From Naegleria gruberi (lineage: Eukaryota), in the NCBI GenBank assembly GCA_000004985.1, contig GG738875.1: 64,000 nt of DNA, one strand, 5' to 3'. The position numbers and the translations under genes are program-made. This document shows positions 1 through 64,000 of the stretch, one piece after another. Every line of letters begins with the position of its first letter. Position 1 is the stretch's first letter. The notes below the pieces were generated by a model. The model was not told the origin of the DNA and ran no database searches. It saw only the letters and a program-made list of their open reading frames with translations.

Positions 1-108
1 AATCCTATCTCAAATTGGGAATGGAAGTGTCACATTATGAAATGTTTGAGAAAAACTTTTATGAAAAGTAGATCCACACTTTGAATACAACTAGTTTTTA
101 ATAATAAT

Positions 109-984
109 TTAGAATTTAGGACCTCTGCTTCTGGCTGTATATTTTGAAGGTGGTCTAACTTCCTTACCTAATTTTCTATCACGTTCCTTCTTTTTAATAA
201 TGAATTCCTTCAAATTCTTTCTCTTCTTTCCACTTGAAGATGATGCATTCCTCGAATTTTCGTTTTTAACATGTTGTGATACTGGATCTTCTCTTCCTTT
301 TGGAATTTCACTCTTTGGAATATTTGGCATACCGGCAAATAAGACCAAATAGTACTTTCTAATTTTTCTACTATGAGGATAGTCAATAACCAAACCACCA
401 CCAAAACCTGCCTTCATGGCCATATTCGTTATCAATTCAGTTTGCTCAGGTGTTTCAGGATAGAATTGGAATACAGCACGAGCTCCCTTCCTCAAACATT
501 TATAAAGTGTTCCAAAGAATTTTTGTAATCTCTTGAGTGGTTCATGTGACTTTCTGTCAGCATTGCAAAGCCACTGTACAGCTGAAATTGAAATGGCACC
601 ATCAAAACTACCAAGTCTAAATGGTAAACCATTACCCATATCAGCATGAAGTAAATCCGAACCATTTGCTGATGTAGGATCCTCCACCATGGATTCATTT
701 GCAATATCCAACATATCTCTCGAAATATCAACACCAACCCAAACATTTCCTGCTTCCGATAAACAATTACCGGAAATACCAGAACCACAACCAATATCCA
801 ACAAATATTTAGGACATGCATCTTCTGGTAAAGCTAATAATTCAATGGCTCTGTTGGCCATTTCTGTTTGAATTTCCAAAACACGAGTGTTGGTAGCATA
901 CTTTTTAGCAGCTACACCACCATAGAACAATTCTGGTGGAGCAGCATGTTCCGGTCTTGTTGATGATGATACGTAAATACTCAT
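109..984 (-). CDS. 18S rRNA (guanine-N7)-methyltransferase, Bud23/WBSCR22 family
   Basis: Single 291-aa ORF. N-terminus 'RPEHAAPPELFYGG...KKY..NTR...IQ' and the SAM motif 'LDIGCGSGISG' match the Bud23 family. The C-terminal Lys/Arg-rich tail is typical of Bud23. Confidence 0.85.
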   Translation of the reverse strand: MSIYVSSSTRPEHAAPPELFYGGVAAKKYATNTRVLEIQTEMANRAIELLALPEDACPKYLLDIGCGSGISGNCLSEAGNVWVGVDISRDMLDIANESMVEDPTSANGSDLLHADMGNGLPFRLGSFDGAISISAVQWLCNADRKSHEPLKRLQKFFGTLYKCLRKGARAVFQFYPETPEQTELITNMAMKAGFGGGLVIDYPHSRKIRKYYLVLFAGMPNIPKSEIPKGREDPVSQHVKNENSRNASSSSGKKRKNLKEFIIKKKERDRKLGKEVRPPSKYTARSRGPKF

Positions 985-1216
985 TTTTTTCTTTTCAGAA
1001 AATATTTGAAGTTTTCAAAGCCTTCGGAGCTGATTGTTTTTATTCAAAGTCGTTGTTATCAACGGTGATGTGATGGCATAGCTTCTATTGATTTTATAAT
1101 ACTATTATTTCTTGTTTGATGAAGTCTTAAATTTTATTAGCAGATTATGTTGCGGTTTAGCCTTCAGCTCTCATTCATCTCAAAGACCAGCTTGAACAGG
1201 AAGACAAATAAAAAAA

Positions 1217-2992
1217 ATGAGTTCCCCTAGCGAGATGGATTCATCAATGAATGATGATAAGCCTTCCGAAGCGTAAGTATAAAAAATCAGGATGTATTCA
1301 TCTAAATAATAATATCTAGTTATGATGAATTGGAGGAAATGAATGATAGGAAGAGATCCTATGACGATAATCAGGAGGGGTACTATCAAGATGAAGGTGA
1401 GGAAGAAGACAGTAGTGCTCTCAAGAAGAGAAAAACCTCAGCCTCTAGCGCCTTTTTGTGTGGAAGTAAAACACTTGTCTTGTCAGGATCAACATCTAGC
1501 GTTACGGAAAAGTTCCTTGCATCAAAGATGCCTTTCCCTGATGGAGTTTTAAAGTACATCTTTTTGAAGGATGCTGTAGTTATTGAATTTTTGGATACGC
1601 ACTATGCTCTAATGTTTTTATACCTCTATTATGACACTGGTATCCAATGTGATGATGGATCGGTGCTTTCAGTAGAGTTTAATGATAATCTAGTTGAAGG
1701 CATTACCGTATCAATGCCAGGTAATCAATCTAAGAGTTTAGGACAGGTAATTATTTATTATATTTCAAACAACTACAACTATTTATACAATCTGAACATT
1801 TCATAATTGTTGTTGAACTCTACAGAGTGGTAAAGTTTTGTTCTGTCTTATCTATGACACTTTCCCAGTCGAAAATTTTGAAAAGCATGGCAAGATTATC
1901 AAATTTATCAAACTCCCAGAATTGGACAGAGCAAAGAGAGTTATTATGGAATACGAAACTTTAACTGATTCTAACAATGCCTATGAAAAGTTGAAAAACC
2001 ATCAATCACTCAAGTTATACAAGTCTAAAATTACCTATCTAGTTAATAATGAAGAGGATGAACGTGCTGTTCAAAAAGTTCCAGATATGTCAAGCAGTGC
2101 ATCCAATGAGAAGCTTAGCTACGTGATTCAAATCACAGGCTTTACTTCCAACAAGGTAAACTGTGATGTCATGTTCATTCTATTCGGTGTTTATGGAGAT
2201 GTTATTAGAACTAAGATTGTATTCTCATCACCAAAACATGTTGCATATGTGCAATTTAAGGACATTGATGGTGCCCAAAGAGCTATTAAGTTTTTGGGTA
2301 AGAATGGAACACCTTGTCCACTTTACAATGACTTTATTGATATTTGCTATGCTCCATTCCAGGAGATTGATGAATCTGAACCTCTTGAAGAAGGTGATGA
2401 AATTAAATCCTACTTGAATTCTCCTCTTCACAGATTTACAAGAGGAAGTGCTACTGGTAGACTTAAGAATATTGAACATGTCTATCCACCAAATAAGGTT
2501 CTATGTATCAGTAATATCAACATTAACTCTCAAAACACTACATTGGAATCAGAGTTTTCTAGATATAACCTCAAACCTGAAAATATTAAATTCTTTGGAC
2601 ACAAGCAAAAGTTGAACACCAAGATGGGATTGATTACTTTCCCAACTGTTAATGATGCTGTAACAGCACTTGTGGAATGTCACGATATTAAGATTGATAA
2701 TTTCCACATTAACATCAACTTTGCTGATCAAAACAATGGAGTTAGAACATTCAATAATAATCAAGGAAATGGTGACATGACTCATCAATTTATGCACAAA
2801 CCTATGGGTAACTTTGCTTTTAACAACTCTCCTCATATGATGAAGTTCAATCCAACACCTTTCTTTGTTCAAAGAGGAAGAGGTGGAATTAGAGGAGGCT
2901 TTAGAGGTAGAGGTAGAGGAAATTATAACAACTATAATAATAGTAGTAACTATCCAAAACAAGTACCTGACAATAACAATACCAGACAATAG
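1217..2992 (+). CDS. PTB/hnRNP-L-like RRM RNA-binding protein with C-terminal RGG box
   Basis: Three exons read from the sequence: 1217..1272, 1320..1746 and 1826..2992. Donors are GTAAGT at 1273 and GTAATT at 1747; acceptors are CTAG at 1319 and TACAG at 1825. Codon phase is conserved across both introns. RRM-like blocks resemble the PTB/hnRNP-L family ('VLCISNI', 'GLITFPTVNDAVTAL'). The C-terminus is 'RGRGGIRGGFRGRGRG'. Confidence 0.55.
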
Positions 2993-3173
2993 TTTAAAAT
3001 TATACTAAATATCAAGAAAACCTAAAATTATTTATTAAGTTTGAAATAATTTTTTATTCATATTTCTAAATATGCACTAATCAATATTTCTATTTTCGGA
3101 AATAAGTTCTTCTCGTAAAAAACTAAATAGTATTGAAATATTATAGCGTTCATGTCTAATTCGATTATCATTT

Positions 3174-3533
3174 CTATTGTTTTTTATTCTTGTAGTGATA
3201 GTACAGAAAATACGAGTCTTCCATAATATCCGTTATTCTTCTCATTAAACCTCTACATGGAGCTTTTGGCTGTTCTAATTCAGTTAAACCAAATGATGGC
3301 AAATTTTGAAAATTACACAGAGAGAATTGTTCCCACAGTTCAAAGGCCTTTGGTCTTTTATAATTAGGGTCTATGAATTGATATTTATTCTTATCAGCTG
3401 CATATATTTTAAATTTAGTATAACTTTCGGAATCTGTTAAGTCGTGAAGAAGAGTATCCTGTTGTTGCGGTGATGATGAATTATTTGGACTAGTTTTTTC
3501 CGTGTTATTGTTGTTGCTGTTTGGTTCCATTTT
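3174..3533 (-). CDS. hypothetical small protein (N/S-rich N-terminus)
   Basis: ORF on the minus strand with an ATG at the 'MEPNSNNNN' position. No recognisable domain. It is divergent from the 3720 gene. Confidence 0.25.
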   Translation of the reverse strand, partial: KMEPNSNNNNTEKTSPNNSSSPQQQDTLLHDLTDSESYTKFKIYAADKNKYQFIDPNYKRPKAFELWEQFSLCNFQNLPSFGLTELEQPKAPCRGLMRRITDIMEDSYFLYYHYKNKKQ

Positions 3534-3719
3534 TTTGATTGAAGCAAACACAGTGTTTGCTCTAGGCAAATTGATTGTCAGAAAGCAATCAATATAATAA
3601 ATTCGAGTTTTTACATTTGTTTTAAAAGAACAACAAATGATATTACATTTATTCATAATATGTAGAAGTAATGTTCTACCATCTTTTTAAAAACAAAACC
3701 GTGCTTACAGTTTAAAAAA

Positions 3720-6290
3720 ATGCATCAACACCTGGGTGATTCAAATGATATTCATATTAAGGGAGTTTTATCTTTTGAGGAAGTTAAAAGGATGAGAAAT
3801 TCCATCAAAAGCACCCTTCTCACAAAGAATACATCCTTTTATTATGGAGAACCTGATACGACATCTTCATCTTTTAATGAAAAGAAGGAGGTTGAATCAC
3901 CCTTTCAAGCCTCTGAACGACTTCAACAACACATTCCAAATTGGATAAAGGAATCAAAGGAGAAAATAACAAAAGCAGGATTGTGGACTGATTTAAAGGA
4001 AGATATCCGAACAAGAGTACAATTAGCAACACAAGAACAAATTGAAATCAGAAGAGAGATCTCCGATAAGATGTTAACAAATGGAGGTGTTGTTCAAATG
4101 ACTTATAGTCAGAGAAGAAGAGTGAAAGATCTAATGGGAAAATGTATAACAGGTGATCAAAAGTATGATAGACTTGTTGAGGAAGCAGAAGAAATGATGA
4201 AGGATAACACTGCCATTCCCTTACAAGAGGTTGAGAGGAAAGATGAAAATGTAAAGAAAGAACCAGAGGAAGTGATTTCTAAAATGTTATCGAATTATCC
4301 TTGGTCTTTTATGCGAAATAATTTATCAGGATGTTTGTTGCACTCCTTTCCAAGACTTGTAAGAAGACAATTGTGGCACTCGGCTTTCAGAGATGAAGCA
4401 ATAGGATCAGAGATTGAAAGATACAAACAAAAAAAGAAGGAAAAGGAACCTCTACCAAAGGATTACTATCCTATCATTGATAAGGTCATCCAAAACAAAA
4501 TTGAGCAACAACCATTTATTAAGGATTATTCTAACGGAAAATTATGTAAAGAGGTTTTCAAACCAGTGTTGGAATTATTGCTTTTTAGAACGGAAGCTCC
4601 TGTAATGGATAACTTGTCTCAAGTTTCAGATCTTATTAATGTAAATGGACCTTTGAATGATAGCACAATCAAACAATTTGTGCTGAAAACTGTTGAAAGA
4701 TATTCTAATTATTTAGCTTCCATTTTCTGCTTAATGGCTACTCTGTATGGATGGGAAAATGTTGTTGAAAAATATAAGGCCGTAGATGAATTCCATTTCT
4801 ATTCAGAGAAAATCAGTGGGTTTTTAATATTCCACATTCAGACCTTCCACCAAATCGATCCATTCAAGGATCGTAAATTGTACTATAATATGAACTTGAT
4901 ACCTGAGTCTATTGTAAAGTCATTCGTCCATGCAACAGAACAAAAGGACACAGTTCTACTCAATCATATCAGTTCCATTGAGGATGGTGTAAGATCTTTC
5001 CTCAAACCAATCACTAGGTTGTTTGTTTCATTCGTTGAAAACAATGTATCTCTATTCATTATTGAACAATTTTTATTTACAAACTTTAAGCCTGCAGTCA
5101 TAGGTTCTATGACGTCTGCTATTGCCTTGATTCTCAGACAGCAAATACTTAAATGTGACACTCCACTCGGTTTGCAAATGCTATTAAAACAAAATGTCGC
5201 AAGTATAACAGAACCTGACTTGTTGGAAGTATTAGACAATAATTTCAGAAAGTACTTTACTGAAACTCACGGAATAGATATATATCCAAAGGAGTTTGTG
5301 GAAATTTCAGGCCTAAAAGGAGAGAAGGCAACTCTTCTGTTCACGCAAGATACCTCATCTCTGGCTCCTCCTGACAAATTGTCAATAATCAAGGCAGCTC
5401 TTCAATTGGAAACAGATCAAAGGGATGAGAAAGAAATGCTATTTATTTGGAATTCAATTTGGGAGAAAATTGATGCAGAAACAACATTTTTATTTCCATA
5501 CAAGGATGTGAATTTTACTCTTGTATTACCTTCCAAAAAATCCAAAATACTTAAGGAAATATCTTTTTATGATGTGCCAGATATGGTAGTACAATACTCC
5601 TCTAACAAGTTAATTTATATTGACATGGTAAGGAGAGGATTAGCGGAGGAGTATAAACAAAGATTGGCTCAGTATATTAAGGATTCTTTGGTTTACAAAC
5701 AGACAGACTTTTCTAAGGAGATGGACGAAAATCCAACTGTTGAAATTGAATACAATTACCTTGACATGCCATTCAAAACAAAGTTTTTGGAAGAAAAGTT
5801 AATGACAACAGATAAGGAAGAACTGTATGAAATATTGGATGAGAGATTTAAACAATTAGACTCATTTGTTTGCGGTTTGGAGATCCAAGAAATAGCATCC
5901 CAATTGTCAAAGACTTGCGAAGCAAAAATTAGAGCAAAGAGGGAGCACGAATTGAAAGCAAAGGAGCAATTGCTTCAAAAGATTACAACTGATTTGGAAA
6001 AGGAAAGTTTTGCAGAGCTGTCGAAGGTGTTGAAAGAAGTCATGTCAGGAGTTAACATTTTCTTCAAAGGAACTGAACAAGAACAAAGCAAAATTGATAA
6101 GATTACTGCTGATGAACGAGAAGAGAGATCCTACATTAGAGAAGCTACAGGTAGAATTATTAGCACATACGATTATAATAGGATTCCAAAGAAGAGCAGA
6201 CAAAAGTATGACAAGATTATTGAAAAGAAGAAGCTAAGCAATCAGAAAAACAAAAAGACAGGCATGTTTTCAAGAACCAACAAGAAATAA
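3720..6290 (+). CDS. hypothetical large protein (856 aa), coiled-coil/K-E-rich C-terminus
   Basis: Long uninterrupted ORF with coding-like composition. I recognise no confident family. Confidence 0.5.
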   Translation: MHQHLGDSNDIHIKGVLSFEEVKRMRNSIKSTLLTKNTSFYYGEPDTTSSSFNEKKEVESPFQASERLQQHIPNWIKESKEKITKAGLWTDLKEDIRTRVQLATQEQIEIRREISDKMLTNGGVVQMTYSQRRRVKDLMGKCITGDQKYDRLVEEAEEMMKDNTAIPLQEVERKDENVKKEPEEVISKMLSNYPWSFMRNNLSGCLLHSFPRLVRRQLWHSAFRDEAIGSEIERYKQKKKEKEPLPKDYYPIIDKVIQNKIEQQPFIKDYSNGKLCKEVFKPVLELLLFRTEAPVMDNLSQVSDLINVNGPLNDSTIKQFVLKTVERYSNYLASIFCLMATLYGWENVVEKYKAVDEFHFYSEKISGFLIFHIQTFHQIDPFKDRKLYYNMNLIPESIVKSFVHATEQKDTVLLNHISSIEDGVRSFLKPITRLFVSFVENNVSLFIIEQFLFTNFKPAVIGSMTSAIALILRQQILKCDTPLGLQMLLKQNVASITEPDLLEVLDNNFRKYFTETHGIDIYPKEFVEISGLKGEKATLLFTQDTSSLAPPDKLSIIKAALQLETDQRDEKEMLFIWNSIWEKIDAETTFLFPYKDVNFTLVLPSKKSKILKEISFYDVPDMVVQYSSNKLIYIDMVRRGLAEEYKQRLAQYIKDSLVYKQTDFSKEMDENPTVEIEYNYLDMPFKTKFLEEKLMTTDKEELYEILDERFKQLDSFVCGLEIQEIASQLSKTCEAKIRAKREHELKAKEQLLQKITTDLEKESFAELSKVLKEVMSGVNIFFKGTEQEQSKIDKITADEREERSYIREATGRIISTYDYNRIPKKSRQKYDKIIEKKKLSNQKNKKTGMFSRTNKK

Positions 6291-6416
6291 ACATTCTATT
6301 TCAAGATGATGATTATCATAAAATATTATCGTTGATACCTTAGAAACTGTAGCAATTAAAGAAAGTTTACTGACACGGAGGAATTTGTGGAAATAAGCAA
6401 TCTATTTCGAGAATCA

Positions 6417-8375
6417 TTAAGCAATTCTAGTTGTATTGGCCCAACTTGGAAGAACACCAAGTTCTACGCCCATGGCTGGACTTCCTAATCCCATCATTCC
6501 CAAAGTACATGCACAAACGCCAATAATTGACAAAACAGCACCCGATATTACCATATCAATGAAAGTGAAATGTCCATACCCAAAAGCTAAAGAGTTGGCC
6601 AATGTTCCAATTGGTGTCATAAAAGCCAATGAAGAGGCAATGGTGGCTGGAGCCATATATAAAAGTGGATTCTCACCAATTCTTACTGACATTGTGGCAA
6701 GAAGAGGCATCAAAATTGAAGCTGTTCCTACATTGCTAGAAAATTCTGTCAAAATATTCACAACAAAACAAATCAAAAATACCATTAAATAAGGGTGAAT
6801 CTTACTGGCCAAATCAAACTTGACTACTACTAGGTCAACAATAAAATCTGAGAATTTACATTGATTGTAAGCTGCTGCCAATGCAAAACCACAACCCAAT
6901 AGTAAGATAATATCCCATGGCATTTCATTCTTCATTAATTTCCAATCCAAAATTCTTCCAGTAGTTAATTGATTTTCCTTCTTCTTTTTATCATCCACTT
7001 CAGAGTTCATTGAAGGCTTATTAAAAGATGGAATAAAGAAGAGCAAAATACCAATCAAAACCGCAACTGTACCATCTGATGGATACTTCATCAGTGCTGA
7101 TTTTTCCTTCTCATCTCTTCCACTAATCAAATAAATCAAGTTATTCCAACCAACATGATGTGTTCCAAATTGTAAATCTCTAAAAATCCACAACAAACAC
7201 AAAATCACAAACACAATACATAATACTACTTCCTCAAATTTGATTCTTCCTAACTTTTTGTATTCCTCCCTAAACATGTTTGAATTCTTTGGTTTGATAT
7301 TGGAGGTGATTTGTTGTGTAATTTGAGTTTCCTCTTCATTGTGTTCCAGTAAATTAGCATCGCTTTGATAGTTGGAAAGAGAGGCCATACTTGGGTTCTC
7401 AGCAAGTGAAATCTCCATTGAAGAGTCCTGAATAACTTCCAAATCACTCTTCTGATATATTTTAATTGGTCTCACAAATACAATGGAAAAGTAAACATAG
7501 GCCAAAATTAGGAAAATAATTGAAACTGGGAATGCATAAAGGAACCAAGTAAGGAAAGTAACTGGAGATTCTTCAGATGTTTGTAAAAGTGGGAATTTAT
7601 CATTCAAAACGTGAACCAAAATCAAATTGGTTGGAGTACCAATCAGAGTTGAACATCCCATAATTGATGAAGCATAAGCAATGCAGAGGAAAAGAGATTT
7701 GGCAAGTCTCTTGATCTTTTTTGATTCCTTTTCTCGTTCTTCGAGATTTGGATTTTCTTCATTTCTTGCCTTAATTGAAGTTATGACAGCACTGTTATTT
7801 AAATCAATCGTTCAAAATGTGTATTTCAATAATTTATACATACCTTGCCATTGGTAATAACATGGCAGTAGTACATGTATTTGAGAGCCACATACTCAAA
7901 AATCCAGAAATTAACATGAATCCAAGTAAAATCAAATGACTTCTCATTCCAATAAAACTCAAAATTGCAAGGGAAAATCTTCTATGTAAATTCCACTTCT
8001 CCAATGAAATTGTCACCATAAATGATCCAATAAATAAAAATGATAAATCCGAAAAGTATGCCTCAGCAATTATCTTACCAGATGTGACTCCCAATAAAGG
8101 AAATAACACAACAGGTAATAAACTAGTAATTGAAATAGGAATTGGCTCAAATAACCAATAAGTTGCCTATTCAATCATTCAATATAAATTCAGGTCAACT
8201 AACTTACAATCCAAACAGTAATTGCAGCACATCTATTGATCTGTACAGTAGCTCCCAATGGTGTTAACACATTACACAGGAATGGCAATGCCACAAGTGG
8301 ACCACTCAATAATTTTATCAGATACCATACAATTACCTTGAGCTTTCTCCACCTCTCGGAATGAAAGAATTTCAT
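6417..8375 (-). CDS. SLC13/DASS-family (Na+-coupled sulfate/dicarboxylate-type) anion transporter
   Basis: Three exons on the minus strand: 8375..8208, 8166..7844 and 7791..6417. The introns are 8207..8167 (GTAAGT..AATAG) and 7843..7792 (GTATGT..AACAG), with phases consistent. The sequence is a polytopic membrane protein with the family signature 'AYASSIMGCSTLIGTPTNLIL' and a duplicated permease-like N-terminus ('LLPVVLFPLLGV'). Confidence 0.75.
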
Positions 8376-8910
8376 ATTCGAATGTTTTACCTCTCCTCCT
8401 CCTCGACTTCTAACTGATCATCAGCAAACCTCAGAGTAGCAGCCTCCACTTGTTCACTACTATGATTATTCACTTCTAACTCTTCCTCTCTCAAATGTTG
8501 ATGATGTCCATCATCATCATCATCATGATTATCGGAATGATGAGAACGATGTAGAGACATTTTTTTCGATAATAGAGAATCCTCATCATTCACTTGTTGT
8601 TGATATGGGTTTTGAGGTTGTCGATGTTGGGTTGTGGTTGGGTTCATAATTATAGATGAGGAGATGGGATGACTCTGAATAATTCTCGATGTAATGTTGA
8701 TGTTAATCAATAAAATTGTTGTTCTTGAATTTTTCAAGTTGTGTTGATGCATAATTGAATGCTAAAGATTTTTCTGAGGGCATGGTTACCAATGGCGCCT
8801 ACTATTAAGGTTGATTAGCAGAACTGAAATATGAACTATTGAAATCAAAGAATGATGGATGATGGTTATGGAATACTTGTTGTGGAATTTTTTTATGTAC
8901 AATTTTGTTG

Positions 8911-10194
8911 TTAGAGGTGTTTTTCAAAGGTAAGGTGAGCTGTTGGTAGGAATCGACTATATCTTCTCATTTTCACAACAGAAAAGCCATTCTTTTTGTA
9001 AAAGTCAACTGCTGCTGCTTGTAGAGAACTAGTGGAGAGAACAATTGTTTTGTATCCCTTTTCTTTGCTCCATTTCACAAGGTGGTTGAGCATTAGAGAG
9101 GCAACACCTTTTCGTTTCATTGAACTGGATACGCTCATTCTTTTCAATTCTACTGTCTCTTCCTGATTGGCTCTCTTTCGAACACCAATGGTTCCAACTA
9201 TTTCTCCTGTTGATTTTAGTTGAGCCACCCAAAAGTGATTATCTTCATCCCAAATGTAGAACTTTTGAATATTAGACATGTCACTATATTTAAATTGTTG
9301 ATAAATATAAGATCTGGCAGAATAATCGACATATTTAGACAAGCCACAAAGCAGTAATACAACCATACTTGTGCAGGTAATAAAGGTAGAAATTATAGCA
9401 TAAATTGTAGAAGACGCTGATAAATTAGTGAATGAGAGAATGATGGAAAGGAGGGATGTTGTATTGCTATTGGTCGTGGAGGATGAATCATCTGGATTAA
9501 ATAATAATTTAATAATTCCAAATTGAAATATAAACGATGAAATATAGAATAGGGATAGTATTGAAAATACTTGTATAATTCCGAAATGATGAATGAATAA
9601 ATAGAATGTTTGTAAATAAGTTGGTACTATAGACTTGATTCCTTCCACAAAGATCTTGTTCACTTGCTTTTCGTCAGTCTCGTAATTGTATGATCTTATA
9701 ATGATTGAATCGTTAGAATTGTGTAATAATATTTCTTCATTACATGTTTTCCTTAAAGAAGGTGTATTTTGATAAACTTGTTTTTCATACTCGCAAGCCT
9801 GCTGTTCGTATTGTTGTTGTTGATGATCAACAAGGCTTTGAGCATTATTCTCTATATTTGATCTTTCATTCATTCCTAATATTTCTTCTTGTTTTCTATT
9901 GTCATTATTTTGTGGTTCTTGTTGTTGCTGATGATGGTAATTACTAATAGTAGTAGTATTAATATTATTATTATTTGCTGTTGAAGAAGATGTTAATATT
10001 ATGCCCTCTTTTTCTTGTGCAGGGAGAATCCTTCGAATTGTGTTGTTGTTTTTTCGAGCCTTGTCGAGTATTATTGCTGTTGATGAACCTTCACATGATG
10101 ATGATCCGAGAAATAAAGGATCAACATCATCATCTGTTGGCTTGTGATGGACTTCTTCTAATTCGCGACTGTGGTAGGAGAGTACGATCACCAT
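8911..10194 (-). CDS. GNAT N-acetyltransferase, camello/NAT8-like (TM segment + acetyltransferase domain)
   Basis: The C-terminal GNAT core reads 'WVAQLKSTGEIVGTIGV...ELKRMSVSSSMKRKGVASLML...GYKTIVLSTSSLQAAAVDFYKKNGF'. A hydrophobic region precedes it. The upstream ORF 10188..10508 overlaps in the +1 frame, so this may be a 5' extension through a frameshift. Confidence 0.6.
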   Translation of the reverse strand: MVIVLSYHSRELEEVHHKPTDDDVDPLFLGSSSCEGSSTAIILDKARKNNNTIRRILPAQEKEGIILTSSSTANNNNINTTTISNYHHQQQQEPQNNDNRKQEEILGMNERSNIENNAQSLVDHQQQQYEQQACEYEKQVYQNTPSLRKTCNEEILLHNSNDSIIIRSYNYETDEKQVNKIFVEGIKSIVPTYLQTFYLFIHHFGIIQVFSILSLFYISSFIFQFGIIKLLFNPDDSSSTTNSNTTSLLSIILSFTNLSASSTIYAIISTFITCTSMVVLLLCGLSKYVDYSARSYIYQQFKYSDMSNIQKFYIWDEDNHFWVAQLKSTGEIVGTIGVRKRANQEETVELKRMSVSSSMKRKGVASLMLNHLVKWSKEKGYKTIVLSTSSLQAAAVDFYKKNGFSVVKMRRYSRFLPTAHLTFEKHL

Positions 10195-10992
10195 TCTTTA
10201 TTATTATTATCAGTAGTGGTCAATGGAAACTCTTGATGTCCTTCATCTTGTACAATGGCTTCATCAATAACATTTTCATGATGATGATGAGAATAAGTCA
10301 CTCCCTCCTGATCAAAAGCAGTAGAGCTCGTGGAAAGAACGTGATTATCTCTTGATATTTTGCCAATCATCATGAAGAGGTTTTCTTCTTGATCCAAGTT
10401 TAAACTGTCGGAATTGTTCTTCTTCTTACTACTACTAATACTACTACTATTATCACAATCCAATAACATCATAAGAGAAGATAATGGTTGTAACACAACA
10501 GATCCCATATTGATTCTATTCTTTTGTTTAAAGAATCAAAATTGAATTCTTATGTGTGTTTTTGAAATGCACAGAGAGAATAGAGAATCAATAGAGATGA
10601 GACTTTTCTCGATATTGAGAAGTTGAATTGAGAAATTCCAGATTTTTAGTAAAGACAATATCTATTTTCTCTTCTTCTACTACTATTCTTTCTGAGGTTC
10701 TTACTTTTGTGAGAGGATAACAGAGAGGCGTTGTTTTTTCTTTGGAAATGTTATTGCAACTTCAGGAATGATTCTTTTGAAGTTTCGAATAATTTGTTAT
10801 CACCATGAAATTCGGTTTACAATGTGGATGAGAGTACGTTTATGGTTATTGTCAAAATAGAGTACATCAATGCATAGTAATGGACAGAAAAGAACTCTTT
10901 ACCAAACTCAAATCAAACAAATCGAAAAAATTCCATAACACAAATTTGTTTTTTAAGAAATCAAAAGAATAAAATTAACAATATAAAATGGA

Positions 10993-11066
10993 TACAGCGA
11001 GCGGGGCTTGAACCCGCGACCTTAAGCGTGTTAGGCTTACGATCTAACCAACTGATCTATCGCTGC
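10993..11066 (-). tRNA. tRNA-Val (anticodon AAC)
   Basis: The reverse complement folds as a canonical cloverleaf. The acceptor is GCAGCGA/TCGCTGT with a G-U at 1:72. The D arm is GATC...GATC. The anticodon stem is TAAGC/GCTTA with loop CTAACAC (anticodon AAC). The T arm is GCGGG-TTCAAGC-CCCGC. No CCA is encoded. Confidence 0.9.
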
Positions 11067-11289
11067 TTACATTCAACATGAAATTTTTCTTAATATCTAT
11101 TTACCAAAATTTACACAGCTGCTTTTCCTCGAGCCGTCTTACTGTTTCCATTTAGTGCTCAAGCCATTCACATTAATCCACCCGAGCTTTTTTTCTATGA
11201 GCATGTACCAATTCAGTTTCTCCTTTTCACGTTTGATTTAAAACGCACGCAAAGTCCAAAACATGAATTTCAAAACTCAATCATAAAAA

Positions 11290-12597
11290 ATGTCTTCAAC
11301 TCAAAACACTAAAATTCCAACCTATCGTTTGCTTGGTAACTCTGGTCTCAGAGTATTCCCACTCTGTTTAGGAGCCATGCACTTTGGCTATAATGAAACA
11401 TTCTCCAATGCATTTGTAAGTTTCAAAACTTTCATTTATATTGGGTTGATCACCATATATTATTAGGGTATTGGCAGTTCCGATGAAGAAAGTGAGAAGA
11501 TTTTCTTAAAGTACATTCAATTGGGAGGTAATTTCATTGATACGTAAGTAGTAGTTGACCAAAACTATATCTCTAAATGAATTTCAAAGTGCCAATATTT
11601 ACTCATTAGGTAGCAGTGAAATCTTGATCGGTGAATTGATCAAGAAGCACAACATTGATCGTGATACCTTGGTAATTGCTACAAAATACTCTGGACCAAC
11701 TCCAGGTGTTACTGGTCCAAATGCTGCAGGAAATAATAAGAAAAATCTGTTCAAAGCTGTTGATGATTCATTGAAGAGATTGCAAACTCATTATATTGAT
11801 TTATTATATGTCCACTTTTGGGATTTCACTCTTGATGTTACTCAATTGGTTCGTTGGTAAGTAATTTGAGTTTATTCCAATTTCGAATACAATTTCATTA
11901 AGGTTGGACGAATTGGTTAAGAGTGGTAAAGTTCTTCATGTTGCCATCAGTGACACCCCAGCATGGATTGTCTCTAGAGCCAATACCTATGCTGAACAAA
12001 ACGCCCTCACTCCATTCACAGCCTATCAAGGAAGATATTCACTCGTTGATCGTGGCCAAGATCAAGATGTAATTCCAATGAGCAAGGCATTGAATATTGC
12101 AACTGTGCCATGGTAAGTGTGTGTGCATTTTCTATATATATATATATATATGGAAATTAATATGTTAATATCATGATGAATATTATGATGAATATAGGGG
12201 AATTGTTGGACAAGGTAAATTGACTGGTGTTAGAACTCGTGAATCAGATCAAGATGCCAAGAGAAAATTTGTGGAAATTAGTGAACAAGACGCCAAAGTT
12301 CAACAAGTTGTATTTGATATTGCTAAAGAAATTGGTCGTTCTCCAACTCAAGTAGCTATTAATTGGGTTTTGGGAAGAACCACTAGTCCAATTCTTGGTA
12401 CTAGAACTTTGGAACAATTTGAAGATGCTGTCAAAAGTCTTGAATTTGAATTGAGTCAAGAACAACTTGAAAGATTGAACAAGGCAAGTGAAAATTCACC
12501 AGCTGTCATTTTCCCTCACAGTTTTATTGGAAATAGTTTTGATACTAATCGGTGGTTGTTCCTTGGAGGTGATAAGACTTACAATATTACAAATTAA
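11290..12597 (+). CDS. aldo-keto reductase (aryl-alcohol dehydrogenase / AKR9-like)
   Basis: Five exons: 11290..11415, 11467..11543, 11590..11856, 11903..12112 and 12198..12597. All donors are GTAAGT, and the phases were checked by hand. AKR motifs include 'GGNFIDTANIY', 'IATKYSG', 'HYIDLLYVHFWD', and 'SDTPAWIVSRAN'. Confidence 0.8.
12139..12160. repeat. (TA)n microsatellite inside AKR intron 4
   Basis: 'tatatatatatatatatat' read directly from the sequence. Confidence 0.9.
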
Positions 12598-13149
12598 AGT
12601 TGAATCTTTGTAAATAAAATATATTGATGAGGAAGAGCCTTCGCCAATATATGATTTGATTTATTTAACAAGTCTATTTATCATGTCAAGTTAAAGATTA
12701 AAATATTGATATGCTTGTATTTCTTTATCAATTTGAATTAATTTCAAATCAAATTTCATATTATATTGAAAAACAACATGGAAATATTTGCTTATCAAAG
12801 TATGCGGCAGATGCCTTTTTAAACAGTGGTGACGGTTTAATAGATTTTATTAAGGATCATGATGAAGAGTATATAAATGGAAGGGCAAATAGTGACCTCT
12901 ATTTAATTCAAAAAAAATGGAGCCAGATGATACTCGAACAGAGCAACCAACTAACAAGTTTTTCTATAATGGCGATCCAAATGATGCAGTGACAGACAGG
13001 AAAATAATAGACTTTTTGAATAAATTGGTGCTAGACAACAAATGTGTAAACATTACACCATCCGAACTGGATGCTGATTCTATTATTACAGATTTTGATA
13101 TCGAGTGAATAAACATCATCAATGCTGTTTCACAATATCACACTTTTTT

Positions 13150-13290
13150 GACCTCGTCTGGATCTTGACATTGAATTATTGGCTTCATTGTCCATACAGA
13201 ATCAAAGACTGATAGTAGAGATTGTCGCCATATTCGTGGCAGGCTTCTAGTCTAAATTATAATGTTTCAATACAGTGAATAAACAACTTA
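13150..13290 (+). repeat. short dispersed repeat, copy A (inverted partner at 16925..17070)
   Basis: The core 'catacagaatcaaagactgatagtagagattgtcgccatattcgtggcaggcttctagtctaaatta' matches the reverse complement of 16966..17038 at about 85% identity over about 75 bp. Confidence 0.6.
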
Positions 13291-13488
13291 TTCCCTTCTT
13301 AATAAAGTTTCAACCTGTAATGAAAGAAATCTTCATCAATTTACTACCTTTATTACTGAGAAGAAAGTTTTCAGCAAAATTCTTCAATATTCACTCTTGG
13401 GAGATTTCAGAGAAATTATTGAATGATGGTTGTACCCACAGGTCCACGTTGTTTTCTTATTCAATATTAAGATTTTAAGATAGGAAAT

Positions 13489-13606
13489 GACTACGGCCAT
13501 ATCACGATCCATGCACCTCATCCCGTCCGATTTGAGAAGTTAAGCATCGTCGAGCCACATCAGTACTGAGGTTGGAGACAACTTGGGAACCTGTGGTGCT
13601 GTAGTC
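13489..13606 (+). rRNA. 5S ribosomal RNA (copy 1)
   Basis: 'GACTACGGCCATATCACGAT...CATCCCGTCCGATTTGAGAAGTTAAGC...GGTTGGAGACAACTTGGGAACCTGTGGTGCTGTAGTC' is about 118 nt and is followed by a T4 Pol III terminator. Its layout is that of 5S rRNA. Confidence 0.85.
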
Positions 13607-14290
13607 TTTTACTCTTTTTGTACAGTATCAAGATTAAGTGTTAACTTTGTCAGTTAAATTCCATTAACAATTAATATGTGTGTGATGAATTCACCAATTT
13701 ATAAACAAATAAATGTTGATTGTTAAAAATTGTCGTGTGTTAAAAGGCATGGGTGGAGTTGCGCCACCAACACTTCAGAGAAATGAGCTGATCGTGATGT
13801 TAGAATTACACTACATGCCTCAAATGCAGTGTAATTTTACAAGCATTCTAACCTTCAGATTGTTTTAAATGTTCACTTCATTATGGTATAATTCTTTTTT
13901 TAAAAACAGAATTCAGCCAACTCTGAAATGGAAGCTTCAATTAATCGATGCTTTAATTCTCGTTAGTTATGTAACATATGATATTTCATCGTAAATGAAC
14001 TGTTTAACACTGTTAATATGGATCATTTTAGCACAATGTGGACATTATACTAAGGCCAACTAAGGAATCATTTTATTACGAATGAAATTGGGTGAAAGGG
14101 ATCTGTGAGAAGAATCTTATTCGAAAGTGATTACTTGGTTTGTATCAATAGAAAATTGCAAATATTTATACAACCAATGACAACAAGAATATTAATTACT
14201 TTTCCAGTTGATGATCATAAAAAGGAACAACAAACGTCACTCATCAATTAATAAAATAAATCAAAAAAATTAAAAAAATATTAAAAAAAA

Positions 14291-15712
14291 ATGACAACAA
14301 GAATCAACATTCTCCCTGACGAATTACAACTCGCTGCAGGTGTCTTGTCTTTACCAAACATTTTCGAAATCAAGTATTCTGCACCAGTTCGTCTCTACAA
14401 AGCAGCCAATAATAATCAATGGTCATATGCCAATTCTTATGGAATTTTGACAGTTACATTGGTTGAAAAACAATCAGTAGTAATGATTCGGTTGGTAGAT
14501 TTGAAGAGTAAATCAGTTACTATGGAACAAGAATGTTATGAAGGTTTCGACTATCAAACACTTTCTTCCAATTTTCATGCATTCGAATCTGATGATGGTT
14601 TTGTTGGATTGTTATTTGCTGAAAGATTTGATGCTGATCAATTTGCCAAGCAAGTTTGTCAACTCATTCGTTTGAAAGCAACTGGTTCTATCAATGGTGG
14701 TTCAACTCCAAGTTTGCCTTCAACTAAACCTTCTGTTAATGTGAGAAGTGACAGTTCTGATTCTTCTTCACCAACTGGTAATGCTGGTTCCAGTACTGCA
14801 CCACCTACTCCAGTGAAGAAGACTAGTCCTCCTCCATCTACTCCTCCACCAGTTGCTAACAAGCCAACTGCTGTCAATACTTCAATTGCTGCCAGTAGCT
14901 CAGTACATACTACTAGCACTTCCCATAAGGAACCTGAAAAGAAACACACTTCTAGCAATAGTGGTGGAGGTAGTAGCAGTAGTGGAGGTGGTGGTGGTTT
15001 ATTCTCCAAGATTTTCGGAACAAAGAATAAGGACCAAATTCCTGACCGTTCACAAATCAAAATTTCTGGACCAAAGGTTGACAAGTTTAAACACGTTTCA
15101 CACATTGGTTTTGATCCAAAAAGTGGATTTACAGACATCCCTCCGGAGTTAAAAACTATATTTGCGAAGGCGGGCATTTCTGAAGATGAATTGAAAGATA
15201 AGAAAACTGCCAAATTTTTAATGAAGACACTTGTCACTGTCACATCAGATGCTCCTCCACCTCCTTCTTTGGATGTTCCAAGTGGAAGACCACAACCTCC
15301 ACCAACCCCAGGAACTAGATCAACCCCTCCTCCACCTCCTTTCAAGGGAGCTAGCTCAAATGCTCCTTCTAACTCAAGTGCCATTGGAGTTGGTGGTTTT
15401 GTTCCTCCTCCACCAACCAATGTTCCTCCTCCACCAGTTGTCGATCTCTCTGTTAAGCCTAGAGTATCTGTTGCAAGTCCAGCAACTGATTCTGATGGTG
15501 GTGCCTCAGGTGGAGTTGACATGCTTTCTGAAATTAAAAATAAGAAATTGAGAAATGTAAAGCAAGAAGATTTACCAGAATTCAAGAATATGGCTGAAAG
15601 TGATCAAAACAATTTGGCAGCCAAGATTGCAGGTATTATGGAACTTCGTCGTGGTAATATTGAATATTCCAGTGAAGATGAGGAAAGTGATGATGATGAT
15701 TGGGAATTGTAA
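14291..15712 (+). CDS. WASP (Wiskott-Aldrich syndrome protein) homologue: WH1/EVH1 - basic - CRIB/GBD - polyproline - WH2 - acidic (VCA)
   Basis: The N-terminal WH1 domain begins 'NILPDELQLAAGV...WSYANSYGILTVTLVEK'. The CRIB motif is 'ISGPKVDKFKHVSHIGFDPKSGF'. There are long PPPP tracts. The WH2 motif is 'GGVDMLSEIKNKKLRNV'. The acidic tail ends '...SDDDDWEL'. Confidence 0.85.
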   Translation: MTTRINILPDELQLAAGVLSLPNIFEIKYSAPVRLYKAANNNQWSYANSYGILTVTLVEKQSVVMIRLVDLKSKSVTMEQECYEGFDYQTLSSNFHAFESDDGFVGLLFAERFDADQFAKQVCQLIRLKATGSINGGSTPSLPSTKPSVNVRSDSSDSSSPTGNAGSSTAPPTPVKKTSPPPSTPPPVANKPTAVNTSIAASSSVHTTSTSHKEPEKKHTSSNSGGGSSSSGGGGGLFSKIFGTKNKDQIPDRSQIKISGPKVDKFKHVSHIGFDPKSGFTDIPPELKTIFAKAGISEDELKDKKTAKFLMKTLVTVTSDAPPPPSLDVPSGRPQPPPTPGTRSTPPPPPFKGASSNAPSNSSAIGVGGFVPPPPTNVPPPPVVDLSVKPRVSVASPATDSDGGASGGVDMLSEIKNKKLRNVKQEDLPEFKNMAESDQNNLAAKIAGIMELRRGNIEYSSEDEESDDDDWEL

Positions 15713-16289
15713 ATATTTCAAAAACATATATTAATTGCAATAATACAAATCGGTTTATCGTATTTGTGAGCTACATTGTAATTTGTAATAAAATATCACA
15801 AAATGGAATTCAAGAAAAGTTTTAATGATTGATTGGCTAACAAATCAGTTAGTTGACAACACAACTTATTTCCCTCAAGTATTTTCGATTAATTTCAAAT
15901 TGAAAATATTTGGAAATATTTAATGCTTTATGAATATCACCATCTGTTCCATTATAATAGTGTCTCCATAAGGTTCTAATCTTATCCTTACTGAATTATC
16001 AAACACTGAATTGAACTCTCTTATATTGAATCACTTCGGCATTGAATCCAATAGTGGGTATCTACTTTCTCATCTAATTGAATCTTGACAGACTTGATGT
16101 TTTACCAGCATCCAAACCTAATGAACATGGATTGACCCATTCCCACAAGTTTGGTCAATTCGATCCAATTAGAACCTTCAACACCAATATTATTATTGCT
16201 AATATCAAGAATGGTCAACTTCTTCCCAATCCAAGTGTTAATTCATTCAATTATTTTATGAATACTGATCCTTTCTCTACAATATCATT

Positions 16290-16620
16290 ATGACCAATAC
16301 CAAGTTTAATTAACTGTTTCAGTTTGCTAATATATTTAGCTCCTTCACCACTAACGCGATTGTAATACATCAAGTTTGGTTAATTGTTTCATTTCACTAA
16401 TGGATTTAGCTCCTCCATCTCCAATGTTATTAATGCTAATATCAAGATTAGCTCTTTCATTCCCCCAATGAATTTAGCACCTCTTTCTCCAAAATTATTT
16501 TGATTAATAGAAAGATTAGTTAATTGATTCATTTCGCTAATATCCATTTCTGTTAATCCATTCATCAAATTAAATATTTTACAATTAAATATTTTAGAAA
16601 CATTTCTAAGTTCCACTTTT
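16290..16620 (-). pseudogene. decayed tandem array of RNI-type leucine-rich repeats (LRR gene remnant)
   Basis: About four tandem units of roughly 72-84 bp are visible in the DNA. On the minus strand they translate to LRR-like 'L..L.I..N.FGERGAKFI..MKEL' units. The frame is broken between units, and only short ORFs of 75 aa or less survive. Confidence 0.4.
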
Positions 16621-16924
16621 AAAGTTCAACATTTTGCAAAAATCGACCTTCCATTACTTTCGAATCCTTTTCCAATTTTTAATTAAAGAAAGTTTCATTT
16701 CCGAAAAATTGACATTCTGTCACTGTGTTGAAACCAATGCACAATTCATCACCAGAAATTTAAAATCATGATTGTGATGAGATAGAATTTCATCAGGAAA
16801 GAGAATGTGTTTGCTCATTTTTTTGGGTTTTGTAAATTTCAAAGTTGCGCCAACAATAGGCTCTAAGAATGTGGGTTTGATAAGCACACGATTTAAAAGA
16901 ATGAGGATCAGGATTGGATCTTAC

Positions 16925-17070
16925 TAAATCAATGCAAAAGGAATATATGTTGAAAACGATTTCAATTGTTAATTTGGACGGGAAGCCTGCCAGGAATATG
17001 GCGACAATCCCGCTACAGTCTTTGACTGTATGAACAGTGAATTCAAGAGTTCTTGGACGAATCTTGTTTG
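16925..17070 (-). repeat. short dispersed repeat, copy B (inverted relative to 13150..13290)
   Basis: See copy A. 'ggaagcctgccaggaatatggcgacaatcccgctacagtctttgactgtatg' is the reverse complement of the copy A core. Confidence 0.6.
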
Positions 17071-17226
17071 TTCAGGTTATTGAAGAAAGTAAAAAGGTCG
17101 ATCACTCTTCTATTTATTGATCATTAGATATGTTGAATTGCTCGATGAAAATTTTGGTTTCCTATTTTCTTATCATTTCGAAATTGAAACTTCACCTTAC
17201 TTAAGAATTAAAAAAGACTGGTTCTC

Positions 17227-17472
17227 TTATTTTCTCTTTTCAATCTTTCGAATTTCCACTTGTTTTGCCTTCTCTTCAAACTTTTTAATTTCACTTTTAT
17301 ATAACTTCAGCCATCTATCTTCAATTACTCTATTTCTTTCCTCTCCAGTTAATCCTCTTCTAAAATGAATCCTCTTCCAACAATCTTCCTGAAAAATCCT
17401 AAATGCATTACTCATCTTGATGATCTTCTTTGTTATTTTCTGTTTGTTGGGTTTTAATTCATCAATTGACAT
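17227..17472 (-). CDS. small HMG-box-like protein (possibly terminal exon of a larger gene)
   Basis: 'KMSNAFRIFQEDCWKRI...GLTGEERNRVIEDRWLKLYKSEIKKFEEKAKQ' fits the HMG-box helix pattern. The true 5' end is uncertain. Confidence 0.3.
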   Translation of the reverse strand: MSIDELKPNKQKITKKIIKMSNAFRIFQEDCWKRIHFRRGLTGEERNRVIEDRWLKLYKSEIKKFEEKAKQVEIRKIEKRK

Positions 17473-17655
17473 TTTTACTTTCTTTTGGATTGGGTGTTGT
17501 AATGGAAGAGGACGATTTACTGGTGGAACTCTTTTTCTCTTAAGAATGTTTTCATTTTTTTTGTTAAATTATTTGATTGGTTTTGTAACAGACCCAACAT
17601 TTGGACGGTTTCAACTTTACAAAAATTGGTAAATATTAAAATCTCTATCAATGTT

Positions 17656-19089
17656 TTACTCATAGCATCTGTCATAATATTCATTGATTGATGAATGTGA
17701 AATACAAGCCACAAATTTTTCTCTACTCATATCATAATACTCCTTAATGGTATCAAAATTGGCGTCAGGATTACACCTCACAATGTTTGCATAGAGAACC
17801 AATTGATGAATCAATGAGTCCTTTTTCTCAATAAATTGACGATTAACAAAATTGTGAACTCTTCGTTCAGACCAGTTATGAATTTTCTCATAATCTTGGT
17901 TCCTTCTCGTATTAATAATTTCCACATACATCAATTCAGACAATATTTCATAATTTACAAGGTCATCCAAAGAGTTACATCCTTGAATGGAAATTCTCAA
18001 AAGTTTGGGAAATCTCTTCCTTGTTATTGCAGATAGAATATTCCTCTCCAATTTTCCAGTATCTATCTGTAAATAATAATTATTCTCTGTTGAAGGAAAT
18101 CTGATTGTTAAATCACGAACATTTGAAAATTCTTCGTGTCCTTCCAGGAAATTGTCATACTCCTCTCCAGTTTCATAAGATGTTACGAAAGAAAAGCATA
18201 GAAACTGAGCATGTTTCGGAATTGTAAACTGTTGATAATTCTTGTTGAAATTGATTGAAATGGCCACATAAATTGGCTGCAATGTTTCAAATATGATAGA
18301 GTCTTCTTCAAAATTATACTCCAAATCAATTAATAAACCAAGTGAGCTTGAATCCATAAAATTATCGGTAAATAAACCTTTCGAAAATAGATAACATCTT
18401 TCTAAAGTTTCATAACAGCTTTCCCCACTATGCCTTTCACTATCGAAATATGAAACCATATCAAGAGATAATATCAATGCCTTATGTAGAAACAAATCAT
18501 ACGGATCCAGTTGAGTAATTTGTTTGATTTTCTCAAATTTTGACTCTGAAACCATTAATTTCTGAACTCTTTCTTCGAATAATTTGTTCACATCCTCATC
18601 AATAAACTCATTTTCTATTTCATTCAAATCCACATCCTCAAAGGAATAACCAATACATTTCGACTTATCAATAATATCCTTATACTCTCGATTGGAATTC
18701 ATCTCAACTGCCTCTATCAATTTCTGCATTTTGACAAAAGGAATTGATTCGTAAACAGAAATGTCACCTCTTGCCAACGAAAATCCCTCAAAAGATTGAT
18801 ATCGTTTCCAATAAACAACCATCTCCAAAATATTCGAAACCTCCTTCCAGAAATCACCCATTTCAACCAGAAACAAATAGGTAGCCTTTCTTGAAATTGT
18901 TTTACACCATTTATGCACAGCTCTCACATTTTCCACATCCAAACCATTCAAAATTCTTGGATAAATCAAATTCTTAAATTTCATAATTTCATTATTATTT
19001 TGCAATAAAGAAAGATGAATCGGACCAAGCCAATATTCAAAAATACAATAACGCCAAATATCCAGTGGAAGGGAGAGAAGATGAGTCAT
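17656..19089 (-). CDS. hypothetical protein with N-terminal F-box-like motif
   Basis: 477-aa ORF. The N-terminus 'LSLPLDIWRYCIFEYW' is F-box-like. The rest is not recognisable. Confidence 0.45.
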   Translation of the reverse strand: MTHLLSLPLDIWRYCIFEYWLGPIHLSLLQNNNEIMKFKNLIYPRILNGLDVENVRAVHKWCKTISRKATYLFLVEMGDFWKEVSNILEMVVYWKRYQSFEGFSLARGDISVYESIPFVKMQKLIEAVEMNSNREYKDIIDKSKCIGYSFEDVDLNEIENEFIDEDVNKLFEERVQKLMVSESKFEKIKQITQLDPYDLFLHKALILSLDMVSYFDSERHSGESCYETLERCYLFSKGLFTDNFMDSSSLGLLIDLEYNFEEDSIIFETLQPIYVAISINFNKNYQQFTIPKHAQFLCFSFVTSYETGEEYDNFLEGHEEFSNVRDLTIRFPSTENNYYLQIDTGKLERNILSAITRKRFPKLLRISIQGCNSLDDLVNYEILSELMYVEIINTRRNQDYEKIHNWSERRVHNFVNRQFIEKKDSLIHQLVLYANIVRCNPDANFDTIKEYYDMSREKFVACISHSSINEYYDRCYE

Positions 19090-19354
19090 TGATGGTAGTC
19101 GTGGTGAGAATTTTTTTGGTTTGGAAAATAAACTTTTAATGCTCGATAAAACCTTTTGTGAACTTTGTGCAATTCCGTAATTGCAAGACGAATCTAAAGA
19201 ATAATTTCCTTTAGCTTTTTTACGAGGATGAGAATCTAAATATCTTCCTTACAACATTTCATTTTGAAATAGTAAATAGACACTTAGGTTTTTAATTTAG
19301 GTTTTAACTGTACAATGTTTTTAACTTAGGGTTACAAATATTACAACCGATTGA

Positions 19355-20002
19355 TTACTCGCTTTCAGAGTCTTCATCAGAATCATCTTCAGATTCCTCC
19401 TTCTTAGTCTTCTTCTTTGGTGGAGGTGGTTGAGTAGCATCATACTTGCTCTTTTCGATATTGTAGGCAGCCTTAAGTTCAGCAGCCTTGTTGACGTATG
19501 GAGCCTTTTCAGCATCGTTCATCTTTCCCCACTTTTCACCGACGAGTTTGGCAACTTCAGTAACCTTCAAGGTTGGATTTTCAGCAACAAGACTCTTTCT
19601 GTATGTTTGAGAGAAGAGCATATAGGATGAGAGAGGTCTCTTTGGAGCATTTTCGTCCTTCTTGGCCTTTCTCTTCTTTTTCTTCTTCTTGGCACCTTCA
19701 TCATCAGATGATTCGGATTCATCAGAGGATTCTGGCTTATTCTTCTTGTATTCTTCGAATTGCTTCTTGTAGACTTCCATATTCTTCTTAGATACAGAAT
19801 TATACTTGTCCTTTTCACTGTCGGTCAACTTGCCCCATTCTTCACCCAAGAGTTTTGAAACTTCACTAGCACTCTTCTTTTCACCTTCACCCAAGGTGGC
19901 CTTTACTTTTTCTCTACGTTCGTCACAGAACAAGAAGAAACCAGTCTTTGGCCTCTTTGGGGCATTTGGATCCTTTTTCTTTGATGATTTCTTTCCGGCC
20001 AT
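19355..20002 (-). CDS. HMGB-type chromatin protein with two HMG boxes and acidic tail
   Basis: 'DPNAPKRPKTGFFLFCDERR...' and 'ENAPKRPLSSYMLFSQTYRKS...EKWGKMNDAEKAPY' are two HMG boxes. The C-terminus is a D/E/S-rich tail. Confidence 0.85.
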   Translation of the reverse strand: MAGKKSSKKKDPNAPKRPKTGFFLFCDERREKVKATLGEGEKKSASEVSKLLGEEWGKLTDSEKDKYNSVSKKNMEVYKKQFEEYKKNKPESSDESESSDDEGAKKKKKKRKAKKDENAPKRPLSSYMLFSQTYRKSLVAENPTLKVTEVAKLVGEKWGKMNDAEKAPYVNKAAELKAAYNIEKSKYDATQPPPPKKKTKKEESEDDSDEDSESE

Positions 20003-20249
20003 TTGTTATTAGTCGTTAATATCTAGGTTAATGTTGTGAATTTTTATTTGATGGAATTTTTTAGGCTTTTAAATTAAAAATAGTACCGTTGCAGCCAATA
20101 ACCGTTATGATTAAAATTTCGATCCACTTTGAAAGTTATTGTAAAGTTTTCAAACGATGTTTAGCGGTAGTAAAAGTGGTGACATTTTGCAATTGGATCA
20201 GATGATGGAAATAAATAATACAATTTGTTTTGTACACGGTTAATTTAAT

Positions 20250-21678
20250 TTATTTGAACAACTTCTTCAAGCTCATGTTGTGTTCGTCTCCTCTCTTTGT
20301 TACCTTAGCGACAGCCATTTCCAAATCTTCTTGAGTAACGTGGACACGTCTTTCACGCAAAGCAAACATACCACCTTCTGTACAGGTAGCCTTGATTTCA
20401 GCACCAGAAGCACCTCCAAGCATTGATGCAATCTTTCTGAGATTGATACCACGAGTCAAATTCATCTTTCTGGAGTGAATCTTAAGAATATCTAATCTGG
20501 CCAATTCGTTTGGATTTGGGAATTCAATTTTACGATCAATTCTACCTGGTCTTAACAAGGCAGGATCAAGAATATCAATACGATTTGTAGCCATGATAAT
20601 TTTGATGTTTTGTGTAGATTCGAAACCGTCCAATTGGTTAAGTAATTCCAACATGGTTCTTTGTACTTCACTATCACCACCTCCTTTACCACCTTCTGTT
20701 CTCGTACTACCAATACTGTCAATTTCGTCCATGAAAATAATAGATGGGGCATGTTCACGAGCCATGACGAACAATTCTCTGACCATTCTACTACCTTCAC
20801 CAATGTATTTCTGTACCAACTCTGAACCAGAAACACGAATAAAAGTACAATCTGTGTGGTGAGCAACAGCTCTAGCCAATAAAGTCTATTCCAATCATAC
20901 AATTATAATGTTGTTACACAATTTGTAGAGTGATCACAAGTATTCCGAATCATTAATGATGATGATGAAATACAATTATTATACAATAATAAAAAGATCC
21001 AAAGTCAATATAAATACAATCAAATAAAACAAACTCACCTTACCAGTACCTGGTGGACCATACATGATAACTATAGATTTAAAATGTTAAATAAATATTA
21101 AATACTAATGATGATCACTTACCTCCTTTTGGTTGAGCAATACCCAAGCTTTCAAAAAGTTCAGGGTGTTTGATTGGAAGTTCGATCACTTCCTTAACTT
21201 CTTTAATTTGTTCATCAAGACCTCCGACCATTTCATATGTAGCATCAGGAACCTTTTCTACTTTCATCAAACTGACCAAAGGATCAATCTTATTAGGGAG
21301 AATTTTATGGAGAGCATAGGAATCATTTCTGAGAGCAACTCTTACACCTGGTGATAAATCCTTCAATTCAATAGATTTGTCAATATCCACAATATATTTT
21401 CCTTCTTGGCTGATCTTGATAAGAACCTTCTTTTTTCCCATAACTTTAACAACTTCACCAACATGGCTTCCTGGTTCTTGGAGTTGTTGTAATTCTTCCT
21501 TCAAGCTCCTCACACGTCCGTTCAATTCATTTCTTTGTGCTTGTAAACGTCTAAGATTTTCGATTTTATCCTTTAATACAATTTCCTTCTCTTGAATCTT
21601 GGCAATGTAATAATTTTTCAATCCATTGGCTGATGGTGGTTTTGATACCAGTGTATTTCCAGAAGATGATGAGAGCAT
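20250..21678 (-). CDS. 26S proteasome regulatory ATPase subunit Rpt6 (PSMC5/SUG1)
   Basis: Three exons: 21678..21123, 21070..21039 and 20885..20250. The introns are 21122..21071 and 21038..20886, both GT..AG. The protein is near-identical to the conserved Rpt6 blocks. These include '[11 protein letters not shown]', '[16 protein letters not shown]|[11 protein letters not shown]|[31 protein letters not shown]', and the C-terminus '[13 protein letters not shown]...NMSLKKLFK'. Confidence 0.92.
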
Positions 21679-22177
21679 TATTTTTTTTGTTTGATGTTTC
21701 TTCATACAATGGCATTCCGTAAAAATAGAATCTATTTTTATTTTATATTTCCAAGACAAAGGTGTACACCTTGTTTGATTTACAGAATAATCCTTATTGA
21801 TGTTAATTGTTTCATTTCACTGATGAATTTGAGTTGTTCTAAAGAGTCAAACAAATGTTCAGAAAATTCAACATTAACAATACTATTCATAAATTGACTT
21901 TTCATTCCGCGTCAGACATTTCTCTTCCATATTTCCTCCGAATTCATTAATTGATGATTTTCAAAATCATGTCTGTTTCGTTTACTCATTTTTTAAATTG
22001 GAATACTCAACATTAACCTCTGTGAAAGAAGTTGATATCTCTTTATTACCAATCATATTCAATTGTCTGACATCTTCAACTATGACCATATCACGATGAA
22101 CGCATCTCAAAGTATCAGTATTCCCCATACGTTCACATTGTTTTCTTATTCAAAATTAAGATTTTAACAGAGTGAAT

Positions 22178-22295
22178 GACTACGGCCATATCACGATGAA
22201 TGCACCTCATCCCGTCCGATTTGAGAAGTTAAGCATCGTCGAGCCACATCAGTACTGAGGTTGGAGACAACTTGGGAACCTGTGGTGCTGTAGTC
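22178..22295 (+). rRNA. 5S ribosomal RNA (copy 2)
   Basis: Near-identical to copy 1; one difference is 'GATGAATG' versus 'GATCCATG'. The same roughly 40 bp of upstream flank ('ttgttttcttattca.aattaagattttaa') is conserved, and a T5 terminator follows. Confidence 0.85.
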
Positions 22296-22545
22296 TTTTT
22301 ATTTTCACTTAAGGTTCCTTTAATGGAAGACCTTCTTATTTTACATAATAATAGATCACCCCAAAATTCTGTAAAAGTGAAAGTGTTTAAATGTGCCTTT
22401 TATGGCCAGTGGAACCAACATGCAAAAATTTCGTGCGTACAATCTCATCAGTTTGAGCGCTTTGAATTTCCTTTATCTTTCCCGCTCAAAACCATTTTTA
22501 CTTTTTTCAAAATCAAAACAAAAAAGCAAAACTCAAACAATAACA

Positions 22546-23430
22546 ATGAAATTCGAAAAGAGACCATCAAAAGAAAGAGGACATTATGATGCAGGTTGGC
22601 TCGATACCTATCACACATTTTCCTTCTCCACTTATAGAGATTCAAAATTTAATCAATTCGGTCCATTGAGAGTATTGAATGAGGATTGTGTGGAGCCATC
22701 GAGTGGATTCCCAATGCATCCTCATCAGAATTATGAAATATTTTCGTATGTCTTGTCAGGAAATTTGACTCATTCAGATTCTATGGGAAATACAGAAATT
22801 TGTAAGAAAGGTTCAGTTCAGTTTACTTCTGCTGGAAGTGGTATTTATCATAGTGAGTTCAATAGGGACAAGAATGAATATGTTAAATTCTTACAAATTT
22901 GGGTGAAGCCAAGAAGCCTTGATGCGAAACCAAATTATCAAAAGATGAGTTTCTCACCAGACCAAAAACTGAATCAATTGTGTTTAATGATTGCTCCAAA
23001 GGAAAGTGCCAAATTGAAGGAAGAAGAATTAATTGGAATTGATCAGGATTTCTATGTACTTTCTAGCTTATTAGAATCTGGAAAGAAGGTCAATCATACT
23101 TTATATTCTGGTCGTCAGATTTATGTTCATGTTCCAATTATGAGTAGAACTGGATCAGTATCCAATTCTAAATCAAATGGTTTGTTATCTTCTTTACTTC
23201 GTAAGACAACCAACCCTTTTATTACCAATTATTTAAAAACTAAATTTTCAAAAACAAAAGAACAAGTTTCCATCAAACTTTCCAATAATAGTAATGGAAA
23301 TGGTGAACTTATTACATTGAATGAAGGTGATGGCTGTTCCATTCAATCAGATTCACTGTCCGAAGAGGAATTAATCATTGAGGGTGTTAATTCCATGACT
23401 GAATTTGTCGTGATGGATATGAAAAAGTAA
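22546..23430 (+). CDS. Pirin (bicupin)
   Basis: 'RGHYDAGWLDTYHTFSF..Y.D..FNQFGPLRVLNED.VEP..GFPMHPHQNYEIFSYVLSG.L.H.DSMGN.E.I..GSVQFTSAGSGIYHSE.N' is the Pirin N-terminal cupin signature. Confidence 0.85.
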   Translation: MKFEKRPSKERGHYDAGWLDTYHTFSFSTYRDSKFNQFGPLRVLNEDCVEPSSGFPMHPHQNYEIFSYVLSGNLTHSDSMGNTEICKKGSVQFTSAGSGIYHSEFNRDKNEYVKFLQIWVKPRSLDAKPNYQKMSFSPDQKLNQLCLMIAPKESAKLKEEELIGIDQDFYVLSSLLESGKKVNHTLYSGRQIYVHVPIMSRTGSVSNSKSNGLLSSLLRKTTNPFITNYLKTKFSKTKEQVSIKLSNNSNGNGELITLNEGDGCSIQSDSLSEEELIIEGVNSMTEFVVMDMKK

Positions 23431-23717
23431 TTTCTATTGTGGAACTTTGTAAATAAAACAATTCTGTGTAAATTTCTTTCAGGAAGGTTGACTGTTTTAC
23501 CAATCGAAACCCGCATCTATTTCATGTTTATGCTAATACTCATACAGAACTATTCGCAATCTATAAATCATCTTGCCACCATGGTTTTAATCTGATTTAA
23601 TTTCCACTTTAAGATTAGGATTATGAATTAGTTTGAAGTTTCTTTATCAAAGTTCAATACTTTCCACCGGGTTTGCTAACGAAGTACGGGTTCAATGAAA
23701 CTTTAAACACGAGTTTA

Positions 23718-26700
23718 TTAAGCATTAATCTTGAGTCTTCTACCGGCTTGGGCTGGTTTTTTCTTCTTGTCTTCTACCTTTTTGAAACTTAGGGTTGGTT
23801 GTGCTGAATATTCTTCTAGCTTTACAAAACTCTCTGCTTCTCTAACCTTACGATCTTGTTCTGCTAAATGTTTGATGAGTGATATACATAGACTTTTGGT
23901 ATGACATAAACAAACAGAATCAGGGATAATATCTCCATCTTCTATGGCAACAATTTCATTTTGAGAAGTAATAGGCCACAGACTATCCATAATAATATAG
24001 AAATTCAACCCAATATTTGTTTGTTGGTAGAAAGCAGGAATCAAGAACCTTATAATAAATCTTTTGAGAACTGTTGTAAGGTTATTGATATTGACATTGT
24101 TTTCTTGGCATGATCTAATAATTCTTTGCACAATATTTTCTTCCAACTCTATAGTATACAAGTCACTGAGATAATTAACTTCAAAATCAAAGATAACTTC
24201 TTCTACATATTCAAACAAGTTGACAATCTTGTTGAGAGTAAAATTAGCGAAAAACTGTTCCTTGTCATTCAAGTTGATTTTCCAATCATAGCAAAATGTA
24301 GAGACTGTAACATCAGGATTAAAGTTCACCAAATTCATGACTTCCAATAGTTTTTGTAAGGAACCTTGGATTTTTTTCAATCTTGGCAAGTCGTTGATTA
24401 GTATATTCACTTTGGTTCTTTCAGAGTCGTCCAGAGGTATTGGATTTGGAATTTTCTTTCTGGCGGCCATATCTGCATTGCTACCAAAAGATTCACCAAT
24501 GTACTTGATTTTTCTCAAGTTTTCAAAATCCAATCGCTTTTTTCCTAATAAATACTTTGAGGCCAAAGCAAATTCAATCTTATCAAAAAGGTATCCAACT
24601 GTTGTACCTTTTCCATATTCATAATTTTTGTATGAAAAAGTAATGGTTAAATCTTCCAAGTATTCTGGGTTAATAATTACCAGATCTTTCTTTTGAGCTT
24701 TTTGTACTGGAATAGTAGGTAACCCTATGATACCATTAATAGATTTCAAAAAGGCAAGATTTGCTGATTTCTCAGCATTTTGTTCTGCAATATCTATAAA
24801 ATTATTTTGTACTTCAGCATAGCCTTGCAAGGCAGCACAAATATACAACCCAAATGGCTCTTGCTGATCTTCTATCAAGAAGAATGATAGCATTTCTGTG
24901 TCAATCTTTTTCTTTGATTTAGGTTGTTTACATCCATAATTTACAGCTTTTTCTGCTTTCCATTCTGTAACTACCTTTCCATAGAGTTCTTTCAAGCCAT
25001 TAGTTTCTGCATAATACTTCATTTCTGTTTTTTCAGCAGTTGCTCGTTCAATAGTGTTATCACATTTATCCATCAATAAATTGGAAAAAGTGATAAGGTC
25101 GAAAAGGCTTTCGATGTGATGTAGCTCTTTTTCATTAGTCAAGTAGGCTTTCAGGAAAGGATACAATTGTGCATTCTCTGGATTAGACATGAATAATGCC
25201 TTCATGCCTTGGACAGAAGGAGATGATGTAATTCTAAATTCTGTAAATTTGTTAATTTGGGAATTATTTGGCGTACATGTTTCTTCAATGATTGCTTGGA
25301 GACTACTGTTTTCTTCGGACCTGGTAGAATTCATTTTTATATCTCTGATTGAGAGGTTAATGTCTCCCAGAACTCTGGAGGTATATTCTATCAATCCATT
25401 TTCGAAAATGGCTCTCTTGTCCTCTGTATCTAACCTTTCATTATTTCCAAATAAATAATCCAAATTTGAAATAATACATTGCTGCAATAGGAAGCACAAA
25501 TTTTCACCTTGTTGATCTAAAATTTGGGCCAATATATTCCAATCCTTAGCAGCTTTTTCATTAAAGTAATCAATAGGGTTATTAAGTTGATTCTGGATGA
25601 AGAAACCTCTAATTTCATCTATGCTAACTAAATTGATATCTAAGCCATTGAGGATAATTGAATTAATAAAGAATTGCCAAACTCTGAACATTGCTGGAGG
25701 GAATTGTCTTACGGTATGATAATCATCATTAATTGCAGACATTGTACATCCTTTTTCGTTGGATGAATCGGTTCCGTCTCTTTTAGCTTCATCAATTCTA
25801 CTTCCTTGAATAAGTTTGTGACCTTCTCCTCCAAGTGTTGCTCCACATGTTGGGCATCTAGCAGTACCATTAGGTTGTCCACAATTTCCAATCAAATATA
25901 CATAACCACAATTACATCTGTATCTACTGTGACCTCCATCTTTGGTGTTGATAGCCTTCAAAATACCACCTAAAATATCGTGTTCTGCTGTAACTACGTA
26001 TGTGGAACGGACTGTATTTGGATTTTTGATGAAGATGGAAATAGGGTTTTCTGGTATGCATACAGCAAGACACATAACACTAATTCTAATAACATAACTG
26101 CAATCCCTTACAGTTGCTGATCTAAGTAAGCGTGTCACAAGGTTTTTTACAGATTTTGAAAAGCTTTGGAAGCTGCTTGCAAAGAATTCCACACAGAGAC
26201 GTAATGTTGAATCGGTAATTTGTGAAAAGTGAATATTGTTAGTAATCAATCCCATCAATGTGTACAACAACTTTGGATTGGACTTTGCCTCTTGAATAAG
26301 TTCCAACATATCTCTTGTATTATTCAAGTAGTACATTTCATCAAAAGCTTTTTCTGCTTCTTTGTATCTAGGTAGTGACCTAAATATGTTATAACCAAGT
26401 GTGTCGAACGATTTGTTTGTTAAATCAACATCTAATGATCCAGAGATATCAGACTCCACAAATTCTTTAAAATCTAACCAATTATCGAAAGATTGTTTCA
26501 CACATTTGAGAAGATAATTTTTTGCGTCTTCGTCTTGAGATAAATAATTGGAAATTATTGATCCAGAAATAGTGGTTTGAAGGTCTTCTTGACTTGAAAT
26601 ATTTTTCAAATGGTGTCTAATTGATGCAACGTAGTAGGCTCTTTCAATATCTGGAACTGACTCACTATTAGGAGAATTGATTTTGTTACCTAATATTCTT

Positions 26701-29700
26701 AATTCTTCTTCATTGGTCAATTCTTGGTCTGAAACCAGTTCTTCAAGTACATCTATAAACACATAGTAAAGAGGGCAATATGGGTTATTCACAAGAAGAT
26801 TGTTTAGAACCCTCAGGTTCTCAAAATTTCCCTCCTCTAACTCTTCTATATGATCAACACAAATCTTATAGACAATTTGCGTCAAATATTTAACATCTTG
26901 GATTTCAACAAGTTCTCTACATACTACCTCCAATAACTCTTCTGTAAGCTCTAGTCTTGAAATAAATACCATCTTGGATTGGAATAGGTTTTGGGACTTT
27001 GATAAAATTTGCAATATGTTTTCTATTAATTTTGGATCTTCAAGATTGCAATCATAGCAGAGAATCTCTGTACATATTTGTTGGATTTCATATGGGTATT
27101 CCAGTAAATAGTGAGAGAAATCTTTCAAAATTTTTAACAAAGTAGCTGAAACATTCTCTTCCAACAATATTGGCAAAACTGTTGCTATTTTGTCTTTCCA
27201 TTCATTGTTAGGGGTTCTAGTTCCGTCTTGAAGCAGAGATAAGGTGATTATATCAAGTAAATCATCCAAGCATTCAATATCCTCAGGTATCTCAATAGAA
27301 TTTCCACAACAATACTTGATTAATTCTACAACAGCAAGTAATGTTTTTTGGTTATTCCAAACCATTAGTATTAATCTTTCTTTTGGAGAGAGTACTAAGT
27401 TGATCTCGAATAAACCAAGTATGATATTTTCGAATATTTGAGCGAATTCTGAGTTCAGCCCCAGTTCTTGAGCAGTGATTGTCAAAAAATCTCTTTTAAG
27501 AAGTTCTTCTGAGTAATCTTGCAGGCCAAAAACGCATTCAGATGACTCTATCAAAGAAAGAAGTAGAGGCTCTAACTGTTGTTCTTGATTATCACCTTTT
27601 TCAATACTGGAATTTTGTTTTAACATTTCCAACTTGTCTTTGAGTTCCTTATAGATTTCACATTGCCACTTACTATATGGAAGTCTCAAGCCCTTTATCA
27701 ACATAATTTTAGAATTATTAGCTCCATTATTGTGGTATTTAGCAGTGATATTCTTCCATAAAGCTCTCAACTTCGGATCTGCAATGAAAAAGGTCTCAAG
27801 AGCTGAATGTTGTTCAATGAATTTCAAAATATTGAGCAATTTTCGTTGAACAAGGTCTTGCATTTCGTTTTTGATAGCATCTATCAGACAACCAGATTCT
27901 GCAAGCTTTTTCTTGTCAAGGGCAACATGTTTCCTCCAATCAAACTGAACCTTTTGCAATTCTTCATTAAGAATTTCTCCAATAAATTGTAAAAATTCGG
28001 CATCTTCAATTATCTTGGAAGATAATGTACTTATGTATTCAATATTTACGGCAAAGTAGTCTATCTTCATTAATGTTGCCTGAATGATATCTTTCAAGAT
28101 ACTTTCAACATTGTAAAATTCACTCGAGAACATATCATGGATATCTAATAAGTTGGTCTGGTCAAAATTAGGGGACAACTCGTCAATAGTCACTTGTTTC
28201 CACCCATTCATGAAATTTAATTTCCAATCTTCATTTGCATTCTCATAAATATCTCTGGAGATGTGTAAAATGAGGAATACCTTCTTGTCAGTCCTGTCAG
28301 AGTTTTGAATATGATGATCTACAATAAATTTTACCATCGGTACAAATTTACCATCCAAATGAGATTCAAAGTGTATGGTCAACAGCCCATTTTCTTCATC
28401 ATTAAAGAAATCTTCGACTTTTTTAGCAAATTCCCTCTCTGTATTAAACTCTCTTACCCTAATGGAGGATAACCAGGTAAAGTTTAATTCTGTCAAAATA
28501 TGTGAAAAGGTCATAATCATGTGAGCAAAACCATCACAATTGTTGTAGTAGTCTAATAGATTATTATGTTTGTCTAATTGGTATCTATTCAACCAGTTGT
28601 CACATTCTTCCTTAGATACGCTGGAATATGCCAATCTGACTATACCATCAAAGGTTGAAGTTGCGATCAGTGCTTCTTTGCAAATTTCTACACAGTGTTC
28701 TACTGAGGTAGTTGAATTAGTATTTGCAAGAACCAGTGATGATAGTGTATCTGAAGAATAGGATGGAAACATGTCGTTAACAGTAAAAACGTTACTATCT
28801 AAATTAGTAATATTTTCTACCCATTCATTTAAACGCATCACACATTCATTCACTTTAGATTCACTAATATTCTCAAAGTTAAGAATTTGTTTTTCGAATC
28901 GGTTCAAAAAAGGAGGATCACAGGTTGCCAGACGCTTTTGGTCAACTAAAACTATGCATCTAAAATTCTCGTTAACGTGGCACATAGGGTTACTATGTGG
29001 GCCAATAGCAATTCTACAATTTCTTCTTTTAGCGACATAAGTATAGTTTTGATTCAGCATATCGTATAAGCTGCCATAGACACTATCTAAATCTTTCAAA
29101 ATCAATGTGTACCCTTCTTCCATACAATAAATAATCTTATTCAAAACCACATAGCTGTATTCTTCTGTCTTGTCCAAATTGAACTGACTTCCATAAATAA
29201 TTTCAGGACTTCTATTAAGGAACTCTTTGTAATAGTACGTAATGATATCTAATGCAGAATCACTATTAGTAATTAACATTAGATGTCTGGCATTCTTATC
29301 TTCAATATTTTCTTTGATTAGTTCCAATATTGGCAAGTCTGATGGTACAGATTCAGTAATTGATGCTTTTTCAAATAATATTTTCTTGAAATTCATAGCC
29401 GAAGCTGAAAGACCTCCAAAATTTCTATCTATAGCTCTACAAAGACTAACAGCAAAATTTTCTTCTTCTTCAATGATAACACTTTTGACAAGTGAGTAGT
29501 AATCTCTCAAACCATGGAAATTGTTATATTTTTTGTTTGAAATAAATTCGTAGTAGGACTTAGAAAGATAATCTAATAGAAGTTCTATTGTATCTGTCTT
29601 TTCAATATGATTATTTTCAAATAAAATTGTTTTTGCAATTTCCTTTAGCTCATTTTCATCAGCTTCAGGTCTAGAAACATGGACTGCTCTGTTCATTTTT

Positions 29701-32700
29701 GCTGCGTCCAACCTCCAGTTTGAGATACCAACCACGGCAACATCCCTTTTCTTTGGTTCTAACAATGCGTGTAGAGCTTTTAGAGGGTTGTGTGCTGAAA
29801 TTTCAGCTAAACCAATTTCATCCAAAATTACTACTGGTATAACTTTTTCTTCTTTTTCATTAATTTTCAAATATCCTCTTGCCTTATCAAATACCTTGAG
29901 AATACCCTCTGATGTAGAAGACTCTGAACCTTGGAATGCAATGAAGATGAGTTGTGGGAGAGTTTTGAAGTATTTATCTATTGAATCTTCTCCTCTTAAA
30001 TTACTAGTCAAAAGTTGAATAGCTAAACTTTTGCTACAACCTGGCTTACCAACAACAAAAACAGGAAGCTTGTTCAAAATGCACACCAATATTACGAAAA
30101 TATTTTCTTTCAAAGACCTATTCCAGGCAATATTTGGTGGAATTTCCATTCTTCTTAGATAACTTGTCTGCTCTTCATCAACTATCCTTACAAAGTCTTC
30201 TTTTGAAATTCTTGGTAAATGTTTACAAACAGTAGTTAGATAATTTTCTCTATATTCTAACTTTGCTAATCTAGAGTAATAACAAACAGAAAGTGCTAAT
30301 ACAACGCTAGAAATATCATATTTGTCATCACGTTGGTTTTCTTGTATCCACATGATTTGGTTTGCTTTTTTCAATGGTTCTGATCTTTTTTTAAGGGTTT
30401 CTAAGAAATACTGACACAAAACAATAAATCTATTGACGTCTCGCAAACTAACGCTAGAAGCATCTTCCAAATCTCTTACAAAAGCTTGGGATTCACAAAT
30501 TATTGTGCAGAGAATATGTTTTGGAAATTGTATGGTTAATCTTCCAAGCATTGTTTGGATATAACTCATTTCGTCAGTTTGAGATAAAAAGCCATAATCC
30601 CAAATATAATCAATTAAACAATCAGGTAAAGGATTGACTCTATAAGCAAGGTCTGATGCTTTATCTTTTTCTAGAGCAGATGTATAAATATGCTTCCTTG
30701 TTCTATATGGATTGCATGCAGCAATAACTGAGATATTAATTGGTAGGCTGATTCCACGTATTGACTTTAAAGTTACAATTTCTGAGACCAAACCTAAATA
30801 GTCACATGTGTTAATTTCATCCAAGAATACCAAATGCTTTGTATTAGGATTGTTATAAGCTTGTTCTATAACTGCTTCCATAAAGCTGATAATTATGTCA
30901 GGTGTTGTTCCAGCATGGAAATTAAGTAAATTAAAGGAGGCACCTGTTTTTTTAGCTAAAAACTCTACCAGACTTGTTTTTCCACAACCTGTTTCACCTG
31001 ATATCACAACTGGTATACAGGCTTCTACTCTTAATAGTATTAACATCATTTTCAACAAATTGTCTGCAGTCATGGCATATTGACCATCATACTCTGTAAT
31101 AGATCCGGCCATCTTTCCCAACTCAAATAACAAGGCTTCTTGATTGAGAGAGGAGTAATCTGGAAGAGAAACTTTTTGGCTTTGCAAAGTGTCAAAAATA
31201 TCGGAATGGGTTTGTTGAAGGAAAGACAAGTCTCTATATAGAGCTGTGATAGTGGAATCGTACTTATGGAAAGCAACAATAAGGTGATTACTTTCCTCCC
31301 ATCTAACCATTCCAGATTCTTTAAACAACACCACATCTGATTTTGATCCCATCACATGATGTTGTTGTTGTTTTCTATTTCCATGCACAGATCTGGTTGA
31401 AAATTCAGAATACACATCCATTAGTACTTTAACTAGTTTGCTTCTAATTTTTTGGGATTCTGTAACATGTGTAATTTGTTGGGTTTTTAAGAAAACTGAC
31501 TGAGAAAATTTGATAAATTGTTCAGCAAGAACATTAATGAATACGTGCATTAAAGAGTAATTGATCTCCTTCTTATTTTTAAAAAAGTACTTTTGAATCA
31601 AGAGTCTACATTCTTCATCAGATACAACGGTTGCATTTGCATTTGGGCCACTGAATATAATATCTTCCGTATCTATTGTGTCATTATCCAACGCTTTCAG
31701 GTAATTAAATGTGACTTGACTTCTAGATAATAATGATTTGTTGAAAACTAAATTTTCTAAACGAAATTCAATATCTTTCTTATTAATCAAATATGTTTCT
31801 CGAATGGTCAAGAAGTTCCAAAATCTGGATTGGCTCTCTAATTCAATAAATATATCAAGGTTATTAACAGGAATTTTGAACATAACACGGTCATCTATCA
31901 CCATACCAAAAGTTATAATCTCGAACAAAAGATTATTCAGCAAGCAAGCATTTGATTGGGATAAATTTCTTATATCAATGTGTAAACAGTCTATATGTGA
32001 GAGATTCAACCTCTTTAATCTATTGCACAATTCTGCTCTGTTTACTGAATCCATAATAGGTAAATGAACCAGTTTTTTACGTCTACGGAGTGCCTCAAGC
32101 CTAATATTTTCTGTTTTTCCGACACCAGATACATCTGATGAGTAAAGATAGGCTTTTGAAAATGGTTGAATAGCTTTAGTAGTGGTTGTGTTTGGAATAT
32201 TTTGTAGGAATCGTTTGAATTGGTTTACAACATAGCTAGTTTGGTTTCCACTGGTATCTATCAAGCACAGTGAGCTCTTTTTTTCTAGATTAAGTTCTTT
32301 GAGTCTATTAATTTTATCAACTAGTTGAGCTTGAAGTGAGAACGAAAGCTTCTCTATTTGTGCTATGCAATATAGATCACCAGATAGATTGTTAAAAAAC
32401 GATCTTGAAACAATAGCATTAAGTGGCTGCCAAGTAGTACCATATTCACAAAATAGTACTGTGGAGGGTTTAGGAAGGCTATTAGTGAAAATTTTCAGGA
32501 TTGTGCTAATGAGCTCTTTGTTTTCCACAGATAGGACTACAAAAGTATTTCTAAAGTAGGATGATACATTTGCATCAGATTTAACCTTATTGTGAAAGAT
32601 TTTATCCAAAATCTTACCCAATCTTTCTAATCTATGTTCCATGTCTAATAGCTGTTCTTGTTGTTGGAATTGTATCAATTTAATTTCATTCTTGGATATT

Positions 32701-35700
32701 GGATGGATAAAATTTAATAGAGGATAAACATCATCTACTGTGCCATTTCCAGAAAAATACCTTTCCAACACCCAGAATCGCTCTGGAGCGAAGAAATTCA
32801 AAAAGAAATGTTTTCCTAAATAATTATCCAAAATGGTTTGCCAGTTTTGTGTTTCCGTCTCAATTTCTTGGATATTATCTGGCAATGCATCGAAATCTAT
32901 TTTTTCAGAACAATAATCCTTATTGTTTCCCAAAGCTTTCAAATTGTTAATTTTTGTTAAGTAATCAAAAGCAAGATCACAATATTCTATAAACATTTCC
33001 ATATCATGGAAATTTCTTTCAAGAGATTGGTCTTTTCTTGAATTTATAATCAACAATGCTCCGCTTCGTAAATCTTGTATATCAGCTATACTGACTTGTT
33101 TTACCTGGTCGTCATTACCATTGTAAAGCAGAGATAAAATATAGGCAGTAACATTTTCCAATGAAACTCTAAAATAGCCAGATTGTGTGGCATTGTAAAT
33201 TGTTTCCTTTGTGAGCTCTCCTCTGTTAGCAATAGAGTCTAGCAGATTTTTCAAACCGTTAATAGAATGATTTGAGCTTTCGACCTTCACTACTAATTTT
33301 AAATCTACAACAATATTTGATAAACGGTTACAAAAATCTTGGATGCTTCTATATTCCTGGCTAATGATTGGCCTGATTAATTTGCTGGCCTCAATCAAAT
33401 CTGCCACTGTTTCTTGCCTTATAAAGTTTTCTCCCAAATCTTCAACTGCATTTACCAAAGCCATAATACTTTGTTGATCAGTCTCCTTAATGAATTGAAG
33501 GAGTGGAGAAGAAGTAGACAAGGCATCTAGAAAAAGACAGTCCATTCTAGCAAGAGAATAGGTGCTAATTATTTGCTCTACACGCTTACAAGTTTCAATC
33601 CAATTCGATTCTAAGCTCATATTCTTGAATTCATTTAATTCATCAATTTCAGTATCAATATCACCGATGTCAAGAGCATTTGAGCCAGTAATCTCTATAA
33701 TTTTTTGAACCAGCTCCATTACCTGTTTTGTAAAGAGAAGGGTTTTCAATTTGGTAGTAAGTTCTATTACTTTTTCATCACTTGCGTCAACAAGATTACC
33801 CAAAAATTTCACTTCATTTGTAATATTTTCTTTTTTGATAGCTCCTAAAATTTCAATAACTTTGGAGGAAGGTAGTATTCTCCCCTAAAAACAGTTCATA
33901 AGAAAAATGTGTAAGCTCTACACTTATAGCAGAACCAAGATCGATTATATCACTAACCAAGCTAGTATGTTTGCTTGTTCTCGCTTTAAGGAGTTTGGAA
34001 AAGGATTTTGACTGCTTGCAGCAAATGATAGTCTTCAAATTTTTGTTTTCAGCTCCAGATACAGATTGATTTTGGAATTCTGAAAAGCTCATCTTCATCA
34101 TGCCATCATATAAATCCTTATATTTCTTTTTCATCTTTTCGAAATCAGAACAATGGGTACAGTATGCATCAAGAATTTTTCTCATATCATTGATGTGTTC
34201 TTTGTATGTATTGATTTGTTGTATCATATCAGCAAGACTTTTAACACAATCCTCTCCGAGATATAACTTCAATATTTGATGATCATTGTTGTTCAAATTT
34301 TCAATTTTTTCCACTGTTACAGCTGCAAGGTTCTTCTTTAAAAAGTTAATCTTTGTGGTAATGTTCAAAAGTTTTGGCTCTGGTTTTAGAGTAAAGTACT
34401 TAATCAATAAAAACCAAGCATTGTCTTTAAACACTCTTTCCGTGTCCATCAATTCTAATATCTTCAAAAGGATGGCACGTAAGTGAGAAGTGTTGAACTC
34501 CTTTCCGCAACAAACACCATCAATGACATAAAGGTACAAGGGTACTTTTTTGCTTTGCAATTTTTTGATAGTAATTTTAATCACTTCAACCACAGATTCA
34601 TCAAGAAATTTAATTGGCAACGCACACGGTTCGTTGATGATCGTCTTTAAACAAAAATCCAACAGTGACTCATCAGTTCCCTTTTTCTCCAATCGAGGGA
34701 GAATAACCTCATGCACAGTATCTAGAAAATTCTTTCCAAGATTTACGGTACACAAGTGAAGATAATAAGTTAAATCTTCTACACGTACACCTCCGAAAGT
34801 AACTCTAGCGGCAAGCCATTTCTTCAGCTGATCTTTCAATTCATTGTTTTGGAATTTTTTTATAAATTTGCAATGGTGATAAAAAACTTTACAGTCTTTT
34901 CATTGTCGGTCAATTGCATGGTGCTAAGAAGTACTTTTAGTTTGTCTTCCTTCTTGATTTCAGATTGGTCAATGAGTTCTTGAATTCTGATCAATTCTGT
35001 TTCATCTTCCAAATCAACCTTTTCAGACAAAATCAATGCAACCATTTGTGTGTCAACAGATAAACTCAACTTGGGATAGTTTTCTCTAATTGAGAACAAC
35101 TTATCCATGTTGGATTCTGTACCAATTGCTTTCTTGAACTTGTCTTTAAATTCATATGAGTTTGAATATTCTGGATTCAGTTCTAAAATGAAATCAAGAT
35201 ACGTCATTCTAACTGGTAACGAATTCAAGAGGAAACGTGCCACTGCACCAACGTAAGGACTATTCAAAATGGCTTGCTTCTTTTTCATAAGGTTTTCCAT
35301 TATCTCACTCAAAGCTCCTTCGTTTGTTATTAAGTAATTAGTATGATTGTTCTTTACAAACTCATAACCTGTAATTTCGGTGTAATCTGAAGACAAAAGT
35401 CTTAAGGCAAAATCAGGAGTGAGACTGATGGCAATTCTGGTGAGAATAACACCTAAACATTTGGATATTGTTTTGTATTGCTTCATTTCTGAATTAAAGG
35501 GAACAGCTAAAAGAGAGTTGAAAATCAATTTCATATCATTAAATTGCAAATTGAATAGAGCATCTGACAATCCAAGTAGAGTACATATGATGAACCGAGT
35601 GTTAACATCTTCTGGGGTTAGGTTCTTCATAAAGGTCACAGCATAATAGAGATCAAGTTTTTTGTTTGATTGGACGAATGATGTTAATAAACTTTCTAAC

Positions 35701-36941
35701 TTTTCATAAATGTTTCTACCTGTTTACAGATATAACACGGCAATATTCTACAAGTCCAACAGTATGGTTTTGGTCGAACGCAAAACTATATCTACTTTCA
35801 CCAAGCATGACCATACAAGGTCTAATGTCATTGCCAGTGAAAAATCTATTTACTACATTCTTGGAAACGTGCATTTGTAAAACGACAGAATGGACATATG
35901 GATCAAAGTTACCTCTCATTACATAAAATTGTTGCCCAATCGGTTCCATCTCTCCCAATTTTCTTTTTCTATCATCAAAAACCTCTACCTTGCTGTATTG
36001 ATTGTTCTCTTGCCACAAATAGATGGTTCGTTTCAAGAATGCCTCATTGCTGACAATAGAACTGGAAGAAGTTGCTACCTGGTTGTCTTTTGTAATTGGA
36101 ATCTGAATCAGTCTTTTGGAGCGAGTACCCTTTCTGAAAAGTTTCGATCTTCTTCTCTTGTTGCTGATTTTCCTTACTCTCTGATACCACTGAAACAGTC
36201 TGTTGTTCGATTGTTTCTGGAGGATCTGAAATAGGAGGATATTGAACCTTCTTTGGTTCACTGATCGTACTGTTTTCGACTGCTGGTAACTCATTACCAA
36301 TAGTCTGATCAGTATCAATGTCCATATTATCATTCGATTGGTTACCACTTGTTTGATCGACTGGAGGTATGTGTGTTTGATCACCAGATGAAGTGCTAGT
36401 TCTAGGTGTTTGGGATTCGGTTGATGGTTTTGGAGGGCCTTCAGAATTCCCAACCCTATTCTCCTCTTGCACAGTTGTGGAACTGTTGGGAGGATTAGCT
36501 GTTAACATTTTTTTTGAGATGATGAGACGAAACGTGATGAAGTGTCAAAGTTTTATTTACCCAAAGGTTTGGAAACTGTTTGCCTCTCTGATCTTTGATT
36601 GGTACATGAAGAAGTTGCGTTGTGGACGCAGGTTGCCAATCCTCTTGTGTTCGAATTACAACAAGTGCATGGTCCTAAACAGACGAAACAAAACTTAAGT
36701 GAACAATTACTGCATAACATGTGACGACATCCTCTACCACTATGAGTATTTGGAGTAAAGAAGTCTGGACACAAACGCATTGAAGGCACTCCTGTAGCAA
36801 GAAATGGAGCTGATCCGTTCATTGAAATATTCTATTCGAATCACGTTTAGTTACAGATGGATCAATTACGGATAATGAACCAATTAAAATACTTACAACT
36901 GTTTTGCATTTAGAGGCTGCGTCTTGTTTGTGTTCATTCAT
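23718..36941 (-). CDS. giant RNF213/mysterin-like protein: N-terminal Cys-rich module, S/T-rich linker, dynein-like AAA ATPase units, RZ-type zinc finger (putative E3)
   Basis: The main exon 33812..23718 (3364 aa) has no ATG. Its frame stays open upstream to a 'tttttag' acceptor. The exons 34839..33853 and 35639..34860 lie in the same frame, separated by one TAA that sits inside a candidate 65-nt GTAAAG..CAG intron. Further upstream exons are found on the same strand. The first exon 36941..36897 ('MNEHKQDAASKCKTV') ends in GTAAGT. The next exon is Cys-rich, with 'CPDFF..GCRHMLCSNCSLKFCFVCLGPCTCC'. A phase-1 GTAAAT..AACAG intron then joins it to an S/T/Q-rich exon. AAA motifs include 'VISGETGCGKTSLVEFLAKK', 'VVGKPGCSKSLAIQLL' and 'DVSGVGKT'. 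The RZ finger is 'RYRCNCGYVYLIGNCGQPNGTARCPTCGATLGG'. The exact exon boundaries at 35650..36100 are unresolved. Confidence 0.65.
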
Positions 36942-37145
36942 TTTTTTGTAATGAAAACTTCACGTTCAAGTCATCAATCAAATATAAAAAATGGAATGCT
37001 CATCATGTCACTTTGTGCTGCCATCATCAATGTTTGTTGGTTTTCCATTGAGTGATGACTGTGATCACATCACCACTTCTTGTTTATCTGTAGTTAGTTT
37101 ATTAGTACAAACATATATTTAACAAAATTTAAGTGTTTATTAGAA
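36942..37145. promoter_or_regulatory. putative bidirectional promoter between giant RNF213-like gene and UBL-TerD gene
   Basis: A 204-bp AT-rich spacer lies between the two divergent start codons at 36941 (minus) and 37146 (plus). It is inferred from the gene arrangement only. Confidence 0.3.
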
Positions 37146-38048
37146 ATGGATAAATGTCCAGAAGATGGATTTCTCCTTCCGGAACAAACCAAGGATTTTA
37201 TCTCAAGATCTTTGAGAGGGCAACAAGTAGAGGTGAATGATCAAGAAATTAATGTGATTGAAACTCCACAAGTTGATGAACCAATCACTGTTCAAATTTT
37301 GACACTTGGTGGCTCAGTTTGTCAAGTTAAAACTAACAAGAAGCACTCAATCATCACATTGAAGGAAGAAATTGAGAAGTACATGGATATTCCAGTTGGT
37401 AAACAGTCGCTCTTCTTTAGGAATACAGAATTGGAGAATTACAATAATGGTATGTCAAGAAGAGTGGGAGATTTTGGAATTCAAGATAATGACAAGATCT
37501 ATCTCTCCATTTTAATGAAGGAAATTGATGTTGGAGACAATATCAATGCAGTGAAAGTTAGATTACAATGGAATTGGGTTAATTCTCGTGATTTCTTGGA
37601 TGGAATCGTCTACGTTCTCGATGGAAATAACAACATTACAGCAAGACTCGATTATGATAACAATGTTTCTCCTCTTTGTGGAGAATCAATCTTCCACAAA
37701 GGAGACGATATTGACAATGACAGAAAATTAGGATGTCAAATCATTGGCATGAACCTTGAAAACATTCCAATGTCTGTTCAAACTATTGTCTTTACTTTGA
37801 GCTCATACAGAGCATCTTCTCTCAGCTCCTTCAAGAATCCTCGTGTTCACATCGAAGAGGAAACAAGAGGTCAACCATTGGCTGGTTGTGATACTGATGC
37901 GATTAAATCTCAGGCAATTATTGTTTGTGCTTTTAGAAGATCACAACAAGGATGGAGAATCATTCAAATCAATAGAGAATCTTCAGGCAATGCACAAAAT
38001 GATTCTGCTCTCATAACATCCATTATTGATGTTGTCAGAAATTTGTAG
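37146..38048 (+). CDS. ubiquitin-like (beta-grasp) domain fused to TerD-family domain
   Basis: The N-terminal 'ITVQILTLGGSVCQVKTNKKHSIITLKEEIEKYMDIPVGKQSLFFRNTELEN' has a ubiquitin-fold pattern. The C-terminal half aligns with TerD: 'VKVRLQWNW', 'FLDGIVYVLDG', 'HKGDDIDNDRKLGCQIIGMNLENIPMSVQTIVFTLSSY', and 'QAIIVCAFRRSQQGWRIIQI'. Confidence 0.7.
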   Translation: MDKCPEDGFLLPEQTKDFISRSLRGQQVEVNDQEINVIETPQVDEPITVQILTLGGSVCQVKTNKKHSIITLKEEIEKYMDIPVGKQSLFFRNTELENYNNGMSRRVGDFGIQDNDKIYLSILMKEIDVGDNINAVKVRLQWNWVNSRDFLDGIVYVLDGNNNITARLDYDNNVSPLCGESIFHKGDDIDNDRKLGCQIIGMNLENIPMSVQTIVFTLSSYRASSLSSFKNPRVHIEEETRGQPLAGCDTDAIKSQAIIVCAFRRSQQGWRIIQINRESSGNAQNDSALITSIIDVVRNL

Positions 38049-38059
38049 AATAAACTTTA

Positions 38060-38320
38060 TTAGAAGAAACTAAAAGATGAACCATCTTTGACACCAGAAA
38101 TAACAATATGATCACCATCAAATATTCTCAACTTTTTCAAGCTATCATTAAAACGATCATCACTATTATTAATAGAATCTTGACTTTCCTGTACGTAGAG
38201 ACTCATCTCTGAGCTATTGAGTTTAAATTCGATTCTTGCTGTGGCAGCAACTTCAGAGAGAGTTGTAGTTTCGGCTACTGTGATTTCCTTCTTGGTATTG
38301 TATTCAATCCAAATCTTCAT
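38060..38320 (-). CDS. small stand-alone beta-grasp/ubiquitin-like candidate protein (86 aa)
   Basis: 'MKIWIEYNTKKEITVAETTTLSEVAATARIEFKL...LRIFDGDHIVISGV' shows the beta-beta-alpha-...-beta hydrophobic pattern of a ubiquitin fold. There is no terminal Gly-Gly; it ends '...GVKDGSSFSFF'. It sits tail-to-tail 12 bp from the TerD gene and 94 bp divergent from the E1 gene. Confidence 0.3.
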   Translation of the reverse strand: MKIWIEYNTKKEITVAETTTLSEVAATARIEFKLNSSEMSLYVQESQDSINNSDDRFNDSLKKLRIFDGDHIVISGVKDGSSFSFF

Positions 38321-38413
38321 ATTTTTTATTTATAATTTGCTTGGCAAGCTACGGGTGAATCGTGATTCTATTTGGACCTTTAGGATAATTCACGTTTCGT
38401 ATTTGCGTTTACA

Positions 38414-41400
38414 ATGGGAATCGTGAAACAAAAACATAAAAAAATGTCTGATACGCTCCTTCTCAGTCGTCAATTTAGTGTGTTTGGTGCCAATGAGACT
38501 CATCATATTGAAAACTGCAAGCTTTTGATCATTGGTTGTAATGGATTAGGCAATGAAGTTGGTAAGTTTTGTTTCGTCATTCATTCTCACAACAGTTTTA
38601 TAGCCAAGAACTTGATCATGGCAGGTGTGAAGAATGTTACTCTATTCGATCCGAAGGGTGTAGAATGGAGAGATTTATCAGGTCTTGTAAGTGAGAACAA
38701 TTCCACTTTTTCGAATACTTTTGTTAACATGATTATTCGAAACGTACTACAGACATTTGTTGGTTCGATTACAATGAAAACCAGAGCCAAGATCGTAATG
38801 GATTATTTGAAAGATCTTGCTCCCAAAACAAACATCAAGGAATCAACTGCAAAGACTTTTTCTGCATTATGTCAAGAAAGTTATCTCAGAGAATTCACTT
38901 TTGTTGTTTGTTGTGGTTATCCTCTTTCTTTGAATTCTAAACTTAACGAAACTTGCAGAAAGGTCGGTATACCTTTCCTTTGCTGTGATTCAAAGGGAGT
39001 TTTGAGTTATGTTTTTGAAGATTTGGGTGAAAATTATACCTACATTGTTGATGATGGTAAAACAAATTATGACACCTCAATTCCTATTGTTTCCATTCAA
39101 AAAGTTGAGAATTCTGATAACAAATATCAAATTATGTGTACTTCTACCTTGAGTGATGGGGTTCTTGTTTCATTCCATCAAATTGTTAACAAATCAATGG
39201 GTGAGGTCAGTGTTGAGGCAAAGAATGACAAGTCAATTGAAACTTCTGAGCATCTTAAAGAAGAATCTATTGATAAGGCTGCAACAACGTCTTCTGCCCC
39301 TGAAGTGAGTAATGAAGGGGAAGTTGAAACTGAAAAGCAAGAAAACATTCCACTTGAACAAACAAAACAAAACGAATCCAATATGAATCCTCAAAATTCC
39401 CAAGTCGAAGAAGAGGTGAACATGATGGAAATTCAAGAAAAATCACACCACCTCCTCGTGAAGAACTATTGGTCCAAAAATCATTCAATCTTCCTACTGG
39501 AAAGTTTAAAATTTCCAACTCTTCCAAGAACTGCTTTACAATTGAATGTGAAGATGAAATTAATCCTGAATGTTATGAAGGAGGATGTTTCTTGAAATTG
39601 GTACGAGAACAAAAAAGTGTTTCCTTTGTAAGTAGTTTTGAGTTTTTTCATGTTCAATTTGACAATGTTAATTAGAAACCATTGGAAGAATTGATTAATC
39701 ATTCCAAGGACAGTTTCTTTTACAATAGAAGAAAGCCAATTGACAATTTACAACTAATGTGCTTGAAAGTATATGATATCTTTGTTCAAGAAAATGGACG
39801 TTCTCCACTTCCATGGAACACTAAAGATTGTACTCAATGCAAGGATTTATCAATTCAGCTTATCAATTCCTATATTAATAATGATATCGTTGAAGACCTC
39901 AAAGGTTTAGAAAGCAAAGCAGAGCTATTCTTTAATACAAGCCAGCAAATATTGCACCATTGAATGCCATGGTTGGTGGTCTAGTTGCCCAAGAAACCTT
40001 GAAATCCATCTCCAGAAAGTACACTCCTCTCAAAGATGATCGAGCCCTTAATCAATTCCTTTTCATTGACAACTTTAATTTGGGTGATACTTTGGAAGAA
40101 TCAATAATGAAGGAAAATGTTCAAAATCTTAGAGGAACAATCTATGAAGGTGTTTCCCCACTTCTTACTGAGAGGGCAATTTCACATTTGAACGGAATGA
40201 ATGTTCTTGTGGCTGGTGCAGGTGCTGTTGGTTGTGAGGTTTTGAAAAATCTCTCTTCCATGATGGTGAGCACAAACAAGAACTCTTCGATTCATGTAGT
40301 TGACTATGATCGTGTTGCTCCTTCAAATCTCCACAGACAAATTTTATTTAGAGATTCAGATGCCAAATTAATGGAATTTAAGGCTATTGCTGCGAGTAGA
40401 AAGCTCAAGCAAATGAATCCAGATTTGAATTTGATTGCCAAAACTGAGAAATTATGCTATGAGAGTGAAGAGACTGAATTTCCTGAACAATTCTGGCAGA
40501 ATGTCAATGTCATCTTTTCATGTGTTGATAGCAAGGATGCAAGAGGTTATTTAAGCGATAAAGCTCAAATCCTTCACATTCCCATGATTGAAGGTGGTAC
40601 TGAGGGATCTAAAGGTTCCTCTCTCATCATTCACGAACAAGTTGCAGGTTATGGATCCTACATGAATCTGAATGCTTCAAGAGAGGAGGAAGTTGTAATC
40701 AATAATGCATGTATTCCATCCTTTGCAATTTATAAACCAGAGCAAGCCATAAGAAAGGCAGTAGAACTTTTCACATGGTTCTTTAAGGAAAATGTTGAAG
40801 TTGTGAATTTGCTTGGCAAACATGATCTTTCTGATGAGAAGGTTAAAGAAAATTATGAAATGTATAGAGATGGTCTTGAGAAACCAGAAAAAATGTCCAG
40901 ACAACTCTTTAATATATTGTTTGAGGAACAAATTAATGAAGCTGCTGCCAAATATAATGAAATCAATGAGAAGGGTAAGTTGTAAAATGTTGGAATTGTT
41001 CATAACCAAACTATTCGAAAGATGATGTCAAATTATTGTTGAGAAAACCACCCATTCAAGAAAAATTCAATGCTCATGACGAATCCCATTTAAGATTCCT
41101 CAAAGCATCCAATGCTATCATTAAGGAATTTAAAATCAAAAAGAAAAAGCTCACACCTATCCATTTTGAGAAAGATGAGGATTCTCATTTGGAATGGATT
41201 GTTTCCTGCTCTATTCTATTGTCCAAATGTTATGGAATATTCCATAATGGAGAGAGAGAATTTGTTAGAAGAGTTGCTGGACAAATTATCCCTGCCATCA
41301 TTACAACCACTTCAATGGTCTCAGGTTTCATGTGTCTCAATTTGTTCAAGTATGTCCAGACTGGATATAAGAATCTCAGTAATTTGGATTTTAATACTGC

Positions 41401-42740
41401 AAGTAATGGATATAGTTTCCATCATTGTGTTCAAAAACTGAAGAGTCCAGTCCCTGGAAAGTTAATTTCCAACTTTGAAACAGTTTCAGATTTTGTAATT
41501 TATCCTTCCACAACAATTACTGAATGGGTTGACTTTGTAAAGAGAAAGTATGAAATTGGAGTTGAAAAGATAACAATCTATCCAAAGTTTGATGTTTATG
41601 ACTTTGGATCTCTTCCATGGGGTGAAACGTAAGTTATTTGCAGGCAATCTGATTTTATATTCGAAACCATTTCTAGATTTTATGAAACTTTCAGCAAGAA
41701 TAGAACAATGCAAAAGAAAGAATGGATTACCCTCATCAGTGAGACATACATTGATGGTTTTCCATACAGTTTCAAAACTCAAGTCAGAGTTTCTGTTCCA
41801 CTCAAACTGCAAAATGTTGAAGGATCGTGTTATTTGAATTCTGCATTGCAAGTTTTGCATTCATGTCATGAATTTGTTGAGCAATTGAGAAATAGCTCAC
41901 CAACAACACCTGTTGCAAAGGTTTTGAAATCTGTTTTTGAGGATAACTTTTCAAGAGTAAGTTTTTTCTTAATTCATGTTAATTTGAACCCAAAAAGTCC
42001 AAAATTAATGAACTCAGACGATTGACAAACAGATCAGACAAATATTCAGGAGATACACCAGTAAGTTTTTTTTGCCTAATCATCATCAAAATATTCTAAA
42101 TAATAATAATATTGACAACTAGAAATATGTGAGATCAATTTTTACTGAAATTTTAGGAGAGGAAGAAATTGATAGTGAACTCATCGATTGTAAACTGGTT
42201 GACTATTTCAGTTGGAAATCTCCTCAAATTTGTGATGTTTGTGAAGAGTGTCAACAGTCTATTAGAGGACCTATCAGACCCATTTCCTCTCAAGTTCTTC
42301 TACTTCAAGGAAATCCAAAAGTTTCCACTGAACAATTACTGAACAATAGTTTCTGTTTCGATTCCAATAACAAGTGTCAATGTGGAGGTAAAATTTTCAG
42401 ACACAAAATATTCCAATCCTGCCCAGAATATCTTCTCTGTGAAATTGAAAATCCACAACAAAAGTGGATTCCAAACAATTCTATCGAAACCAAAGTTTAT
42501 ATTGAAACAGTTGACTGTACTTATGAACTAGTTGGTGGAGCCATTTATAGTGGAAATAGAAGTGGTGGACATTGGAGAGCCTACTCAAAACAAGCTTATG
42601 GTTGGTTTAGTTGTGATGATTCAATGGTTTCCTATATTGGAACAACTATTCCAAGTTCATACTTGTTAGGAAGTGCCTTTGTGGCATATAAGAAAGTTGG
42701 CAATGATCCAACAAATGAAGATGAAATGGTTGATGAATAA
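38414..42740 (+). CDS. canonical two-domain E1 (UBA1/UBA6-like ubiquitin-activating enzyme) fused in-frame, via splicing, to a C-terminal USP-type deubiquitinase domain
   Basis: E1 part: the first Rossmann half reads 'LLIIGCNGLGNEV|AKNLIMAGVKNVTLFD', with a 41-nt GTAAGT intron at 38562..38602. The junction into the second half is 'PLNAMVGGLVAQETLKSISRKYTPL'. The active adenylation half is 'VLVAGAGAVGCEVLKNL...VVDYDRVAPSNLHRQILFRDSD'. A catalytic-Cys candidate is 'NNACIPSF'. The E1 continues with 'FEKDEDSHLEWIVSCSIL...GQIIPAIITTTSMVSGFMCLNLFKYVQ' and a UFD-like end. Fusion point: the E1 ORF's TAA at 41630 is part of the donor 'ac|GTAAGT'. Splicing to the TTTCAG acceptor at about 41685 keeps the frame into 'KNRTMQKKEW...'. 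USP part: the Cys box is 'LQNVEGSCYLNSALQVL', the zinc ribbon is 'ICDVCEEC...CQCGGK', and the His box is 'YELVGGAIYSGNRSGGHWRAYSKQAYGWFSCDDSMVSY'. Unresolved frame shifts are noted at about 39440-39470 and about 39935-39960. Confidence 0.7.
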
Positions 42741-42899
42741 ACTAATGTACAATTTATTGACAAACTAATCGAATTGCCTTAGTTTCGTATGATGTTGTCG
42801 GAGAACACTCTCGAACTATATTCATTAATATTCGTACAAAAACTGGAAATTGCTTTTGAAACCAGTTTATTCAACAACAATCAAACTAAACATAAAAAA

Positions 42900-43991
42900 A
42901 TGAGTTTATGTATTGGTGGTTGTGGTTTCTATGGAACACCAGAACGTAGAGGATATTGTTCTTCATGTGAAAAAAAGCATCCGAATAATAATTCAAGTAA
43001 TTTAACAAATGACAGCTTCCAAAAATGGAAAGATGAGCATGATAAACAAAAAGAAGAGGAAGAAATTCTAAAGAAACGTTCTGCTGAATATTTAATTGAA
43101 AATCAACAAAAGAAAGTTCGTAATGAGCCTTGTGTGAAATTTAACATGTCGGAAGTCAGTATGTTGACAGATGGTGGATTATTTGTTGAGATTGTCAAGT
43201 TTTTGGAAGTTTCTGATATGTATCACATTATGCTGGCTTCAAAATCAATGAGTTCATTGGTAAATAATGAGTATATTTGGAAAATTTTATTCGAAAACAA
43301 ATATGGAAATGAGGAGAAACCAATAGTTGGAACTTGTTATGAAAATCTCAGAATGAGAGGAAGGTTTACAAGATCTGAAGTGTCATGGAACTATTTCACT
43401 GAAAATCCATGGGTATTAGAAAAGTTGCTCACCATTAAAATTACCAAAATTGGAAAAATTGGAAATCTCAATTCACCATTGGATCAATTAATTCCTCCCT
43501 CAATTAATAGACAAAACATCACTCAAATAATCAAACATTTATGGCAACCACTCAAAAATGACCTTCCACATCTTATTGAACTACTCACACAAAGAATCAA
43601 AAATCTCCTAGTTGTCAGAGATGAATTATCAAGATGGCATTTGATTTATGTTTTTAAATTACAATCAGAGGATGAAGAGGAAGATGAAGAGGATGAAGAG
43701 GAAAATGTTAGGTTTCTCTCAGGAGGTCTGCCTTACCATCCAGGAAACTCTGGAAATGAATTACAATTTGATTGGTGGGGGAAATGTCCAACCTCTCTGA
43801 AAAGTTTCATGTCAATTCATAATGGATTTGGTGATAATCCAAGTTTGGATTATAGTAAGGGAACTTTTGATAGTTCAGTATTTGTGAATTATCCAAAGTT
43901 TGATGGATTGGAAGTTTTGACGTTTCATCATGGTGCTGATTTGGATCAATGTAAGTATGATAATATTGTAAATTATTGTAATTTTCAATGA
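42900..43991 (+). CDS. A20-type zinc finger + F-box protein
   Basis: The N-terminus 'MSLCIGGCGFYGTPERRGYCSSCEKK' is the A20 zinc-finger pattern C-x2-C-x11-C-x2-C. 'LTDGGLFVEIVKFLEVSDMYHIMLASKSMSSLVNNEYIWKILF' is F-box-like. The protein also has an acidic E/D tract. Confidence 0.55.
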   Translation: MSLCIGGCGFYGTPERRGYCSSCEKKHPNNNSSNLTNDSFQKWKDEHDKQKEEEEILKKRSAEYLIENQQKKVRNEPCVKFNMSEVSMLTDGGLFVEIVKFLEVSDMYHIMLASKSMSSLVNNEYIWKILFENKYGNEEKPIVGTCYENLRMRGRFTRSEVSWNYFTENPWVLEKLLTIKITKIGKIGNLNSPLDQLIPPSINRQNITQIIKHLWQPLKNDLPHLIELLTQRIKNLLVVRDELSRWHLIYVFKLQSEDEEEDEEDEEENVRFLSGGLPYHPGNSGNELQFDWWGKCPTSLKSFMSIHNGFGDNPSLDYSKGTFDSSVFVNYPKFDGLEVLTFHHGADLDQCKYDNIVNYCNFQ

Positions 43992-44191
43992 AATTGTAAA
44001 GGTTTTGTAAGAGATTCAGGAAGTTTAGAACTAGAACCAAAAACTGGTCAGTTCTGGAGAAGATATAAAGGTCGTCCATCACCTGAGATTTCATTTTACA
44101 AATTTATGGATTCGTATTATTCACAAGCTTTTCAAGAATAACCGAAACATATCTATTCACTATCTGGCCATGACATTTTCGCAATAAAAAA

Positions 44192-45193
44192 ATGTCGTTA
44201 ATCATTGATGTTGGTTGCTATCAAACAAAGTTTGGACATTCAGATGAAAATTCACCTAAAATTATTTCAACAACAATTAGTGGAGAAAATCAAGAAGTGG
44301 AATATTTTGTAGATAGTAATGGACAATTAGTATCGGAGAAAGTTGGAGAATTTCTTGAAAATGTTTTTGGAATGGATGAGTATCCGGTTGTGATGAGTGA
44401 AAATCCATCATGGGAAAAGAAATTAGCTGATAAAAACATGTTTGAAATTTTATTCGAAAAGTTTCGAATTCCTTCTGTGAATATTGTTAATGAAGCAGAA
44501 TTAATCATGCTTGAGAATGGAAGAACTAATGGATGTGTTTTAAATTCTGGTCATGGAAATAGTTATGCTGTTGTGGTTCGAGATGGAAAATCTGTAAGTG
44601 AAACATTGGTGACAAGTGAATTGGGTGGACGAAACCTATCCGAATATTTGAAAAAGCTCATTTTGGAGAATAGAGGAATGGATATGAATCAATCTATTGC
44701 ATTCACCAAGTCTCTTACAGAATTGAAGGAAACTTTATGTTTAGTTTCGAATGATTATTCGTATGATATACAGCAAGCAGCAGAATTTGAAGAAAGTTTC
44801 TCCCTTCCAGATGGAAACTCAATAACTGTTGGATTGGAACGTTTCAAATCTTGTGAGGAATTATTTTCTCCTTCTCTCACCGAAACCATTGGTTTTCCAG
44901 AGCTAATTGTCAACTCGATTGACAAGTTGGAATTAGAATGGAGAAGAGACACATTTTCTAATATTGTTTTGGCAGGAGGAACGACAATGATTCCAAGATT
45001 TATGGATAGATTAAAGAGTGGTATTAAAGATTTGATTCCAACTGCCACTCCTGTCAACGTGAGAGGTTATTCCAATAGAATTCATTCAGCTTGGAGAGGA
45101 GGCAAGATATTGGCAAATTTGATGAATGGAAAATCGACATTTGGCATGAATATCAATAGGGAAGAATATGCTGAAAGTAAAAGATTGAATTAG
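44192..45193 (+). CDS. divergent actin-related protein (Arp)
   Basis: Actin-fold signatures are present: 'IIDVGCYQTKFGHSDENSPK' (phosphate-1 loop), 'VLNSGHGNSYAVVV', and 'IVLAGGTTMIPRFMDRLKSGIKDL'. Confidence 0.6.
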   Translation: MSLIIDVGCYQTKFGHSDENSPKIISTTISGENQEVEYFVDSNGQLVSEKVGEFLENVFGMDEYPVVMSENPSWEKKLADKNMFEILFEKFRIPSVNIVNEAELIMLENGRTNGCVLNSGHGNSYAVVVRDGKSVSETLVTSELGGRNLSEYLKKLILENRGMDMNQSIAFTKSLTELKETLCLVSNDYSYDIQQAAEFEESFSLPDGNSITVGLERFKSCEELFSPSLTETIGFPELIVNSIDKLELEWRRDTFSNIVLAGGTTMIPRFMDRLKSGIKDLIPTATPVNVRGYSNRIHSAWRGGKILANLMNGKSTFGMNINREEYAESKRLN

Positions 45194-45203
45194 ATTTTTG
45201 ATT

Positions 45204-48200
45204 CTACTTCTTGTTTTTACAAATACATTGATGGAATATCCAATCTGATAATTGACATTCTCGTGAGCAGTAGTACACTTTTTTACATTCACCACATCTA
45301 CTCTTCACTCCATTTCTTGCACAAAAACAACATCTTGAAGGTTGACTTGTTTTGGCAGGATTGAAAGGTGTGTAATCTTCGGCCTGAAGGTCCGTTGTGC
45401 CTACTTTAAAGGTAATCTTTGAATCCTTTTGAGTGGATAAATGCATTGCAGTAAGCAGGTTTAAACAACCATTTTGAAGGAATGGGTTTGTTCCCATAGA
45501 TTCTTTCATTGCCCAATCTAATAATCCCAAAAATAGAGGATCATTCGTGATTCTAAAATCTTCCATAATATCTGATTTGTAACAAAGTACACCAATTGTG
45601 GATACAAGATTTGCTTTAAGTCTCTCTGGACCAATCAAGCACATTTTTACAAAGTACAACAATCCTCGTTCAGTATTCTTGAGAAGCATGTTTGCTAATT
45701 CTCTGCTTTCACTAGATAGAATTGAGAAGGATTGGGTGCTATGTCTAAATAAAGATACCTGCTCATCACTCAAGTTGTTGGTTTTTGGAGGAATGTGGTG
45801 CTGCACAGCTTTGATTAGTGTTTTAAGAAAATTCTCCTTCTCACTGTCTGACATTGTGCCATAATTAATTACAAAACTAAGAGCACGAATGGAATAATTT
45901 ACGAATTGAGTGTTGTACTTTTGATAATTTTTTAAGTAGCCATACGTTCTCTCCATAATCTTAAATTGTTTTTCAATTTGTTGCCTCATTTCGGGTGGCA
46001 CATTTTGAAGTATTCCGAAAATGACAGCCAAAGAGTTTTCATTTGTTTCCCACACAAGGAATTCCATATTATCAAGATATTCCAAAGCCATTTGAATTCC
46101 TTCCAAATTGTAAACTTCTTGAGGGAAATCCCATGAATAATATTGTACAATATCCATTAGTAATCTAGTAATTTCAGGATCTACAAGTTTGAATCCGGAC
46201 TTGAGATTTTTTTTCAATAGAGAAATAACATGTTCCATACCATTTGCATTATTAAGCATGTAGTGAACGTGATACCTCATCTCATTTTGATTAGCAAATA
46301 GTAGACAAACATCTTTGAATAGAGGGGCACCAAGTTGTTGGATTTTCACATCTTCTTGTATAAGTAAGAAAATTGAGTTATTAATCAAGTGTCCAATTAA
46401 TCCTCCTTCAAGCTTAAGAAGTACCTCTACGTATGATGATCCACCATACCAGTTTCTGATGGATTGGGTTGTTAGTGCAAGTAAGCTTTTCTTTTTGAAT
46501 CTGTCTTTACCAAACATTATCTTGGAGAAGAATTTATCAAAACATTTTTCTTGATTCAGTTTTGATTTGTTATCTTGGCTCATAAACATGAACATGTTAG
46601 AATAGAAAATATTGAGGTAGATAAGATCTTCATCACTAATATCATCAGCATGTTTGATTAACCTGCACCACTCCAGATCAAAATTCATTTTACACAACCT
46701 CTTCATACCTTCCGAGTCGAGTAACAATTCTCCCAATGTATCATCTTTGCAAGATTTTCCGCTGTTAATTGCAGAAATAGCCCTTTCCAATAATATCTTC
46801 ATTTCTTTAGAAAACATGCCATCAGAGAGCTTGTTAAATGTTGTTGAAGTTGGAATGTGTTGATTTAACTGAGACAGATTTTCATCGCCTACAGTATTAG
46901 ATGGAAGGTTGTAAGGCTGAAACATTATATTAGGTTCTGTGCTTGTTGTTTTGTTCTTTTTCTTTTCTATTTTTTTGGAAGCCTGTTCTACAGATTTTCT
47001 AATATTCTCAACATTGTCAAGTACTATTCCGTACCCTCTGACTGCTTTTTCTAAAGCATTGAACGAACTAATATTACCAGTATTTGCAGCAATCTCAATA
47101 CAGTTACATCCTTCTTTAGTTTTTTGCGTCATTAGTAATTGAGCAATCTTAATTTTATCTTTCATATCTTTACTTGTCTTTTCAAAATGGCTGAAAATTG
47201 CATTTACCAGTTCTTCGTTTCCATGAGATGCAACATATATCATAATAGAATTTCCTAAACTGTCTATTAACATAGGATTGGCTCCAACACTCAATAAATA
47301 TAAAACCAATTTTGGTCGATTACTCATACAAGCTGCGTGCAATGGTAAATATTTCACACCATTTGGGACTTGGTTTACATTAATTTTTTGCTTTCTATAT
47401 CCCAAAATCAAGCGAACTATATCCAAATTTCCCTGCAGACAAGCCTGTACCAGAGGTGTTAGCTTTGTAACCTTTTTTTCAATTAACCATGGTATGTTAA
47501 TATCTGGGACAGCTTGACTTTCAAGTAATATTTTCACACATGTTGCATGACCCTCAAATATTGCCATATTCAAAGAATCAGAAGATGGAATTACTTGATT
47601 GTCCAAAAGAATTTGTAAACAATTGGTATTTCCTTTAGAGCACGCCAATGCAGACAAAGTAAATAGCTCTTCATGAAGGTACTGGTTCTTGGATAACGCT
47701 CCAACTTCAATTAATGTCTGTGTGGCTTGAAAGTGGCTATGTGATACACTTACTGATAACGGTGTAAGTTTTGATTCATCTAATAAAAACTGGTCTGCTC
47801 CTAATTCTGTTACAAGAATATCTATTACTTGGGAATGAATACAGTTCTCACAAACAGAATGATCACAGGATGGTTTTCCAATCATACTAAAACCTCCCAT
47901 ATCTTTGGTAATAGGTGAGTTACCACTTGCTGCCAAGTGTAGAGAAGTGCTCCCATAAGAATTTTTCTCATTTACATCCAAATATTCCATAAAATTGTTA
48001 TCAATAAGAAATCTCAAAGAATCCACTGCTCCTGTTTCTGCAATCATATGAAGAAAACCTTGTCCCTTGATTTTAACCTTTGAAATTTCTTCCTTAGTAA
48101 TGATTTTCCCAGTGAAAAGAAATGAATTCAAGATAATTTCCAATGATTCTACAGAATTCCTTGATAGTGAAATAACAAAAGGAGATCCACTTTTTTCCTC

Positions 48201-49048
48201 ATTGGACATGAAAAGATTCTTGAGATTAGTAGCTTGAGATGGATCTCTGATATACTCTTCATATAATCTTTTCAAAAGTAAATCTAGGAATGCAGGCTCA
48301 ACGAGCAAACAAGTCATTTGAAGAACATTATACTTGAAAGGTGGGCTCGTTCTCTCTTCCCATCTGCATCCTTTTTGTAAGAGGAACTGAAAAGCTTCCT
48401 TATTATCTACCAGTAATGCTACTAGCAAAGCATTCACACGAGAAGTAAAACCAATGTCAATATTTGCAGTTGAATTAACATCATGCTTGTCTTGTTCCAC
48501 GAATTTTCGTAAGCTTGTCATGTCACTATTGACAATAACCTGAAAGAATGGCGTTAATGTACTTGTTAATCCTTTGATTCTTTCCTTTAGTTCCTCCTTT
48601 CCAGTTTCAAAACTGTCCAATTCAGACATTGTAATTCCTTTCTTCAATTTCTTTCGAATTACTCTAATTTCCTCTTTTAATTTCTTGATCAACTCAATTC
48701 CTTCCTTATTGTCAGCACTACCGTCAGACTGCAACAGTTCCAAAGCATCGGAACATGTTTTTGCAGCCTGATCATAGTTCTTCAATAACTTCAAGCTGGT
48801 TACTTTTCTGTGGTATTCTTTTCAATGCAAGCCTCACTATCATGGAGAGCATTGTAGTAATGACCCAAATCTATGTTTGCTTTTGCCCTATTCGAATAAC
48901 TTAAATGATCATTCTCATCAAGAGCAATTGCTCTCGAATAAGAGTTGATTGCCAGTTGCAATTTATTGCTTTTCATCAGAGCATTTCCTTCTTGTCTATA
49001 TTCCTCGGCTGTTTTGCCCATTTTTTTGTTGTCTTCTCCATACAACAT
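45204..49048 (-). CDS. TPR - ankyrin-repeat - MYND zinc-finger protein
   Basis: The N-terminal exon 49048..48800 encodes TPRs ('AEEYRQEGNALMKSNKLQLAINSYSRAIALDENDHLSYSNRAKA'). The 1196-aa exon 48794..45204 has many ANK repeats ('GSTSLHLAASGN', 'LTPLVQACLQGNLDIVRLILG', 'YLPLHAACMSNRPKLVLYLLSVGANP'). The C-terminus carries zf-MYND, 'CCFCARNGVKSRCGECKKVYYCSRECQLSDWIFHQC'. The junction 48794..48800 changes frame with no room for an intron. Confidence 0.7.
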
Positions 49049-49207
49049 GATAATCCGAATAATTGTTAGCCATCATCAACTTTGTGTGTATACAACCACA
49101 ACAGCTTATTCATCTTCTTCTTTACCGTTACGAAATTTGATATGAAGATTTAATCCATTTTTTAAAAAATATTAAAATTTCCATTTTAAAATTCAAAAAC
49201 AATAAAA

Positions 49208-49495
49208 ATGTCCTTTGTATTATTGCAAGTGTTGACCGTTATTCCTGTGGTGGTGCTTTTCTCTACTATGGATGCACAACAGGCTCGTTTCTATGCTAAT
49301 ACATTCCGTTCCATGATGAACAAGTATCAGGAGAAGGCTACAGAGTTTCAAGATGAGTACAAGAGGATGATTACTAATAGTCGTGATGGAAGGAAACAAA
49401 TTACATCTTTATCATTATCATCATTGGAGCAACAACAACAACAAATTCAAGAGTTTGATCAAGTAGTGGAAGATGTTATGAGAACATCAAAATAA
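49208..49495 (+). CDS. hypothetical small protein with hydrophobic N-terminus
   Basis: 95-aa ORF. The N-terminus is signal/TM-like, followed by a coiled-coil-like Q-rich segment. Composition is the only evidence. Confidence 0.3.
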   Translation: MSFVLLQVLTVIPVVVLFSTMDAQQARFYANTFRSMMNKYQEKATEFQDEYKRMITNSRDGRKQITSLSLSSLEQQQQQIQEFDQVVEDVMRTSK

Positions 49496-49543
49496 TTTAT
49501 TATCAAAATTTTAGCTAGGAAGAGAGGAACAAATCATATATAT

Positions 49544-50596
49544 TTACAGGTTGTTATTTGTACAATATTCATTTACAAGTCGTGAAATTCTCTTCAGATG
49601 GCCAATCTTCTTAATATTGAATTTATCCCGATAATCATCAGTGGTAAAGTTTTTAAGCTGGTCTACAGTGATCAACTTCTTCTTGGCGAAGACTTTCACA
49701 TATTCTCCCATTTCATTGGCATTCAACATGTCTTCTACGAGATAGGTTGGTGGTTTAGAGGTCTGAATGGAAACCACTGGTGATGATTCATTACTCAATT
49801 CAATCACTCGTGTAAGAAGGAAGGTTATAAATTCAGGTGTCTTTTTGAAGGTTGGCATAATTTCATTATTGAATTGCATTTTCAGTGCTAAATCTATTTT
49901 CTCCATACATCTATCGATGGATTCTATTGTTGTAAGATGTGAAATATTTTCCTTTCTGGATGGTGAGAAGGAGGTGGATGATTGATATACAGATTGTGCT
50001 AATTGTCTAATAGCACTTGGTAAATTTACACAGGTTTTACTTTCCATGTCGATGAAAGTATTGTAAAAGTTTTGGAACTGTTTCACTTTGAGGGAGGCAA
50101 TTTCACCAAGTTCTAAACTTGATGTAGGAGAGGTAATTTGTGGTCTATTCGCTTTGAATAATCCAAAAGGAGATGAGGAAGTAGATGGTGAAGGTGGACT
50201 CGATGTAGTTGGAGAAGCTCTCTTTTGTGTATTATTCGAATAACTATTTCTTATCAGAGCAATATGTTGTAGACAAGAAAGCATTTCTTCATTCTTTCTT
50301 CTCTTGAGATATTCCTTCAGAACTTCAATACAGTCATCGTTCAACTCTACAATTGCCTCTATTGAATGATAGAGTTTGAGTTGTTCCTGAATGGCACTTG
50401 GTGATCTACTTGTCATTTCCTCACTCTCCACCACTCTTACTAAGTGGTTATTCATAGTAGTAGTGGTAGTATTAGTTGTGTTAACAGAAGAACACGACAT
50501 ATCCAATCGAGGTAGAGTAGCCATCGTTATCATTTCTATGGAGCTGATGTTTGTTGTTTTTTTAATGATTTGAAAAGCCAGACGGAACCAACACAT
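49544..50596 (-). CDS. hypothetical protein with C-terminal SAM (sterile alpha motif)-like domain
   Basis: 'GEYVKVFAKKKLITVDQLKNFTTDDYRDKFNIKKIGHLKRISRLV' matches the SAM pattern. The N-terminal region is S/T-rich. Confidence 0.45.
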   Translation of the reverse strand: MCWFRLAFQIIKKTTNISSIEMITMATLPRLDMSCSSVNTTNTTTTTMNNHLVRVVESEEMTSRSPSAIQEQLKLYHSIEAIVELNDDCIEVLKEYLKRRKNEEMLSCLQHIALIRNSYSNNTQKRASPTTSSPPSPSTSSSPFGLFKANRPQITSPTSSLELGEIASLKVKQFQNFYNTFIDMESKTCVNLPSAIRQLAQSVYQSSTSFSPSRKENISHLTTIESIDRCMEKIDLALKMQFNNEIMPTFKKTPEFITFLLTRVIELSNESSPVVSIQTSKPPTYLVEDMLNANEMGEYVKVFAKKKLITVDQLKNFTTDDYRDKFNIKKIGHLKRISRLVNEYCTNNNL

Positions 50597-51436
50597 CAGT
50601 TTTAAAGAATCATTTGGTGATCTTGCATAATCTGGTTCTTAAAACGTTGAGGGCAGTTGGCGAATATTTATACTGACGAGCTGCTATTTTAACATTGTTT
50701 TGGTTTTTGTGAACGATTGTGACAAAAAGACAATTTTTATTTGGTAAATTACCTCGTACTTATAGCAAGATCCGGATGCGGCACTTGACTAAATTTTAAA
50801 AGAATATTCGAAAACGATGAATTCGTATTAACCATACATTTTGAATATTAGGAATCAATCATATGTTTCTTCCTTGATTGGTAATTTAAACCAATCAAGG
50901 AATTGCATTGCTTTGCAAAGATGTTGTTGAGAAACATGCCCTTTTAACTTCGTTCAAATCTAACCACACCGTGGCCATTAATTGTCAAAATGAATACCAC
51001 AGTTTGATGTTTTGGTGAAACTGAGAGATATCCAGCGCCAAAATTGCAGCTATTGTCCTTTGTCTATTATAATAATGCATTCAAGTATTGCAACAAGTTT
51101 ACTGTAGTTGGGTTGTTAACTGTAAAGAACAGAAGCATGCCCAACAGGGAAGAGTTCTACATAATTTGATAATAACTGCTGAATGATTCGGGTAAAAGAA
51201 ATTGACACGATTATTTTCGCAATTGGTATAATTTTTCACTTTTGTATATTGGTTTATTGAGCTGAGGATCAATGAAGTGTAGGAATTTAAATATGGAAAG
51301 TAATGGTTGTTCTTGTTAAGATTATTCCATAATGTTAGGTCAAATTATACAGAAGGTTCAAATCGCTAAGTGGAATCAATAACAAATGCAGCCCTTAAGA
51401 AAGGTTTCCAAATGTTTGAATTATTTGTAAATGTTT

Positions 51437-54292
51437 TTATTTTACAGCTTTAGATTTGATGGACTTTCTCTTACATGTGGCACAAACTGGATCACCCAAA
51501 AGGTCATAGAATTTCATATTCTCAAATTCATTACCACACTTTTGACAGACAAAGCATTGTTTGTGGTAGGTCTTGGAGAGGGCCTTAACCATGTCTGCCT
51601 TGTTGATAATCTTTTCTTTACAGGCAGCACACTCCATATCCGTTGAAGCTGCTGCTGGTTTTGGCTTCTTTTCTGGATCTTCTTTGGTTTGATATTTCAC
51701 GTGTTTGTTCTTGTTTTGAATACAAGTAGCACACCAGAATTTACCAGATACATTGGCAAATGGTCCATTAATTTCCTTAATACAGTTAGAACAAGTGAAA
51801 CAGTGTTTGTGGAAGTAACTATCAGATGTTTCCATAAACTCTCCAGTAATTTTCTTTTTGCAAGCTCCACAACGTTTGGTAATTCCTGTATCATCATCGG
51901 ACGAAGAGCTATCCTTCTTCTTATTGTTAGTAGGAAGGAAAACACTAGAAGAAGGAGCTGTCTTATTAATTGATGATTGAGGTGTCTTGTCATCTAAATC
52001 ATTGAATAATACACTCTTGGATGGCTTGTGTTTGTTCTTGATGGCTTCTTCTTCATCACTGTCATCACTATCATCATCACCCTTTCTTGGAGGAGCTGAA
52101 GTGGCATCTGTCTTCTTCTTGAAACGAGAGTCTACAGCAATCTTTTGTCCAATCACAGATCTAGAAGTATTTCTGTTGGAAGATGGAGTATCTCCTGTTT
52201 CAGGATTTTCTTCAGTAGAAGCACGAGTACCTGGTGGAGCACTGTTTGCAGCCATTCTAGAAACTGCATCATCGTCTTCATCTCCCATAACAACATCAAT
52301 TTGGAAGTTTGTAATGCTATAATATTCAAGTGTTTTCTTGAATTGATCTCTGCTTTCTTCGACTTCCTTGGTTCTCTTTGCTTTTTCCTTTTCCAATTCA
52401 ACTTTTTCATTTTCCCAATTGAGTGCAATTTGTTCCCTTTGAAGTTCCCATTCTTGCCTCTTTTGAGCAATGTACTTTTTCTTTTCATCAAGTTGTTCTT
52501 TCAAGTTGGCAAGTTGTCCCTTGATTTGACTTCTTTCAAATTCAATTTCATCCTTTGTACTCTTAATTGTCTCGACCGTTTGCTCGTGAGCAATCTTTTC
52601 ATCTTGGTATTTCTTCTTCCAACTTTCAACAAATTGCATCCAAGATTTTTGGATTCCTTCCCATTCTTCTTCATTTTTAGTTGTTGGTTTTTTAGGTTCT
52701 CTTGGTGAGAAGATACTATTGGAAGAATCACCTGGGCGTTTCAAAGCAATATTGCTACTGCTTGAACTTGGATTTTGTTGTTGTTTGTGATCTTGCAACT
52801 TTTGAATGAATGCATCCAATGTCTTGGTGCCCATCATGTTGTTATTGGACTTGTCCTTTTTCTTTTTGTGATGGATTTTATGTTCCATCTCATTCTCAAA
52901 TATAGAACTATAATTATCAATAATAGCTCCAACTGTTTTACAATAAAAGTCAACCATCTTTTGTGATAATTGTCTAGTGGTGATTAGTTTTGTAGCACTA
53001 ATTGTGCCTTTCTTATTAGCATCGGTGACCTGAATGGCAACCTCTTCATCCTCCTTTACTTTACCACGAAGGAATACTGGTCCAAATACAACACTCAAGG
53101 ATTTAACACTCAATCTATTCTCTTCCTTGTACAAGAGTACTTGCACGAAATAATAGAATAAATCTCTAATAACATTTTTACAAATTGGATTCATATCTTC
53201 GATTTCTCTCCTGATCATATTGACACGTTCATTTTCAGATGTTTGTTCGCTAATTTCTACAAACTTTTGGAATGGTTCAAAGAGACCTCTATCTAAACTT
53301 TTGAAATATTCCAACATTAAATTACAAACAATATTAGGATCGATAGAGTTTGGGAACACAACTGGTGTCAAGTCACCATTCTTTCCTTGTGCTTCATTCA
53401 ATAATTGAATATATCTTTCCTTTTCCATTGTAGATCCTGTCAATCTGAAAATACCTGTTGTTCTTTGAACTCTTTCTTGTTTCAAATAACTCAACATTTT
53501 CTCCAAAACAGGAGGAATACTCTCCATTGCAATTGAAGAGTGAGCTGGGAAGTGATTCTCCAACAATCCTCCAAATAAAATTGGAGAACTCTGATTCACT
53601 TTAATTACACTAGCATTCCTCATCATTGTGTGCATACTATCCGATGAAGCATCAGCAGTATTCTTACCAGTCAACTTGTTCAACAACAAGTGCAAACTAA
53701 CCTTCGGAGGCTCTCCATTATTATTATCTGATGATGATGTTGCTGTTGCTGTTGTTGTTGTTCCACTATTCAAACCACTCATCAAATGTTGTCCAACACC
53801 CACTCCTTTAATTCTTGGTGAGGTAGTTGTAATCTCCTCCACCAACTTATCCGTACTATTACCAATGGCCAATGATGATGAAGAAGCTCCTGCTTCATTT
53901 TTCGATAGGGAAGTTGTAGAATTGGCGGGAGAATTTAAATTACTGCTACTGTTAGTAGCAACGCTTCCACTGCGTGGCGTTGTTTTTGGTGAGGCTGAGC
54001 CACCGTTGAGAAGAGCGAGTGGTGGATCGATGGTGAGAGTGAATTGTTCCTTGATGAGGTTTTTGATGGAGGTACCCCAGTTTACTTTTCTCGATTTAAA
54101 GTTGGTAACGTGGAGTTCATGAGTAGTGGCTGAAGGAGGTGGTATGATTTCTGGATGCTTGGTGATGATTTCTGGCAGCAAGTCATCAATGATGGCGTTT
54201 TGATCGAGTGTGTATTCTTCGGTGATGGTGGGAGTGAGTTGGAGGGTGAAATGTTTGCGAGAATTGGATTTTAGAGAGAAGCTACGAATCAT
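51437..54292 (-). CDS. RhoGAP domain - coiled-coil - tandem LIM domain protein
   Basis: The RhoGAP region reads 'GIFRLTGSTMEKERYIQLL...DPNIVCNLMLEYFKSLDRGLFEP...SLSVVFGPVFLR'. The C-terminal LIM fingers are 'CGACKKKITGEF...HKHCFTCSNC' and 'CAACKEKIINKAD...HKQCFVCQKC...CATCKRK'. The ATG at 54292 is preferred over the tool's GTG start at 54343. Confidence 0.8.
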   Translation of the reverse strand: MIRSFSLKSNSRKHFTLQLTPTITEEYTLDQNAIIDDLLPEIITKHPEIIPPPSATTHELHVTNFKSRKVNWGTSIKNLIKEQFTLTIDPPLALLNGGSASPKTTPRSGSVATNSSSNLNSPANSTTSLSKNEAGASSSSLAIGNSTDKLVEEITTTSPRIKGVGVGQHLMSGLNSGTTTTATATSSSDNNNGEPPKVSLHLLLNKLTGKNTADASSDSMHTMMRNASVIKVNQSSPILFGGLLENHFPAHSSIAMESIPPVLEKMLSYLKQERVQRTTGIFRLTGSTMEKERYIQLLNEAQGKNGDLTPVVFPNSIDPNIVCNLMLEYFKSLDRGLFEPFQKFVEISEQTSENERVNMIRREIEDMNPICKNVIRDLFYYFVQVLLYKEENRLSVKSLSVVFGPVFLRGKVKEDEEVAIQVTDANKKGTISATKLITTRQLSQKMVDFYCKTVGAIIDNYSSIFENEMEHKIHHKKKKDKSNNNMMGTKTLDAFIQKLQDHKQQQNPSSSSSNIALKRPGDSSNSIFSPREPKKPTTKNEEEWEGIQKSWMQFVESWKKKYQDEKIAHEQTVETIKSTKDEIEFERSQIKGQLANLKEQLDEKKKYIAQKRQEWELQREQIALNWENEKVELEKEKAKRTKEVEESRDQFKKTLEYYSITNFQIDVVMGDEDDDAVSRMAANSAPPGTRASTEENPETGDTPSSNRNTSRSVIGQKIAVDSRFKKKTDATSAPPRKGDDDSDDSDEEEAIKNKHKPSKSVLFNDLDDKTPQSSINKTAPSSSVFLPTNNKKKDSSSSDDDTGITKRCGACKKKITGEFMETSDSYFHKHCFTCSNCIKEINGPFANVSGKFWCATCIQNKNKHVKYQTKEDPEKKPKPAAASTDMECAACKEKIINKADMVKALSKTYHKQCFVCQKCGNEFENMKFYDLLGDPVCATCKRKSIKSKAVK

Positions 54293-54415
54293 TTTTTTAT
54301 GATGTTTTTTGTTATCGTCAGACGGGTGACATGTAAGAACCACAGAAGATTGATGATTGGAGTTTAGAAGAATGGATTGAAGCCTTATCAGTGTTAATGG
54401 ATCAGTAAATGAATT

Positions 54416-56263
54416 TTAATGTGAATGAAGATAAATGTCACCTTCTTCATCTTCTGCACCGCTATAACATTCTGCTGGAGATGTATTCACAATAATTGGA
54501 AGTTGATTCAATCTACTTCTCACCTTATTGGAGACGAAACAGTGACTCAGGTCTAGAATTTGTAAATGTAAATAATCACTTTCAATTCCACTTTCCAAAA
54601 GTTCTACAAATTCATTAACTCCCTTATCATTAAGGTTTGAAAGAGAAAAATCAATAATGTGAACTCTCTTTGAGATGGCACTTTCGAAAATTGTCTTTGT
54701 GCATTGATTAAGAAACTCAAAATTTCTCAAACCTAGATAGGTCAAACTTGGAAAGATTCCCTTCTCATCCTTGGAAAGTAATTTGGAATTCTTCATAAAT
54801 TCATCATTGCATCCATCAACTGAAAGTCCTATAAAGAGTTCCAAATGAGTTAAATTTGGAAGATAGGCATTGAATAAATTTGTTAAAAAATCTGTGCTCA
54901 GTGAGGCAGAAATTAAAACAAGAGACTTGAGATTGATGTGACTGAATTGAGCTGAAATGTTCAAATTTTCACCACCCTTAGATCTCCAAAATGACAACTT
55001 TGGGAGGCTATTGAAAACACTAGTCATGTCATCTTGTTGAATATAGCATACATCATTATCTTCTTCATCAACATTTAACAAGTTAATTGAATTGATTTGT
55101 TGTAATTTCTTAGAATTCTGCTTGATCCAATCAATGAATATCTTTGGCTTCTTATCGTGGAAATCTTCTTCAAATTTGGCAAGATCCAACTCTTCAAATT
55201 TTTCAATATTATCCAATGTCTTTTTGAGTTGAAGTTTAACTGATCCCTTATAAGTATTCTTTCTTTTTACTTTTCCTTCCTCTTCATCATCATCATCCTC
55301 GTCCTCATCACCGTCATCCTCGTCTTTGAAATAGATTCGAGAATATTTGAGACCAGTTGTGAAATATCTACTCATGGCCTCTTCACTCTTAATCAAGTGG
55401 AAGATAGTTGAGGAATTGTAGTCTGTTCTCTTTGCATGCTTGTGATTGGTGACATCGACTTGAATGGCTTTTTGGACTCTCTTTTTCCAATCCTTTCTCT
55501 TTTCAGCAGTGATAGCTAATCTACCAATGGATTTCTGCAAGTTGCAGATCTCCTCAGGTGTTAACTTTAATACTGGCTCTCCTTTAAATTCGTATTCATT
55601 ATCATGAATATGGTGAAACAGATTATTTTCAACTCTAGATTTCACATTTTGATTTCTAACAGAAAGTAAAAATGCAACTGTTTCCTCTTCTGTTTCATCA
55701 GCAATAAGGGTATTGAATTTTGAAATACAAGACAATCTAATCAAATCAGAAACTGAACAGAATGTGAAGATCTGACGAACAATTTCGTCTGGCAACTTGT
55801 TAAACTCTTTAAATTTGATAATCTTGCTTCCAGAACTGCTTGCCTTACCAGAACTACTGGCAGTTGATTTCGATGATGTTTTCCTCTTCTTCTTAGCTTT
55901 GGAATCACTATCCGAATCACTGCCACTATCATCCGAATGGCTGCCACTGCCACTTCCTGATATCAACAAGTACTTTCTATAATCTACAACCTTTCCACTA
56001 TCAATACACTTCCATAGAAAATCTTCACTCACAATAGGAACATCTTTTGCTTTTGCATTATTCACCTTTGACGTAGGAATACCACGAGCTTCATGTTCTG
56101 TTGTGATCAGAAAATTAGTCGAGTTGGTCACTGATGATGAAGTCTTTCCTCCATTCTTCTTGATATCACTCTCCACATCCGATCGTTTCTTGCTGAGTGT
56201 TCCAGAGCAACAGAAAACCAAACTAGATAGCACACCAGATTTACCGTTACTCTTTTTGACCAT
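54416..56263 (-). CDS. BRCT domain - F-box - leucine-rich repeat protein
   Basis: The N-terminal BRCT reads 'NFLITTEHEARGIPTSKVNNAKAKDVPIVSEDFLWKCIDSGKVVDYRKYLL'. The F-box is 'LPDEIVRQIFTFCSVSDLIRLSCISKFN'. C-terminal LRRs include 'LQILDLSHCFVSNKVRSRLNQL'. The protein has a poly-Ser/Asp linker and an acidic tract. Confidence 0.6.
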   Translation of the reverse strand: MVKKSNGKSGVLSSLVFCCSGTLSKKRSDVESDIKKNGGKTSSSVTNSTNFLITTEHEARGIPTSKVNNAKAKDVPIVSEDFLWKCIDSGKVVDYRKYLLISGSGSGSHSDDSGSDSDSDSKAKKKRKTSSKSTASSSGKASSSGSKIIKFKEFNKLPDEIVRQIFTFCSVSDLIRLSCISKFNTLIADETEEETVAFLLSVRNQNVKSRVENNLFHHIHDNEYEFKGEPVLKLTPEEICNLQKSIGRLAITAEKRKDWKKRVQKAIQVDVTNHKHAKRTDYNSSTIFHLIKSEEAMSRYFTTGLKYSRIYFKDEDDGDEDEDDDDEEEGKVKRKNTYKGSVKLQLKKTLDNIEKFEELDLAKFEEDFHDKKPKIFIDWIKQNSKKLQQINSINLLNVDEEDNDVCYIQQDDMTSVFNSLPKLSFWRSKGGENLNISAQFSHINLKSLVLISASLSTDFLTNLFNAYLPNLTHLELFIGLSVDGCNDEFMKNSKLLSKDEKGIFPSLTYLGLRNFEFLNQCTKTIFESAISKRVHIIDFSLSNLNDKGVNEFVELLESGIESDYLHLQILDLSHCFVSNKVRSRLNQLPIIVNTSPAECYSGAEDEEGDIYLHSH

Positions 56264-56321
56264 TTTTTTTAAATTAAATTTTATTAAAAACAATTTGGGC
56301 GGGAAACAATTTCAAAAAAAA

Positions 56322-57371
56322 ATGCAGAAAATATCTTTCCTGTTGGTTGTCTTGTTGATTGTGGGATTTGTTATTGTGAATCATTCGGAATGTGCTGATG
56401 CAACATCAGCAATGATTTTACGAGGAAATTCATCTTTGAGAAAATTTAATAATTTAGAATCATCATCTTTATTTGCAACTTATAATCAAGCAATGGTTCA
56501 ATTATTTTCAGTGAATGCTTCGGATGCTAGTTTTAATCCAGTTGGTCCTCCGAATCAAGCTGCTGGACAATCAATTATGGCACAACAATTGAGTGATATT
56601 GATGAGGTGAATAAGATTTTCTATGTCTTGTCTTTGAATAGTACAAATAATAGAGTTTACTTGTTGGGAATGAGTTTAAAGAGTGGAGAAATTGTGAGGA
56701 ATATTCTATTGCCAATTGTGGAAACTTATTGGGTTGGATTTGGACAATCTCTTGTTGTGAATCAAAATAATGGAGATGTTTATGTTGTGGGTCAGGAGAG
56801 TATGAATGCCAAGTTTGTTCTCCTCTCAATTAATTATGAAACCTCACAAATTACCAAACTAAATGAAATGCAAGAACTTATTGCAATTGGAAGCATTTGT
56901 GGATTTGATCCAAAGAATAATATTTTGTGGTTGGAATTTGCCAAGAATAGATCTGGAGTTGCTGAGTATGATTTGTATGCATTTGAACCAAAGAGTGGAA
57001 AATTAATTACAACTATTGTGAATACAGAGCTGATGCAAACCATGGAATTCGACAGAAAGACAGGTGTAATGATTGGAATAGGATTGAAACAACTCTCAAA
57101 AACCGCATTCCAGAGAACCATTGTTACACTTGATGGTTCAACATTCAAAATGAAAACCATTCTCAATGTTCAAGGCAACTATGTCGAATTGAATGATATT
57201 ATGGGACCAATTGATTATGTCAATAGAATTTTGTACTGTTTGATGAGACCTGCTGCCGCTAAAGTCTTTGATTTCTTAATGATTGATTTGGACAGTGGAG
57301 CAATTTTGAACAAGGTAAACATGTTAGGAAAGAGAACACCATGGAATTTACAATTTCTCAATAATTTATAA
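56322..57371 (+). CDS. predicted secreted protein (signal peptide), unknown family
   Basis: The N-terminus 'MQKISFLLVVLLIVGFVIVNHSECA' is a signal peptide. The ORF is 349 aa. It is divergent 58 bp from the BRCT-F-box gene. Confidence 0.5.
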   Translation: MQKISFLLVVLLIVGFVIVNHSECADATSAMILRGNSSLRKFNNLESSSLFATYNQAMVQLFSVNASDASFNPVGPPNQAAGQSIMAQQLSDIDEVNKIFYVLSLNSTNNRVYLLGMSLKSGEIVRNILLPIVETYWVGFGQSLVVNQNNGDVYVVGQESMNAKFVLLSINYETSQITKLNEMQELIAIGSICGFDPKNNILWLEFAKNRSGVAEYDLYAFEPKSGKLITTIVNTELMQTMEFDRKTGVMIGIGLKQLSKTAFQRTIVTLDGSTFKMKTILNVQGNYVELNDIMGPIDYVNRILYCLMRPAAAKVFDFLMIDLDSGAILNKVNMLGKRTPWNLQFLNNL

Positions 57372-57372
57372 T

Positions 57373-58587
57373 TTACAACTCTGATAATAATTTAATGTAA
57401 TAGTAAGGATCCGAAACTTCCTTAAATAAAATACAAGAAATGGTTTCTTCAAATATCTTAATCTTTCCATAGACATTTCCTTCATGGTCTGCATCATTGA
57501 AAATCTCTGAAACATTCTCTCTCATCACATAACTCAAATTACTTGCAATGTGGTCAACTCTGAGACAATATATTCTCTTGTTGGTAATGAAATAATGTTC
57601 CGAAACTTGAATGTATCGTGTTGTGTGGAATAGAGCAAATAAAACTGGAAGAATTAGAATTGGAGCCATCCATGAAACAATTGTCTGATCATCAGTTGAG
57701 GCATACGAATACACAAACATTACAATTCCAGCAATAATGCAACCTATCAGCAATACAATAGTAATAATAGAGGAAACCAATAAATATCTGAATGACTTTC
57801 TACGAATGGCTTCATAGGTGAATAGTTCTTCTTCAGGAAGAAAAGTGGCCGATAGAATATTCAAAGAAGGATGTTCAGTATTGATAACCAGTTGTTCAGA
57901 TGACTTGTGTTCTGATATTATTGCAATATTATTGGAATCTTCTCCTAAACATTTCATTCCCTTTCCAAATCTGATAAATTCTTGGACTTTTTGACTTGAA
58001 GCATATTTGTTCACAAGAAAAAGTGTAATTGATAATCCGAATATTACTCCTGCACATACTATTAAACTCCAATACAATTCATCATAGTTAAATTCATCCA
58101 ATAACTTTAGGGAAATATCACTCGATGTTTGGATTGAGCTAGTGGATTGTACTTTCTTTGAATTGGCATAACAAGCAAATGACCTTGATTCCAATAAACT
58201 TTGAGCACATTTCAAAGTTTCATTCAATTTCTTATATTTACAAAAAGATGTCCATTCAATATTATTCCCAACATTAGTCATATTCACTTGAATAGGATAA
58301 ACAAAATGTTCCAAATCCTGCCTAATCAAACTCTGAATAGATTCCTTCCTCTCAACATTTGCAATCTCACACCTGTACTCATCAAACTTGATATACATTG
58401 TATCGAATAATACCAAGGCACCATACAGCACCACAATCACCAAGATGGAAATTAGAAAATAGAGCAAAATCCTACCAACATGATAACTGCTCCTACTTTC
58501 GGACTTTATCTTTGAGTGCTGATGAAAAGATTGTTCATGAGATGGGAGGCAATAATGTGTCGGATGAAGTAGAATCATTTTTTTCAA
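57373..58587 (-). CDS. predicted multi-pass membrane protein, unknown family
   Basis: Several roughly 20-aa hydrophobic segments are present ('ILLYFLISILVIVVLYGALVLF', 'LIVCAGVIFGLSITLFLV', 'LLVSSIITIVLLIGCIIAGIVMFVY', 'MAPILILPVLFALF'). The 3' end abuts the convergent 56322 gene. Confidence 0.45.
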   Translation of the reverse strand: MKKMILLHPTHYCLPSHEQSFHQHSKIKSESRSSYHVGRILLYFLISILVIVVLYGALVLFDTMYIKFDEYRCEIANVERKESIQSLIRQDLEHFVYPIQVNMTNVGNNIEWTSFCKYKKLNETLKCAQSLLESRSFACYANSKKVQSTSSIQTSSDISLKLLDEFNYDELYWSLIVCAGVIFGLSITLFLVNKYASSQKVQEFIRFGKGMKCLGEDSNNIAIISEHKSSEQLVINTEHPSLNILSATFLPEEELFTYEAIRRKSFRYLLVSSIITIVLLIGCIIAGIVMFVYSYASTDDQTIVSWMAPILILPVLFALFHTTRYIQVSEHYFITNKRIYCLRVDHIASNLSYVMRENVSEIFNDADHEGNVYGKIKIFEETISCILFKEVSDPYYYIKLLSEL

Positions 58588-58908
58588 GTGTTGTTTATTG
58601 AGGATGATCCTTTTTGTTTGCCATTAATGGTGCGCCCATTCTAATGTGATGGTGGTGCCCTTTGAATTGTTTTTTAATATTGCACGTATGATGACAATGA
58701 TGGTAATTTATCTAATATTTGAAGCAATTTGTGGAGTTTTAGAGTGTTCGGGTGTGTTAATTGTTGTAATATTTGCTATTAGTACGTTGAAAGAATCTGT
58801 CTTTGGGGAAGGAGTTTTGTTTACTGAGAGAATACAAGTGGATTTTCGAATTTTGGAAATTTGAAGAATAATTTAAAAGTGTATTGTAATAAGGAAAGCA
58901 ATTTTTAT

Positions 58909-60361
58909 TTAAACCTTAATAAGAGAAGCAGAGACAGAGGAAGCTTGATTGAGTCCACTGATAGCATACAATGTGTGCCAACAATTACTAGCTGGCCAAG
59001 TGAATACGAAACTTTGTCCATTATTAAGAGCTCCACTATTGATTACCTTTGTAGAATCTGAACAATCCAAATTGAATGAAAGACGCAATTGACCTCCCCC
59101 AGTTGTAATAGCAGTGAGATTGTATGATTGACCAGCAATTGGCTTGGCCCAATTCAACTTGGCAAAACCAGTTCCATTACTATTGGTTTGAGTAACACGA
59201 GCACTCTTGGAAGGGAAAACTACAGCTTGTTGATAAGTATCAAAAACTCCCAAAGCATCACCAGATTGCAAGGTCCATGGTCCTCTCATTGACAACAAGT
59301 TTTGATTTTGTGAAAAAGTAACTGGTTGACCATTACCATTCAACCAACTGGAGGCACTAACAAGAGGACGCAAAGCTTCTCTAATAGTTTGCAATTCACT
59401 GGCTGCGGTGTTGCTCCAACCACCAGGAGGATGCAAAGAGTAATTAGCTCCAATTTCAACATAGATTGCATAAGGAGTTCCAACATTTCTATCAACTACT
59501 CTAGCTCCATAAGTTTTCAAAGTTTCTGCAACTTTTCTAAGCTTTTGAGTAGTCAACTTGGAAGCATTGAATGAGGATGGAAGCATTAACAAACTACCTT
59601 CTGGAATAGCTCCATAATTGGTTGTAGAAGCATCACCATCTGCAGAAGTTGCTGGGAAAACATAAGTGTTACTACCATTAGCAAGAGCATTGTAAGTTAA
59701 AGATAAAGCCAATGCGTGTCTGTACATGACATCACCATCATCAACTTCGTGCTTTCTTATAATACCAGCAGAACTGACAATACCAACGGCACGAGCACCT
59801 TGATAGTAATGAGCTGGATCTCCCCAACCAGTTCCATCCAAAGCAGCCCATCCATAAAGAGTAGCTCTCCAAACACCTGTGACATTCTTGAGTTGCCAGA
59901 ATGAGTGAATAACCTTTGCAATTGGATCCTACAATAAAATATATTCGATAGTTCAATACGTTAACAATTTTGAACATTACAAGAATACTTACATAAATTT
60001 CACAATGTCCATCAGATCCAGTGGCTGGAACAGCATTAGCTGGCCAACGTGGAATTACCATACTAGTAACATAACCTCCAATATCAACATTCTTAATACC
60101 AACAGTTGCTGAAGGTCCGTAAACGGTCATTGGTTGATCGGTTGCTGAAGCAACATAAACACCAGTTGAGTAAGCACCTCCTTGAACAGTTGGGAAATAA
60201 GTTGATGCTGGAACTGTTACACCTGAAAGAATTGGGTTGACTGGACGACTATTCCACAATGAGTTGACAGAGAATGGTTTGTTGACTGTTCCCCATTGTG
60301 CTGCTACAGAATATGCAGCAGCGAGATAACAAAAAGTAATAGCTAGGATTACTTTAAACAT
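58909..60361 (-). CDS. predicted secreted protein, two exons, unknown family
   Basis: The signal peptide is 'MFKVILAITFCYLAAAYSVAAQ'. Exon 1 ends at a GTAAGT donor near 59996. The acceptor '...ttattgtag' lies near 59932. The reading frame continues as '...GHCEIY|MDPIAKVIHSFWQL...'. Confidence 0.45.
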
Positions 60362-61129
60362 TTTGATTTTTTTTGTTTCGAATAATGTTTAGGTTGTTTA
60401 ACAATGATCTTTTTAAAGGGGTTTGGTTTGTTACTGTTTCTAATAGATTACGAGACATAACTAACCATGTTCTAGTGCGGAATGTCAACTTGAATTAAAA
60501 TGTTTAGTATATTCACAAATCATTATTCGAATTAGTATGTGAATCATCATGAGATCTCGAATAAAACGCGAAAACCATACGAATTTCCAATACATTGTTA
60601 AATAATCCACGATTCGGCTGCTCTACAATCATACAATGATTGTAAAACAATGTTAAAAGTCCCACCTTATCAAAGGTTATTCAATGAACTGGAATGTTTT
60701 AATTAAACAATATCTTTATACTACGACTACTGTAGAATATTGTAATGTTAAATTGTCAGCTGTTTATTTTCAAATTTGAAAAAATAGCTTGCAAAATGAT
60801 TCGCTCTAGAAATTTATTGGTTTTTTGCTTGCATTTATCATTGCTCCATTGCAATCAATGATGACTAAAATAATATAATGAATTAATTAATACTTTATCA
60901 TGAACATTCCTATCATGATCAAATTATCTTAGATCTGCTCAGAATTAACAAGTACTAATTACATTCTTTGCTAAATAGATGGTTACTGTTGAACATCTCT
61001 TTAATTGTAGCTATCAATCTATTTTGCACAGCTGTCATAATCAGCTTCAAACAGATTTTTTTTCTGGGGCCATTTCCTCCAAATGTTCCTTATCATCCCT
61101 AACATACTTTCTGAGAATCTTTTCACATT

Positions 61130-61340
61130 ATGTTGCTACAATAATACAAGCTAAAGTAAATGGAGAACGATTCTTGCTATCCTTAATGTTGTAATCAGCT
61201 CCATGTTCCAATAAAAATTCAACCTAGTTTACCAATCTGTAAAATACTGCACCATGGAGAGAAGCCCATTGATCTCCAATCTTGAGCTTTTCATTGAGGA
61301 GATGTTGCTTTTCAGAGGTTTTGCACAACATAATGACAGG
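61130..61340 (-). pseudogene. ankyrin-repeat gene fragment with in-frame stop codons
   Basis: The minus-strand translation is 'ASLHGAVFYRLVN*VEFLLEHGADYNIKDSKNRSPFTLACIIVAT*CEKIL'. It matches the ANK consensus perfectly except for one TAG and one TAA in frame. There is no room for introns. Confidence 0.4.
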
Positions 61341-62662
61341 CTCGCTTTGTATAACAGAGATCTGTCACAAGACAACTTTAAAAAAATGCAAAACTTAACA
61401 TTCATTATTATGAGTAAATAGTCAAACAACTCAGATAAGCTCAATAATCTGTAAAACTTCAATCCTTAAATGTTGTACTGGTTGAAAATCCATTTTTTTG
61501 TTGTCAATTATCCTTTGTTGTATTTCAAGTGAAACAGGTTTTTGCTCGGTGAAGTGAAACATCATTGCCATGGTTTGAAAAGATTCCAACAATTAAAATT
61601 CTATGGGTTTGCCTTACCAATAATAGGACTATTTTCTGCTTCCGTCCCTTGAACTTTTTTAAACTCCACATGTCAATCTTTCATAATACTGAACTGGTCA
61701 GATAATCACGTCACTGACCATTGTATAAAAAAACCACCGCATAATAATTCACCAGATTTAAACAAATACTATCAGTTGACCACAAAGATCACCTCCAATT
61801 TCATATCAATATTCGTTATATCTTGTTTTATCAAATTCCTAATACTATTGACCCCAACTTTATATTCCCCAGATATTCATCTGACTAAACGCCACAAATC
61901 CAAAAAACTGTTTGAAAAATTTGGAGGCAAACGTAAAAATTGACTTTTTGAGAAGTAAAAAAATTTCGCAAACACACATCTTGGAGCTTGTGCGAAGAAG
62001 AATATTCAAAGCAAGGAACACACGGAAACAGCAACATTGATAGTAGTTTGTTTTCATTGCTGTAATCATCAATTCATCATTTAGTGAAATTTCCGATTGG
62101 TAAATAGTTGGTGGACGAACATCTTGTAGACAGAGAGTGTTGTTATTGTTCATCATCAGTAGCATTGGAATATATTCTAACATAAAATCGGAAGGTTTTT
62201 TAAAGTAACCAATTTAGAGGCTGATAATTTGTAGACTTTCCAGTCATTAAATTCTAGTTGGTTGATAATCTTCCAATTATAATTGTAGCAAGCATTTGAC
62301 TGGCTACCAATATTACTTTGATCAAAGCTTAGCCATCAGTTTGGATCCGCTAAATTGCAACAGTATTGTTTGTGGTAGGAAGATTGTTGCATAATTTTTT
62401 TCTATTGCTAAAGAGGATTCTCTTCGTGACTCCTCGTTGTTATTAAGATTCTCTTTACAAAAAGAATCAAGAATCAGATCCTCAACCTTCTGTTTTGACT
62501 GGCTCTTAAGAAAGACAAAGAATCCAATACCATTCAACAGATATTGAATTCAACTTTTGGAAGTATCCAACAAAATAGACAACACTTGTCACTGCTTTTG
62601 TGATTGATCTAACTGTTTTAGAAGATAGCTCAAGATAACGGTTCCTCTTGCATTTCAGTCGT

Positions 62663-64000
62663 TTTTGAAAAATGTTCAATAATCCAAATGCATCCCACTT
62701 TCTTGGAGCTTCAGGAAGAAGAGGCAGCACCAGCTCCACTGCCAGCTCAACTTCATCAAGTCCATTCTTTCCCACCAGCATTCTCCAAAACAATGCATTC
62801 AATTTGAATCAACAAATTAATAATGTGAAAGGAACACCACCAATTCTTTCGACTGGCTACTACTTTCAACAATACCAAAAGCAAATAGAACAAAATAAGT
62901 CACTACGAAATACATTCAATTCGCCATCCATTCAAAGACAATCACCACAAGAATTGGCTACCACTCTTTATAGAACATCTACTGTTACAGGTAAACAACC
63001 AACTCTTGATTTTGTAATGAATAGACAAGAAGAAGAAGGTAACAATTCGAGTATGAATAGTGTTAAGAAAAATAATGCGAGCACTTCATCTTTCTCAACA
63101 GATTTACACAATAGTATGCAATCCATGAATAGTCACCAACAGGATTCATCCTCCTCTTCGACCACCTCAATTTTAACTACTGCGAATAATAACAATATAA
63201 TGACAAACAATAACACATCCTATCCAGTTAATTTCATTACACAAAATCAATCACAACCATATCAAAGTTTGTTTTCTTCCCAAACAAGTACCCCAATATT
63301 ACAAGGCAGCAGTCAACAACAACTCCACCACCACAATAAGATTACAAATGCAACTCTATGTAATTCACCATTTGGAGAATTTGAGCACGAACCTCACCAA
63401 TCCAAGAGAGACGAACAAGGAAACAATCAGAGCAAGACCATAATAACGAACAACGCGCCTTCTCTTGTGCAACAACAAAACAAGTCTAAAAAATTATCAG
63501 AAGGAACAACAAATTCCAAAACAAACAAATGNNNNNNNNNNNNNNNNNNNNNNNNNNNNNNNNNNNNNNNNNNNNNNNNNNTGTTGTTGAAAACATCTTC
63601 TTCATCATTATCACCAACTCTAAACAATAATTATTTAAATTCTATTGTTGTTAATAATAACCAAGGAGTTCAACTTGAAAATACCTTGGGTGAAAATTAT
63701 TCTTCAACAAACTCTTCCTCCGCCACAAGAAAACAATCTGCTGGGATTGTACCATCCTCCCCTAAAGAAGCAAACAAACAGTTTCTGTCGCAAAGAAATA
63801 ACATGTCTGTGAGTACAGCATCGAGCAATAATAACATGCTGATGAATCCTTCATCAGCATCACCAACCAAACAAAGTCCGCATCTTACCTCTTCACTTAA
63901 AACTAATGTTGGTTTTACGAGTATGCAGCCTCCTTCAAGCAGTTCATCAACAATTCCATCTTCCAATAGAAAGCTAGATATTCCCACGACGTCGAATAAT
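62663..64000 (+). CDS. S/T/N/Q-rich low-complexity protein (transcription-factor-like), 5' part; continues beyond window and across a scaffold gap
   Basis: Hand translation from the ATG at 62663 is open in one frame to the N-run at 63532 ('MFNNPNASHFLGASGRRGSTSSTASS...'). An open frame resumes after the gap and runs to the window end. The ORF is missing from the supplied track, probably because of the Ns. Confidence 0.4.
63532..63581. other. assembly gap (50 N)
   Basis: A run of exactly 50 n characters. This is a draft-scaffold joint. Confidence 0.99.

What the first reader, a model, noticed from the sequence alone, without database searches (positions are those of the whole stretch)
38414..40000. 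Unresolved frame changes inside conserved E1 sequence (about 39440-39470 and about 39935-39960)
The conserved block 'APLNAMVGGLVAQE' (UBA1 'PPLNAFIGGLAAQE') lies in a different frame from the immediately preceding coding sequence 'ELFFNTSQQILHH*'. There are fewer than 20 nt between the two, which is too short for an intron. A second +1 switch occurs near 39450, where 'EIQEKSHH' changes to 'PPPREELLVQKSF'. Similar one-nucleotide discontinuities occur in the TPR-ANK-MYND gene at 48794..48800 and in the giant gene near 36050. Either the draft assembly carries indel errors, since a 50-N gap shows it is a scaffold, or this E1 is a recently decayed pseudogene. That is a different biological conclusion.
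Basis: seen in the sequence. Interest (0 to 1): 0.55.

Follow-up and report, generated by a model that had tools for sequence, protein, structure and literature searches.

The report
Frame breaks in unannotated Naegleria E1-USP gene
A real but unannotated Naegleria gruberi gene, which encodes a very divergent ubiquitin-activating enzyme apparently fused to a deubiquitinase, is interrupted by one certain and one probable missing base; this looks more like a draft-assembly error or a very recent null allele than new biology, and only reads can decide between those two.

Summary
The window is Naegleria gruberi NEG-M: several window ORFs are 100% identical to its annotated proteins.

**Both frame changes exist.**
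- Site 2 is robust. The two open frames overlap only at 39936-39960. Alignment to about 40 E1 homologues is gap-free across FFNTSQ|NIAPLNAM, which places the break at 39943-39950. No usable intron fits. One added base restores the frame and gives the best profile score.
- Site 1 can lie anywhere in 39358-39592. Codon usage puts it at about 39410-39457. It is probably also a missing base, but a 47-nt GTGAAG..AG intron (39458-39504) is not excluded.

**The gene is otherwise intact.**
- All seven introns are GTAAGT..AG and there are no in-frame stops.
- The ATP-binding motifs are present, but the gene keeps only 66% of positions conserved in other E1s.
- The apparent stop codon lies inside a GTAAGT donor. 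Splicing a 48-nt intron there completes the UFD domain and fuses the E1 to a USP domain, giving 1,324 aa.
- No protein collection contains this gene and no close orthologue was found.

**Other points.**
- No slippery heptamer or downstream RNA structure supports recoding.
- The frame switches in the giant gene are ordinary introns. The TPR gene has a similar -1 break.

**Verdict.** Assembly error (about 0.5) and a real recent lesion (about 0.35-0.4) cannot be separated without reads.

The parts
38414..38561 (+). E1-USP exon 1. ATG at 38414; a second ATG at 38441 has the AAAAAAATG context seen at other gene starts in this window.
   Evidence: aligned to the Uba1 N-terminus
38562..38603 (+). Intron 1, 42 nt, GTAAGT..TTATAG.
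   Evidence: removing it gives GLGNEVAKNLIMAGVK, which aligns gap-free to Uba1
38604..38686 (+). Exon 2.
38687..38752 (+). Intron 2, 66 nt, GTAAGT..CTACAG.
38753..39627 (+). Exon 3: rest of the inactive adenylation domain, and an FCCH domain carrying an acidic insert of about 95 aa. Contains frame break 1.
39410..39457 (+). Most likely position of frame break 1 (frame mod 2 to mod 1, i.e. -1). Includes an A5 run at 39438-39442. The sequence alone allows 39358-39592.
   Evidence: codon-usage change-point; overlap of the open frames
39458..39504 (+). Candidate 47-nt intron (GTGAAG..GGAAAG) that would bridge break 1 without an indel. Disfavoured, because it reads as good coding sequence in frame mod 1.
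   Evidence: Coding score 3.54 against a non-coding mean of -1.1; likelihood ratio about 8.5. Profile scores do not discriminate.
39628..39675 (+). Intron 3, 48 nt, GTAAGT..AATTAG.
39676..40974 (+). Exon 4: four-helix bundle, end of the inactive adenylation domain, the active adenylation domain (GAGAVGCE, SNLHRQ), the putative catalytic Cys (NNACIPSF), and an SCCH remnant. Contains frame break 2.
39943..39950 (+). Frame break 2 (frame mod 1 to mod 0, i.e. -1; one base missing) within CAGCAAAT. The open frames overlap at 39936-39960.
   Evidence: Repair with a single base gives the best profile score, 502.5 bits against 495.7 or less for every intron or hop model.
40975..41021 (+). Intron 4, 47 nt, GTAAGT..CGAAAG.
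41022..41628 (+). Exon 5: end of the SCCH domain, return to the adenylation domain, and first half of the UFD.
41629..41676 (+). Intron 5, 48 nt, GTAAGT..TTCTAG. It contains the apparent E1 stop codon TAA at 41630-32. Splicing it joins the E1 in frame to the USP.
   Evidence: The spliced junction WGET|FYETF restores the UFD motif G-x-x-L-Y-x-x-F, and the second half of the UFD aligns to residues after the intron.
41677..41956 (+). Exon 6: second half of the UFD and the USP Cys box (EGSCYLNSALQ).
41957..41997 (+). Intron 6, 41 nt, GTAAGT..AAAAAG.
41998..42060 (+). Exon 7.
42061..42122 (+). Intron 7, 62 nt, GTAAGT..AACTAG.
42123..42740 (+). Exon 8: USP core with the His box (GGHWRAY..CDDSMV). 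Stop codon TAA at 42738-40.
   Evidence: PF00443 at E = 2.3e-13

Best explanation
Region 38414-42740 holds one real, intron-containing gene of Naegleria gruberi NEG-M that is absent from the published gene catalogue. It encodes a very divergent UBA1-type ubiquitin-activating enzyme whose C-terminal UFD domain runs, across a 48-nt intron, into a USP-type deubiquitinase (about 1,324 aa).

The two frame changes are single-base omissions in the draft consensus sequence. One is within CAGCAAAT at 39943-39950. The other is most likely in or near the A5 run at 39438-42. They lie about 500 nt apart, which is less than one Sanger read. That is what a thinly covered patch of a whole-genome shotgun draft would produce. 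The true genomic sequence would then carry an uninterrupted reading frame, and gene callers would have missed the gene because of the two consensus errors.

Shown: the gene, its domains and introns, the position and -1 sign of the breaks, and that one added base restores each frame.
Inferred: that the cause is consensus error rather than mutation, and that the assembly is an approximately 8x Sanger draft (this last point is from memory of the genome paper, which was not held).
For: - The organism is N. gruberi NEG-M. Rpt6 is 100% identical, and four other window ORFs match annotated NEG-M proteins exactly, all on one 396,166-bp scaffold.
- Adding one base at each site gives a stop-free 1,005-aa E1 and a 1,324-aa E1-USP.
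It also aligns to solved Uba1 structures.
- Single-base repair beats every intron or hop alternative by at least 6.8 bits.
- Nothing else is broken. All 7 introns are GTAAGT..AG, there are no in-frame stops, and GxGxxG, SNL.RQ, the Asp of the adenylation site, the USP Cys and His boxes and the UFD are all present.
- Housekeeping genes in the window are intact (Rpt6; USP and A20 introns). At least one other gene (TPR, 48803-48824) has the same kind of -1 break, and its NCBI model is truncated at that point. This rate of a few breaks per roughly 45 kb of coding sequence fits draft quality.
- There is a precedent in the same genus. [quoted passage not shown]
Against: - No read-level or transcript evidence could be reached, so the cause is inferred only.
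- The gene is lineage-specific and unusually divergent. It keeps 83 of 125 positions that are at least 85% conserved in 60 E1 homologues, against a mean of 94% for those homologues. There is no relative above about 43% identity among 1.84 billion representative proteins, and none of the ten best-ranked hits whose sources were checked is from Naegleria. That is the kind of gene most likely to be dying.
- Two lesions in one gene is also what a dead allele would accumulate.
- The A-run context (A5, A3) is weak evidence, because A-runs are everywhere in this AT-rich coding sequence.
- Naegleria is described as mainly a heterozygous diploid (PMC9928731), so a genuine null allele could have been assembled.
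Confidence: 0.5

Rival explanations
1. The missing bases are real. The E1-USP gene, or one of its two alleles in a heterozygous diploid, has acquired one or two 1-nt deletions very recently. It is a young unitary pseudogene or a null allele that the assembler happened to pick. Translation would stop at TGA 39593-95, giving about 380 aa, or at TGA 39961-63 if site 1 is an intron.
For: - The gene has no orthologue in the annotated N. fowleri, N. lovaniensis or Willaertia proteomes, and nothing above about 43% identity anywhere.
- It has lost a third of the residues that are otherwise conserved in E1s, and the catalytic Cys aligns one position off.
- It has two lesions rather than one.
- It has no gene model, and no hit in any transcriptome-derived protein set in the collections.
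- Naegleria is reported to be a heterozygous diploid (PMC9928731).
- A near-identical strain shows that natural indels in A-runs are common, although there they occur only outside coding frames.
Against: - There are no substitution-derived stop codons in 1,324 codons.
- All seven splice donors are still the consensus GTAAGT.
- Codon usage is still typical of coding sequence on both sides of each break.
- The catalytic and nucleotide-binding motifs and the USP Cys and His boxes are retained.
- Any decay would therefore have to be extremely recent.
- Two breaks within about 500 nt are more simply explained by one poor patch of the draft.
Confidence: 0.37
2. Concerning site 1 only: there is no indel at site 1. 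A 47-nt intron at 39458-39504 (GTGAAG...CTGGAAAG) joins ...EIQEKSHHLL to FKISNSS.... Longer options are 89, 200 or 299 nt with donors GTGAAC, GTGAGT or GTCAGT. The gene would then have a single frame break, at site 2.
For: - The frames fit, and the length and the ..GAAAG acceptor resemble confirmed intron 4 (47 nt..CGAAAG).
- Non-consensus donors (GTAAAG, GTAAGG, GTATGG, GTTAGT) appear to be used in the neighbouring giant gene.
- Profile scores do not prefer the indel model: 504.5 bits against 502.5. Removing the whole 299-nt insert scores best at 518.6.
Against: - The 47 nt read as normal coding sequence in the downstream frame. The score is 3.54; only 2.4% of non-coding windows reach it; the likelihood ratio is about 8.5.
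- The 200-nt and 299-nt versions would require a stop-free, strongly codon-biased stretch of 66-100 codons to be non-coding, while the other two frames carry 5 and at least 14 stops.
- The donor GTGAAG departs from the GTAAGT seen in all seven other introns of this gene.
Confidence: 0.25
3. The breaks are real and are bypassed during expression, either by programmed -1 ribosomal frameshifting or by insertion of an A into the transcript at A-runs. A full-length protein would be made from a frameshifted gene. The TPR and GNAT genes would use the same mechanism.
For: The certain and probable breaks seen in the window are all in the -1 direction and all lie next to short A-runs. The ORF is perfectly maintained on both sides of each break.
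Against: - There is no X XXY YYZ slippery heptamer in the zero frame at either site (direct reading).
- There is no stable structure downstream: z = +1.81 at site 2 and -1.04 at site 1.
- The A-runs of 3-5 are far shorter than those known to cause transcriptional slippage, and they are ubiquitous in this AT-rich coding sequence.
- No shared motif was found.
- No such mechanism is known for Naegleria nuclear genes (my own knowledge).
Confidence: 0.03
4. The gene has become two cistrons, resembling the heterodimeric E1s (SAE1/UBA2, NAE1/UBA3). An N-terminal polypeptide would end at TGA 39961-63, and a C-terminal one would start at ATG 39969 (MVGGLVAQE...).
For: An in-frame ATG lies 5 nt after the upstream stop codon. 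Heterodimeric E1s do exist (one search lists SAE1, SAE2, NAE1 and UBA3 as matches).
Against: - The break falls inside the conserved helix x-P-x-x-A-x-x-GG-x-x-AQE. In heterodimeric E1s this helix belongs to the N-terminal subunit and lies about 40 residues before its end (and my own knowledge).
- The homologous residues NIAPLNA would be untranslated.
- Eukaryotic reinitiation after an ORF of about 450 codons is not expected.
- Site 1 would still truncate the first product.
Confidence: 0.02

Closest known systems
Canonical single-chain ubiquitin E1 (UBA1/UBA6/UBA7; e.g. S. pombe Uba1 PDB 5um6 and 4ii2, human UBA1 6dc6)
   Same: The domain order is the same: inactive and active ThiF-type adenylation domains, FCCH, four-helix bundle, a Cys-bearing SCCH region and a UFD. 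The repaired protein matches these structures at E = 6e-68 to 2e-66. GxGxxGCE, SNL.RQ and FEKD.DS are retained.
   Different: - Identity to any E1 is only 29-43%.
- 34% of strongly conserved positions are changed.
- The FCCH domain carries an acidic insert of about 95 aa.
- The SCCH domain is shortened.
- The UFD continues into a USP domain.
- The reading frame is broken once or twice in the assembly.
USP/UCH deubiquitinases (Pfam PF00443)
   Same: The C-terminal 310 aa match PF00443 over nearly the whole profile (positions 3-250 of 254; E = 2.3e-13; 50.8 bits against a cut-off of 23.9). The Cys box GSCYLNSALQ and the His box GGHW.AY..DD are present.
   Different: The domain is divergent: the usual QQDA.EF motif is not recognisable. 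It is apparently fused to the C-terminus of an E1. I found no description of that architecture, but I did not survey it systematically.
Frameshifts in draft Naegleria assemblies that hide genes from the proteome (N. clarki Ndc80, bioRxiv 10.64898/2026.08.18.745565)
   Same: [quoted passage not shown]
   Different: In that case RNA-seq reads were available and showed indel variants that restore the frame. Here no reads could be examined, and the assembly is an older Sanger draft rather than a long-read assembly.
Programmed ribosomal frameshifting (viral and cellular -1 sites; Euplotes +1 at AAA-TAA/TAG)
   Same: An otherwise intact ORF continues in another frame within a few nucleotides.
   Different: There is no slippery heptamer and no stimulatory structure. 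The break is not at a stop codon: homology places it 11-18 nt upstream of the TGA. There is no precedent in Heterolobosea.

Membership tests
UBA1-type (single-chain) ubiquitin-like activating enzyme E1 | Two ThiF-type adenylation domains in one polypeptide | tested here: met
   PF00899 ThiF at E = 6.9e-63 with two stretches. The N-terminal part aligns to Uba1 residues 5-166 and the C-terminal part to 236-620.
UBA1-type (single-chain) ubiquitin-like activating enzyme E1 | Nucleotide-binding and adenylation motifs in the active domain (GxGxxG, Arg/Gln of SNLNRQ, the Lys, and the Asp of ALDN) | tested here: met
   GAGAVGCE, SNLHRQILF, K(A) and CVDSKDAR are all aligned to Uba1. N to H, N to S and some neighbouring substitutions are noted.
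UBA1-type (single-chain) ubiquitin-like activating enzyme E1 | Catalytic cysteine (P-x-C-T) at the start of the SCCH domain | tested here: inconclusive
   A Cys is present in NNACIPSFAIYKP but aligns one column away from the conserved Cys. The SCCH Pfam match is weak (21.3 bits against a cut-off of 21).
UBA1-type (single-chain) ubiquitin-like activating enzyme E1 | FCCH and four-helix-bundle inserts in the inactive adenylation domain | tested here: inconclusive
   E1_4HB scores 21.3 bits, below the cut-off of 25. The FCCH is seen only through alignment and carries an insert of about 95 aa.
UBA1-type (single-chain) ubiquitin-like activating enzyme E1 | C-terminal ubiquitin-fold domain (UFD) | tested here: met
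   The first half aligns to S. pombe Uba1 up to residue 928. The second half aligns only after intron 41629-41676 is spliced out. No Pfam E1_UFD hit was obtained.
UBA1-type (single-chain) ubiquitin-like activating enzyme E1 | Uninterrupted reading frame and expression | tested here: not met
   The assembly carries one certain and one probable -1 break. Expression could not be tested.
USP/UCH deubiquitinase (PF00443) | Profile match above the curated cut-off, with Cys and His boxes | tested here: met
   50.8 bits against a cut-off of 23.9, covering profile positions 3-250 of 254. Cys box GSCYLNS; His box GGHWRAY...CDDSMV.
Programmed -1 ribosomal frameshift site | Slippery heptamer X XXY YYZ in the zero frame at the shift site | tested here: not met
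   Site 2 reads AGC CAG CAA ATA TTG and site 1 reads CAA GAA AAA TCA. Neither contains a heptamer of that form.
Programmed -1 ribosomal frameshift site | Stable stimulatory RNA structure 5-9 nt downstream | tested here: not met
   The 120 nt downstream of each site fold no better than shuffles: z = +1.81 and -1.04. Pseudoknots were not modelled.
Unitary pseudogene | Disabling lesions other than the frameshifts (in-frame stops, lost splice sites, lost start codon) | tested here: not met
   There are no in-frame stops in 1,324 codons. All 7 introns are GTAAGT..AG. The start ATG is present.
Unitary pseudogene | Relaxed constraint at functionally conserved residues | tested here: inconclusive
   83 of 125 conserved columns are kept, against a mean of 94% for the homologues. 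However, the core motifs are kept, and divergence this deep with an intact ORF implies long-term selection.
Unitary pseudogene | The frameshifts are present in the actual genome | not testable with these tools
   No reads, alternative assemblies or orthologous DNA were available.
Draft-assembly consensus indel | The frame is restored by a single base with no residue missing or extra relative to homologues | tested here: met
   Site 2: gap-free alignment and best profile score. Site 1: the frame is restored, but homology is uninformative there.
Draft-assembly consensus indel | Low read depth or low quality at the position | not testable with these tools

The most novel reading that the evidence does not exclude
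The frame breaks are genuinely present in the N. gruberi genome, yet a full-length E1-USP protein is made because the breaks are corrected during expression, by -1 frameshifting or by insertion of an A into the mRNA at short A-runs. The same would apply to the -1 breaks in the TPR-ANK-MYND gene and possibly the GNAT gene. That would be a previously unknown recoding phenomenon in Heterolobosea.

A milder novel reading is much more likely (about 0.45): the breaks are artefacts, and the organism expresses a single polypeptide that combines a ubiquitin-like activating enzyme with a deubiquitinase.
Probability: 0.03. Interest if true: 0.85.

Novelty: new member of a known kind. Interest (0 to 1): 0.3.

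Why it matters
The frame breaks themselves are most likely ordinary: a draft consensus error or a very young null allele. Their practical importance is that they have kept a 4.3-kb gene out of the N. gruberi gene catalogue that comparative studies of the ubiquitin system rely on.

The hidden gene is unusual in three ways. It is a lineage-specific, highly divergent E1. Its ubiquitin-fold domain appears to be fused to a USP deubiquitinase. It sits between a ubiquitin-TerD fusion gene and an A20-zinc-finger gene.

If the gene is expressed, it would be an activating enzyme and a removing enzyme on one chain, and therefore a candidate dedicated module for an unknown ubiquitin-like modifier. If the breaks are real, it is instead a snapshot of a gene at the moment of its death.

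Tried and rejected
- **Ciliate or Euplotes-type explanations** (alternative genetic code, tiny 15-16-nt introns, +1 shifting at stop codons). Rejected once the organism was identified as N. gruberi, which uses the standard code and has GTAAGT introns of 41-66 nt.
- **Introns bridging site 2.** I enumerated every frame-compatible GT..AG pair. The best candidates (41 nt with donor GTTTAG; 53 nt with donor GTTGAA) have poor donors and purine-rich content, delete residues homologous to other E1s, and score 6.8-30 bits worse than single-base repair. A +2 hop at the TGA scores 11.9 bits worse.
- **Long introns at site 1** (200 or 299 nt). They remove a non-conserved insert and score best against the profile. 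I still disfavour them, because the segment is stop-free and strongly codon-biased in the upstream frame only.
- **Orthologues or independent copies of the locus.**
  - Word-indexed protein search.
  - Full phmmer search against 1.84 billion representatives, with source names checked.
  - Exact look-ups of window ORFs.
  - Back-translated scans of JGI metagenomes and viral contigs.
  - None holds this gene. N. gruberi contigs are not in the contig index.
- **A near-identical strain.** One was found in an ENA metagenome (L001, 98-99% identical to window 3204-6478), but only for another part of the window.
- **TPR orthologues.** The last homologue search went to the TPR gene in the hope of finding orthologues across its break. 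Only the truncated N. gruberi model came back.
- **The genome paper.** The N. gruberi genome paper is not held. Statements about Sanger coverage therefore rest on my memory.
Full report
**Organism and setting**

The window is AT-rich (about 34% GC) and gene-dense, with short GTAAGT..AG introns. The proteasome ATPase Rpt6 gene at 20253-21816 (minus strand) has an intact frame and two ordinary introns. [quoted passage not shown] Four further window ORFs are exact matches to annotated NEG-M proteins, all on one 396,166-bp scaffold. These are 3720-6287, the WASP gene, the Pirin gene and the Ub-TerD gene at 37146-38045. The window is therefore part of the published NEG-M draft. That this draft is a Sanger whole-genome shotgun assembly is from my memory, because the genome paper is not held. 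A run of 50 N lies at 63532-63581.

**The observation**

Three-frame translation and an explicit exon model confirm an E1 gene starting at ATG 38414. It has four GTAAGT..AG introns: 38562-38603, 38687-38752, 39628-39675 and 40975-41021. It also has two changes of frame that these introns do not explain. Both go from frame f to f+2. The downstream codons therefore start one base early, which means a -1 shift, or one base missing.

Adding one A at each place yields a stop-free 1,005-aa protein. It matches:
- Pfam ThiF at E = 6.9e-63, in two stretches;
- weak 4HB and SCCH profiles;
- solved Uba1, UBA6 and UBA7 structures at E = 6e-68 to 6e-59.

**Site 2 (39943-39950)**

- The upstream frame stops at TGA 39961-63 and the downstream frame opens after TAA 39933-35. 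The switch must therefore occur within 39936-39960.
- In an alignment with 37 homologues, the residues on both sides are homologous and no column is missing or extra. The window reads K-AEL-FFNTSQQ|NIAPLNAMVGGLVAQETLK. The homologues follow [FL]-x-x-T-x-x-G-x-[LIVF]-x-P-x-x-[AS]-x-x-GG-x-x-[AG]-QE. One example is FFNTCAGKFTPIQAFLGGIAAQE.
- This confines the break to CAGCAAAT and implies exactly one missing base (or two extra).
- I enumerated every frame-compatible GT..AG intron. The shortest are 41 nt (donor GTTTAG) and 53 nt (donor GTTGAA). They are purine-rich and delete the homologous helix.
- Against a profile built from 60 homologues, single-base repair scores 502.5 bits. The 41-nt intron scores 495.7, a +2 hop at the stop codon scores 490.6, and the other models score 488.6 or less.
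- Site 2 is therefore a robust single-nucleotide discontinuity.

**Site 1**

- Frame mod 2 stays open to 39592 and frame mod 1 is open from 39358. The sequence alone therefore allows 235 nt.
- The break lies at the end of an acidic, low-complexity insert of about 95 aa in the FCCH domain. Homologues lack this insert.
- The insert is coding. It is stop-free in frame mod 2 only, while the other frames carry 5 and at least 14 stops. Its codon-usage scores are higher than those of the rest of the gene.
- A change-point analysis puts the switch at 39410-39450, which includes the A5 run at 39438-42.
- Intron alternatives do exist here. They are 47 nt (39458-39504, GTGAAG..GGAAAG), 89 nt, 200 nt (donor GTGAGT) and 299 nt (donor GTCAGT).
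- Profile scores do not prefer the indel model, and they favour removing the whole insert. This is expected for any insert.
- The long versions would make a stop-free, codon-biased stretch of 66-100 codons non-coding, which is unlikely.
- The 47-nt candidate reads as normal coding sequence in the downstream frame. Its score is 3.54. Coding windows of this gene have a mean of 3.23, non-coding windows have a mean of -1.12, and only 2.4% of non-coding windows reach 3.54. The likelihood ratio is about 8.5.
- I rate site 1 as a missing base at about 0.75 and as an intron at about 0.25.

- The apparent E1 stop codon TAA (41630-32) lies inside a GTAAGT donor at 41629.
- The reading frame is open from there to the first Met of the downstream USP ORF.
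- That Met lacks the AAAAAAATG context seen at other gene starts in this window.
- Only 75 nt separate the two ORFs.
- Splicing a 48-nt intron (41629-41676..TTCTAG) joins them in frame.
- Terminated at the TAA, the E1 would lack the second half of its ubiquitin-fold domain, because the alignment to S. pombe Uba1 stops at residue 928 of about 1,000.
- After splicing, the junction WGET|FYETF reproduces the conserved UFD motif G-x-x-L-[LF]-Y-x-x-F, and the next roughly 40 residues align to the rest of the UFD.
- With two further GTAAGT introns (41957-41997 and 42061-42122), the ORF runs to TAA 42738-40 and encodes 1,324 aa.
- Its C-terminus matches PF00443 (USP/UCH) at E = 2.3e-13, above the curated cut-off, and the Cys and His boxes are present.
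- The locus is thus most likely one E1-USP fusion gene. It is flanked by a ubiquitin-TerD fusion gene (37146-38048) and a zf-A20 gene (42900-44141).

**The gene is unannotated and isolated**

- A word-indexed search of 5.8 billion proteins found only three hits, at 31% identity or less, and no N. gruberi model.
- A full phmmer search of the 342-aa exon 39948-40973 against 1.84 billion cluster representatives found nothing above 43% identity.
- None of the ten best-ranked hits whose sources were checked is from Naegleria.
- Scans of JGI metagenomes and viral contigs found no relative.
- The protein keeps 83 of 125 positions that are at least 85% conserved in 60 E1 homologues. Those homologues keep 94% on average, with a minimum of 74%.
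- The nucleotide-binding and adenylation motifs are retained. A Cys is present at the catalytic position, plus or minus one column.

**Other frame changes in the window**

- A crude coding-frame Viterbi pass and inspection of each junction show that most switches are ordinary introns or gene boundaries.
- The four switches in the giant gene on the minus strand all have plausible introns of 65-97 nt with near-consensus donors: GTAAGG 36177-36087, GTATGG 35816-35720, GTAAAG 34892-34828 and GTTAGT 33957-33885.
- Coding potential dips in all frames exactly at 36180-36090.
- The TPR-ANK-MYND gene does have a comparable -1 break at 48803-48824 with no credible intron. The NCBI model (1,141 aa) starts at an internal Met just downstream and so loses the TPR exon. 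The TPR spacing hints that about six residues are missing there as well.
- A further possible -1 junction joins a 106-aa ORF to the GNAT ORF at 10188-10200.
- Conserved genes (Rpt6, HMG, Pirin, WASP) and the USP and A20 parts are unbroken.

**Mechanism and rivals**

*Recoding.* It has no support. No X XXY YYZ heptamer lies at either site. The 120 nt downstream fold no better than shuffles (z = +1.81 and -1.04). At site 2 the shift lies upstream of the stop codon rather than at it.

*A split into two polypeptides.* A split like that of the heterodimeric E1s does not fit, because the break cuts through a conserved helix.

For consensus error:
- Each frame is restored by exactly one base with no residue lost.
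- Everything else in a 4.3-kb, eight-exon gene is intact.
- The two breaks are about 500 nt apart, less than one Sanger read, as expected for one thin patch of a shotgun draft.
- A few such breaks per roughly 45 kb of coding sequence is a normal draft error rate.
- In the same genus, a gene (N. clarki Ndc80) was missing from the proteome for exactly this reason until RNA-seq reads were examined.

For a real lesion:
- The gene is lineage-specific and unusually divergent, and it has no detectable product in any collection.
- It has two lesions rather than one.
- Naegleria is described as a heterozygous diploid (PMC9928731), so a null allele could have been assembled.

Neither can be shown here. 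I put consensus error at about 0.5, a real and very recent frameshift (fixed or allelic) at about 0.37, and everything else at under 0.1.

**Comparison with known systems, and verdict**

The protein is a member of the UBA1-type E1 family by domain order and motifs. Its catalytic Cys, FCCH and 4HB are only weakly supported, and it carries a USP domain that canonical E1s lack. I found no description of such a fusion, but I did not survey domain architectures systematically.

The frame breaks are of a known, ordinary kind. The interest lies less in the frameshifts than in the unannotated E1-USP gene they conceal. Read pile-ups and cDNA over 39.4-40.0 kb and 41.6-41.7 kb would settle both questions.

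Noticed in passing
window 41629-41676 (and the whole gene 38414-42740): The E1 stop codon TAA lies inside a GTAAGT donor. A 48-nt intron there fuses the E1 in frame to the downstream USP/UCH ORF and completes the otherwise truncated UFD domain. The result is a 1,324-aa E1-USP fusion that is absent from all protein collections.
   Followed up: yes
window 37146-44141: There is a cluster of ubiquitin-system genes on the + strand: a ubiquitin-domain + TerD-domain protein (XP_002675874.1), the E1-USP gene, and a zf-A20 protein (42900-44141, with an intron at 43951-44001). This may be a functional module for an unknown ubiquitin-like pathway.
   Followed up: partly
window 48803-48824 (minus strand): The TPR-ANK-MYND gene has a -1 frame break between its first TPR exon (ATG at 49021) and the 1,205-codon ORF. 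The NCBI model (1,141 aa) starts at an internal Met and drops the TPR part. The 34-residue TPR spacing suggests that about 6 residues are also missing, so this could be a deletion of about 19 nt rather than 1 nt. No orthologue was found.
   Followed up: partly
window 10188-10200 (minus strand): A 106-aa ORF starting at ATG 10508 abuts the 427-aa GNAT acetyltransferase ORF in the -1 frame (AATAAAGAATGGTGA). This is either another single-base break in one gene or a new start codon. Neither ORF matches an annotated protein exactly.
   Followed up: partly
window 33885-36177 (minus strand): The 5' part of the giant gene (about 4,100 codons, 23721-36507) changes frame four times. Each change fits a 65-97-nt intron with a non-consensus donor (GTAAGG, GTATGG, GTAAAG, GTTAGT). 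N. gruberi therefore uses donors other than GTAAGT.
   Followed up: partly
L001 (ENA ERZ929261, contig k127_463955) against window 3204-6478: A metagenome from PRJEB11402 contains a strain 98.3-99% identical to NEG-M at the DNA level. Its indel differences from NEG-M are all non-coding or 3 nt long. Several are length changes in A- or T-runs. The raw reads could be used to check the E1 locus.
   Followed up: partly
window 39945-39955: Site 2 sits in the near-palindrome GCAAATATTGC. One extra T would give a perfect 12-nt palindrome, GCAAATATTTGC, and would also restore the frame (reading ..SQQIFAPLNAM). The identity of the missing base is therefore open.
   Followed up: no
window gene starts at 38441, 44192, 49021, 12917, 17555, 36507: Many gene starts share an A-run directly before the ATG (AAAAAAATG). 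The USP ORF's first ATG (41708) lacks it.
   Followed up: no
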